Positions 1 to 64,000 of a DNA stretch of 64,000 nucleotides are shown one piece after another. Made by a program: the position numbers and the translations under genes. The DNA is taken from positions 283,161 to 347,160 of the forward strand of contig NMRA01000415.1 of NCBI GenBank assembly GCA_002633005.1, written 5' to 3'. The notes below the pieces were generated by a model, which did not search any database, had not been told where the DNA came from, and was given only the letters and a program-made list of their open reading frames with translations. Position 1 is the stretch's first letter. Each line of letters opens with the position of its first letter. This DNA comes from Phoronis australis. Lineage: Eukaryota > Animalia > Phoronida.

Positions 1-589
1 CCTATACGCTTCATTGATAGGCACAGGTCGGTCTCTACTGGGTATGGGCGTTGCCTGAAGCTGGACGTTATTATGTGTCGTCTGTCCATGCCTAGTGCTT
101 TTTAGTTGCTTCTTACTTGTCGGAGAGCAACGTATTCAAGCGACTATAAGTCCGCGCATGTACATGTATCTCAATTCGGAATCAATCCCAACTGTTGTTA
201 GCAAAAGGTCCATAACGTCTGGAATTCGAGCCCCCCATTTTGAAGGCTGGGTGCGCGCGCATGCGTATATACTAGCGTTTCCGCCCAAGTGCGCGCATTT
301 TCTGGATACATGTTGAGTTAGCCGTGGCGCTTGAAATGGACATCCTAAAAAGAAACGTGAATTAAGCGTGGCGCGTTTTGTACCCTCTTGAACAGAAATA
401 ACAAAGCAAGAAATGCGTAATGTGTATATCAAAATAAAATTCGTCTACAGAAACGTAAATATCTTTCAAAACGTTGTCGGCGTTTCATATATTTGCAAAG
501 AACTCATTAAGAAAGTTGTATGTCGTAATTTAATCAGCAATTATTTAAGTAGACTTAATTCGTGTCCTGTCCCGTCTTCACTCGTTTCG

Positions 590-3500
590 TTATCTCGTCT
601 GTCTATTGACTCCAATCTTTTTCCGGTGGGGCTTGTGCTTTTTGCCAGGTTTGAAGGTATGCGCATCAAGCACCTGATTGGCTTTCTTCTTGACGTCGTC
701 ACGTGACACAAACTCCTCATTCTCCTGACCACCTCCAATATAGAACACTTCGTCTGCAACAAGAGAGCGTGCTTACAAAAGAGCGTAACTCTAAACGCTA
801 AGACTTCCTACTATTCCTGGAAAGCTTTTGCTACCGTGTGAGTGTAACTTAGGAAATATTCATCAGAGAGAACGGGACGTCACGTCATGTGCACCTTGTG
901 TCCTGTTCAGTTTCTGATGTCCTGTAACGAATCCGCCCGTCTATCAGATTACAACCAATGACCTACCATGATAGCAACTTTGTGCAGTAGATCTACAATA
1001 TAACTAGGTATTAACCACTTGGATGTCCCTTGTCGATTTATTTCTAGTAAGTCAAAGACTGGACAGTACCTTCTACGTCAGAAGTCTTCTCCATGCCGAC
1101 ACGCACGTTTGTACGCGATAGCTTGTTTTCCAAGTAGTCGTAGTACTAGAATGAAAAATGTAATAATTCCAGAAGTGCGTTTTATTTACGTTTAGTTATT
1201 AATACACGTTGCAATTTCTCTCCGCGGTAATTATTTTCAACATTTGCTCACTGATTTGCAATATTGGTACTTCTAGCTAGTAAGGAAACGAAATTTCTAA
1301 ACCGTCTTTTGGAGAATTGTAAACTGGTGCAGTTGCCGAATGACAGTTTTCTCCGAAGTTCTGCACAACGTGCTGACAACACACCTTGCAGCTTCACATT
1401 TGCTCACTCAGTATCTGATTGCATCTACAATAGACCACAATGCTCACGGAGCAGCAAGACAAGCAGAATAGCCAAGGGTTTACCGACGACGTCTTCAAGC
1501 GCTCCGCCAGGTCAGCCTCGTTTTCAATGTCCAATTCCTTCATCAGCGTCTCTATCTTTTCCACACATATGGCCATGTCGTTGACTACATCAAAGGTTGC
1601 GTAGTTACGGCCCAACGGGCGGAGCTTCACGCGGTTGAGCTTCTCGTGCAAGTTAGCTACTCCTGTCTTGATAGCCACAAGTATGTCCCCGTTCGTCTGA
1701 ATTTCCTTGTTAATCTCCAAGTCTTTATCCTCGCAAAATTTGAGTCTACCTTGTGCTTCATCCAATAACTTTTGTCCACTGGAAAACATTGGCGCCTGAT
1801 GTATACAATGCTGTATAGAAACACCCACCTCGGAACCATATGCAAGAAGGATTCCTCATAACGTTATGCACTGACATACCTTAAGACGAATCGAGCAACA
1901 CGCGTTCTTGAACTGCAACATTTCTATTTAAGTGATGCGTTCAGTTACATGTATGTACATGATGTACCCACCTCGTAAGGTCGCGTGTTGGCCATGGGAG
2001 TGCATAGCTATAATGTTACTCTATACTTTGTATGTACAGTGGAAACGTAAACGTTATACACTGTAATTATCACGTCACAAACATTACTTCGACAGTTTCT
2101 TCTCTCCCGAATACTTCATGTCCTCGTATTCCAACAACAGTTTACTTTTCTCCTCTGCCAGGTCGTTACAAAGTCGCTGTCGCTCGTTGCGTTGCGTCGT
2201 AAGGATTTCCTTGGTTTGATTCTGATTGGTCACGCGGTCTATGGCGTCCTAACTTACAGGAATACAAATACGCTTATACATCATGTAACAGTATTCCATT
2301 TGTTGGCTATAGCTCCTACCGGTATATGGCGCAATTAAATGTCAAGCAGCGAATCGCAAGGATTTGGCAATCTTTTTAAGAAGCCTGTAGTATTGCTAAG
2401 ACTGGAAGTACATGTGTACCTTGCAGAATATGCTGTTAGACTATGCTGGATTGTAACGCCTTTGTTGTTACCGGCGTTTTTGCATCGATAAAACAGAGCG
2501 GACCGATCAAAGTCGTCGGCTATAGTTCCCCCAAAAAAGTAGTCGCTAGGCCATTCTAGACTATCCGTTGTTATTTCACAGCCGTGGTCTCGTCATGGCC
2601 TTGAGCCTGGTGTTTTACCCAGGTGACACCAGGGTCTCGTGTTAGTAGCCATCCGTCTCTTATACGCCAATGCTGTGATGAACACTGAATTTTGGGAACA
2701 CATGTTTAAGATGATTCAACTGTGTCTCGCGCAATTATCAATAATTAAATTTATCTCTCGGCACTCGTTTACTCAAGTATTTTGGTTGAAAGACGACGAC
2801 TGACGTCTCCTTTCATTCATGTTCAGGTGATTTGTGATGAAATATATAAAGACATTGTAAGCTTAACCTTAACGTCGGTGACTGTCGTTGCTCTTTTGAT
2901 GACCGTAAAGGCGTGTTCAAGCGTCGTAATCTTCATTTTCTGTTGACTCTCTTTACTTTCACTGTTGAGTGGTCTGTCGTCTAAAAACGAAATACAGCTC
3001 GTAGTTGACGCTGTTACTGAACGAGGATCAATCCTCCAATGGCAGCAAGTGTCTAACCGAATACACCCACGAATCAATGACATTGTTCGATTCTCAGTCT
3101 TCACAACGGAAATGCAACCACAAAAGTAAGCGTGGGTGTGAAAGTAATTTAATGTCGAGCTGAAGTGCCTGTCGACGCTACACCACAAAACTGTAGCGTC
3201 TTGAGATTATGTACATTTAGGACACACAAATTGTCCAAATTTGGCTAAGTTCGGAACTTCATATCTCAGAAATGGATTACCGGAAAATTTTAGATACTGT
3301 GCTTCATGTTCTGTTTTCGTAACCTTTGAGAATTATTCGCAATCTAACCCACTTAAATTTCCATTACAGGGTACCAAATATAGGACTTCTATGTTTTTAC
3401 GAAAAGAGTAAAGTTAATAAAACGGAATTTACAAAACTCATTTGCAACGGAATTTTGTCACGTTATCCGTTGGCCGCGTTTTGCTCTGCCCGTGAATGTA

Positions 3501-6500
3501 CCTTTCATTTTTGCTAAAAGGGAACGGCAACGTGACTTAATCAAGGGATGCTTATAACGCCAGTATCAAATTCTACCCGCTTACCTAAAACGTATGCTTT
3601 ACTCGAGTTATTTGGGTGAATGCTGAATGCACGGTCACGTCGATAAGTTACTACATACGGCGGACTGGTTAGTGGTATCCAGGCCGGTTACTGCTTGTTG
3701 TGATTGAACTGGGCGCATAAGCTGTTCACATTTTGTTGCAAATCGCAGAACTAGTGTAAGGTCAGCCGCAAAGGTAACTTTACATACAACATATTTACAG
3801 GTGATTATGAAAGGCGAATCAGGTGCAGTTCTTACACCTTGCGACTGATACGTCACGTATATCAACCGCAAAAGCTCAGTTTAGCAATCGCTAGCTGATG
3901 CGCCTTTTGTATTCAAGTGCATGCAACAAGTTATAGAGATATTACATTTGCGATTGACATCGTAGGTCTGCGGTTGAGAAAACGTGAACGGGTATGCGAC
4001 CAGTTCAATAACTATCCAATCTCTGTAAACGACAGCCACGTGAAGTCCTCCAACAAATCCATCTACGTCACTACATGTACTTGGATATTGACTTACCAAC
4101 ACAGTCAGAAAGCTGTATGGACTGCATCTTGGACTGAAAATAAATTCGTGTTTTACATTGGCTGATTCAAAACAAATAACTCTATACACTCAACTTGGAG
4201 GAAGCACTGGAGCCTCTCAATATTCTTCGGTAGGAACTTGTTTCGGCCGGCTTCTACAATTTCCATTTTGCATACCCTTAATTGGATCTCGGACAAATTA
4301 ATCTACCGATACTTTGCTTTAATGAGTGGAAAAGTTGGCTTGCGACTTAGAACACTTGCGACAACAGTCGTGGACTAATTTTTCACGAACTCACATACTT
4401 TGTCACAATCAAGCTTAGATCCCACGCATACTGGAATTAACTGTGTAAGATAAATCCCCGGGTCATTCGAATCTTTTCTTCACGACTAGGAAGTCGTACA
4501 TAGACTCCTAAATCCTCATGAAAGCTTCAAAAGTTTACTAATTTAGATTAATAGCCGACAACCTGGCTGCAGGTTTAGTCATTTTAGGGCGCATAGCTTT
4601 CACTAAGTGGACGGGCTGCGAATACGCACCTTGCCTTCAAACTTTTTCACGTTCTCTTTCCTTCTCTCCACTTCTTTCCGCGTCGCGTTCAGTTGACCTT
4701 CCCTGTTCCTCTTGTTCATAAACGCACTTTCTTCGCATTCATACAGCTCTTTCTGGTTAAAGCAAACCAAAACTGTATTTCTGCCGTCTTCAGAATCGAC
4801 TGTTTATGCACAGGACATTTCAAAATGATCTAGAAAACGCTGGAATTCAACAAAGTTTCGACACGCATACAACGACTAAATATTCCATTTGTCGTCTACT
4901 ACAACCCGTTTCAATTCTGTCTAAATCACTACAAGTGTTGTTCATAGACTTTGAAAGAAATGCGACAAATAACTATTTACAAAAAGAGCATTTTGGTCTA
5001 AATTCGTTTAACACTTAACCGCGAAGAAGTTTCAATTGCTGTTGTTTGACAAGGTTCGGTAGAAGTCGATTTACTTTACCTTTTGTATTTGAGTCGTTGA
5101 GACTTCACACAGCATGACTAGTTACCGCTATCAACTCTGAAACAAACCACCCTGGCTTGCGCGCCACTTTGTGTGAAATCGTTTTATGTTAGCAAAGGTG
5201 CACCAATATAATACCGCTTTTTGTTCGTTTCTCATTGAACACTGGCTTATAAGGCGTCCGCTCACCTTGGCAACCTGCCGGATCTCCTGCGCCACGTGAT
5301 TGGTTTTCCTCAACTGCTCCAGCTCTTTGCTTCGTTCCATCAGTGCTTGCTCCACGCAGTCCAGCTTACCCGGGTAGAGAACGGTCTCCTGAAAGCACAG
5401 TTTGTGCTTAAGCTTGCTCATACGCAACACAAGGCACGTGCACCGTGTCGAAATTGAGACAATTAATTTTATATTCTTATCGGCTCACGTGCAATGGATG
5501 CTCGGGATAAATAGGGACGGCAATCGAATTTAAGTTTATCACGGTGTTTTTATATTAGAATCTGCGTTACGCTTTTAATGCTCTGTCGTTAACCGTGTTG
5601 GCAACGACCTGGCATATCCTTTTTATAACGCGGGCCACAACCTTTGTCGGGTTAAAGTCTCTCCAGTGTGAAGAGCAGCGCAAGTACAATACAACGCATT
5701 TCTACTTGACCCAAGACAAAGAAAGTGGAAACAAGACGAATGCCTGTTGTTAAGTAAAACCATGACGAAAGGCAGAGCACTTTTTCTGACAATTGTGACA
5801 ACGTATTACTGGATTGGGATGGGCACTTCACCACGTGACTGGAAGTCACCAACCATCATTCTGAGGGTTACTGCAGCTATTGACGGTCGACGACGTTCAA
5901 GTAGTCGATCTACTTTGGCACGTGAAGTATGCCTCACATGTGACTCACCAATCGCCTGGAATCATAACAACAGTCACACGACACTACCAGTCTTCACCAA
6001 GTTACCGCTGGTGAACAATGCGCTTGTCCACGTTAAACAGTCAAACGTACCAAGTGGAAAAGTACACATTGTATAGACATTATCACGCAACACTGCCAGT
6101 GACATATTCAGGTCTGTGAACTTTTCCATATGAACAAACAAAATTCTAGGCAACCCGTGGACGCCTTGTACCTCCATCAGCCTAGACTTGATCTGCTCGT
6201 AATGCTTCGTGATATTCATCGCCATGTTGTACTTGAGGTCGGCCTTATCAAGCGCGTTTTCAAGCCTGCGCGCTTCCTGTAAAGAACAAATAAGCGCTCG
6301 AGAGCCTCGGGGTAAGAACTGGTTTCTACTGCTAGCAAATCTGGCAATGTCTTACAATCGCATAGAAAAGAAATTAAGCCTGCTTTCAACGCTTTGATAC
6401 CAAGGAGAAGTTATCATTGCAATCGTCTTTGAAAACTAAAAAGGAACGCATTGAAATGGCGCAGTCAAGATTGACCACTGTCGAAAACAATATTTCGCCT

Positions 6501-9500
6501 CTAGAACCAGAGATCTTGTGCTTGTAAAATTTTAAAACTACCATAGGCGAAACCGACTTCACTGATCTTTATACATTAGCGTTCCAGTGTAAGAATGACT
6601 GTAAGAATACCTCAATTTAATAGTGATGGTTTTGCATGGCTGCAGGCTTCAAGCAACGGAAATGTAAGGAGTGGAAGAAGTTAAATCGCCCCTTAAATGT
6701 ACGTCCCACAAGATAACCGCACTGCAGAAAAGTACTGGGTTCCAATGCGTAGAAACAAAGACATGATTGGGGTTTCGACTGTCGTTTATGGTTGGCCAAA
6801 TGGACAAATCAAGCGCTACGTTATTACAGCAGTATCCTTCCCTTACATGGGCAACCAGACTAACCCATATCGTCAATGTTAAACGACGCAGGTCAAACGA
6901 AAACGTGCTCAGAGTGGTCGTTTCAAACCTGTGTCAAATTCGTACGAGAGTCACGAGTGATGCCCTACCTGAGCGTTAGGGTCATCCCTCTTCGTTGCGT
7001 CTATGAGGGCCTGGTTGGTCTGTAGGTCGTCTTGAAGCTGGAGAAGTCTCTCCTCTTTCTTCTTCCTCTCGTACGTCAGGAGGTTCAGCGTGTTCACCTT
7101 ATCAAGGCACTTGGTCTTCATGTGATTCAACGCCTCCTGGACGTGAAGACAGGAACGATATGCGTGAAGTTTAGGGTTATAAAATAGACGGTTACAAAAT
7201 AGACGGATAATTAAAAAATTGCCTAGCTTTTCCGAAATTATAGAGAAAACGATGTAGGAAACCGGGGGTAAATTAAGTGTAAACAAAAAAACATTTTCCT
7301 TTGAAATTTTTTAAAATTTTGTTGAACAATTACAGCAGTGGCCAACACAGCCTTGTTGAGTCATTTATCTCAAAATGCAGACTGCAATCACTCACCGGAG
7401 CGGTTTTCTTTTGAATGTCAAGCATTCCACCGCGTCGGTTGTGTAATATATTGTACAACATCTGGTTGTCACCCTGGAACATGTATTGTTACAATCACAG
7501 CCTACTGAGGTAGATGTAGATGTGGGTTTTACATGACACTCACTGTTTCACAAGAAGCAAAAATGAGAATTGATCGGGTCAACTTAAGAGACGGAAACAA
7601 ACGTGGTTTCTAGACTAGAGATCTAATCTGAAGCCTTTAATATACGTTTCGAGACGTGACTTCAAGTCACGTTATTGGCGAAAAAATGAAACTGAAACTT
7701 GAAGACATCCTCAGCCCAGATTCGAACCGTGTACAATCGCGATGGCAGCCAATCGTTCTACTTGCGAGCTACACTGTACATATCCCAAAACTTCACATAA
7801 TTTTAACCGTGTTTAACTGGTAAATTAACCCGCCTTGATTTCTTCAAATATCTGGTAGACATCTGTGAGAGATTGTGATTTGTAATAATATCCCCCAAAA
7901 CACTGGTCAAAGCTTATAACGTCAAATGTCTATCGCATTCATAAAGCCAGTATCCCAGAATGCGTTTATTTGGCCGTACAAAACGTTGGTGCCCCTTAAT
8001 GTAATTTTCATGCTTCTGTATTTGAAGCAGGTAATCGGGTAGCACTGTATTTGCTAACCATTTTTGCTCTATATGACGTGCATTACATATCGAATATCCC
8101 ACAACGTTGTTTGGAATTTCTGCGATTAAACAGCAGTCATTCAAGAATTTTTTTCCATAAAATTTGGAAATCCATTTCCAAGAACATTGCCATCACTAAG
8201 TTACATAATAAAATTATACACAAGAACAAAAACCTGCAGCCAAGGAACTGCTTTACCAAACGAAAACCAGTAATCTTGGCATTTGTGATAGTTATCGCGC
8301 TATTTATTCAGATGTCATTCTAGGCCAAAACGAATATCTTTCACATAAATTGTAAATTCAAAAGAATTAATCTGTATTTTCAAGAAGGAGTTGAAAGCGT
8401 TCTGAAAAAGAATTTCAGGGCGTTTGTATATGTATTAGATCATTGAGCGCACTGGAATTGGAGATCATTTTAAAGAACCATTATCGTCATTTGTAAATAT
8501 TTTTTTGATGGCGTTGACTTCTTGAAGTTCTTAGTTTTGGTCTGAGATATAAAACAACGAAAACCGTTGCGTTTTGTGCAAATCAATCGACCATTCTTTG
8601 GGAGCTTGGCCAGTTTCGTTTTCATTTAAGTACGCTTAAACTACTTTATTACGCGTGAGATTTGGCTATTACTGGTTTGTGAGTGGGTTGGATTTAGAGC
8701 TGCTACTATATAAGACTATTTCCACAGTGGGACCCATGTTTTCATATCCAAATAGCTGTCTAATTCTCTGACCTGTTCACGCTTCCAGAACGATATTATG
8801 CCTTCTTGTCGTGTCAGAACAGAAATTAGCTAGAAAAAGTCGGATAAACGAATCCAACTTGTCAGTATCTCGAACTCTCGGCAGTGACCTGAAAAGTTCA
8901 TGCCGCGACCTGAAATTGTTGAGTCTGGTAAGCAGTAAAAACGAACTTTCAGGTTTTTGTTGAGCCCAGACGTCACTTATAAAGTGAGAAAGGGGTAAGA
9001 CCTTCTTACAATCAGTAACCTGAATTAATTTTTTAACAGAATGCGTGTGTATAATGCTACTATAAAGTTTTATTTTTCCACAACTCTTGATAGAATGATT
9101 CCTATTTTTATCAAATATAAAAGTCACTGTACGCTAATTTGCGTGGTCATTAGTTCGTTAATGACGGAAATACTGGAACTAAAAAGTGGGGGACATTGAT
9201 GGGACACCCGATTTAGCACCAGGTTGCTCCTTCGGCTTACTATTACGGCGTTGGCCAGCAGGACACGGTTCACTTCATTGGATCTTCTGCTGTTCACTAT
9301 CTCATCCTCGTTTTGTAGCACCTCTTGTCGTTGTGATTCTATTATAGTTTTCTGGTCTCGTTCTGCAATATTTAGTAACACGGAATTAAGGGGCGTTATT
9401 TGGCGGGGCCTTGGATGTGTGCAAGTAGACAACCAGCAGCTTCGGGGCATGAAGTGGCTGTTGTAACCTTAACTAACGACTCCGTGAAAAAGTGGCCCCA

Positions 9501-9738
9501 TGCACACGGGTCGATTTTGCACTGGGTCTAAATTTAACGCTTTAAGAATTTTAAACCCACGAACAAATGAACCTGCGCCTGGTGAACAAGTTCTGGACAC
9601 CTAGTTGTGAGACCATTTTCAACGACTTCATATAATTGCTGTTAGCTACTAACGCATTACCAGACGTTGTTTGTCATTCCTCACTATCTGCGTCGTTAGT
9701 GCGTTGTCTTCATGATCGCCATAGTAAGTTGGAGACAT
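590..9738 (-). CDS. ODAD3: Outer dynein arm docking complex subunit 3 (CCDC151)-like coiled-coil protein, 13 exons, ~558 aa
   Basis: Phase-consistent GT-AG exons in transcript order: 9654-9738, 9241-9362, 7396-7473, 6969-7136, 6172-6276, 5266-5388, 4630-4752, 4190-4253, 2868-2980, 2088-2248, 1484-1778, 1070-1145, 590-753 (1677 nt, stop TAA). Coiled-coil peptides resemble CCDC151: RRLENALDKADLKYN, EYEDMKYSGEKKLS, IKTGVANLHEKL, YLENKLSRTNVRV, FVSRDDVKKKANQVLD. The first exon and the 64-nt exon are the least certain. It could be a divergent paralog. Confidence 0.8.
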
Positions 9739-12576
9739 TATTGACGAGAGCCATTGTCTTTGTCGGTTGCTTGATGGAGGACGAGGGGTGCGGGGTGGAC
9801 GACGGAGGGGACATGCAACACAAAACTGATGGTCACAGAATAACAATTTGTATCGTCAGAGAGTCATGTCGGCGCGACTAGTGGTGGCGACTGAGGGAGG
9901 TATGGGGACAATGTCAATTTCTGCATCGAGCAACAATAATCCTAATTACTGTCTGCCACTGCTGTGCGTTGTGGTACGTCATCGCCGAATTTTTTTACAT
10001 TTATTTATGATATGCGGACTTATAGTGAAGCCCAGGGTGCCCACCCGGCTACCTATGAACACGACCGAAAGGGGCGCCGTCAGTATGTCACTTCATAATA
10101 AAAACGTAGCTGAGGGAACCGTCCATGTCAAAACGGGGCCAAAGCTCGTGTTGGCATTGGTAGAAATGAAGCTGGGGCAACACAAATTGCACGTGCACCA
10201 AGTTTTGTACCAGTGCTTTGCATACCAGTCTCGTGCAGTTGGAGCAAAGTCAAGGTGAAACCATGGTGTTCAAATTATTTGCGTGGTGCATGGAGAAAGA
10301 GCTCCACCTGCGCCAAACAAAGCGAATATTTCAGTTCCCTCTGAAGGTAAAGCATTCTTAGAAATTGCATAGCTACAGAAACTTGCTAGTCGGCAGATGA
10401 TGCATGAAGTTAATCCCGTCACACTGCAACCTATCTCGGCATCGAAACATCAGAATCCACACGACAAGCTCAAATGCCCTAAATTTGGCGCACCGTATAT
10501 TAGATATTTACACTACATATTGCCCTGTCTATCAAAGACTTAGCAGTCTTCTAACCGAAGAACACACCAGTCTCGTGGAAATCTCCAGATCATACAAGTA
10601 GTCTAGTCTGTCCAAAATCCCGTGGCAAGCAGATTGGGACCTGATCACGTGTGGTGCATCGCAAAAACAGGCATGGTGAGGCCAGCTACTAAGTTTTTTA
10701 ATAAGTAAATATTTTATTTCTCAAAAGAGGGAAAGTAACAGCAAATGATAAATAATAACAATTTAGTAATGTAAAAGATATAACATTCACACACCATTCA
10801 TACACCCACGCACTCTTAATGTACATGTTACTTCCAAAATTATGCATGTGTTAGTAATTATATGTCTAAGCATTTACAGAGGGCTTTCCAATAATCTCAG
10901 TAATCATTGGCGTGTCCGTCACCTCAGGAATTTTTGTTTTACACTAGCGCCTTTGTTGACGCCTTTAGTATATGTCATTTAAGAACGTTGTCAAAGAATA
11001 AACAAACCTGCAACGTAAATGAACGACATTCGACACTGAGAATTTCCATTCATTGAGAACCTGCTCCCATAGCAGGGGATACTGATGCCGCTCAAATGGG
11101 TAGTATTTCACAAGCAGTTTCTTTACAAAATGGTACACTTTCCGATCAAATTACGAGCTAAAAGTCCATTATTTCAGTTCCCAGGGGTCAGGGCACATCT
11201 CTTCTGTGATAGTAGACCTGCTCCACCTGGGATACTGTGAGCCTAGTTCTCATACTATGCTTACCTTTGAGTTGTAATTTCCCTCTAAACTCTGTAATCT
11301 GGTCCTTAACAGGCCACACCTCCTTGAGGTGGGCGAGCTTTTGGTTACGCGTATTAGGCATTTTACCTGCGACAGGTACGAGTGAGCGCCAGCTTGTTTA
11401 CCTGGCTAGGATTGGAGAGAAAACAGATGCAGCAAATCATATAAACGAACACAATGAGAATTCTGGAGGCCTATCGACTCGCAGATGTACAAGCCGTAGC
11501 AAAACTGAAGACATTGGGTGCACTTGATCGACCTCTTGGGTTCAATCGGCCAAAACATTTGATTGGTCTTTAGGCCGAAAGTCGTCATCTAGAACCAATG
11601 TGGGTGGAGTTCAGTAACGCTAGGACCTCGCTAAAATTAAGACTTCGAGATAATACGCGAGATGTTGCCGTGTATATTGAATGCATGCGTGCACCTAGTC
11701 TAAAAATGGGGGGCTAGAATTTTTTAGGATGTGGACCTTTTACTTTGGCTCGTTCGAACACCCCGAGCCCGTGAGACAGCTACTGAACTCTACCCAGAAC
11801 GTTTAACCAATTGACTTGGCGGAAAAGGCGAAGGCAATGCAATTGCGGCCATTACAATAGTAAGGAAGTAAACCTGCATTTAGTAGCAGACTACCTTGTC
11901 CTTTTAGTCACCATCTCCGTATTGAATTTAGAGCTTCGGTAAATTAATAAACGGTAAGTTTTGTTTTTAGAAGACTTTTTCAAGGTATGTTATGCGGAGA
12001 AAATGACCACTCACATATTTAATTGCTACGCGTATGCATTTGACCAATGTTTCAGCAAAAATCTTTGTGAAGTGAAGTAAAACACAAATTATTGATTGTC
12101 AGGTTATGAATCAGTCAAATTAACATTAACACGAATACTAGTTCTGGACAATGAAAATACTTGTATGTTCAAATTGCTTGACAACATACAGGATGTATGA
12201 TTGCATAAATCCAAACTGGGGTGGCTGTTTTTCATGCAGAGAGGGTGGGAGAGTATATCGCATGGGACATAAGACTTATGAAAAGCTGTCTGTCTATCGA
12301 ATTGCCAACTTCAGCTATGTACCTACCTGGCAGTCTATGTTTAGTGAGCTCGGCAATGAAAACGGCTTATCACACCGCGCCACTGAATCGAATGCACGTG
12401 AATTCGAATGCAAGGTAGCGTGCACAAAACGCGACGAGTTTCACGTTTCCTTTCATCAGACTTCATAGACGAGCGGGAATCATATACCTTAGAAATGACT
12501 CTTTAAAAGGAGTGGGGATGGTCCTCACGCCTTTCAGTTGAATCTTTCTTGAAATCATGTTGATACACTCATTTTT

Positions 12577-12648
12577 TGAAATTCTAGTTTAAGACCACTT
12601 GAAATCCTAGTTTTACGCCAGTTGAAATCCTAGTTTTACGCCAGTTGA
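12577..12648. repeat. 23-bp tandem repeat, ~3 copies
   Basis: ttgaaatcctagttttacgccag occurs twice exactly, preceded by one diverged copy. Confidence 0.75.
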
Positions 12649-13279
12649 TATAATCCGGCTAATTTGCATGCTAAAATGTTCAGTTGTAAGCTACCAATGC
12701 CAGGGGTTTAATGTAACATGTGACAAAGTCGATAGGTCATCAAATGCGAAAACGGACTAGAAGCCCTTTGCATAAATCATTAATGTACTCGAGCACAGAA
12801 TAATAGACGGATTAGTTGAGTTCTCACATTAAGTTTAAGTAGAACAGATCAAATGCCCCAAAAATAATTCTAAGAACGATTTCGAGCAGAACGATTAGAT
12901 ACCTTCCTGAGGCTGAAATTTTGTGTATTACTTTCGTGACGCCGAGTCACTTCGGACATCGAGTTGTTTCAAAAATTAAAAGAGGACTGCGTATCAGAAA
13001 AGTCATGAAAATTCAGAAAATTCATGATCAGTATGCTGAAACTGGAAAACAGCAACACTGCTCATGTCGTTTACAGCGCCTGCGATCGCCTTAGATTCTC
13101 TGAGTTCACGAAATATATCGCAATCTACTTTGCCCAGTGTATGCGACCAGTTAAACTACAGTTTAAAACACGTTAAGGGTTGTCAAATAATGTTATTTAT
13201 TGTGTTGTAAGCAGAAAAGGTATACAAGACTCTTCAAGATGGACATACTTTAGGAAGAACGACACTGACGTACACATAA

Positions 13280-13438
13280 CAGGGGCGGATCCATGATTTT
13301 GAAATTGAAAGGGGGCGGGGCAGGGTAGATTATTGGCAAAGACTTTACGTGTCAGACGTTAGTACCCCCGAACTGCCAATCTAGGAGGATCTAGGGGTGA
13401 GGCATGGCCCCCTAGGCACCCCTCTAAATCTGCCACTG
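13280..13438. mobile_element. Small MITE with CAGGGGCGGAT...ATCTGCCACTG termini (hAT-like ends)
   Basis: Imperfect terminal inverted repeats and G/C-run subterminal sequence. No TSD recognised. Related ends occur at 14590-14631, 15193-15463 and 35376-35406. Confidence 0.6.
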
Positions 13439-15219
13439 CTTAAGTGCCCTTACTAAATAGAAAAAACGACAACATATTTATGAAGAACACCCTGACGGGC
13501 CTAACGCGCTTTTATCTCGATGAATATTTAGTTAATTTCAGATCATTCAATTGTTCTTCCAAAAATATTTTCAAAAATGAAAAACAAAAAATATTTGTTC
13601 GAATTTTGAGTGCCATTGTTCATTAATTTGCAGTGGCATGTACGAAACGTTGTTGAAGAAGAACAGCTGATTGAAGAATTTGGGGAAAAAGAAATTGGTG
13701 ACGCAAAATTTCATGGCACCGAAAGTGAAACAATATATCGCAACAATAATTGAAAGTAAGTATTTTTCGTCAAACAACGTTTGACAGAAAGTCCGGGATA
13801 GGCTTTGTTTCGGTCCTTGAGTGTCCAGTCCGATTCCCAAGGGTTCCGCTGTTATGAAGGTCAGGGCCGGTCAGCTGAGTCGGTTGTGGGAATCTGGCGT
13901 GGGTTCAGTGACGCTAAGCCCTAAGGAGCTAACTAAAATTTAGCCTAAGTCACGTGTTCTCATTTAAAAATACGGGGCAGTATCTCGCGTTATATCGCAG
14001 TCTTGCTTTATAGCGATGTCTGGCTGGCAGGAGGCGTTTCATCCTGGACTGTGGGAGCTATTTCAGGTAGGCCTACGGCCGGTGGGGTTAGTGTTTTCGA
14101 TGGAACACTGATCTCGACCAGACTGTGTAAACAGGCTCAGGAATTCTTCGATCTTAGTCAGAATCACGGTCCCGACCAACAATATTGAGTGTTCTACAAT
14201 TCAAACGGCAAGATTTTGTGATGACCCTGGACCATGCCGGCATGATAGACAGATTCCGAATCTGGCATAACTATGAAATGAGCTAGTTCTGTCTGAACAT
14301 TCGCTTAATCGCAGCAATGCCTCATAGCTGCGCGGATGCTATTTTACGACAAGTATAGTGACCACATAGGCCTACTCAGAGAAATGAAGACAGTTTACAA
14401 CTCTTGGATCAGATTGTAAAACAACATCTTCCCGCGTACTCATATAGGCCCGTCACACAACCCAGTGCATGGCGTTTCAGCGGCCACTGCGCCCCTTTCT
14501 ATAGTCTATGGCAGTAACAATTGACCTCACACTTAGTACGACATACAACATTCCCCTACGCTCTTGCTGTTTTATTTTTTTGCGGCAGCCAAAGGGGGGG
14601 GGGGCCTGGACCCGCCTGAAATCCGCCTATGAAAACCGAAGTTGGCGACAATCTATTCTTTCCGAACGAACCAATTAGCTAGGGGAGTGTGTTCACACGT
14701 GTTCTGTAATAAGCCTGCTTGAGACAAAAGACTGTGGTTGGCAGTTAAAAAAGAAGTTAGATGTTATCACACGCTCACAACTACCCTCATCGTCTGATAA
14801 AGTCACTGAACGGGAGAACCATATGCAACATGGCGTTTTACCGCTGCTCCCTACTTGTTCGATTCTATAGCCAATAACAAGTTGGGAAGATCACCCCTGT
14901 AGCCAATATCTCTTACACGACTGATTAACTCCATTCCGCATTTTATGCATGGTTGGAGGGCTGGTTCTCTTTTGTTCGATAATTCAGTGCTCTTATCTCC
15001 GATCAGATCGTATCTATAGCCTCACTCAGGCAGTATCTTTGACTCAGGCTGCTCTGCTAAAAATTAAAGTTAAGTTGTATGCCTAACATATATACATAAT
15101 TAAACCAATAGCATTTCTGAAGATGCTGATCATGTTTAGTTAGTGAGGCAAATATCCCGGCACAGACAATCCATTCTGTCAGGTTTTAGTAACATGGGCG
15201 GATTTCAGGGGGGGGGGGG

Positions 15220-15441
15220 NNNNNNNNNNNNNNNNNNNNNNNNNNNNNNNNNNNNNNNNNNNNNNNNNNNNNNNNNNNNNNNNNNNNNNNNNNNNNNNNN
15301 NNNNNNNNNNNNNNNNNNNNNNNNNNNNNNNNNNNNNNNNNNNNNNNNNNNNNNNNNNNNNNNNNNNNNNNNNNNNNNNNNNNNNNNNNNNNNNNNNNNN
15401 NNNNNNNNNNNNNNNNNNNNNNNNNNNNNNNNNNNNNNNNN
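15220..15441. other. Assembly gap (222 N) inside a MITE-like element
   Basis: The N run is flanked by catgggcggatttcagggggg and ctagattcgccactg termini. Confidence 0.95.
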
Positions 15442-15944
15442 TGGTATCCTAGATTCGCCACTGAGTAACCCTTTGAAGCCCGGCTGGGAGATAATTGGTC
15501 TGCTTGTAGCCATACGGGACAAGCGACTGTGCTGGGCAGTTAACAAAGGAGCCAGGTGTTATCGCACGCTCGGCTGAACGACAGAACGCCGTCTTGAGTG
15601 ACATAGCTCATTCATCTGGCACTGTAGTGACGATTTCTACCGCCAGGATGGAAGGACATCAACCACTAGAGGTCTCTGTCTTACCGGATGTTCACTTCAC
15701 GCTTGTCAAGTTTTCGAGCAGGCCTATTATTGTTTGAGGTAGGCCCAGTCCACGAGTACGAGGTAAGAAGAGAATCTGGTTATACTAGTACGGCACTTAA
15801 CTAAAGTTGTAAGTCGAGGGCATGCTGTAATATAGGTAAGACGTATCTTTGGTGTACGCACCTGTTCATTGAATGACCACTCATCTGGCCCAGGTCTCTA
15901 CGTCTACGACTAGTTGTTCATACGTTGTATCTCCTATAGGAAAG

Positions 15945-16415
15945 TCATACGCCGGAAGCTTTTCGGCGAATTATGCCTCACACTTACTAAAACATCAAAG
16001 TCACTTTGGTATAGGATGAGTGCCTTTTGTGCCTAGAGTAACACCTTAACAAGCCGTCAATCTCTGTAATTCCTCCCATCTCGAACAAATATTCCAGATT
16101 TCAAGCTTTTTCTTTGAGAAGTCCCTCTTTCTGTTCCCAAAATTGGTTACTAGCTGTTTTTACACTGCGCATGCCAGGGAATATGACGTCATACCACCCT
16201 TCCGCAGGCAGTGTTAAAAGTGACGAATGTCCGATTTTGGGAACTGAATGAAGGACTGCTCATAGAAAAACTTTGAACATGGGAATATTTATTTGAGTGG
16301 GGGGGGATTACAGACGGCCTTCTAAGGTGTCACTTTAGGTGCATAAGGCATTTATAACAGCGTGACTTTTTAGTCAGTAGGAGGCCTAATTCGCGGAAAA
16401 GCTTCTGGTGTATGA
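15945..16415. mobile_element. Long-hairpin MITE (~470 bp, arms ~200 bp) upstream of the POLR1H start codon
   Basis: The left arm tcatacgccggaagcttttt...gttcccaaaattgg is the imperfect reverse complement of the right arm ccgattttgggaac...aaaagcttctggtgtatga. Confidence 0.7.
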
Positions 16416-16720
16416 AGGTCTAATATGAGGTACATCTGCTACTTACATGTATATTGTCATTATATGTTGTTTAAATTTCTAACTAATATGGCCAAGCAAA
16501 TGCAGAGATAAGGAATTAGCGTGCAAGTTCCACTGTTGGAAGATCTGATGTGACAACAATGCAGTCCTCTTCTGAAGGGCCTAGAAATCATGTCTAATCT
16601 CAGTCAGGAAATTGTTTAGGGGGGTGTTTTTTAATACGAAGTTAGTGTTCTAGATATAAAAAATGTTTTTCATTGAAGGTAGTCTGATATCAGCTTTAAG
16701 CAATTTTGTTTTTGTGCAGC

Positions 16721-18984
16721 ATGTCTTCAAAGAAACAGTCAGCGTTCACCGCTGAGATTGACTTCTGCCCAGACTGCGGTTCCATCCTGCCCCTGCCTAC
16801 CAATGAAGACTTTGTGTCGTGTCGCACATGTGTCTATAAAGTCAATGTTAAAGGTAAGGTTCTGGTTCAGATAACGTGGTGACGTAATGAAGCACTACTT
16901 GAATGTTTCATTTGAATCTAAGCAGCCATTTCTAAGGTATGATGTTCCGAAGTTTGCCAAAAGTAGAGCATTATTCTAGAGTGTTACATCATCTTAAAAT
17001 TGATAGGAATAGTTGATATATTACAATGAATCCTAGTCTTGTTTTTCCATTTTCGTGAGTTATTGCATTCAGTGGTGTTTGACAGCGCAATTTAGCGAAA
17101 GTTTCCAAAATACTTTAATTCTGGTGCAAAAACTGAAGTAAAGTACCAATTTCTGCAAAAAATGATGTTGTCGGGTGCTTTAAATGTCTTCTAATATTTG
17201 ATATGTATTGATATGTAGCTTTTCATAATGATGCTGACATAGATTAGGGACATCCCATTTTCTGTTACTTGTTATATTTAGTTTATAGTTGCAAGCCATA
17301 CTTTCGAAAGGGTGAGAACGGAAGAGTTTAGTCGATAATTTTGCTTCTTATGCATTTCAGAATTTGATGGTTTGGAAATCCATTCTGAAGTCATCTTTAA
17401 TGAGAGGCAAGCAAAGAGCACTACCACGACTGAGAAAACAGATGGTCCTTTGGTAATAAACGCAAATTAACCAATAATGTTGAAGCATCTATAGAGACGT
17501 TGTGAATGAATGAATTTGGTCCTCCATCCTTCCAGTGAAATCACAGTGACCTTTTGGGTTTTCCCTTTGCAATATTATTGATGTGTTGCAAATTTGTGGG
17601 TCACGTTTTCACAACTTAACTACAGAAAACTAGCTCCACCTTATTGACATGCCGCTATTAAAATATTCGCCGCCATACGACACCAATTCTCTTGTAAGCA
17701 GGCAAAATTCGGGTTTTTAAACAGGACTCAAGATTTTATGCATGGCTCCAAGCTTTTCTAAATGACTTAAGATTTACAAACGTGGTGCTGAACATTTCAA
17801 ACATGGTTAGGAGCTCCTACTCCTGGTTGTCATGCTCCATTAAAGATCGGTTTTGTCATCATTATTGGTATAAATTGAAAGGACACTAATGTGTAGTGAC
17901 ATTATTCGATTCAGTTATGATATTGCGAATTATTCATGACCGAAATTCCTTCTGTTCACTCCAGGTGGACAGGAAGTGCTCCAAATGTGGCCATGAAGGC
18001 ATGGGCTACCACACGTTACAGACGAGGTCAGCAGATGAGGGTCAGACTGTCTTCTATTCCTGTCCCAACTGTGGGTGAGTGGTGGCAGGCTACTCCTGCC
18101 GGGTCACGTTTTCGCATCCCAATCTTCAACTATAGGTTACACATTATTTTTACTTGCTTCAAGCATTTCACTATCATTTCTTACTGCAAAGCATTAAAAA
18201 TAAGTACTGCTATGCAGCACAATTTCAATCATTTTTCTTGTAAATCAGAAAAAATAGGGCTTTTCAAACATGTGAATTAGAGAGAACATTAGACGGTGAT
18301 AAGCCCAGCTGCTGCAGTTGAAAAGATACTAAACCCAAATTTGATGATTACAAAAAATCCTCGTTCTATCTCCTGCTAATGCATCATTGCCGTCAATCTT
18401 GAAAGACAATGGCAGGAACCAACAAAAAACTCATGGTCCTTGGTGGGTGGTCTTTTCCCACAGTTGCGGTGTCATTCGTTGAAAGCATAGGTCATGCTTC
18501 CCCTTTTAGCAAACTTTGAAAGGAGTTTTCAAATTTGCCTACATACTTTGGAAGGTTGTAGAGGCTTACAGAGCAATTTTTGTTTATCTTAATAGGCCAA
18601 AACGGGGTATGGTATATTCCCTTGGGTTGGTTTGTGAGTGATAGTGCCAGTCAATTATCCACATTGTCCGTAAACAGTGTTTTAGTTAAAGCTATACACC
18701 AAAAGATGGAATATGGTGCCTTGATGTGAACCCAGCTGCTTTGTTGGTACTATGTAGACTGGTTTTAGACTGAAGAGCATCCCTGGCTGTGGGTAATCTT
18801 GGGTTATGCTGAAAATTACAGCCACAGATCTGGGCTTCATGTTACTATCCTGCTTCCCTGTTTTTGAAGTCTGAGATTTCTGTTTTGAAGGTGTGTAACT
18901 CAAACATTACTTAGCCCTGCCAGTTGACATTGTTTAATAAAGGCATTTTATCTTTGCAGCACACAAGAGACTGAATATTCATAG
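16721..18984 (+). CDS. POLR1H: DNA-directed RNA polymerase I subunit RPA12 (ZNRD1), 4 coding exons, 119 aa
   Basis: Exons 16721-16853, 17361-17452, 17965-18074, 18960-18984, all phases consistent. N-terminal Zn ribbon [10 protein letters not shown]...CRTC. C-terminal TFIIS-like ribbon [33 protein letters not shown], ending TQETEYS*. Confidence 0.95.
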
Positions 18985-19307
18985 CCTTGTGGAAGTATGG
19001 AGATCCTTTCACTGACTGTCTGCAGAATGTAATGATAGAAACTGGTAAATGAATATTCATCACATGTGACTGTAAAAAGGCTCTCTCGTCACTGAATATT
19101 CTTAGCCTGTGCAGGGCTTCTCGTCATCAAAAGACACTGCACCGACATGTCCATATTTTGTCTGCAGATTGTTTTTGTGCCATGGATGTCGCAAACAGGA
19201 TTTGTGTGTTTGACTGCAGGGCTCTGATGTGTTCTTACCCGAAAATGTTGTGCTCTCGTTACTGATTCTGAGGTTGACAAGAGTGAATATTTGCACTGAT
19301 ATAGCTG

Positions 19308-19440
19308 AGAGATGCTAAATATTCATGGAGATCTTGAAAATTCGTGACAATAACTTTTCGGGATCTTAAATAGCTGTGACAATATCACTTGGAGATGTTA
19401 AATATTCGTGACAATGCCACCTGGAGTTGTTGAAGTATTC
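19308..19440. repeat. Degenerate ~32-bp minisatellite downstream of the POLR1H stop
   Basis: Recurring unit ggagat(c/g)ttaaatattcgtgacaat, about 4 copies. Confidence 0.55.
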
Positions 19441-20574
19441 ATTATTAATTTGATTTTTGTTATAAAATTATTTATCGACGTTCAAGACTGATGAAAGCAC
19501 TAGAGATATGAGCCACTCAAGCTGGTCGTGTTTAAATGATGTTTTGGTGGTGACAAGCGTTGGTTTAATTCACGCCTGTTGTGTTCAAGATATTTGCAAT
19601 TTATTCAAATTGCATTGTTGAGTGAGAGTAGTTTTTATTTGTCTGAATCAATTCCGTCACACCACGGATGTTTGTCTCATTTTGTTTGTTCAGCTCCCTG
19701 GACCATTCTAAGGTGTAGGCATTGCAATGCCAAAACGAGGCTTGAACAGCAAAGCGTGGACCTCGTCCTTATGCAGCAAAATTTGTGTAGTCGTCTGGTT
19801 CTTCAATAAAGTCCTCCCTTTGGGAGGTTATAGTTTTAATATTACCCCAATAGTTTCACTTTCGTGTAATTTTTACATACAGAGCTGGAGAAACCATCGA
19901 ACTTAAGTTCCCAGCATTCATAATACCGAGGATTTTTGATAAAGGTCCCTGCGGACGAGAATTACGTCAAGTCATTTTTTGTACCCAAAAATTGCCTTGA
20001 GCGCTGTTTCGCAAAGTGTTTTTGTTTCCAAAAAGCACATATGTACGCTATTTCTACTTCCTTTTACGTAAAGCGCCTTGGGTCCTTTGTGGTGTTGGGC
20101 GTTTTATCTAAAGTCCGCGCTATCCGCATATCACCAGCGTTGGGCTCTCATGTGGATGGCCGAACTTTTTGTTAAAAAAGCGGGATAGTGGTTCAAGCAA
20201 ATGACGGTTAGCAGGGGTGGCCAGGTCGGAGCATTAGCCAGGATTTTGACCAGAGATTTGTTTACTTTTACAGTTTAGTATAGTTCGGTAGCAGCCCTTC
20301 ATTAACACAAACTTCTTGGAAGACATGTGCAATTTTCAACATAGCGATAATGGTATTTTTTTGCCCAGTTTTATGGCCATGTTGGAAAAAAGATGATCTT
20401 GAATGGACCCGCCCTGCACGTACATGGACAACCGTCGGGAGAGAAAACACACTGTGTGTCCAACGTGAGACTGTTCACGAGAATGAGGACGAAGATATTC
20501 GTCCATATGACTTATGAAATGCACTAAAATGGCCGAAAAATAACTAGACAAGAAATGCTAGACAATACCACCAC

Positions 20575-20830
20575 TCGGTATGTTGAAAAGGTCATTTCGG
20601 TTAAAAATTTTGGAATCCCCATTAGTCAGTGACGGAAAACCTTTGCTGAATGAACAGCTCACACGTGTGCACCGCACGATGGCTCTGTTCTATTACAAAT
20701 TTAAGCTTGTGGGCTTCCTACCGTGTGGACATTCACACTCTCAGCTTGTACATGGTATGCTCCTCGCCTCTGCCGTGTATCTCACTGTTAATTACGCTTC
20801 GTGCATGTTCATTTTACTCACAGTCTGATG
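20575..20830. repeat. Dispersed repeat family fragment (inverted relatives at ~30720-30950 and ~35880-36125)
   Basis: catttcggttaaaaattttggaatccccattagtc...gaaaacctttgctgaatgaacagct resembles the reverse complement of 30860-30950 and 36030-36120. Confidence 0.45.
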
Positions 20831-23800
20831 ATTAGACATACAGTCCCGAAATATAGTTAGTGTTTTAGCATAAAATTCGACTCCGTTCAGTTCAAAACCA
20901 ACATTCGGTTTACTTAATGTGGACTTGTTCATGTATGCCCAATCAAAAGTTGATCTTTAAGTCAAGTACCCCACTATTTGCATTCCTAAAATAGTAACAC
21001 GCTACCTTTTATAAGTTAAAATGGAATTTGTTAAATAACTTTGTAAGCATTAGTACTGGACCCAAAAATTTATATATTTTCATATCCTCGATGATCACAG
21101 AATCATATTTCGCGTGTATCAGATATTCGTAATCAAATGATTACCTTTTCTCCTCAGTTGCAGTGATTTTTCATGGAGATTCGCATGTTTTCACACGAAA
21201 CTGACTTATTGTGTCTGTTCATATCATTTGCACTGTACATGTACATGTAATTGTGCATGATAATTTATTTTATGGCCCAGAGCTCGGCTGTCAAAAGCAA
21301 TACTGCTTATTTAAGGGGTTATGGACGTCTTCATTTTGCCAGCGTAGGTCACCGGCTAAAATGCTTTTTAAAAAATAAAACCATCAGCATATTTGCGGAA
21401 ATTGCAACGATCAGCGTGAATTTTCAGAAAAAAAAAACGGAATTACATGGTAACGAACATTTGGAATCATAATGACGTTCTTCGAGTTCCTAAATTTTAA
21501 AATGAAGATGTACTGTAAGTTTTTAGTTTATGTTTAGTGTTTAGTGAACCGCCATTTGTCTACTCTATCTCTGCTGTTTCTCTCTTTGCAAGTTGTCACC
21601 ACGGTGCTATACGAACGAACTAAAAAGTATCCAACGCTTCGAATATCTTTACAGACGAAACGGGTCAAAAATAAATGGGTAGGTCTATCTGGACGCTCCT
21701 GCGATTACCGTTACATTACATGTAGCGACTTAAAATGACCACTACCCGTCTACTTGAAAACTACTCGCATTGCTAAACGTACTGTAGACACCTTCAGTCC
21801 CAATATGTCAGTTGCCTACGCCAACTAATCTCACTGCTGTGGTCTGTCAAATGATAAGAACGTCGAACAGATTATTCAGTTGATATATGTGATGTACATG
21901 TATATCAGGTGTTAAAGGAACATGCCACCCAAAAAAACAACCTATTTTGTATCAATTTAGATCGAGTAGTTCTACTCGATAACGGCACGTTCGGTTACGT
22001 TACCTGACACCTGACGGCATACGGAGGTGTGGAAATTATCCAATGACGTAATTGGTTTCACACGCAGTCTGTTCAGCAGTTCACAACACGGGTTACTGGT
22101 GTCAGCTGATCGCTTTATTTCATCGTTCAACACCAATAAATCATCAAACTTCGATGTACTGTAAAATCCTTAAAACTACGCCGAGTTCTTATAAAAACGT
22201 GTTGTTTTATTTCGCTGTTACGGATTCACTTATATTTGGACACACCGTAGCCTACAAAGTTCGGCAGGCCACATGTACCAAGGTCCGTAACAGTATTCTT
22301 CCGTGAAATAAGGACAGGAGAACCTAGATCTGTGTTGGTTATACTTGTGATTTTTTAGTTCTAAACACACAAAACGCTCGTTATCACGGCCAGTGGCTCG
22401 GAACCCGATAAGGGCCCGTCGCAGCCTCCCGGGGACTGGCACGAACATAAACCAGCTTGAGTTGGAAACAGTCACGAAAAGACTGTAATAGAGAGCCAAA
22501 GAATAATGTGCACTTATAATTATTTACATGAATTAGCCGCAAAACTGAAAATCTATTTGTACTTGTCGGGGGCCGCGAAGTCGCCGGTTCGCCTTCCACA
22601 GACCGTCAGGGCAAAGGTTGCACAGTAACAATGATTTGAATAATGTACATGTGTATTTGTATTTCTTGTAAATAAAGATTCCCCTAATACGTGACCATAG
22701 CATATAAAATCGAGGAATTGTTTCACAACAGCTTTCTGTCAGCAAACACTGAATTAGCATGCGCTCACACGGCCTCGGTGCCCGGTCAAGTACCTTTGTT
22801 GCCGGCACCAAAAGCTGGTAACGCTGTGATTTACTCATTGGTGGATTCTCAAAACATTTGCGCTCACGAGAATTCAGAGGCATTATAAGACAGACTTTAT
22901 TTCAGTTTCAAATAAGCATTGTTTAGGATCAATTAGGATGAGAATAATTCATTTTGAAACAGAAGACAGAATAATAGTCAAGAGCTCATCCAACGAAGAC
23001 TTCAGGGGTCGCATCGTTAGGTTTCACGGGCTATCAGTTCGAACCGTAATTGATCAAGAAATACTAGAGAGGCGCCGTGAACGTGCACAGGCAACGGAAC
23101 GTATGGATAGTTCTTTGGTAAGCCGGAATCCGTCAGAGAAATAACTGTCGACGAAATGCCGCCACAGACACGGAGATGATTTACGGCCTCACTGTATACT
23201 TGCTATTAACAGCATACATATGAACCTTTCATTATTGACTAGCGTGATCCACTTTCTAAGCATTTTGGGCTCTCGAGGAAGTCGAAAAAAAAACGACATG
23301 CCCGCTTTCTTCGCAGCTTCATAGTTCGGACAAGCGGGAACGATGCACCGCAAGATAGCGGTATTCACTCTGCAGACGAACCACCGACGTCGCTGCGTCG
23401 TTTCTCACCTTTCTCGCAGGTTAACGCGACACCTCTCGACAAGGTGAGGTCGACCGTACACAGTGGCGGATCTAGGATATCACAAGGGGGGGGCCCAACA
23501 TTTTGTCCGGCTGGAAGCATTTGCGCAAACTGAACCACGATTGTAGATGCGCATAGCACCGAATGGGGGGAGGGGGGTTTGCCNTTTATGGGCCACAGCG
23601 TTTGCGCGCGAAACCTACTTCTTTTTGTAATGCTTATTACACGTTTCATATTTTGTGCCATCAATTCTTAACAAATTTGTCGTATTTGAAATAGTCTTCA
23701 AATGCCCAAAAGACCCATTTTTCGTGTTGGCAATAATGACGGGATTGCTTTGGAAATCGTCTTAAGATAAGGTTTGACAAAGAGAGTATTGCAAGTTTCT

Positions 23801-24519
23801 GAGTGATTCACTAAGGCTTCGATTAAAATTCACATCTTACCAGCAGCTTCTGTTTTTTTTCATCGTCACTCAGGTTCCATTTTCTTTAAAAAATGAAGTA
23901 AATTTTCTTCATTGCACAGTGGAGCAGACGACGGAAACGGAGTCGTAGTGCGCAGCGCCACTACCGGTCGCCCAGGATATCGCGGGAGATCCTATATTTA
24001 GCCATAGTTCCGTTACGAATGCGCCATGTTCCGAATTTTACACTTGAAATATACGAAAAGATTGAATACGGTACACGCATGCGTGGGGCACACTTCATAA
24101 CCACACAACCTGGACTGGAAACAAAAACAGTGCGAGAATTAGCGAGACTTCTGCCGATTTCTCGACGTACTTGTTGCTCGGTTTCGTAAACTAAATGTAC
24201 ATGTACATGTATATCCGCAATATAATTTTTTGACAGGACTGTCATGAATAAACAGCAAGTTTACAAAAAAAATTACTGTTTACACTGACTTTCAATGGTG
24301 AATGAAAAAAGCTGTTTGTCAGTTTGCATCACGCGCTGTCACAGCTATGACCTACAGTGTAGTACACTGTACACGTAAGCTGCGTTTCGTAGACAAACGT
24401 TTGTCGTCGCTAGTTATTGCCATCTATGAGAAGCGAAACCCGTGATCTCACGATTATTTGACGTCTACGGAGACGGAGCTGGCACCTGTTCTAACAAGAG
24501 GCATCACTCGGTGGAACAG

Positions 24520-24790
24520 AAGCTCATCATAACAACGCAAGTGCCGTTTTCACGAGACATGTCATTGACTGTACGCTCTGGTGACCAAACTGAGTGAAGG
24601 AAATTACGTTACATCTGCATGTAATAATGTTCAGTGATGCTGGCTTACGTAATGCATGAGGTAAGCCACAAGGAATACATTAGGAAACCATCAAGGCGTT
24701 TTTTAGAATTGCACTTTGTTTTTTCAGATTGTGGTCTTATGACTTTGATGATCTTGAATGGAACTATTGCACTGGGGTTGCGGTATAGCG
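24520..24790 (+). pseudogene. Decayed copy of an intron plus TM exon of the TIR-TMEM268-like gene
   Basis: Aligns by eye to ~41230-41390 and ~41860-41975, including the acceptor ttttcag. A 1-nt deletion (ttatgac vs ttaatgac) frameshifts the exon. Confidence 0.65.
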
Positions 24791-25905
24791 TAGTGTCTAA
24801 GCTTGCGAAAATGTAAAATCACGCACACATCGTTACCTGATATCGACATGCATTGTACTGTAAGCGAAGCACGTGACCACACTAGCGTTTTGAGATTGCC
24901 TTGGGTCTACGGGACGCACCCCCGGTACCGAGTCTTCTTCCAAAGCCGGCCCAGAAGTCACTTGAATGTATAATTTAAATAAGAAACAGTTTGAGGCCAA
25001 TTTTAGAACTGTTTATGGTTAATGCTTTAACTCGTAAGTCGAACATTTGACGAATAAGCGGATTCATAGCAGCTTTGAAGCTGTTACAAACTCGTTTAGT
25101 AACTGCAAAACTGAATACGTATCGCTATAGAACTCTTACTATGCACTACTAATTTTAATGCAATAAAATTGATTGTGGATTATAATGATCGTTTATGCGT
25201 TTATGCCATACCCGTGCTATAAATTAAAACTGCTGTTTACAAACTACGCCAGACCTAGTCTTCTGAGCACAGTAGAACCAGTGCGTGAGAACCCAGCGAC
25301 GTCAGTTGGTTTCAGAATGTTGTTCATCAGTACCATGTACATGTGTATGTTACGCGGAGTATCAACTCTGTGGAGAATATCTCGTCCTACTGCAAATGAC
25401 CTCTGTAGTAGTAGTTTTTCTTCCGCCCGAATCGGGGATGACATGTCTAAAAGGCAAGTGACTGGGCGTAAAAAGATATGTTTTCATTTTTGTACTCATA
25501 CCAGGGAGGGGGGACTGAGAAAAGAGTAAATCCCCGTCGGAAGAGTTGTTGATGTGCCAGTTAAGCTTAGAGACACCCTAATTCAAAACCTGTTCAGTGA
25601 GCTGCTGGTAAGATGTGAATTGTAATCGAAGCCTTAGTGAATCACTCAGAAACTCGCAATACTCTCTTTGTCAAACCTTATCTTAAGACGATTTCCAAAG
25701 CAATCCCGTCATTATAACCAACACGAAAAATGGATTTGGTCTTTTGGGCATTTGAAGACTATTTCAAATACGACAAATTTGTTAAGAATTGATGGCACAA
25801 AATATAAAACGTGTAATAAGCATTACAAAAAGAAGTACTTTTCGCGCGCAAACGCTGTGGCCCATAAACAAGTAGGTCTTTTAGTAGGAGATTAGTAGTT
25901 AAATC

Positions 25906-25972
25906 GTGATGGTGTAGTGGTAACGCACGCGCGGTCTATCCGCCAGGTTGTGAGTTCGAGTCTTTGGTATTT
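25906..25972 (+). other. tRNA-derived sequence (Pol III A/B boxes) within the element arm; not a functional tRNA
   Basis: A box TGGTGTAGTGGT and B box GAGTTCGAGTC at tRNA-like spacing. No complete cloverleaf. An inverted copy lies at ~44752-44820. Confidence 0.55.
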
Positions 25973-26237
25973 GCAGTTTTTCTTGTTTGACACGTTCTCC
26001 GTGTTTTTTTTTGCCTTTTTTCTTGGATAATAATTCAGGAATCAAGGAAAATGCTTGATTTTTAGAGGTAAAAACAGAAAAATTTCCTAGGCGAGAGGGG
26101 GGCAAACCCCCATTCGGTGCTAGGCGCATCTACAATCGTGGTTCAGTTTGCGCAAATGCTTCCAGTCGGACAAAATGTTGCCCCCCTTGTGATATCCTAG
26201 ATCCGCCACTGTTTTGTGTCGTGTTCACGTGGAGAAG

Positions 26238-29200
26238 TTAGCATAGCAGTGGGGTAATTTCATCATCGTCGTCGGTTTCATGCCTTTCTTCATTGGTCTC
26301 GTGTTGAGATGTCCTTTGCATCGTACTATAAGACAACGGATTAGTGGCATCACTCGCAAGGTTTTTAACCAAAGTTTGCTCATTGTCAGTCCAGGTGTCG
26401 TTGTTTTTTGTTTTATCGTGGCTTGCGTGTACAGGAGACCCGAGGATCGCACTTGAACCGCTGTTTCGGGCGCCTGTTTCTGACAGAGACGATATGTCTG
26501 TTGTCAAAGAGGAATCCACTGATTCCTGTCCTATCTGAAACAGACATTTAAATGTACATAAACCCGTAGCATGTTTCTTTGGAAGCTATCTCAAATTGAT
26601 CTTTACTCAGATTACCATTGACTTGGAAAGAATTGACCGTTCGTTACTGCTTCAGGCCTGGTTTAACGGGACATTTCCTCTTCATACTGACAACTCAACA
26701 TACAAGTTATCAATAAGCTTAGGTCCCCAACCAAATTTTTGTACTCAAACTTCGTTTGGACAACGTGCTCGAGATGATGACGTATTACGCCAAATAACTG
26801 TTTTGTCCTGCCGTAGCTTTATTTTGGGGTCATCAAATGCTTGGACAAGACTCTCATGTACAGAAGCCATTCTAATGCCAAGTAAAAGTACCAAAGCACT
26901 TATCCCGAGTTCAACCTATCACGCTAAATTCTACCTCTTGTTTGGAAGTACTACATGTATAACGCAGAGCTATACAAGATCTATCTCAATTTTTCCCACA
27001 CCAACAGGATGCCATGATGATTTTCCGGATATCGTTGCGAGATTGAACCAGCGAGTCTGTATCCAATCACCGGCGATATCTCAATTCATTCTGACGGTAC
27101 ACACCTGTTGCTAGGAAACGGTGATGGCAAGTTTGAGGCCAGTTCGTCGGAGTAACTCAACTTTGTCTAGATTTCCCAGTTGATGCCTAAGCAAGGGGAA
27201 ATTGTCCTGAAGCTTGTTTCGTGGAAGTGACTTAAGACTTGAGATAGAAATTTGGTCTTGCGCTTCCATTGAATTTCCAAAAACGAATTAAGCCAAGAAA
27301 TTGTGAGTGCATCTTTGTCTAGATATGATATGTAGAAATTATCTTATTGACTACCAGTGTTGTTCATATTCGCAGAGACTTTGCTTTTTTGCTCAAGTAA
27401 GATTCGATTACATTTCTGAAATATTAGAGTGGAGCGTAAGTCCAAATTTCTGACCTAATAAACCGCTTTCCATGAAGCAGACCCATGGCTTTCAGAAGAA
27501 AAAATTGCCAATCAATTTAGTTCAATATTTCCCTAGTGCGATGTTTTCAATGTCAAAATGCCATGCAATGTCCAACTACGATTTCTTTAGTGAAAGCAAC
27601 TTCACACTACCTGAAATTCCTGGTTCTTGGTGACAGGTGTCAGCACAGTCCTGCTAGGATGATACTTGCGAGACAACGTGTGCTTCAGCAATAGACCTCC
27701 GAATACTAAGACCAGCCACAATGTCGAATAAGCAAGTAAAAGTATCAAAGAGGTACTACTGCATTCCAATCCCGTCATAGGTCCAAAAGTAAACCCGAGG
27801 GCGTTCACTACTGTACCCCAAGGACAGTGTTTGGAGCACGTGTTCTTGGTGAGTAAAAACAGATCTGCTGGGCACTTAGAGACGCATATTCGCCAAGAGT
27901 CGTTCCGGACCAAGTTCGCTTTTGAATCACACGAGGAACAGTCATCAACGCACNTCTTTATACTGACAACCCAACATACAATAAGCTTAGGTCCCCAACC
28001 AAATTTTTGTACTCAAAGTTCGTACGGACAACGTGCTCGAGATGATGACATATTACGCCAAATAACTGTTTTGTCCTGCTATAGCTTTATTTTGGGGTCA
28101 TCAAATGCTTGGATAAGACTCTCATGTACAGAAGCCATTCTAATGCCAAGTAAAAGTACCAAAGCACTTATCTCGAGTTCAACATATCACGCTAAATTCT
28201 AGCTCTTGTTTGCAAGTACGATAACGCAGAGCTATATACAAGACCTATCTCAATTTTTTCCCACACCAACAGGATGCCATGATTTTCCGGATATCGTTGC
28301 GAGATTGAACCAGCGAGTCTGTATCCAATCACCGGCGATATCTCAATTCATTCTGACGGTACACACCTGTTGCTAGGAAACGGTGATGGCACGGTTGAGG
28401 CCAGTTTGTTGGAGTAACTTAACTTTGTCAAGATTTCCCAGTTGATGCCTAAGCAAGGGGAAATTATCCTGAAGCTTGTTTCGTGGACGTGACTTAAGAC
28501 TTGAGATAGAAATTTGGTCTTGCGCTCCCATTGAATTTCCAAAAACGAATTAAGCCAAGAAATTGTGAGTGCATCTTTGTCTAGATATGATATGTAGAAA
28601 TTATCTTATTGACTACCAGTGTTGTTCATATTCGCAGAGACTTTGCTTTTTTGCTCAAGTAAGATTCGATTACATTTCTGAAATATTAGAGTGGAGCGTA
28701 AGTCCAAATTTCTGACCTAATAAACCGCTTTCCATGAAGCAGACCCATGGCTTTCAGAAGAAAAAATTGCCAATCAATTTAGTTCAATATTTCCCTAGTG
28801 CGATGTTTTCAATGTCAAAATGCCATGCAATGTCCAACTACGATTTCTTTAGTGAAAGCAACTTCACACTACCTGAAATTCCTGGTTGTTGGTGACAGGT
28901 GTCAGCACAGTCCTGCTAGGATGATACTTGCGAGACAACGTGTGCTTCAGCAATAGACCTCCGAATACTAAGACCAGCCACAATGTCGAATAAGCAAGTA
29001 AAAGTATCAAAGAGGTACTACTGCATTCCAATCCCGTCATGGGTCCAAAAGTAAACCCGAGGGCGTTCACTACTGTACCCCAAGGACAGTGTTTGGAGCA
29101 CGTGTTCTTGGTGAGTAAAAACAGATCTGCTGGGCACTTAGAGACGCATATTCGCCAAGAGTCGTTCTGGACCAAGTTCGCTTTCGAATCACACGAGGAA

Positions 29201-29757
29201 CAGTCATCAACGCACTTAGTAATGGATCGGATATCCAGCAAAGGGTGACACAAATACATGCTAGTTGGACACTTGGCCACGCATACACCTTTGTAGACCA
29301 GTGGCACGTTGTCAGGACAATCAGCAACGCACATTTTTTTGAGGCCGTCGACAAGTTCAAGTGTTTTAAAAATGCTACAGTTGGAGCAACTAGTTAAACA
29401 CTGCACGGGCAATAAGGGCCGTTCCTCACACTGGAAAGTGGTAGCTGGACACCCGGACTGATAGCACGTGGAATCTTTTTGGTATTTGTAAGTGCAGGAA
29501 TCCACTATAGGCCTACCTGGACAACAAGAATCCTTGCATACAAAACTTCTTTCATTATGAACTTTTGTGTTAGGACACCTTTTATAGCAGTTTCCGTCAT
29601 ACTGAAATGGCGCTACAGCTGGACACGTGGTCACACACTTCTTGTTGACTGGATCAAAAAGTTCCTGTGATGTACAAGTAGTACACTCACAGTCCTTGTC
29701 CGTGTTATCTGGTGTCTGCAATCCTCCTCCGCAGTTGCAGGATTTTGCGGCTACAGC
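26238..29757 (-). CDS. Cys-rich furin-like-repeat (PCSK5/VSP-like) single-pass membrane protein, 5' exon(s) not identified
   Basis: Exon 28873-29757 encodes AVAAKSCNCGGG..., repeated CVxxCP / CxxCP units, and the TM segment LILLLAYSTLWLVLVFGGLLL followed by basic residues. It joins in phase 0 to exon 26238-26534, a Ser/acidic tail ending DDDDEITPLLC*. Confidence 0.75.
26679..29213. repeat. Tandem duplicate pair 26679-27953 / 27955-29213 joined at N 27954, including a partial copy (27611-27953) of the Cys-rich/TM exon
   Basis: Near-identical sequence either side of a single N. ORFs 27602-27913 and 28864-29721 share their C-terminal ~100 aa. Confidence 0.85.
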
Positions 29758-30246
29758 CTACAAATGAGAGCAAAGACAGATGGGCCGGCTTTCAAGAGAC
29801 AGCATGTGTTTTGTAAAATGGGCGAGACCATGTGAAATATTTCTGTGCATTGAAAGCGCAGAAAGTGATCTTACTTGAAGTATATTTTTGCGGAAGGGGC
29901 GTAGCATAGGCTAAGTCAGGGCACGTTATTACATATTGTCGCCCTGTCAACGATATAAGCTGTAAACATGGTCGACACTTGTTATTGTATAATCGGGAAC
30001 AATGTGTCGATGTTGACGGCATTGCGACATTTGACATAGTTTGTCGTTGAGACTATTGCATGCGTTGGGTGCAACAATATACATGTAAGTCACGATATGG
30101 TACGTTCCGGCAGTGCCGCCGTTCGTATTGGCATGTAATTTTCACAATTCATACAAATGTAGATTTTTTACAGAAGGCGTTGCAGTTATTCCTAATATGA
30201 GTAGAAACGTTTGAAACTAAAACATATTTTAGGACTTCAGCTCTAG

Positions 30247-33200
30247 GTTAAATGACAGTATACAGGTGTACTCACGTGTACTTGTTAATAACACATGTAT
30301 TCATACAGCAGCCTGATGGACGCTCAATGTGTTTAAACTGAAAATCTCAAAGTTCAGGTGGTAGACGTTTAGCGTAGGTGTTTAAAGCGAAGTTTTCAAC
30401 TAAGGCGGGGTCATTGGCCTTCACCCAAACTGCCAATATGTGTTAACCGCACCAGGTAGTTGCTTGCATGTAAGCCACTTCACATCCTTACTTCAAAATT
30501 TGAGGATCACCTTGAGCTCACAAAATATTCGATTTTCACCGCGACGATTCTTTGTGAGTTTTCTCGCAACAAATTTGATTTACAGAACGCAACCCCGAAA
30601 CAGGTATTGGTTTAAATACTTTAACACCTGTGATGAAGTCGGATGATCAAAAAAATGTAGACCAAACTCCTTTGAAATGAAACTGTTTGAAACAAGTTCT
30701 AAAGTACTGAGTCATTCTACATTATATAGAAAAAACATTCAGTGCAGTCCAACTTGAGAAGTACATGTACGTGTACACCCATCGTTTCTGGTGTGCCCAT
30801 TTGTGGAGCGGTCGCGGTTAAAAGAAAACTAAGGGACAAAATGTAGAAAAACGACTCCTGATAGTTGCCCACTTGGAACAGGCTTTTCATAAATGATCAA
30901 CAGACTCTCCAAAATGTTCAACCGAAGTGAGTAATTTTCCATATGGCGTACGTATTTCTTTTGTAGTTATCAGGAGAGAGAGCAACCGCATGTCCAATAT
31001 AGTTCGCTTATTATTATTATTTAGAACGAAAACAGTCATACATGCGACATTTGATTTCCTCAACAACTTAGCATCTGATCACTGTTCGTAATTTTCCTCG
31101 ATGGGGTCTCTTTCAAGTTTCATTACGAGGTTACATGACATTTGTTTTTCTCCGCAATCGCGTACTTCGGTTTATCATACTGTTATTTTAATTGGTTTGT
31201 TTGGCATCCATTGCAATTTACTTGACAGTGTACATGTAAATGTAAAACTGATGGTAGAACTGAAACTGCCCAGAGAACGGGCAATTGTCTATGCAGCTAT
31301 GGGCCAGAAAATAAAGTGTCTGTTAACAAGTTTGTAAACGAAATGGTGATACCTAATGACACTGTAAATGTATACGTGCATGTATAAGTACAAGTGGAAT
31401 GCGGCTGGGTTACTGTTTTTGCGTAGTTCGCACTGTCTGTATGAATAATACTACAGTGATTTAAAAAGTCAGCAAATCCATCAACCTCAGTTATGAACTA
31501 GTAATCAATCATTACTTCTGTAGTCATTTTCAGATGAGGGATAAACATGGCCATATTTTGAATAGCTATAGGCAGGGGGTACAATTCTAGCTGGTAAACC
31601 ATGGCTCCCATATTTCATTTTTGCGGGCTATAAATATGTCCCCAGATTTGTAAGTCCAGAGTCTAGTTATATAAACTCCCTACCCTAAAAGACGACCGTG
31701 ACAATATGACTGCACATTTCTTCGCCATTTAACTTTGCAGATTCCCTGCTTTTAGAATTACACACTTCGGTTTAGGATTTCGTTTGGCTTCAGTCAGTTG
31801 TGACTGCATGATACATGTACATTGACCCTTCTACAACAAAATGACCCACCTACATGTATAGGGTGACATGGTGTTAGTCCGAGCAGAAAATGCAAAAAAA
31901 TATTTAAAATCAAAATAAGCCCTAGACTATATGCACACGTGCTTTCCAAATTCAATGCTCGGCTACATTTTCTAATCGGTACATGGTTGAAATATAACTC
32001 ATTTATGCTTTGTTATTCGTATTTAGAGATTATTCAGTGTTTTTACGTTGTGATCCTGCAGCTAACAAAATTGAATATAAACTAAATGTCACCCCTTACC
32101 TCTAACAAAGCTCTCAGCAGTAGAATAGTTGTTACGAAGTTCACAGAAGTCATATTTGCCTATGGTGTCCGTCTTGCTACTTCAGCAGTCCTACTAGTTC
32201 AGCACGTACATGTACTGTATAGAGCGACGTCAGGCCGTAAGTTTAACAACGGCACTCTTATCAAATATTTGCGACCATACAAAGCTGGCTTTGCGGCTGT
32301 TATACATGTACATCCCCGCAATTACTTTCCGTCGACCGAGTGCTTTTGTGTTTTGTTTGCTCGCTTGAGGCCATGTTTCCTGGTGCTTATCAACCTATAC
32401 ACCGAGAATTCCTTATTCGGAGAAAAGACGATCTAGTCACTGTGTTTGTGTATTATATCAGCAAACTGTGGATCAGAATATCCGTTGACGAGATAATTAC
32501 TGTGCTCGCCAGCAAAACTGTGGTAATTAAAAACCACCTTTTTCGTAAGTTGGAGCGTAACTAGCGTTGGAAGTTTCATTTCAAGCAGAAAGATAACGGT
32601 ATGTAAGACCTGGGTTGTGCAAATTCGAAGAAAGTATCGCTTTATTGCCACTTTTCAATGAATTCAGTTCAAACAACGGGGTGGAAGACAAGGCTTCCTA
32701 GAAATATTGACACGTCAAATATAGTATCTCAATCATGCAACAAAACGGATAACTAGTTGAAATTAAGTACTTGTAAATCCAAGACACATTTATCTGTCGC
32801 TCAATGTTATGGTTTAAGAAACAGGAGAAATATGAACGACTGATATCCAATATGGCCGTCCGCCACTGCAGAGGCATTCCCGGAGCAACACAAATCACGG
32901 CTGAGTGGGAGTAACGTACTCACACACTATATCTGCTACTGCTACACAATCACTAGTTACATTTGTGACAGCGGCACCAATATATTCTATTAGTACAAAT
33001 ACACGTATTGTGGTTATAAACGGAATTTATCACCTCCCCAATTTCTAAAATGATCCCTGGTACATGTAATTCTCGTATTTAACATCTGAAATTTGAAACG
33101 TGTTGTCCAACGCCTGTCACGTGATTCACTCTAGGAGGAGTTAAATCTAGGTCTTCCAGCCACTTTGTGACGGTTCACCAAAAGGATCTGGTTAATGGTG

Positions 33201-36200
33201 AAATAAATTGCCAGTTTGCGGCAGTATTCGAACTTCAGGAAATAAATGCTCTGGCCCACCGGGACAGTTAGTTTGAAAATTAACTGGGCCGGCTGCCAAG
33301 TTGCTGGCTTAGTGGCCACAAATCCTCTGGTTCCGGGCCGCCGGGCCAGCGTGTATTGCAAACGCTGGTTCGCGGTTCAACGGACAATGCGTGTTGGTCA
33401 GTCTTTCAACAAAGCGGTTTTTCCACAATAAAGCAGCTGCTAGTGTATGGAATGAAATTTATTTGAAACCTTGCAAACTTTACTGTATTCAGTGCGCGTA
33501 TTTGAAACCGGTTTTTCGTTGAATTATGGTTAGACGCGAACTTTTAAAAATAAGCAAAGAGGTGGTAAATAATACATGGTTTGATTGATTCGTTCAAATT
33601 TTCCTTTTCAGATTCTTTTGTTTAAAGTGTACCTTGTGGACAGTAACTACCAACGTAGACATCACGCGACCAGGCCAGCGCATATTCGAGAACGTGATTT
33701 TCTGAAATAGAACCCTTCCATCTGATACAGGCCGAAGAGTAGAGAATTACGGTCACGCTAGTGCATCTAGTAGACTGACTTTTTGAATCCTCGCCCATAC
33801 TGACTTCTTGCGAGTTAATTCATAGACTGTAAAATGACAGATTACTTCGAGTACGACTTGTTCTTCTCTCACAGCTCTAGAAATATCTGTGACGTAAAGC
33901 AGTTGATAACGAGGCTCGGCCAAAGCCCGTACAACATCCGCTGTGCTTGTGCCGATGATGATTTCGTGCCTGGATGGACTGTAACGAAAAACATTGAACA
34001 TTTCATACTCAGAAGCCGAAAAACCGTGGCCTTAATAACCCCTGACTTCACCAATAGCCGCTGGTGCGACTACGAAACTTCCGTTTTGCATACCTTGGAC
34101 ATGGAAGAAAACAGGAATCGACTTATACCTGTTCTGTTCAAGGACTGTGACTTGCCACTTATGGCTAGGGTGACAAGCTACATTGACGCTAGACTAATGG
34201 GCGTGGAGGAGCTTTCTTCTCAACTGTTTAAAGCTTTGAATACAGGTAACATGCACGTTTACACCTTCAACTATTATACATTGTACTGTAGATTCCGTAA
34301 CTGGCAACGGAAAACCAAAGACAGTATAGCGTCGTGTTTAAAACAAGTTGACGTCTTCTTATACATGTGCTGTTTTTTCACCTAAATAAAGCAATGAAGG
34401 CCTATTTAAGAAAAACTGAACATTTTTCGAAAGTGTTAGAAAGAACTTCATAAAAGACAAATGGGCTTTCAAACATATTTGTAAGCCGTAGAAATAACTA
34501 ATAATTGTTTCAAGTGAATAGTAAATGCAAGTTGATTCTTAAGTAGTTTGGAAATCAAGCGAACCTTAAGAGTCAACTAACTCTTCCTAATTACTGTATT
34601 TTATTAAGGTCAAACACATACTGTGTAATCTGGTCCCTATACAGGTAATACCGTGACTCATTTGAGACCTGCGCTCACCTGGCACAGCCCGCACAGTTTC
34701 AGTGAATGTCTCGCGCGCAGTGTTTTGATAAGCTGTACAAAGGCACCGATATGCCGTAAAATGTAACAATTTCGTAAAATGTGACAACTGTTACAATTTA
34801 CGTCATTGTTACATTCTACGTTGCTAAGCCTCTCCTAAAATGTAACAAGTTGTTGCGTTTTACGAAGCTGTTAGTACATTTCATGTCGAATGCACATGCG
34901 AGAAATGTACCTTTGCTGCATTTTACGCAACCATCGTCATATTGCAAAGAAAATGACCAAAATCACGAACAAATGATATCTGACACGGTCGGTTTTAGGC
35001 GAGGGGTGCCGCCCGAAAAATATGAATACTTGCCCGTTTCGAAAATGGGCTGGGACAAAAAACTCGGGGGATCATTCTCCAAAATTCACTCGGGCTCTAG
35101 ATAACGGGGGATAACGACTTCGCCATGTAATAATCTATATTATTTATTTTTTTGTAGATGATCTTTCGTCCGTTACTCTGAATGTCAAGAAAGAAATTGG
35201 TAAGCTCTGCAAATCACAAACTCCAATTTGCAAACACGCAGAAACGTTACCGGAACGGAACTCCGGGTTGCAAGTGTATGGATTCAGAATCCACGAGAGA
35301 GGACTTGGTAGTGGCAGGTTTAGGAAACATTCTAATATGATTCTGAGAAGAATTTGGAACAGCAGAGTTTTACCNGCCCCCCTGCCCCCCCCTAAATCCG
35401 CCTATGTTAAATGACAGTATACTCACGTGTACTCGCTAATAACACATGTATTCATACAGCAGCCTGATGAACGCTCAATGTGTTTAAACTGAAAATCTCA
35501 AAATTCAGGTGGTAGACGTTTAGCCGGGTACAGGTGTTTAAAGCGAAGTTTTCAATAAGGCGGGGTCATTGACCGTTACCCAAACTGCCAATTTGTGTTA
35601 ACCACCAGGTAGTTGCTTGAATGTAAGCCACTTCACATCCTTACTTCAAAATTTGAGGATCACCTTGAGCTCACAAAATATTCGATTTTCACCGCGACGA
35701 TTCTTTGTGAGTTCGCCTTTCTCGCAACAAATTTGATTTACGTGTACAGAACGCAACCCCAAACAGGTATTCGTTTAAATACTTTAACACCTGTTATAAA
35801 GTCAGATGGTCCAAAAAATCTCGACCGAACTCCTTTGAACTGGAACTGTTTGAAACAAGTTCTACCATAGTGAGTCATTATATAGAAAGAACATTCAGTG
35901 CAGTCCAACTTGAGAAGTACGTGTACACCCATTCTTAACATAGCGGTCGTTTCTGGTGTGCCCATTTGTGGAGGGGTCGCGGTTAAAAGAAAACTAAGGG
36001 ACAAAATGAAAAAAAAAACGACTCCTGATAGCTGCCCACTTGGAAAAGGCTTTTCATAAATGATCAACAGACTCTCCAAAATGTTCAACCGAAATGAGTA
36101 ATTTTCCATATGGCGTACGAAAAGTGGTAATTTTTCGTATTTCTTTTATAGTTATCGGGAGAGAGGGCAACCGTATGTCCAATGTAGTTCGCTTATCACG

Positions 36201-39149
36201 AGATTTAAAACAAAAAACATTCATACATGCGACATTTGATTTCCTCAACAACTTAACATCTGGTCACTGCTCCTTCAGAAGTCCTAGTTCAACACGTACA
36301 TATATAGAGCGACGTCAGGCCATAAGTTTAACAACGGCACTCCGTTGATGGGTGGCAAGTGGGCATATGACGACTAGCCACCGCTGACGTGATTCTTGCT
36401 ACAGCTACACGTACAACACACGTCGATCTGCCCCGAATAACCGAATATTTTTCTTATCAAATATTTGCGACCATACAGCCCCGCAATTAATTTCCGTCGA
36501 CCGAGTGCTGTTGTATTTTGTTTGCTCGCTTGAGGTCAAGTTTCCTGGTGCTTATCAACCTATACATCGAGAATTCCTTATTCCGAGAAAAGACAATCTA
36601 GTCACTGTGTGTGTGCATTATCAGCAAACTGTGGATCAGAATATCCGTTGACGAGATAATTACTGTGCTCGCCAGTGAAACGGTGGTAATTAAAAACCAC
36701 CTTTTTCGTAAGCTGGAGCGTAACTAGCGTTGAAAGTTTCATTTCAAGCAGAAAGATAACGGTATGTAAGACCTGGGTTGTGCAAATTCTAAGAAACTAT
36801 CGCTTATTACCACTTTTCAATGAATTCAGTTCAAACAACGGGGTGGAAGACAAGGCTTCCTAGAAATACATGTATTGACACGTCAAATATAGTGTCTCGA
36901 TCATCCGACAAAGCGGATAACACGTTGAAATTAAGTACTTGTAAATCCAAGACACATTTATCATTCGCTCAATGTTACGGTGTAAGAAACGGGAGAAATG
37001 TGAACGACTACTATCCAATATGGCCGTCCGTCACTGAGGCACTCCCGGAGCAACTCAAATCACGGCTGGGAGTAACGTACTCACACACTCCTATATCTGC
37101 TCCTCTGGTCCCGGGCCGCTGGGCCAGCGTGTATTGCGAACGCTGGTTCGCCCTTCAATGGACAATGCGTGTTGGTCAGTCTTTCAACAAAGCGGTTTTT
37201 CCACGATAAAGCAGCTGCTACTGTACTGTATGGAATGAAATATGTTTGAAACCTTGCAAACTTTACTGCATTCACTGCGCTTATTTGAAACCGGTTTTTC
37301 GTTGAATTATGCTTAAACGTAAACTTTTAAAAATAAGAGGTGGTAAATAATACAAGGTTTGATTGATTTGTTCAAATTTTCCTTTTCAGATTCTTTTGTT
37401 TAAAGTGGACCTTGTGGACAGTAACTACCAACGTAGACAACACGCGACCAGGCCAGCGCATATTCGAGAACGTGATTTTCTGAAATAGAACCCTTCCATC
37501 TGATACAGGCCGAGGAGTAGAGAATTACATGTATGGCCACGCTAGTGCATCTAGTAGACTGACTTTTTGAATCCTCGCCCATACTGACTTCTTGCGAGCT
37601 AATTCACAGGCTTTAAAAATGACAGATTACTTCGAGTACGACTTGTTCTTCTCTCACAGCTCTAGAAATATCTGTGACGTAAGGCAGTTGATAACGAGGC
37701 TGGGCCAAAGCCCGTACAACATCCGCTGTGCTTGTGCCGATGATGATTTCGTGCCTGGATGGACTGTTACGAAAAACATTGAACATTTCATACACAGAAG
37801 CCGAAAAACCGTGGCCTTAATAACCCCTGACTTCACCAATAGCCGCTGGTGCGACTACGAAACTTCCGTTTTGCATACCTTGGACATGGAAGAAAACAGG
37901 AATCGACTTATACCCGTTCTGTTCAAGGAGTGTGACTTGCCACTTATGGCTAGGGTGACAAGCTACATTGACGCTAGACTAATGGACGTGGAGGAGCTTT
38001 CTTCTCAACTGTTTAAAGCTTTGAATGCAGGTACATACATGCACGTTTACACCTTCAAATATCATACTGTAGATTCCGTAACTGGCAAGGGAAAACCAAA
38101 GACACGATAGCGTGGTGTTTAAAACAAGTTGACGTCTTCTTATACATGTGCTGTTCTTTCACCTAAATAAAGCAATGAAGGCCTATTTAAGAAAAACTGA
38201 AATTTTTCGAAAGTGTTATAAAGAACATCACAAAAGACAAATGGGCTTTCAAGTATATTTGTAAGCCGTAGAAATAACTAATAATTGTTTCAAGTGAATA
38301 GTAAATGCAAGTTGATTCTTAAGTAGTTTCGAAAATCAAGCGAACCTTAAGTGTCAGCTAACTCTTCCTAATTAATGTATTTTATTAAGGTCAAAAACAT
38401 ACTGTGTAATCTGGTCCCTACATTTATACCGCCACTCATCTGAGACCTGCGCTCACTTGGCACAGCCCGCACAGTTTCAGTGAATGTCTCGCGCAGTATT
38501 TTGAAAAGCTGTACAAAGGCACTGATACGTCGTAAAATGTAACAATTTCGTATAATGTGACAACTGTTACAATTTACGTCATTGTTACATTCTACGTTGC
38601 TAAGCCTCTCCTAAAATGTAACAAGTTGTTGCGTTTTACTAAGTTGTTAGTAAATTTCACGTCGAATGCACATGCGAGAAATGTACCTTTGCTGCATTTT
38701 ACGCAACCAACGTCATATTGCAAAGAAAATGACCAAAATCACGAACGAATGAAATCTGACACGGTCGGTTTTGGGCGAGGGGTGCCGCCCGAAAAATATG
38801 AATACTTGCCCGTTTCGAGAATGGGCTGGGACAAAAAACTCGGGCGATCATTCTCCAAAATCCACTCGGGCTCTAGATAACGGGTGATAACGACTTCGTC
38901 ATGTAATAATCTATATTATTTATTTTTTTGTAGATGATCTTTCGTCCGTTACTCTGAATGTCAAGAAAGAAATCGGTAAGCTCTGCAAATCACAAACTCC
39001 AATTTGCAAACACGCAAAAACGTTACCGGAACGGAACTCCGGGTTGCAAGTGTATGGATTCAGAATCCACGAGAGAGGACTTGGTAGTGGCAGGTTTAGG
39101 AAACATTCTAATATGATTCTGAGAAGAATTTGGAACAGCAGAGTTTTAC
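30247..39149. repeat. Tandem duplicate pair 30247-35373 / 35406-39149 joined at N 35375
   Basis: Colinear high-identity copies. Copy A has extra blocks (~31085-32200, ~32930-33320). Copy B starts next to a MITE end. Confidence 0.85.
33834..35199 (+). CDS. TIR-domain exon plus 42-nt exon, copy A (duplicate or allele of 37619-38975)
   Basis: Exon 33834-34245 (YDLFFSHS, DFVPG, SRKTVALITPDFTNSRWCDYE, RLIPVLF) and exon 35158-35199. Further exons are absent from this copy because it ends at the N join. Confidence 0.8.
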
Positions 39150-42100
39150 GACACAAATTATAGTGTGCAAGCTATACACTTACGTCACGTATATTTAAAT
39201 AACCCCCCTTTCTGCACATTATCTATCGCATTGAACCCCAGTGGTGTCCCCAGTCTCCAAAAAGACCAGGCAGCTACGACTGATGGCCTGACTAGCAAAT
39301 GCCATCTTTGTATTAAGCCAACGCTTATAAAATAGCTTTAGTTTCAGGTATTCAATGTTTTGCCAATTGTGCTTACCAAATCAATTATTTGGAAAATTTC
39401 ACACACGCACCTGTGGGAGTCACAGCTGTGTTCATGCCTGACTTTACTACTGTTGCTTACTGTCTCCGCACTAGCAAGCATTCTATGATGTCTATAAATT
39501 TTAGTGAATGGAACCGTGTACGAAATCTTCGCCCGGAAGTGCAGCACTATGGGATTTGTCTTTAGCGACCTAACAAAACTTGAACTGATGGACCTGCAAT
39601 ACATGAAAATCAAGGTATTATAAAATTGATATCATGTTATTCCCATAGATAAAGCAAGGTGTTTTTTCGGTCACAGCTTCTGTGAACTAAACTGAAGCTC
39701 TGTAACACATAAAGATGGCCGGAGAAATTACTGACTGAAAAGTCCTGCCAATTGCTGGAGGTTGGTGTATAAAGGAACGCGTTTGTAAAAAAGAAAAAAA
39801 CGTGTAAAATGCAAAAGCCTGTGGCGTCTGGGTAAGAGTTGGTCGTCTCTGAACATTGGTTGGGATTAGGTATATGCATATTCAAACCACGAGAGATTTT
39901 TTTGATCTACGATTTCTTGCTGCCTGACCTTCGAGCAGGGTCAAACAATGAATGACCCCGATAGAAGGTCAAGTAGCGCGTCACGTAGTAGGTAGGTTGC
40001 GAATCTTTTAGCCTCTAAGATTCAGGTGTTGGCAGCTCCACCAGCTTCGTGTCAATGTCAATTTCCCACTAACAAGAAGTAACGAATGAGCAAGAAATGG
40101 ACGAATGGGTCATGCAACGACATGGATTTCTCTAAAACCTCCTTGACCCCCACACTCATCGACCCCTTCGAACCACGACACCCTCGACCCGAAACGCCTC
40201 GACCCAAGGCTGGGTTCGGCTCCGTCAGGTTATCGATTCACCTTCAGTTTCGCTATAAAACCGGCACAACTAGCAGTAGACACGTTTCAAACGCACCATA
40301 AACAAGGCGTATATAACTGAACCAGGAACAACGCAACTTGACATGATGACCTGGGATGTCTCAACAGAGAAACTATGCTAGAAATAATGATTCTTTGAAA
40401 ACAAAAGTGATCTCATTTAGCACTCGATTACATCTAAAATGTTAGGATTAACCAATAGTTTGAAAACAACATCGTAGAGCTTGAATAAAAACAAACACAC
40501 TTTTGACCGTGGAAGGTATCTTTACTGCTGGAACAATTTCAGTTAGAGATTTCAATTTCGCGTTGTCTGTTCACAACTGTGAAAGAAATCTGGCCCACGG
40601 TCTTTCTTGCCTTCTTGAACACAATTGATGCTCCCATTCAACTCACAGGTTGGTATTTTCAGGACCCAAAGTACGTGTATTTTGTGTTGGCGCAAGAGCT
40701 GAACAAATCCTCCTTAGTTAAACATCATCTGATGTTCACTGGTTCTTGTGCGAGCTGTTTCTGGACCTGGTACCTCAGTATTATCTTCTATCTCGGAGTT
40801 GTAAGTAAGCCTGTCATTGTTTGTTGCGTCCTCAGACTCGTCTCATCATATAACTGTGGCGCAAGATACGCCGTGTGAATGGAAGAAAGCACACTATCTT
40901 ACTATCCCAGTGCTATTAACTTAGCGATCCCTACCACTGTAAAGCGACTGAAATATACTCGGACTGTTGCAACATGTTCGAAAACTGTACGTAGACAACC
41001 ACAAATCCAATATTTCTGTTGTCTCAGCCAACAGATTGTCGCTGCTGTACGGTGGTCACGCAAATGATAACGTCTCAGAGATGATTCACTTGATTCCATT
41101 GAAGTAATCTACATGGTACATGTATGTCCGTACCAAAACGCACACACGCATAACAGACCTCACCTTGCACAAAAAAGAATGTGGATGATGTGAGATTTGG
41201 TGACATTTCTGTCTTCTCCCACTGAACTCAAAACTCACCATGACGTCAATGCGCATGCCGTTTTCACGAGAAATGCTATTGACTGTGCGATCTGGATACC
41301 AAACTGAGAGGAGGGAATTAATTAACCCGCAGCATTAAGGTTTTGATATTAGTGTATTAATGATGGTGCTGGCCTCCGTATTAAAGGAGTTTAAAGCCTA
41401 CCTTCAATGGAATATTTTATTTAAGATGTATTGGGCTAACCAGATCGTCCTAGCAAAGCCTTAGTAAAATAAGAAATGCGAGCTCCATCGCTCAAATGTA
41501 GGCCCGTCAAATGACAGGTGAAGCTGCCTTTTCCTGCCATGTTGCGTCATCGCGAGATGCCAGCACAAACAACAAAATGCCGATAACAGTTGTATTGAAA
41601 AAGAGTTTGAATAGAAAGCCACTGCGTGAGAGTGTTAATTATTCGCTGCTGTTTGAATTAAAAGGTAATTCTAGCGGTGACGTAGACACAAAGGTGATTC
41701 TAGCGGTGACGTAACCAAAAGCATGCCAATACGCTTAAGTGTTCGTTACGTTTTACAATTTATGACAATTTTGAGTTGGCTCAGAGCGATACTATTAAAT
41801 TATTGTAGGAACCGAATTTACAGGTGTTACTGCTGCAGATAGGCTTTAACCACAAAATATTTTTAGGAAACCATGAATGTGTTTGTTGGAATTGTACTTT
41901 TTTCAGACTGTCATCTTAATGACCCTGATGATCTTGAGTAGCACTATTGCACAGGGGCTACAGAGTAGTATGGTGTCAATCTACCCATTGGCGACGACAG
42001 ACACGAGTATTCTGGTGCTTTTCATCATTCGTTTTTATCTAAAAACGGTGGGTTTCTTCTGTGTCTTAACCGCCTCACCTCTACCATCTATGCAATTACC

Positions 42101-45100
42101 ACTCTCCCCTGCAACGCCATACTTAACATCATCGCTACCAGAGTCAGCACCACGAACAACACTACGACTCTCAACATGAACTAGCACGCAATAATTCCGC
42201 GACAGCTAATTTCATTAACTCTATCAGTTCCGTCTCTGTGACAGACACATCCCGCCTTATTGCCCTACCACCACCATTATCATTGTCACATCACCATCAC
42301 CTCCTCTATTCTCACGTGACCACTTCCACAACAACAACAACAACAACAACACCAAAAACAACAACATAATCAGCACTGCCCCTATAAGTCATGTCACAGT
42401 ATCACATCCATTAACACTATAGCCAAGCAACTCTATTCTTCTGTTTCCTCACAACACCTCCAGATGAAGTACTTATTATTGCTGATTTATTTTAAGTTTG
42501 GAACTGGTTATGTATTGAAATCCCTGTCGCAGAGTGGTGTGCGTTCTCAATTATGAATACAGCTATGGCGAAGTCATTGCAAAACGGTATTTTTATTAGC
42601 TGTGTACTCAGAAAGAACACGGTGAACAAGGAAATTACATCCAAGTTTTATTATGTTAGGCATTCTCAGCAGGGGACGACTAGTTTGTGAGCACTATGTA
42701 TTCGAGTAATATTACTTCAGATGCAACGAGCGTTAACAACGTTCCCATTTACATGTACATGTATTTGACATCTGTAACCACGCTTAGGAAGTGCGGAAGT
42801 GCCTTCTTAGCCTTGCAGCGTAGAATTCGTTGTTATTATCACAAGACTCTGCTTCTTCTTTTTCAGAAGTTGAAATCGCCAAAATCGAAACAGCTCCAGT
42901 CTTTCCTTCTCGACCTTAACATTGAACTGAGCCAGAACCACTGCACTTTGGCGGATTTTGTGGTGGACAAAGATCCGTCCTTCGTACCTGCCGTATCCTT
43001 TTAGCACATCTGTATTTACATTTCACTCGCCCATACACCGTTCAAGAGGTCTCATTCACGTGCATTATAGGCGTTTTGTTGGACGACATCTGCCATCATT
43101 TTTATTACTTGACACGAAAGGTCTGCACTCACGTTCCTATTCATTCAAAATGACCCACTCCTTTCTTCAATTTTGTAATACGGCGTGGCAACAAGTCATC
43201 CGAAAACAAAAAGAATACTTTCATCAAAGAGACAGTAAAATTCATTGGTGCTTCTTTACTAGTCGACTTCAAGTCGTTTTTGTGTTATAGTGAGAAATTT
43301 AGTGATAAGTATACGCCCGAAGCGTATCACCTTGTGGGTCTACCTTTCATTGCACCTCGATTTAGGGTATGCAGACACTGCACTGAAAAAGTTGTGCACT
43401 GCGTTTACATGTACATGCGTCCAAATCCCACTATACCACCGTTTAACCTTCTGCACTAGTTACACGTAGTATTCTCGAGGTTTGTTTTCTGCGCACAAAA
43501 GTGAACCACGCGACTTGAGGTTGATATTAAAAGATGAAATGGAAAACATTGTCCAGTTTATGTAAGTTATTTGTTCCTTTGTAAAAGAATATACTGAAAA
43601 CAACAGTTCACAAGGACATCGTTGAATTTATTTACTTTTTTCTGAAAAAAGTGACGTTTTGGTCTACTTTTTAATGCATTTTTTATGTATCGTTGAGCGA
43701 GGCATGCTGTTGGCACCGTGACGTCAGTTTTGCACATGCACAGCATGCAATGCCTCACAAAATTCAATGGTTTTGACGAGAATGCACGAGATCATTGTCC
43801 GTGTCGACAATCATAAAAATTTTGAATCTTAAGAATAGGAATTCTTTGAAAAACAATGATTCCTCAAAGCAAAAATGCAACACGGCTTAGTCGTTTTGTA
43901 AGTCCCACGTGGGCTTTACGACACACGGTCAAGAAATATTGAGTGAACTTATCACATGCCAAGAGCCAAACCAATCACAGAAGCCAAGTCCGTTACACAA
44001 AATACTCGTGAGACACTATTGAGAATTAGTGTTTTGCCTCTGATTTGTTACGATATGGTTTAAAAACTTGCATGATTCTCGCATAAACTAGTTTTATGCA
44101 ACGCAGCCCACGTTATCACAAGCGTTACACTTGATTAAGGCAGATAGTCAGTGCCACTCAGTGTTGCCGTAGATACATTATGGTCATTTGATATTGCTTC
44201 ATGAACGTGTTCTTTTGAGTCGCGTAGAGTGAAAATCACCGCATTGACGTATTTTCCTGACAAGAAATCACCAGCTTCGTTTATTGTATTACGACATGAC
44301 GCAATGCCGAGTGAGTATAGTCACTGAATTTTAAAGTAAAGTGTGGAACTTCTCAATCAAAACAAAGACAACATATTTGAAACTCCTACATTTTGTGCAT
44401 TATCCTACAGGAGGCGCCACTCTTCTAAATTATCTGTTTCAGTTTCCGGTTAGTGTATTGTGATGACACAACATCCGACCATAATTACAGTGGCGGATCT
44501 AGGACATCACAAGGGGGGGGCCCAACATTTTGTCCGGTTGGAAGCTTTTGCGCAAACTGAACCACGAATGTAGATGCGCATAGCACCGGATGGGGGCAGG
44601 TCGGGAGGGGGGTTTGCCCCCCTCCCGCCCGGGAAATTTTTCTGTTTTTACCTCTAAAAATCAAGCATTTTCCTTGATTCCTGAAGTATTATCCAAGAAA
44701 AAAAGGCAAAAAAAAAGAAAACACGGAGAACGTGTCAAACAGGAAAAAAATGCACGTACCAAAGAATCGAACTCACGACCTGGCGCATAGAGCGCGCGTA
44801 CGTTACCACTACACCACCACAATTTAACTATAATTTTCATACTAAAAGACTTACTTGTTTATGGGCCACAGCGTTTGCGCGCGAAACCTACTTCTTTTTG
44901 TACTGCTTACTACACGTTTTATATTTNAGTGGTGTGCGTTCTCAATTATGAATACAGATATGGCGAAGTCATTGCAAAACGGTATTTTTATTAGCTGTGT
45001 ACTCAGAAAGAACATGGTGAACAAGGAAATTACATCCAAGTTTTATTATGTTAGGCACTCTCAGCAGGGGACGACTAGTTTTTGAGCACTGTGTATTCGA

Positions 45101-48100
45101 GTAATATTACTTCAGATGCAACGAGCGTTAACAACGTTCCCAGTTATTTGACATCTGTATCCACGCTTAGGAAGTGAGGAAGTGCCTTCTTAGCCTTGCG
45201 GCGTAGAATTTGTTGTTATTATCACAAGACACTGCTCCTTGGTTAATTTTCAGAAGTTGAAATCGCCAAAATCGAAACAGCTCCAGTCTTTCCTTCTCGA
45301 CCGTAACATTGAACTGAGCCAGAACCACTGCACTTTGGCGGATTTTGTGGTGGACAAAGATCAGTCCTTCGTACCTGCCGTATCCTTTTAGCAACATCTT
45401 TATTTACATTTCACTCGCCCATACAGCGTTCAAGAGGTCTCATTCACGTGCATTATTGGTGTTTTGTTGGACGATATCTGCCATCATTTTTATTACTTGA
45501 CACGAAACGTCTGCACTCACGCTCCTATTCATTCAAAATGACCCACTCCTTTCTTCAATTTTGTAATACGGCGTGGCAACAAGTCATCCGAAAACGAAAA
45601 GAAAAGTTTCATCAATGAGACAGTAAAATTCATTGGTGCTTCTTTACAAGTCAACTTAAAGTCGTTTTTGTGTTATAGTGAGAAATTTAGTGATAAGTAT
45701 ACGCCCGAAGCGTATCACCTTGTGGGTCTACCTTTCAGTGCACCTCGATTTAGGGTATGCAGACACTGCTCTGAAAAAGTTGTGCACTGCGTTTACATGT
45801 ACAGTTGTACATGCGTCCAAATCCCACTACACCACCGTTTAACCTTCTGCACTAGTTACATGTAGTATTCTCGAGGTTTGTTTTCTGCGCACAAAAGTGA
45901 ACCACGCGACTTGAGGTTGATATTAAAAGATGAAATGGAAAACATTGTCCAGTTTATGTAAGTTATTTGTTCCTTTGTAAAAAATATACTGAAAAAACAG
46001 TTCACAAGGACATCGTTGAATTTCTTTACTTTTTTCTGAAAAAAAGTGACGTTTTGGTCTACTTTTTAATGCATTTTTTATGTATCGTTGAGCGAGGCAT
46101 GCTGTTGGCACCGTGACGTCAGTTTTGCACATGCACAGCAAGCAATGCCTCACAAAATTCAATGGTTGTGACGAGAATGCACGGGATCATTGTCCGTGTC
46201 GACAGTCATAAAAATGTTGAATCTTAAGAATAGGAATTCTTTGAAAAACAAAGATTCCTCAAAGCAAAAATGCAACTCGACTAAGTCGTTTTATAAGTCC
46301 CACGTGGGCTTTACGACACACGTTCAAGAAATATTGAGAGAAGTCATCACATGCCAAGAGCCAAACCATTCACAGAAGCCAAGTCCATTACACAAAATAC
46401 TCGTGAGACACTATTGAGAATTAGTGTTTTGCCTCTGATTTATTACGATATGGTTTAAAAACTTGCAAGACTCTCGCATGAACTAGTTTTATGCAACGCA
46501 ACCCACGTTATCACAAGCGTTACACTTGATTAAAGCAGATAGTCAGTGCCACTCACTGTTGCCGTAGATACATTATGGTCATTTGATATTGCTTCATGAA
46601 CGTGTTCTTTTGAGTCACGTAGAGTGAAAATCACCGCCATGACGTATTTTCCTGACAAGAAATCACCAGCTTCGTTTATTGTATTACGACATGACGCAAT
46701 GCCGAGTGAGTATAGTCACTGAATTTTAAAGTAAAGTGTGGAACTTCTCAATCAAAACAAAGACAATATATTTGCAACTTCTACATTTTTTGTGCACTAT
46801 CCTAGAGGAGGCGCCACTCTTCTAAATTATCTGTTTCAGTTTCCGGTTAGTGTATTGTGATGACACAACATCCGACCATAATTATCAGAGGACGCCGGAA
46901 ATAAAACAAAATAATTTTGTCAGGTATTGCTAGTGAATTAATTGTTTCTGTAAGAAAACAGATTTCGTCCATTGAATGTGTACGGAGTTGGCGGTCCATG
47001 TACTATAGCGAATGGTCAAATTTGAAGTTGTATTAGGAGGATGATTTTTAATTATCTGGTATAAGTACACTGTACACAAGAATTTGTACCGTATTTTGTC
47101 TTTTAAAACATCTTCTGCATTCTTGATAAGCACACAGACCATTATTTTGGCTCACCTGTAAACTATCAAGGGCGGTAGCTTCACTTTTACAGTTACATGT
47201 AGACACCTGCATTGCCATTCTTGAAAATCCTGGTTCATGTGTTGGGCAGGATATTCTTTGTTTTTGTTCTTAAATACGACTAGCTATCGTTTCTACATGC
47301 ATTTATATCTGCTCTACATGGGACAGGAATTTTTCATATTTTTGTATAGGCCTAGATCTTTCAATTCATGGTCTTAGACACATGTTACACGCCGGTGACG
47401 GGGTGACTACATGGCAGAAGGACAACGGTAGATTGTTCACAATAGTACCATAGAAGGAGGACCAGGCGTCTTTGCTCTATTCTGGCTCATCATTGGACAT
47501 ACAAATGACGTCGCGAAGAGTTGTCTTCCAAATAATTACAAGGAAATTTTTGTTGGTGTCCAATAGGTAATGGCCACGCATTTATGACCTCATTAACAGA
47601 CGATCAACTTATGTGACTTTCTAAGTACGGATGTCAATGCAATGAGGAACTTTACTGTATTTTCGGCTTGCACGTGGCCGACTGCACGACGGAGGCTCAA
47701 ACGAAACCTTTAGTTGCCTCCTTCGAATAAGATTAGGAACAACAACAATACAATGGTTAAACTTCTTTGCAACGTAAATGTACATTCTGCGAAAACGAGG
47801 CAAATATCCACAGCAATTAGGTGCGAATGCACAATTTGTAAGTCTAAACTTAGTATCCCGTTTTTCTGTTTTTTAAGGGCCCTCTTGAAAAGCAGTGCTA
47901 TCACTGAAGAAGCCACTCTCATTTTTAATATCACAATAAATAAATAAATTAAGTCCTCGTCCTACGCACCCTGAAAAATTCGAGCTCTTCATATTTTAGT
48001 CTGGATGTGCATGGAAGTTTAAACCACACATCGCTGTCTACGCTTTAAACTAAGTATGTTGCAATGTGACTGTGTTTTATGAAAGCCACTTTGTCTTGAT

Positions 48101-49830
48101 TTTTCCACTGGTGGCACAGATAACAACTGGCGGTCATTCAAAACAACATATCAATCACACATGCGCGTTCATGTTTCAGGAGTGCTTAAAAGACTGGGGA
48201 CTGTGGTGCGATGAAATTTCCAACAAACACGTAAGTCTGTGAATATGTGAGAAATTCTTTCTCAAAGCTTTGTGCTAGTCTGAATGAATTAAAACTTTAT
48301 TTGTCTTGCTATGAAGACCGGCTTCAAGTGATACTATGAACTCTTTTACAGGTCTAAATATATGCACTTTCAAATATGCCAAATATAGAGCACTGTACAT
48401 GTAGCCTGGAACCGTGGCGAGTAAGAGCTGATATGGTTATGTTGGACCTCATCCAAGAACCTGTGCATTTATTCCAATGCTTACTTGTACAAGCCTTTAC
48501 AACTGATCTCGGTAAAAGTGTATACTTTCTGAAAGCGCAAAGGACATGCATGTATGTGCTCTGGAATTTTAATAAAAGCTAAGATGAAAGATACAATCAC
48601 ATCAAAATAACGGCAGCCATCACGTGACCAATTTTCGTTTGATACATATCTTCACCATGAAATCTCATAAACGCTGTCACAGTTTTCTAAATTAGCATTT
48701 TGTTCTCATCGTTTTTACATCTTTTGTTTTTTTCATGAAAATCTCGCGTTAAAACGAAACATAATAAAACAATTTGTTACATGATTTTGGAGTATAGTTC
48801 TACTAAAAGCATAATATCTAAAATTTTGTATCAATTTGATCAACCGTTTCAGAGATATGATGTCCCAGAAATAGCAAAATTTGGACATTTTTCCTAAATA
48901 ACGTTAATTCGCCTTTTTCAGAAACTAAATTACTTCTTCTGACGGACACAAAGTTTCAGCATAAAAAGCAATGCAGAAGATAATATATAAAATAAAAATC
49001 GTGTTCAAGTATAATAGCCACTATATGGAAACACGATTATTTCTTACTTGCCACCTGTAATAGGCCTACGATTGGCTCTTGAGGTGGGAAGGTAGACATT
49101 GGGAGATATGTGTTACGCTGCGTAGCGCAGTTGTTGGTTACACGTACCATTTGCCGTTGGCTTTCAACATTTCCACCCCGTTTGCCAACGATAGTTACAC
49201 AGAGCTTAATTGACAATTTCCTTGTCACCAATTATCTTTGTCATCGTTGTCTTTATTTTTGACGTCTTGGCAACGAATTTTCTTGTTTTGTTAATGTTCT
49301 ATCTAGAGGTATTTTTGCGAAAGTTAATGAGGGAATGAAACATTTTTGTTCCCGAAGCTAACTTAAACTTCCGAAATGGCTGCCGCCATTGCAGCCGTCA
49401 CACACACCGAGCTACAGTTTGTACAGGTGTACATGTACGAACGTTTACAAACAGCCGAGTTCCCGTAATAAAGGCCGTGAGAAAATCAACCAACGTGATT
49501 GTATTCTCTTAGAATCATTTTTTGCAAAACACATGTTGAACAGTATTGACTATTCTATACAACAATAACTCGTCATCTGAACTGAGTGACTATTTTTAGT
49601 GCAGAAAACAATGCTCTGTGAAGACTTACCTCACGTCTTACGTCGAACTGCTCCAGGCAGAAGAATCGAAGAAGTCCCAATTCCAAGTTGATAATGACCT
49701 TGTTCGTCACGTGACCAAAGACCGCTTGATGTGTTTCTGCCAATACGTAGAGCACATGCGCAAACGGGAAGGTTTGCCAACATGTGACAGAGGTAACCAA
49801 GAACAAAGGGGGTTAAGTTACGTTATGTAA
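37619..49830 (+). CDS. TIR domain fused to a two-TM TMEM268/DUF4481-like module (multi-exon model, 3' middle exons unresolved)
   Basis: Phase-consistent exons: 37619-38030 (TIR); 38934-38975; 39505-39614 (VNGTVYEIFARKCSTMGFVFSDLTKLELMDLQYMKIK); 40663-40800 (DPKYVYFVLAQELNKSSLVKHHLMF...WTWYLSIIFYLGV); 41907-42047 (TVILMTLMIL...SILVLFIIRFYLKT); 42867-42992, duplicated from 45254 (KLKSPKSKQLQSFLLDLNIELSQNHC). Candidate exons at 48180-48230 and ~48352-48420. Last exon ~49600-49830 (YLTSYVELL...RHVTKDRLMCFCQYVEH). Confidence 0.6.
42328..42366. repeat. (CAA)n microsatellite
   Basis: caacaacaacaacaacaacaacac...caacaac. Confidence 0.85.
42533..46884. repeat. Tandem duplicate pair 42533-44487 / 44928-46884 joined at N 44927
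   Basis: Colinear ~1.95-kb copies. Copy A is followed by a transposon arm at ...ccataatta|CAGTGG; copy B continues ...ccataatta|tcagagg without it. Confidence 0.85.
44488..44926. mobile_element. Arm of the same long-TIR element as 23461-26211, truncated at the N
   Basis: CAGTGGCGGATCTAGGACATCACAAGGGG... is the reverse complement of ~25800-26211, including the tRNA-like segment. Confidence 0.8.
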
Positions 49831-50597
49831 GTTTCGGATGTATTCGATAGGTACGTGTGCAAGAACGCTTTCGATGATGTATACATGTAACTGATGTAAC
49901 ATTCATGCTGTACAGGTACATCTACATGTACATGTAGGTGGTAACAGTAGAAGCCAGTGGTCTATGACGTGTCGAAATCACAGCCTCAAATATGTTCTTG
50001 TAACGTGATTTTGGGCGAGCATTAATTAAGATTGCAAGCAGACAGTCAAAATGTTTCTTATGTGAAAGTAGTGTTATGTGCCGATGATACATCCTTGTGT
50101 GCTTACACTTCAGTTATGTTGCAAAAACTACATGTAGTGTGTGTTTTAGAGAAGTTCTGTCAGGAATGAGGCATGTCGATATGTGTGGTCTTTACTAAAT
50201 GGAAGTCCTCTGAGAAATTGCGAGAGGTGGTATTTTGGAGGTGGAAAACTCTAAATGGTTTCCAGTTACAAGTATCTTGGTGTTGCGTTCACGCCATAGT
50301 TATTATGGATTAAGTTTACTCAGACCTGTCAGTCCCAGGCATCAAGGTCGCCATTACAGTCAAAAAGCTTCAAAGAAGCTTGGCTCTGTTTCAACCTCGT
50401 GTGGATTTCGAGACATTTGAGATAATAGTGCAACTTATCTTGTGCTATGGAGCCGAAATATGGAGCTTACAAAAATACAACTGGTTAGAAAAATTGCATA
50501 TTAAAATTTGTAATCGTGTGTTGTGTGTAGCTAATTCATGTTCAAACGATGCTGTACTAGGTTAGTGTGGCAGCTTGCCGTTATTTACTAAGTACTA

Positions 50598-50666
50598 CAC
50601 GGGCGGCGCTTAAAGGGGGCTGGGGGGACTTTAGCCCCCACTTTTTTCACTGCTGCACCGCCCATG
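50598..50666. mobile_element. 69-bp mini-MITE inserted in the LINE relic, with 5-bp TSD
   Basis: TIRs CACGGGCGG / CCGCCCATG, flanked by TACTA on both sides (50593-50597 and 50667-50671). Confidence 0.65.
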
Positions 50667-51298
50667 TACTATGTTGCCGGGTTCAAGAATTGGTCTTAAC
50701 CTCTCAAAATGCCTCCGCATCGTAACTCAAGGGAATCTTACGTCAATTTGTATCACTTAGATCAGAATCGTCGGCACTCCCGAAATTGGGCCACGTCTGT
50801 AAGCCTTTTATTGTAAAATTGTTGATTCCGTGACGTTTGGTAAAATGAGAGCGTTATGTCTGAAAATCTTTGTTTGGTAATTTTGGATGGAGAAAAAGGA
50901 TTGTTATTTGCAAGGATAGAAACAAAGTGTTGAGAGTAATCCTAAACTNGGGCGGCGCTTAAAGGGGGCTGGGGGGACTTTAGCCCCCCACTTTTTTCAC
51001 TGCTGCACCGCCCATGTACAATGTTGCCGGGTTCAAGAATTGGTCTTAACCTCTCAAAATGCCTCCGCATCGTAACTCAAGGGAATCTTACGTCAATTTG
51101 TATCACTTAGATCAGAATGGTCGGCACTCCCGAAATTGGGCCACGTCTGTAAGCCTTTTATTGTAAAATTGTTGATTCCGTGACGTTTGGTAAAATGAGA
51201 GCGTTATGTCTGAAAATCTTTGTTTGGTAATTTTGGATGGAGAAAAAGGATTGTTATTTGCAAGGATAGAAACAAAGTGTTGAGAGTAATCCTAAACT
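50600..51298. repeat. Near-identical duplicate pair 50600-50948 / 50950-51298 joined at N 50949
   Basis: Copies are almost identical either side of a single N. Confidence 0.85.
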
Positions 51299-52059
51299 GT
51301 TTTTTTATAATCGGTTTAAAAAGGAGTTCATCATGGGAAAATTTTTAAGCTTGAATATATCTCGTGCACAAATTATGTCCATGGTTGTTGAACATGAGCA
51401 CCATTTCCTTCTAAGCTATGGTAATTATTCTGAATTTAGAGAAAATTTTATTAAAGTGTGTTATTAGAAATTTCGGTCTTTTTCATGATTATTTCAACAC
51501 ATGATGATGGTAAATTAGTTAACCTATGTAAATATGTATCTTACGATTTTCGTATCCGTGATAGCTTGCCACACTCTTAAGTACGTTACAGTACATGTTG
51601 TTCTTTTGTACAGTGTGCCCATGGCGTTTATTACAGAAATAAATTTGACTGATTGTGTCATCGTGTGTTACGTACACTGTAGAATATCGTTGATTAGTCT
51701 GTGTTTTTAACGATAGATATACAATACTATATACCTTATTTCAGTAAAAGTATACATGGATATGTTCCTAAAGTGGAAATCCTGTAATTTTCGATGATTG
51801 ACTTTATACCAATCTTCTTATAGTCGGGTCACGTGACCAGGTGTTTTTAGTAAAATCTTGGACTAAAGATAGTAACACTCCAAAGCGAAACAACGGTATC
51901 AATATCATAAGAATTCAATATGAAATCTCAAAAGCGCTGTTGCATTCTTTTAAATTATCACTATGTTTTATGGGCGTCCGGACGTCTGGGTGTCCGACGT
52001 CCTCGGCTGTATATCCTAAATTTCTTGCAGTGTCTTATTGAAATTAGAAAGGTGTTTAC

Positions 52060-53250
52060 CTATGGCGCTGACGACAGAAGACGATGAACTTCCGACTGAT
52101 CCAAATGCAACTGTGACCCCTTGTGGAAATTTTAGTTCTTTGCTTTTACCTCAGTATCTTCAAATGTCCTCAGAGTTTTCATGAAATTTGGCACATAAGC
52201 ATCTAATAATAAAATGGTTCAACCTCTTGTTTTTGGATGGATTCAAGGTATTTTGAGCTATCTAAATATTACCGCTCTTAGTCTGTTTTTGGCTACCGCT
52301 CCTCTATCAGCCAAACCACTACATGTATAAGGATGGTTGTGAATATTGGCATGTACATTTGTGTTCTTAGTGTACAGAAGACAGGTGACTACTGTGGCGC
52401 CTCGTAGTGGCAGTTCTGTTTTTAGCGCCCATAGCTGTATCTCTAAAGCCCGCTGCAAGATCCGACGGATGCTGTGCCCCCTGGTGGCAACTTCATTTTC
52501 TCGTTTTTCATCTGCTTCTCTGAAATTTCCCGACACAATTTTATGGAAATTTGGCTAATAGGTATACGATAAACGAACGATTACATTTTCCCGTTTTTAA
52601 TGGAATCGACGTATTTTGCGCCATCTGATGGCCGTTTTTACTATTTTTAATCCGGTTTTTGGCTACTGCTTCTCTATTAACCAAACCATTATAAAGATGG
52701 TTGTGAAAATTGGCCTAGGTGATCTTACAGTGAATAGGACGGTTGACAATGCTTTCTCGACGACGTCGACTACTGTGGCGCCTTCTAATGTCAGTTCTGT
52801 TACATCTCCTACGCACATTACCGGATCTTTATTAAATTTAGCAAATGTATTTAAACGAAGTTGACAACGGGCCACGACAACTTTCACATGGAATCAGCGA
52901 ACGCTGTGTACCCTAGTGGCAATTTGATTTCTTTTTCATTTTCCTCTTTTTCTCTGAAGTTCCTTGATGGATTTTTTGAATTTTGGCAAGTATTTTTCTA
53001 TTAAACAAGTGATGACATGTTCCAATTTTCTGATGGGTTGGGCGTATTTTGCGCCATATAGTGGCCATTTTTACTGTTTTCTAGTCTGTTGTCCGCCCCT
53101 CTACCAACCAAACCATTCTAAGGATGATTGTGAAAATTAGCAAGCAGACGACGACTGGCGATGATTTTCCGACGACTTTGATAACTGTGGCATGACGATG
53201 ACGTTTACGGATGAATTCAAAGTATTTCACGCCATCTAGTGGCCATTTTA
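52060..53250. repeat. Three diverged ~370-430-bp tandem units
   Basis: ccaaacca...aaggatggttgtgaa(a/t)attggc recurs at ~52311, ~52681 and ~53108. actgtggcgcct and gtattttgcgccat also recur. Confidence 0.6.
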
Positions 53251-53364
53251 TGATACATATAAACACCCCTAGAAGAACTTACATGTAAACGTAGTAACCA
53301 TCAATTGAACTAGCTACGTCAGGAATCACCATCCACGTGCTTCTAAATCATATAATTAAAACCA

Positions 53365-53711
53365 GCCTCCCGTTCAGTAACGCTAGGACCTCGCTAAAAA
53401 GCAAGACTTCCCGAGATTACGTGAGATATTGCCATGTATTTTAAATGAGAACACATGGCTAGTATTTGTGATGTAACTGACCTTGATCAAATTCTAGATC
53501 AGGCGTGCGTTCAGTAGACGCTAAGACCTACATGTACGCTAGGACCTACATGTAGCTAGAACCTAGTCAAAATCACGTGTTCTCATTTAAAACACACGGC
53601 AATATGCCATGTAATCTCGCGAAGTCTTTCTTTTTAGCGAGGCCCTAGCGTTACTGAACGGGAGGCAGATCTAGATTTTGATCAAGCTCAGTTACAGCAC
53701 AAATACTAGCC
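53365..53711. mobile_element. Interleaved inverted-repeat MITE complex
   Basis: Pair 1 is 53365-53455 / 53575-53666. Pair 2 is 53457-53500 / 53668-53711. Relatives of arm 1 occur at ~11609-11680 and ~13902-14015. Confidence 0.65.
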
Positions 53712-53771
53712 GTACTCTGTAGTATTCTGAACCCCTCAAATCCAATTTGGCTTTTTCTTTTCCGTAATGGT

Positions 53772-53864
53772 ATGATATAACGTACCCGAATTTTGAGAAC
53801 CAGTTTTCCCCACTAAATAACAAGCATCGAACTGGTTCTCAAAATGCGGGCACGTTATATCACA
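53772..53864. repeat. ~35-bp-stem hairpin
   Basis: tgatataacgtacccgaattttgagaaccagtt ... aactggttctcaaaatgcgggcacgttatatca. Confidence 0.7.
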
Positions 53865-54761
53865 CGTTCTTTTCTGCTAAGTAAAGGTGTACGAACACGG
53901 GAGATAAGTCTATGTTGGAAGGCTAAAGCAGACTATGACTCACACAGACATGTCCAACTTAGAGGTCAATGAAGAATTATTAAATCTCACTTGATCAAAA
54001 ATGCTAGTACCTGAGGGCATACTCATCAGTGTTAGTTACTAGTAGACTACTTGTACTGTATAAATTATTTTAGGAATCTGACTTGCTCATAATTGCTACC
54101 CTGAAAGCTTTTAAGAAATCACTAGATTGGAAGGCAATACCAAATTTCTGTTCAAAGTTTCAAGTCACTTTTAATGGCAAAGACTGAAGGAGTCATCAAC
54201 AATTTACACGAAATGTATCCATAGACAAGCATGTTTGTAAGGTCGTGCAGCAGGAGAGACGAAGTTGAAAATAAAAGCTGTTCGAGTTCTGCGATTGGAC
54301 CCCACACTGAGGTAGTTATAACAATAAGCTTATGGGTACCACAGAATGTTGTTTTCAAATTTTATTTGATTTAATTACCCTCGTGTACAGTTTGACACCA
54401 AGCATGCTAATTTAGCATAATTTCAATTGCTTGAGGTCAGTAATAACTTTGGAAGGTTCTGGTAATCAGAGTTTCAGAAGAGGTCGACTTCTCTCCAGTT
54501 CGGCGAATGTTCCGTAGCAAAAACGCAAGATCATACAAGTTTTGAAATATCAAAATGAACTGGAAGCGAAGCACATGCCCAGACCAGCGTTATTTGCGAG
54601 ATTCGTGAGTCTACAGAACTCAACCCGTGTTAATGCGTAGGTTATCTCATTTTTATCTCAATTTAAAGACAAGAACATTCCCGAGTGACTGAATCATTAC
54701 GCCATTGATTGTAATATGGTTGACTCCTACATCAAGCATGCATTTCGGTACCACATGCGGT

Positions 54762-57700
54762 CTACGAATCGGTCATGTCGAGTATTCCTCTTCCGGTGAC
54801 TTTTCCTTTCTTCAGCAAGCCCAGTGCTTCAGTTGATTGTTCCAACTTGAAATACTGCAGAGGTGGTGGTTTGAGCTATGCAAAACAACAAGGAAAGAGT
54901 CACATTTTTGAAGCAAGCAACTTACATGTACGCATTTAATGGAATTTGCGTTCACTATTTGACTGGGCACCATCGCAGGCACACCAATGTCAGAATGAGA
55001 TGCAATAGCCCCCTCTATCTTCATCATTATCATTATCATTATCATTATCAAATACGTAATATTTAAAAACGCAAAGCAATCAACCCGAAACGCTCTTTAT
55101 TGATTCCTCAACCAACTACTGACCTGTTTCTCAGCTACAAGTTTCACAAGGTCGTTCAGCTGCAGGGGGTTTCCCACGTACACAGCCTGGACCCCTTGAG
55201 TTCGAAGAGTGAACTTCGGCAGAGGAATCTTGAGGCAGCCACCGAACAAGCCAACAGTCACTAATGTCCCACCCTGTAATTTCGAACACAAGGTTGAAAC
55301 AACACGGAGTGGACGTACATGTAGAAGGCCCTGTGATAAGAATTCAATGTCTAACATGTACGTACAACAGCGTTTAAAGTAAACTGGTTGACAACAGAGC
55401 ACGAGACCGCTATGAATGGATTTGTTCAGTAAGTTGCAGCGATTTCGACAACATGCCCGGCGCAACATTCTTCGAGATTTAATCGAGATTAAGTCTGAGT
55501 TGAAACGGATTTTAGTCGAGAAGAAATGGAATTTAGTTATGTTCGCAAAAACTCTGTACAACCTCGACGTTGTCCAGCTTATTTTTGAAAACTACTGCAT
55601 TTCAATAGACATGTGTGTTATCATTCAGAAACACGCAGTCAGGACACTGGGCCGAACATACTCTCCTTCCCCCCTCTGTCGCTCTTCGGCTACACCGGAA
55701 TTATAGACCCGCAATTCATGGACTAAGTTCTAGAGCAATTCTTAATAAACCTTTGCTGTGTTGACACCATGGACGGCGATTTTAAACGGAGTCCATACAT
55801 TAAGTTTCGTAAAAGCTGGTTAATCACTTCATTTGATTTCGGACCTTGTTGTCCAGAGATGGCGGTCCTTCCCAACAGTCACCTATTTATCCTCCAAGTC
55901 GTTAGTCACGGTTTCCGATTTAGTTGACTCTGAAAGGAGTTTCTCCCGGGGTTAGCAAGAGCTCTGTCTGCTTTCAAAGATTTTAGTAGCCCCGTCAAAA
56001 TTAGTATCTGTTCATTGCCAGCAACCTGGTGTAGAGAGTCTTTTAGAAAAATGCCTTGCTAGATGCAATATTTGCTGGTTGAAAAATGCACCAGCAGTTG
56101 TATTTTGTATACTACTCACATGATTTAAAGAGTTGAGAGCCCTGTTGGTTGTTTCTCCCATGTTGACCAGATCGATGGCGCCGTCCAGGCCTCCTCCACC
56201 TGAAGCTTTAGTTCGTTCCAGAAGTGTCGCCTCGTCGCCTGGATTCATATAACAGTGGTCAATGTTATGCTCACAGCTCAGACTCTGGACTTGTGTTAAT
56301 TGCTTTTTTGAGACACTCTAAGACTTACAAGAGCAACTAGAAACGTACATGCATGCCATGTATATCAAACCAACTAGGCCCTATCTTCCGGTTAGTACAT
56401 GTCGTTTGGTGGCAAAACACACCTTAACTGAGCAAGAAATGGACAGACAGACCCCGTGAGAACCAAATCTGTGTGCCTGTGGGCCAATGTGCAACTGTTT
56501 TTCAGGATGGAATTGTCGTCATCGTCACATCAGGCTTTTCGTTTGTCTAGATAGCATGGGAAGTCCGTAGTCACCTGGAATTCTTTTAAAATTCAACCCA
56601 GCTACTGAAGCAAGAATTGAGTCCTGTTACATGTTCAAGATCCCTGCAAACCAGTTTTATGCGTGCGATCCCAAGCCAAGGTGTTATAGTAGATGTCAGA
56701 ATTATCGGCAAAGACCCACGTCCCGAAAAACGGGGCAACTATCTCCGGCCCTAGTGAGCCAAAGAGTTTCAAGAATAGTTTATACTTAGCTACACGTACA
56801 TCTATGCTTGCTACCCAATACGTTGTCTACAGGGCACTGCAACTTAGTATGGCATCTATATATCGCAGGCCCCATGACAAGCACAAACTGCCTCATATGT
56901 GACAAGGAAGCCCCCACTCCTCCACCAAATGCTACGGGGTTTCTTTTACTTAAAAAACATAACCGCATGGATTGGAATATTGTCTCCGTGTTGAGGCATT
57001 TTCTTGAGTTGTAATCACCGAGGTGTGTCAGCGAGGAGACTTTCCTAATGTCTACGTTATATTCATAACGCTTCACCTTTACCGTTGTGTCGGTCCTAAG
57101 CGAAGATACAATCCCCCTATTATCTCGTCAGTGACGAGCATTTTAGAATCGGGCAATGAAGAGAAAAGAGTCACACGTGACATACTCGACAAGTCCCACA
57201 GGCACACGTCATCTGCTCCTGCTTCCTTGGCGTACTTCAGTTTTTCATCCTGAAAATAAATGAATGGTACATTACTGGAGATAACAGGGTCAATCACTGG
57301 GTCAATTGTAACACACGTCTATTAGCTTTGGTTTGGTTAAGCGAACCAAAAAGTCATTTTCGGCTAATAATCGAAGAAATGGCATATCATGACAGAAATG
57401 GAAACATACGCCCTCTACCGTAAGGCTACGTGTATATAAATTGGGTAAAGAGTTCCATGATGTGTCTCGTCTCACAAATGCCTGCTTTAACTGTCATTTG
57501 CTTTCTTGTCAAAAAAAACAAAACAAAACCGACGAAAACGAACCAAAAAGAAACCAAAAATGTGCTAACCGTTTACGGTACCACTTACAATTATTACTCC
57601 ACAATTGGAGATGTACATGTAGTTGAAATGAAGGTACATTGCACGCACACGTTTGTCAATATCAGTAATAAAATAATCTTTCATGAATGGATCACGGCAA

Positions 57701-60700
57701 AATATCGGATGTTGCATACATGTATATGCATCCTGTAGGATATTTGACTAAACTTAGTATCATATTAACCAGTTAGTTCACAGACAAATGGTAAGATTGT
57801 ATCTTTCGATACTAACCGAGATGTCCGCCACTATGACTTTGCAGGTCGGCGGCAGAACCGCCTTGCCAATCTGTGTGCACCACAGTCCCAGACCTCCCGC
57901 TCCAATGATCAGCAAGGTGGCGCTGCCCTTTAGACGCACCATCTTCTCAATGGTGGGTCTAATGGCAGCGATTGCGTGGTAGGTGGTGAGACCACTACAC
58001 GGCAGCATGGTGGCAGTCGACAGGGGGATACTGTCAGGTACCTTGACAGCGTACTGGCGTTGAGGAACAGGTACGTAAGTAGCGAACCTTAAAATGAGAG
58101 TTCAGCGTTTGAAGAGCGCCATTCGGCTAAGGGTCATATGGATTTAAAATGAAGCCTGTACTGTACAGAAACTGACACAATTGTCTCTTCTACTTAAACG
58201 TACATGTACTCATAATCGAAGAATTGGTCAGAATAGCCATGAGCCTATAACCTACTTGGATGCCGCGATTATTAGACCTGGGAAGATTGATAATAATCAG
58301 TTTATATTCATCTATAATTCAAATAATATTTATGCATTCCTATGTGTTGAGTACTGCTACAAGAAACTGCACCTCTACAGCTGACACACCAGGAGATAAT
58401 AATATTAATATTAATACTGATAATACTAATCGTAATGCCAATGATACTGATATTGACAAATCGGTTTTTCTCACCAGGATTAAAGTTGAGCGCAATGAGA
58501 TGACGGAACGCTGCAAGTCGCAATAATCATTTAAGTTTCGAAGGGGGACCATTGTGTTCTGTTTTTGACTGTTTTTTAATCATCATCGTTATTTGGGTAA
58601 TAATTTCCATTAACATGTTGACATTTAGACTGCAGTGGGCACCAGACTGGGGAATGTATCACTGTGTATTGATTTAACATTTTGCAATTCGGGACCATTT
58701 GAAGTACCGTACAGTACCGGTTGATAAGACAACCAATCAAAATTAAGTGTGACAGCTAACAGTTGATAGTGGTGGCCATATTTGAGCAAGGGGATTGAAA
58801 CTTTGAGCGTGGTGGGCCAACCTCAAACGGTTTGGCAAGAAAGCTCCATTGCCAATGGCAATGATAGTAATGATAGTTTTTAGATTGCAACTATGCTGCG
58901 TTGCAGCCTAATTACCGAACGTCGTTGCATATTTGTTTTGCACAACAAAAAACAAACTTAGAGTTTTCAAGTAACCTAACCTAATATTTGTATACTGAAT
59001 CCACATTCGGGCCACAGAATCATTGGGGCTTACACCACTGGATTCAACCTGACGAACGCTCCCGGCTGGTAATGCAAGAGACATAAGATCACCAAAGACT
59101 TTTGGAGAAACCGCTATGCATTACAAGCGAAACGGAGTGATCACGCTGGATTCCTTCGCGAGATTCTTGCGTGTATGGCATTCAAGCCCGACAATGTTTT
59201 TGAGAGGTTTTTCTTCAAAAAGTATCTTCGAGCAGTCGGAAAGTACAATATTAAGTCACTCTGATTGTTTGCTGACGACCATACCCGCCTGGGGCACCCA
59301 TTCCGAGAGAGTTGTAGGCAGCGGGACACAGCTGAGGGTCCCCGTTGTTACACAGGCCGCAGTCCAGGCAGCCCAACCAGGGGAACACGATCACCTTGTC
59401 ACCAATCTTCAAGTCGGGGGCATCTAAAATGATAAACCATACACGTCCAAAACGTTGGTCATCTCGTAACGGCTTTGTGGGCTATTCTCTGTGTTACGTG
59501 ACACGGTGAATTGTGATACATGTAACTTGTATTCACTTTACGCAGGACTCTGTACTAAGTCGTTGTTTTGTTATGAAGAGGTATGTTTTAGCAGGAAATT
59601 GCATTTTATAACTAACATTTATAAAGATATTGTAACATATGCCACAGTATCGAAAAAATCCATTTCGCTTGAAGTAACCATAGTGCAAGCAAAATCGGTA
59701 CTGGCACAGTAGTATCAATGAATACGGAGCTTCATAAAGTTATCCATTAGGCAACAGTTCCTGGCCACACGATTTTGTAACAACCGCTTGTATTGTAAAA
59801 GTGCGCACACCGTCTGGGCGCCAGTTCTGTGCATTTCTCGTAAAATCCATCCAAAGACCATGACCTTTTTGTTTCTGTTAAAGTCTACCGCGTAGTCTAC
59901 ATGTACGTGTACGATACGGTGACCGGAGCACCTAATGATAGTTTCACTCAATGGCTATTAACCTCGTTTCTAAATTTAAGAATGCACAAACAGTAAATGA
60001 CTGCCCCGGTGCCATCCTGGCATTGTCTGCCCTTCACTTGCCACTTGCAGAAACAGAATTAAACACTGTGCACAGAAAAATGTGACCAACACGAACGTGC
60101 CGCGTAGATATCTATGGCCACCATGTACTGTGCCCTCGGAGAGTAGAGGTTTTTCACCGATTGGGTACGGGTATGCACAATGTACATGTACATGCTTAAT
60201 AAACAAGATCGCTCTTTGCAGGAAAAAATTACATTAGAGACCACTTTTACAATAAAACCTAAATCCAGGGTATGTCTTACAAAACATGACCTTCGATAGA
60301 ACAGTACGTTCTATGATAACATGTTTATGGCAACGATTAAGCGAAACTAGTTAGGCGATTATCCTATTCATGAGAGTACAGTAGGTCTGCAGTTGCTCGA
60401 CTCGTAAAGTAAGGTAGACTCAACAAAAACTGACATCGTCGTAGGCAGCGAGTGTGGTATACTTACATGTACATGTATTTGCAGCATCACAGGTGAAATG
60501 TTTGAGGCGATTAGGGGGGCGACTAAAATGGGAAGTACAAGGGGCAAGAGTTTGAATTTGTCAACTTTGTCAGTCTCCCAATAACTTGTATCTACCAACT
60601 TGCTTGTGCACTATTCTCACCTCTCACGTGACTGCCATCATATAAACAATTCTTACGCACGCACCATGCGCCAACAACAAATCGTATCGGTGACTGTTGC

Positions 60701-63483
60701 ACGCCACACAGTTTTTTCCTTTGTTTCCACAATTTTGGACCATACGCCCCAGAGTCGCGTCAATCGAACTACATCATTGATAAATCAATATTTCATAGGT
60801 AATGTCTTTCTATACGCTTGCGGTTTTTACCAAAATTTCGTCTTAAGTTCAGTGCCGTTAAACTTAGGCTGTTTTCTTGGTACACCAAAACACATACATG
60901 TAAAAAACTGAATCTGCTCAAGAGTTTCATTATGAAACTTATCATTGGTGACGCCATGCAGCGACTTTGACCTAAAGAAGCCTACATGTATTTTACAATA
61001 GGCAAATACATGTATATTCTGATATGCAAAAGTCTATTCTGCGACATAACAACAGCACGTAAATTTTGAAATGCACAGAAAAAAACGGAGTTCATCGCTC
61101 TCCATTCACACATTTGAAGCGCGGCTAGAAAAGTGCACATCAATATAGTTTATTTGATGACTAATTTGCAAACAATCGTTTGAATCGTTGAATAATTCAA
61201 GAATATTTACTTACTTGGCCCGGGGTCAGTGCCTAGGGAATGAACGATACCAGAAATCTCGTGACCTGTGAGAAATGGAACAGAGAGGCTTTGAACATGT
61301 GGAATCGAAACATGCATGAACCTCAGGTACCAACATAGTAACTAATGGCATAGTTCAATAACAGCAGGTGTTCACGCAACGTTCACCAACCACTGTTTCT
61401 AGGGTAACGCCTTATCCGGTGATCAAATTCATCGTAAGAAGGCATGGCTAAACATTCGATTGAAAGGCTAGTGTTTCGCTTAGTGTACAGTGCCGGGTTC
61501 CTCGAAACAGTTCCAAGTAGGCACTCAACTAAGTTCCTTAAATTTTGTGCCTATTTGGGTCTTTGTTAACTCACCGATTTAATGTTTCGTGTATCATTTC
61601 ATCTTTATAATGATCTGCTCTTTGACTAAAGACATTTTCTAATAACATAACTAAAAAGTGAGCCCTGAATTCAATGGAAATCAATAGGGACTTAGGCCTT
61701 AATTTAGGGGCGTTGCATGAAAAGATCCATACACATACAGTGTACATAATATTGAGAATTCAACGTCGAGTTCACTCTCGATTTGCATCAAAGCCAAAAG
61801 ATGACTTAGTAATGAAGCACAACAACAGCATGATAAAGTACAATCAGTGTTTTCACAAGTCCGCAAATACATGTAAGCAGTGGATTTAAGGAACTTATAG
61901 TTGAGTGCCTATTTGTGACTGTTTCATACAGCCGGCCACTGGACACCTTACTAGCTTAACAGTGAATTGGCGGCCACTGGTGTGATTTGTCGCCGAGGTC
62001 GGAATGTTGAATTATGGTATAAATATCATAAATTATGGGATAAAATCCACTCATTCCGTATCATAAGCCAGAGTTTTCGACGTAAACGTAAGCTAATGTC
62101 TTGGGTCTAAGGAACGTCACTCCTTTGTTCTAACAAGATCACAGCGCCGGGTTGCATCAGACAGTATCACCTGATTCTCAAGTAAAAGTACATGTAAACC
62201 CCCTAAATTTTCAGCGTAATTGGAGACTTTGTTTACTTATCGCTGTTATATGACATCACTTTGCATTCATTATACATTTGTAAGCTACTCTTTTAGTATT
62301 GGCATTTTCTTATGATAAATTTGAAAACTGGGCTGATGTTTTAATAAAAGTAAATTGAGATTAAGTCCTTCAATTAGGGGCGTTGCATTAAAAGTTAATA
62401 TTGATTTCGAGTAATATTAAGAATTCAAGGTACATAGTTTACTACCGGTCTGACTATCAAATCTAAAACTTGACGTGGCAATGGAGATGAAATGGAAGAC
62501 GAAAAGACAAGCAATGTATGCGCAGAGTTCACAAAAGTACTGAATATTCGGGCAACATACTGTAGTTGGGCACTTATTGGGATTGGTAAATGCAACAGTC
62601 AACTCATGTTTAAATTTAAAATAAAGGCACACCTTTGCACAAGCTGACAGATGCATTTAGGGAAGCAACCGAATGCCTTAATGAACCATTCGCATTGCTT
62701 ATCCTGTCTCCTCATACCGTTGTTATTTCCGATAAACGTGGTAAAATCTTTTACAAAGAACCCTTACAAGCAACAGGTGATGACGCAAATTTTAAAATAC
62801 TTCTTCAGTGTGCCTTACGCAAGAAAATATGTGCCGTCGAACGCTTAAACAGGAAGCAGCAAAATATAATACGGGCACTCTTAGCGGCAACAGTGAGTTC
62901 TGTTCTCGTTCTGTTTAATTAGCGTGACCAGAGTGAAGCAAAAACAAATCTAACACTCAAACTAAACGGAACTGATAAGTCATACATCGACACGAATCAT
63001 CATCTTGATCCGAGTTTAAAGACTTTCTACTGCAGTTAGTGACAATACAGTGGGCCTAGCCTAAAAATTATCAATCAAAGAGTAATGACCCTAACTTGTT
63101 CATGGAAAAATGAGGCCTTGTAAAACCCAGCCCAGCTTCAATTCCGAACAATTCAAAACCAACCAAAATGGTAAAAAACACAATGATTTAGCAACTATAA
63201 AGCACCAGTACACGGCATCATGCACCTACATTACGTCTACTCCTCGTTAATAGACTTTCATGCTGATATCGATGCCACAAACCATGTTGCGCGTTGTAAT
63301 TCGTAGACCCCGATACATGGGCTGACCAATGTAAATTTCGAAAGCTTTTGGAGTATCCTTACCAGGGACAATGGGAAAGTTGTAGTTAGGGTTGTCACTC
63401 AAATGCTCAACCACGCCCTCTCCCATGCCAAGTTCGTCATCCCACACATGAACGTCCGTGTGACAAATTCCGGAATACTGCGT
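54762..63483 (-). CDS. Zn-dependent medium-chain alcohol dehydrogenase (6-hydroxyhexanoate dehydrogenase-like), 5'-incomplete
   Basis: Exons in transcript order: 63363-63483, 61215-61265, 59285-59423, 57817-58087, 57186-57249, 56120-56238, 55124-55273, 54762-54875, all phases consistent. Motifs: GICHTD, GHE, structural Zn CLDCGLC...C, LPCSGLT, GAGGLG, GGTLVTVGLFGG, GKVTGRGIL...*. Confidence 0.92.
55021..55050. repeat. (TCATTA)n microsatellite in the last ADH intron
   Basis: tcatcattatcattatcattatcattatca. Confidence 0.8.
61483..61946. mobile_element. MITE with ~60-bp imperfect TIRs in an ADH intron
   Basis: gtgtacagtgccgg...gaaacagttccaagtaggcactcaactaagttccttaaat pairs with atttaaggaacttatagttgagtgcctatttgtgactgtttc...ccggccactggacac. 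Confidence 0.65.
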
Positions 63484-64000
63484 CTGGAAAGGCACGTAAG
63501 ATCATGTAATACAGGAATACAGTGTACATATGTATAGCCCTGTTCCACATACAATCCTTTTCTACATAGATACAATAATTCCATCTATAAGTATTCCAGT
63601 GGTGTGCATTTTCACACTAAATTTGCATTGCCTTCAGATATAGTCTTTCGACCGGGTGGTAATGTTGCACTCAGAGATGTGTATCATTTCACCCAGTTGG
63701 AAAAGATTTCCAATCAGGACTAAAACATTTCTCCTCCGTCATTAGAAGTATCAGATTGTTACAAAGAACAGACACGATACTTGACTTGTGGCGAGATGAA
63801 AATGGCAGCCATATTGCCAATAAAGCTACTGAACTTTTCATACAATACTAACGGATATGAGATTTCCAAACCAACAAGTCTGAATTGTAGTCACTTTAAC
63901 GTCGTAACTTGCCGTTTGCTCAGGATCTGCTTGTATAAACTGGACCAGCACCCAGTTGCATAAAAGTTAACCGCCGTATAACAATAATGACGTCGCGTTA

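Follow-up and report, generated by a model that had tools for sequence, protein, structure and literature searches.

A TIR domain followed by a TMEM268/DUF4481-like two-helix membrane module in a predicted protein of Phoronis australis

In the phoronid P. australis, a locus on contig NMRA01000415.1 is predicted to encode a TIR domain followed by an entire TMEM268/DUF4481 module. The window, i.e., the whole stretch of DNA that was analysed, spans 64,000 nucleotides, and the original prediction is largely confirmed within it: the TIR exon heads a stop-free model of nine GT-AG exons. The gene is supported as a member of a wide family and is not a one-off. The favoured, if tentative, reading, which falls a little short of an even chance, is that the product is a hairpin protein of about 425 residues, in which a TLR/MyD88-type TIR domain and the whole TMEM268/DUF4481 module make up a membrane-tethered adaptor that regulates TIR-bearing immune receptors. 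Many invertebrate TIR proteins are of unknown role, and the Phoronis gene marks a conserved architecture among them.

Gene structure

The original prediction listed a TIR exon with a phase-1 donor, five downstream exons and a distal exon, all of which are present in the sequence, and overlooked two more. Exon 1 (coding part 37619..38030; all exons lie on the + strand) opens with the ATG at 37619, encodes the TIR domain (residues 1-137) with the BB-loop DFVPG and E81, and ends at a phase-1 GT donor (38030/38031). Its frame stays open past the donor until the stop codon at 38110. On the 5' side the frame is closed by a stop 16 codons ahead of the ATG, though an unseen coding exon farther upstream could be spliced in through an acceptor at 37610. 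The next five exons begin at AG acceptors 38934, 39505, 40663, 41907 and 42867, and their phases chain without a stop. Exon 2 (38934..38975) is a 42-nt linker with fitting AG/GT signals and phase and the same translation in its duplicate copy; in the family profile it does not stand out (rank 35 of 83 candidates). Exon 3 (39505..39614; rank 7 of 68) opens the DUF4481/GOLGA7-like module, whose first predicted strands and helix it encodes, including N153 of an NG motif, which together with L182 is common to 12 of 14 homologues. Exon 4 (40663..40800), which ranks first among 89 candidates, carries the pre-membrane helix and, by hydropathy, the start of TM1. The remainder of TM1, the loop and TM2 are encoded by exon 5 (41907..42047; first of 90), and a frameshifted look-alike of its start lies near 24.7 kb. 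Exon 6 (42867..42983) continues in frame with a basic juxtamembrane helix, the LDLNIELSQNH helix and a strand; it encodes the predicted FLLDLNIELSQNH, and its donor is less certain (rank 15 of 153).

The two overlooked exons are short. Exon 7 (44275..44310, 36 nt) was found via the family profile, ranks first among 271 AG..GT candidates in a tie with its own duplicate, and supplies the final strand and the family-invariant YYDxxxC with C331. Exon 8 is likely, though the least certain of the chain (48180..48230, 51 nt); it encodes a variable helix, has good splice signals and phase, and gains 11 bits over its omission, yet is outscored by other candidates (rank 28 of 95). Exon 9 (49600..49830) is the predicted RH...CFCQYVE exon, with the Y363 helix, H386, C394 and C396, and ends either at the stop 49828-49830 or at a phase-1 donor at 49793 leading toward an unseen exon. 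Support for exons 2, 3, 6 and 8 consists mostly of splice signals.

The chain was scored with a profile of the post-TIR region of 14 proteins, all from other species. The exon 9 frame (49600-49827) comes first among the 3404 segments of a six-frame translation of the window (E 3.8e-4), and the post-TIR part of the nine-exon model reaches 37.8 bits (E 8e-14 when a single sequence is searched) compared with at most 9.4 bits for shuffled controls. Omitting exon 5 lowers the score to 21.2 bits. The chain as first proposed, in which exon 6 runs directly into 49600, scores 18.4 bits, and a chain that splices exon 6 directly to exon 9 is rejected on this difference.

Duplicated exon blocks and RNA coverage

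Two exon blocks occur twice in the window, a point absent from the original prediction. A second copy of exons 1-2 (33834..35198, + strand) ends at the single-N join 35375, its TIR exon being 98.1% identical at the DNA level, and a second copy of exons 6-7 (45254..46705, + strand) follows the single-N join 44927, with exon 6 copies that are 98.3% identical. All five single Ns of the window border a duplicated block or a repeat copy, which counts against two real tandem paralogues; the duplicates are probably allelic overlaps in the assembly. Between copies there are 11 differences in 607 exon positions and 135 in 3367 flanking positions (p 0.007), and 0 versus 18 indels. Seven of the 11 coding differences change an amino acid, and exon constraint is therefore modest.

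The splice junctions that had been proposed (38030>38934 and onward) did not emerge from RNA: in two alignments of about a fifth of each of three runs, at very low depth, no GT-AG joint between the exons was among those listed at the threshold of three reads, and all seven joints listed by the second alignment are inside repeats. The depth of run X3 is 1.77 in the exon 1 bin (first mate on the - strand), 0.68 in the 41942-42363 bin (exon 5) and 1.42 at exon 9. In this run five exons (1, 3, 4, 5 and 9) have same-strand depth in their bins; repeat-free intron bins have none, and neither has the first of the two exon 6 copies.

The TIR domain

Exon 1 matches the Pfam families TIR_2 (E 2.3e-15) and TIR (E 1.9e-10), with PF13676 and PF01582 scoring 57.6 and 41.3 bits against curated cut-offs of 28 and 21.3. 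The domain begins at about residue 5 of the predicted protein. The WCxxE glutamate is kept as predicted (E81), and a WCxxE-type glutamate is found in 21 of 21 sequences checked. TLR TIRs also carry this residue. The BB-loop arginine of the family RDF motif is an aspartate in the Phoronis gene; the BB-loop proline is present there, though several family members have another residue in its place. The TIRs nearest to those of the family by sequence belong to TLR15, TLR2, TLR1, TLR6, Hydra TRR-2, oyster TIR-STING and MyD88. The nearest by fold are TRR-2, MyD88, TIR-STING and MAL (Z 16.6-18.5), with SARM1 at Z 14.1; structure searches with full-length models gave matches filled by the TIR. In a quick TIR tree the Phoronis domain is left unplaced at the end of a long branch (1.62) and the family is not gathered in one supported clade. 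Animal TIRs of this clade are reported to be mainly scaffolds (bioRxiv 10.64898/2026.04.30.722052).

The membrane module

The two predicted hydrophobic segments are present at residues 226-244 and 257-275 (mean hydropathy 2.53 and 1.70), separated by a loop of about 12 residues and preceded by C217 and C220 just upstream of TM1. A helical hairpin appears in both homologue models (P0006 and P0092). Five family entries (P0104, P0087, P0115, P0146 and P0029) have no TM segment, which could reflect either poor gene models or genuinely soluble forms. C331, H386, C394 and C396 are common to all 14 homologues and likely form a metal site.

The proposed architecture of an N-terminal TIR and a DUF4481/TMEM268-like two-TM module is supported by homologues that pass the Pfam cut-off and by the match of the spliced model to their profile. 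The PF14800 cut-off (25 bits) is passed by P0046, P0050, P0055, P0090, P0115, P0135, P0153 and P0154 (25.4-61.8 bits), and 11 of 21 family rows match DUF4481 at E<=1. The identification of the downstream exons as DUF4481 holds through the family profile, but not in single-exon Pfam scans, which gave no match; the link of the Phoronis sequence to DUF4481 is a transitive one through the family. The top three Atlas clusters are DUF4481/TMEM268 (0.81-0.84, to be taken as leads only), and exon 9 had no usable match there.

The folds modelled are those of P0006 and P0092, two homologues of the Phoronis product. The post-TIR model of P0092 (pLDDT 88.3, pTM 0.83) aligns with GCP16 (8hf3_B) over 120 of 124 residues at Z 9.2, a value below the level of about 13 advised by the tool for helical folds, with an rmsd of 4.3 and 14% identity. 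GCP16 is the only match at Z>=8 among 48,161 chains, the next row being at Z 6.5. A GCP16-like fold had been set down as an expectation ahead of the structure search. Foldseek returned no match at E<=0.001 for the post-TIR model against the PDB and a viral library, Pfam Erf4 had no match at E<=1 in the 21 family-alignment rows, and the two RDY matches found in a search for the RDYS motif are in N-terminal extensions. A structure prediction of a homodimer with zinc, in which the alignment was not used, scored 0.01, a value that carries no weight either way. The module is predicted to comprise a GOLGA7/GCP16-like alpha/beta core, an inserted TM hairpin and a small metal-binding cap after it. It had been under-called in the original prediction, and the analysis supports a full DUF4481 domain with this predicted fold and a likely C/H/C/C metal site.

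Distribution of the family

The same architecture, when sought in other animals, was found in annelids, molluscs, hemichordates and amphioxus, and fish gave one weak match. The post-TIR profile matches 25 of 153 collected proteins, 14 of which are its seeds. Family proteins are labelled 'uncharacterized' or 'TLR2' in annotation, some B. lanceolatum members bearing the latter name though they have no LRRs. Toll-like receptor counts in annelids, molluscs, hemichordates and amphioxus may therefore wrongly include family members. Word-index searches found no homologue among 85 candidates for exon 1 or eight for exon 9, and with the family alignment returned only two of its own members, all weak negatives. 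The main survey of invertebrate TIRs aside, neither a TIR–DUF4481 fusion nor the link to the GOLGA7 fold was found in the literature. No publication joining 'TIR domain' with 'transmembrane protein 268' was found, and among the TMEM268 matches listed no title concerns invertebrate TIRs.

Possible functions

As a membrane-tethered adaptor, the protein would be anchored by its two-helix hairpin with both termini predicted to be cytosolic. The TIR domain could dock on TLR, MyD88 or MAL-type TIR assemblies, whereupon the module would clamp the receptor from its cytosolic side, in the way that GOLGA7 holds zDHHC enzymes and TMEM268 holds integrins. Clamping would set receptor stability or trafficking, and therefore signalling strength. 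Since the module is predicted to be GOLGA7-like, the protein is likely a membrane-bound regulator of immune receptors. Human TMEM268 is reported to bind ITGB4 and CD11b and to shield both from degradation (PMC6748091, PMC11169502).

Alternatively, the hairpin and metal cap could respond to a cue from the membrane or from the redox state and bring the TIRs together as a membrane-gated NADase that cleaves NAD+ or produces an ADPR-type signal, a rather unlikely reading. It is favoured by the invariant glutamate and by an N-terminal TIR as in TIR-STING (6wt6 and 6wt7 are among the top matches), but the closest solved TIRs are scaffold types and the glutamate is shared with TLRs. The amoeba NADase TirC is reported to be restrained by a membrane anchor, whereas for amoeba TirB and TirD, which keep the glutamate, no NAD+ processing was seen according to the same source (bioRxiv 10.64898/2026.04.30.722052), and the earlier caution that the residue does not imply activity was right. 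It is unlikely, too, that the protein acts as the signalling half in a two-part receptor, or as a sorting adaptor of the TIRAP/TRAM kind, with the module mainly an anchor, a separate ectodomain partner and positive recruitment of MyD88. The absent ectodomain, the short inter-TM loop, the BB-loop proline of the Phoronis gene and the best TIR fold match, Hydra TRR-2, a proposed bipartite-TLR half (PMC6321704), are consistent with such a role; however, an anchor would have no need of a folded, conserved domain on the cytosolic side that keeps four invariant ligands, and the proline is substituted in several members.

Improbable is a role as a TIR-guided accessory subunit of a zDHHC palmitoyltransferase, in which the module would bind the enzyme and the TIR bring TLR or MyD88 for S-acylation. 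The GCP16 fold match over almost the entire length, the reported function of GCP16 as a DHHC9 accessory subunit (bioRxiv 10.1101/2022.12.12.520165) and the cysteines C217 and C220 fit this role, but the RDYS motif reported to be required by GOLGA7 for zDHHC binding (PMC12528901) is in 0 of 21 sequences and the reported partners of TMEM268 are integrins. A wrong or dead chain, i.e., a short TIR-only gene beside a TMEM268-like gene that is separate or has decayed, or else a pseudogene, is quite improbable. The lack of junction reads at very low RNA depth, the open frame of exon 1, the ranks of exons 2, 3, 6 and 8 below the profile's top and the exon 5 look-alike point that way; against it stand nine stop-free exons in family order, the same fusion annotated in many genomes, conservation of the exons above their flanks and the X3 depth over five exons with none in repeat-free introns.

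Beyond the adaptor itself, there could be a bilaterian-wide class of membrane TIR proteins, a doubtful but serious proposal, in which a metal-capped hairpin of GOLGA7/Erf4 fold couples the TIR to receptor lipidation or turnover, or gates a TIR enzyme. If so, TMEM268 would be a hidden GOLGA7-fold protein, and its innate-immune role would be tied to an ancient TIR-linked pathway that fish may have retained. By Rosetta-stone logic, the TIR fusion suggests a partnership of the DUF4481 module with TIR signalling, in agreement with the immune phenotype reported for mouse Tmem268. The predicted fold and C/H/C/C site would be the first structural handle found on human TMEM268 (gene name C9orf91).

Relation to known systems

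As predicted, the protein has no ectodomain: the TIR comes first, two TM segments follow, and no LRR or Ig family is found in any scanned member. TLR or IL-1 receptor identity is ruled out on these grounds. No death domain of the MyD88 type is found in the Phoronis model or in 21 members. The scaffold-type TIR resembles those of TLRs, MyD88, MAL/TIRAP and Hydra TRR-2, but is placed N-terminally before a two-TM hairpin with no LRR, Ig or death domain. Oyster TIR-STING likewise joins an N-terminal TIR of similar type to a C-terminal module, which in Phoronis is a membrane-spanning DUF4481 and not STING. TMEM268 (PF14800) has the same two-TM hairpin within its DUF4481 domain; this domain fills residues 38-328 of a protein of 342-343 residues and so leaves no room for a TIR. 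The palmitoylation helper GOLGA7/GCP16 and yeast Erf4 share the predicted alpha/beta core, whereas the family module has a full TM hairpin, a C/H/C/C cap and a TIR, and is without RDYS. Conserved invertebrate non-TLR TIR proteins are also represented by the ecTIR-DC families (Gerdol et al. 2017) and amphioxus bbtTIRA/TIRC, described as proposed or shown adaptors or negative regulators, and one ecTIR-DC class may be the family of the Phoronis gene.

Gene model

The TIR-DUF4481 gene is real and probably functional, a member of a conserved, unstudied family that is a new variant built of known parts. It lies on the plus strand between 37619 and 49830, in AT-rich, intron-containing animal DNA (GC about 0.38-0.44), and its TIR domain sits at the very start of the protein model. 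Exon 1 (37619-38030) matches the Pfam families TIR_2 at E 2.3e-15 and TIR at E 1.9e-10. As the original prediction had it, this exon ends in a phase-1 GT donor, and the proposed acceptors at 38934, 39505, 40663, 41907 and 42867 each carry an AG in a compatible phase. Missing from the exons listed there is a 36-nt exon at 44275-44310 (exon 7), and the shorter chain scores 18.4 bits. After the addition of two internal exons, nine coding exons run without a stop and yield 425 aa, provided exon 9 (49600-49830) extends to the stop at 49828-49830. The two hydrophobic segments foreseen fall at aa 226-244 (hydropathy 2.53) and aa 257-275 (1.70), and the predicted topology is a hairpin with both termini in the cytosol.

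Chain scores in bits refer to a profile made from the post-TIR part alone of 14 aligned motif-bearing proteins from other species. The nine-exon post-TIR product reaches 37.8 bits, the maximum being 9.4 among the 294 of 300 shuffles with reported scores. Leaving out exon 5, 7, 8 or 9 lowers it to 21.2, 15.9, 26.7 or 25.1 bits, respectively. Exon 9 ranks first of 3404 six-frame segments of the window (E 3.8e-4), followed at ranks 2 and 3 by exon 7 and its duplicate. Exon 7 provides a YYDxxxC motif and is first of 271 AG..GT candidates, while exons 4 and 5 are first of 89 and of 90 alternatives. Exons 2 (35/83), 3 (7/68), 6 (15/153) and 8 (28/95) rank lower and draw on splice signals, reading phase and local motifs; of these four, exon 8 (48180-48230) is the least secure. 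Past the TIR only C331, H386, C394 and C396 are common to all 14 homologues, a putative zinc-type site.

A conserved family

A phmmer search with exon 1 returned 3131 proteins at E<=0.001. Among the best 150 of these, ten carry a C-terminal RH...CxCQ or CxCQ[YF] motif as in exon 9. The post-TIR profile matches 25 of 153 collected proteins, 14 of them being its own seeds and some of the rest isoforms or nearly identical sequences; eight proteins combine a TIR with DUF4481, the Pfam family of TMEM268, above cut-off. In the Atlas, DUF4481/TMEM268 clusters top the list for the post-TIR part of the homologue P0046, at lead-level scores of 0.81-0.84. The same architecture, sought in other animals, was found in annelids, molluscs, hemichordates and amphioxus. 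Names looked up for 20 proteins include Owenia (3) and Paralvinella; three Haliotis species, Gigantopelta, Pinctada (2), Mytilus and Liolophura; and Saccoglossus, Glandiceps, Branchiostoma and one goby protein. Database labels read 'uncharacterized', 'hypothetical', 'TIR domain-containing' or 'TLR2'; the last is the source name of three Branchiostoma lanceolatum proteins (P0046, P0115, P0154), yet these have TIR plus DUF4481 without LRRs. The goby protein (P0104, Mugilogobius chulae, a teleost) has a TIR, an H...CFCQ motif and a weak profile match (E 2.9e-4) in an odd gene model with two TIRs and no TM segment. From its sequence, the family may reach vertebrates.

No co-occurrence of 'TIR domain' with 'transmembrane protein 268' was found in the literature searched, where DUF4481 is scarcely mentioned, and as far as searched the architecture is undescribed. 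The ecTIR-DC classes were reportedly defined by Gerdol et al. in 2017. That work, the amphioxus TIRA/TIRC work or paper supplements may already include the architecture with a different label. For some members, TIR plus DUF4481 can be seen in domain databases, and the architecture is therefore findable.

Predicted structure

Two homologues were folded, P0006 at full length (pLDDT 75) and the post-TIR part of P0092 (pLDDT 88.3, pTM 0.83). The P0006 TIR matches Hydra TRR-2, MyD88, oyster TIR-STING and MAL best (Z 18.5-16.6), with SARM1 at 14.1; by sequence profile the nearest TIRs are those of TLR15, TLR2, TLR1 and TLR6. In the P0092 model, strands and one helix precede a long helical hairpin; a beta-hairpin and then three helices come after it. 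Foldseek gave no match for it at E<=0.001 in the PDB and a viral library. A wide structural aligner covering 48,161 chains returned a single match at Z>=8: chain 8hf3_B, GCP16/GOLGA7 in complex with ZDHHC9 (Z 9.2, rmsd 4.3, 120/124 residues, model 5-175). The next row scored 6.5. A GOLGA7-like fold had been anticipated from the sequence pattern before this search. The match is of moderate weight, and the aligner cautions on helical folds, but it spans the entire target domain. In the window's protein model the matched stretch aligns with roughly aa 153-326, and the C/H/C/C cap lies C-terminal to it. The DUF4481 module likely contains a GOLGA7-like core, a more surprising by-product than the fusion gene itself. 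CHIC2 presumably belongs to the same fold family as GOLGA7.

Duplicate blocks and other features

Exons 1-2 and exons 6-7 are each present twice, in blocks 94-95% identical that adjoin single-N joins at 35375 and 44927. The simplest reading is allelic overlap in the assembly. Copies differ at 11/607 sites in exons versus 135/3367 in flanks (p 0.007), with 0 versus 18 indels; 7 of the 11 coding differences alter residues. Further single-N joins lie at 23584, 27954 and 50949, and four of the five have duplicate blocks alongside, 86-99% identical (e.g., 26679-27953 and 27955-29215). Such joins are likely haplotype overlaps that raise apparent gene copy number in the assembly.

At 24660-24800, some 100-130 bp are about 80% like the acceptor and first half of exon 5. 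The stretch carries a single-base frameshift and has no further exon nearby; it is a decayed paralogue fragment or a shared repeat. On the minus strand, a 297-codon open frame at 28867-29757 (partial duplicate at 27605-28012) has cysteine-rich repeats, a terminal hydrophobic segment and no Pfam match at E<=0.01. Also on this strand, several open frames at 1397-9468 resemble exons of a coiled-coil protein, without a Pfam match in the three scanned. Stretches at 15926-16434 and 53365-53666 are self-complementary over 300-500 bp (70-74% identity to their own reverse complement) and possibly MITE-like.

Transcription

Three same-species RNA runs (X1-X3) were searched with about a fifth of each read, and repeats dominate. 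For X3, reads whose first mate maps to minus give depth in the bins of exons 1 (1.77), 3 (0.12), 4 (0.71), 5 (0.68) and 9 (1.42); repeat-free intron bins have none, and neither does the first copy of exon 6. No splice joint reached three reads in any run, those expected from the original chain included. Expression is therefore weakly indicated and splicing unsupported by RNA. At 40560-40800, X1 and X2 reads with shared variants cover exon 4 with the first mate on plus, opposite to the other exons, possibly an antisense transcript or repeat. Intronic repeats at 41417-41850, 44487-44926 and 46820-47008 show high, sharp-ended coverage by reads from elsewhere.

Possible function

The TIR, exon chain, family and invariant residues can be seen in the sequence; for the protein's role several readings compete. 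The glutamate retained in 21/21 sequences would suit an NADase effector, but amoeba TirB and TirD show that this residue alone is insufficient, and the role is unlikely. A split-receptor or sorting adaptor is rated just below it, as another unlikely candidate. An accessory subunit for zDHHC proteins is more doubtful again: GOLGA7 binds these through an RDYS motif (PMC12528901), whereas all 21 TIR-DUF4481 sequences checked lack it. Least probable is a wrong or dead gene model.

The leading, still tentative reading is by analogy a membrane-tethered protein whose TIR would act as a scaffold, while the second module would hold a partner membrane protein and set its stability or traffic. It draws on TMEM268, which shields ITGB4 and CD11b against degradation (PMC6748091, PMC11169502), and on GCP16, which clamps DHHC9 (bioRxiv 10.1101/2022.12.12.520165). 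CHIC2 together with CHIP controls cytokine-receptor turnover (bioRxiv 10.1101/2023.07.17.549407).
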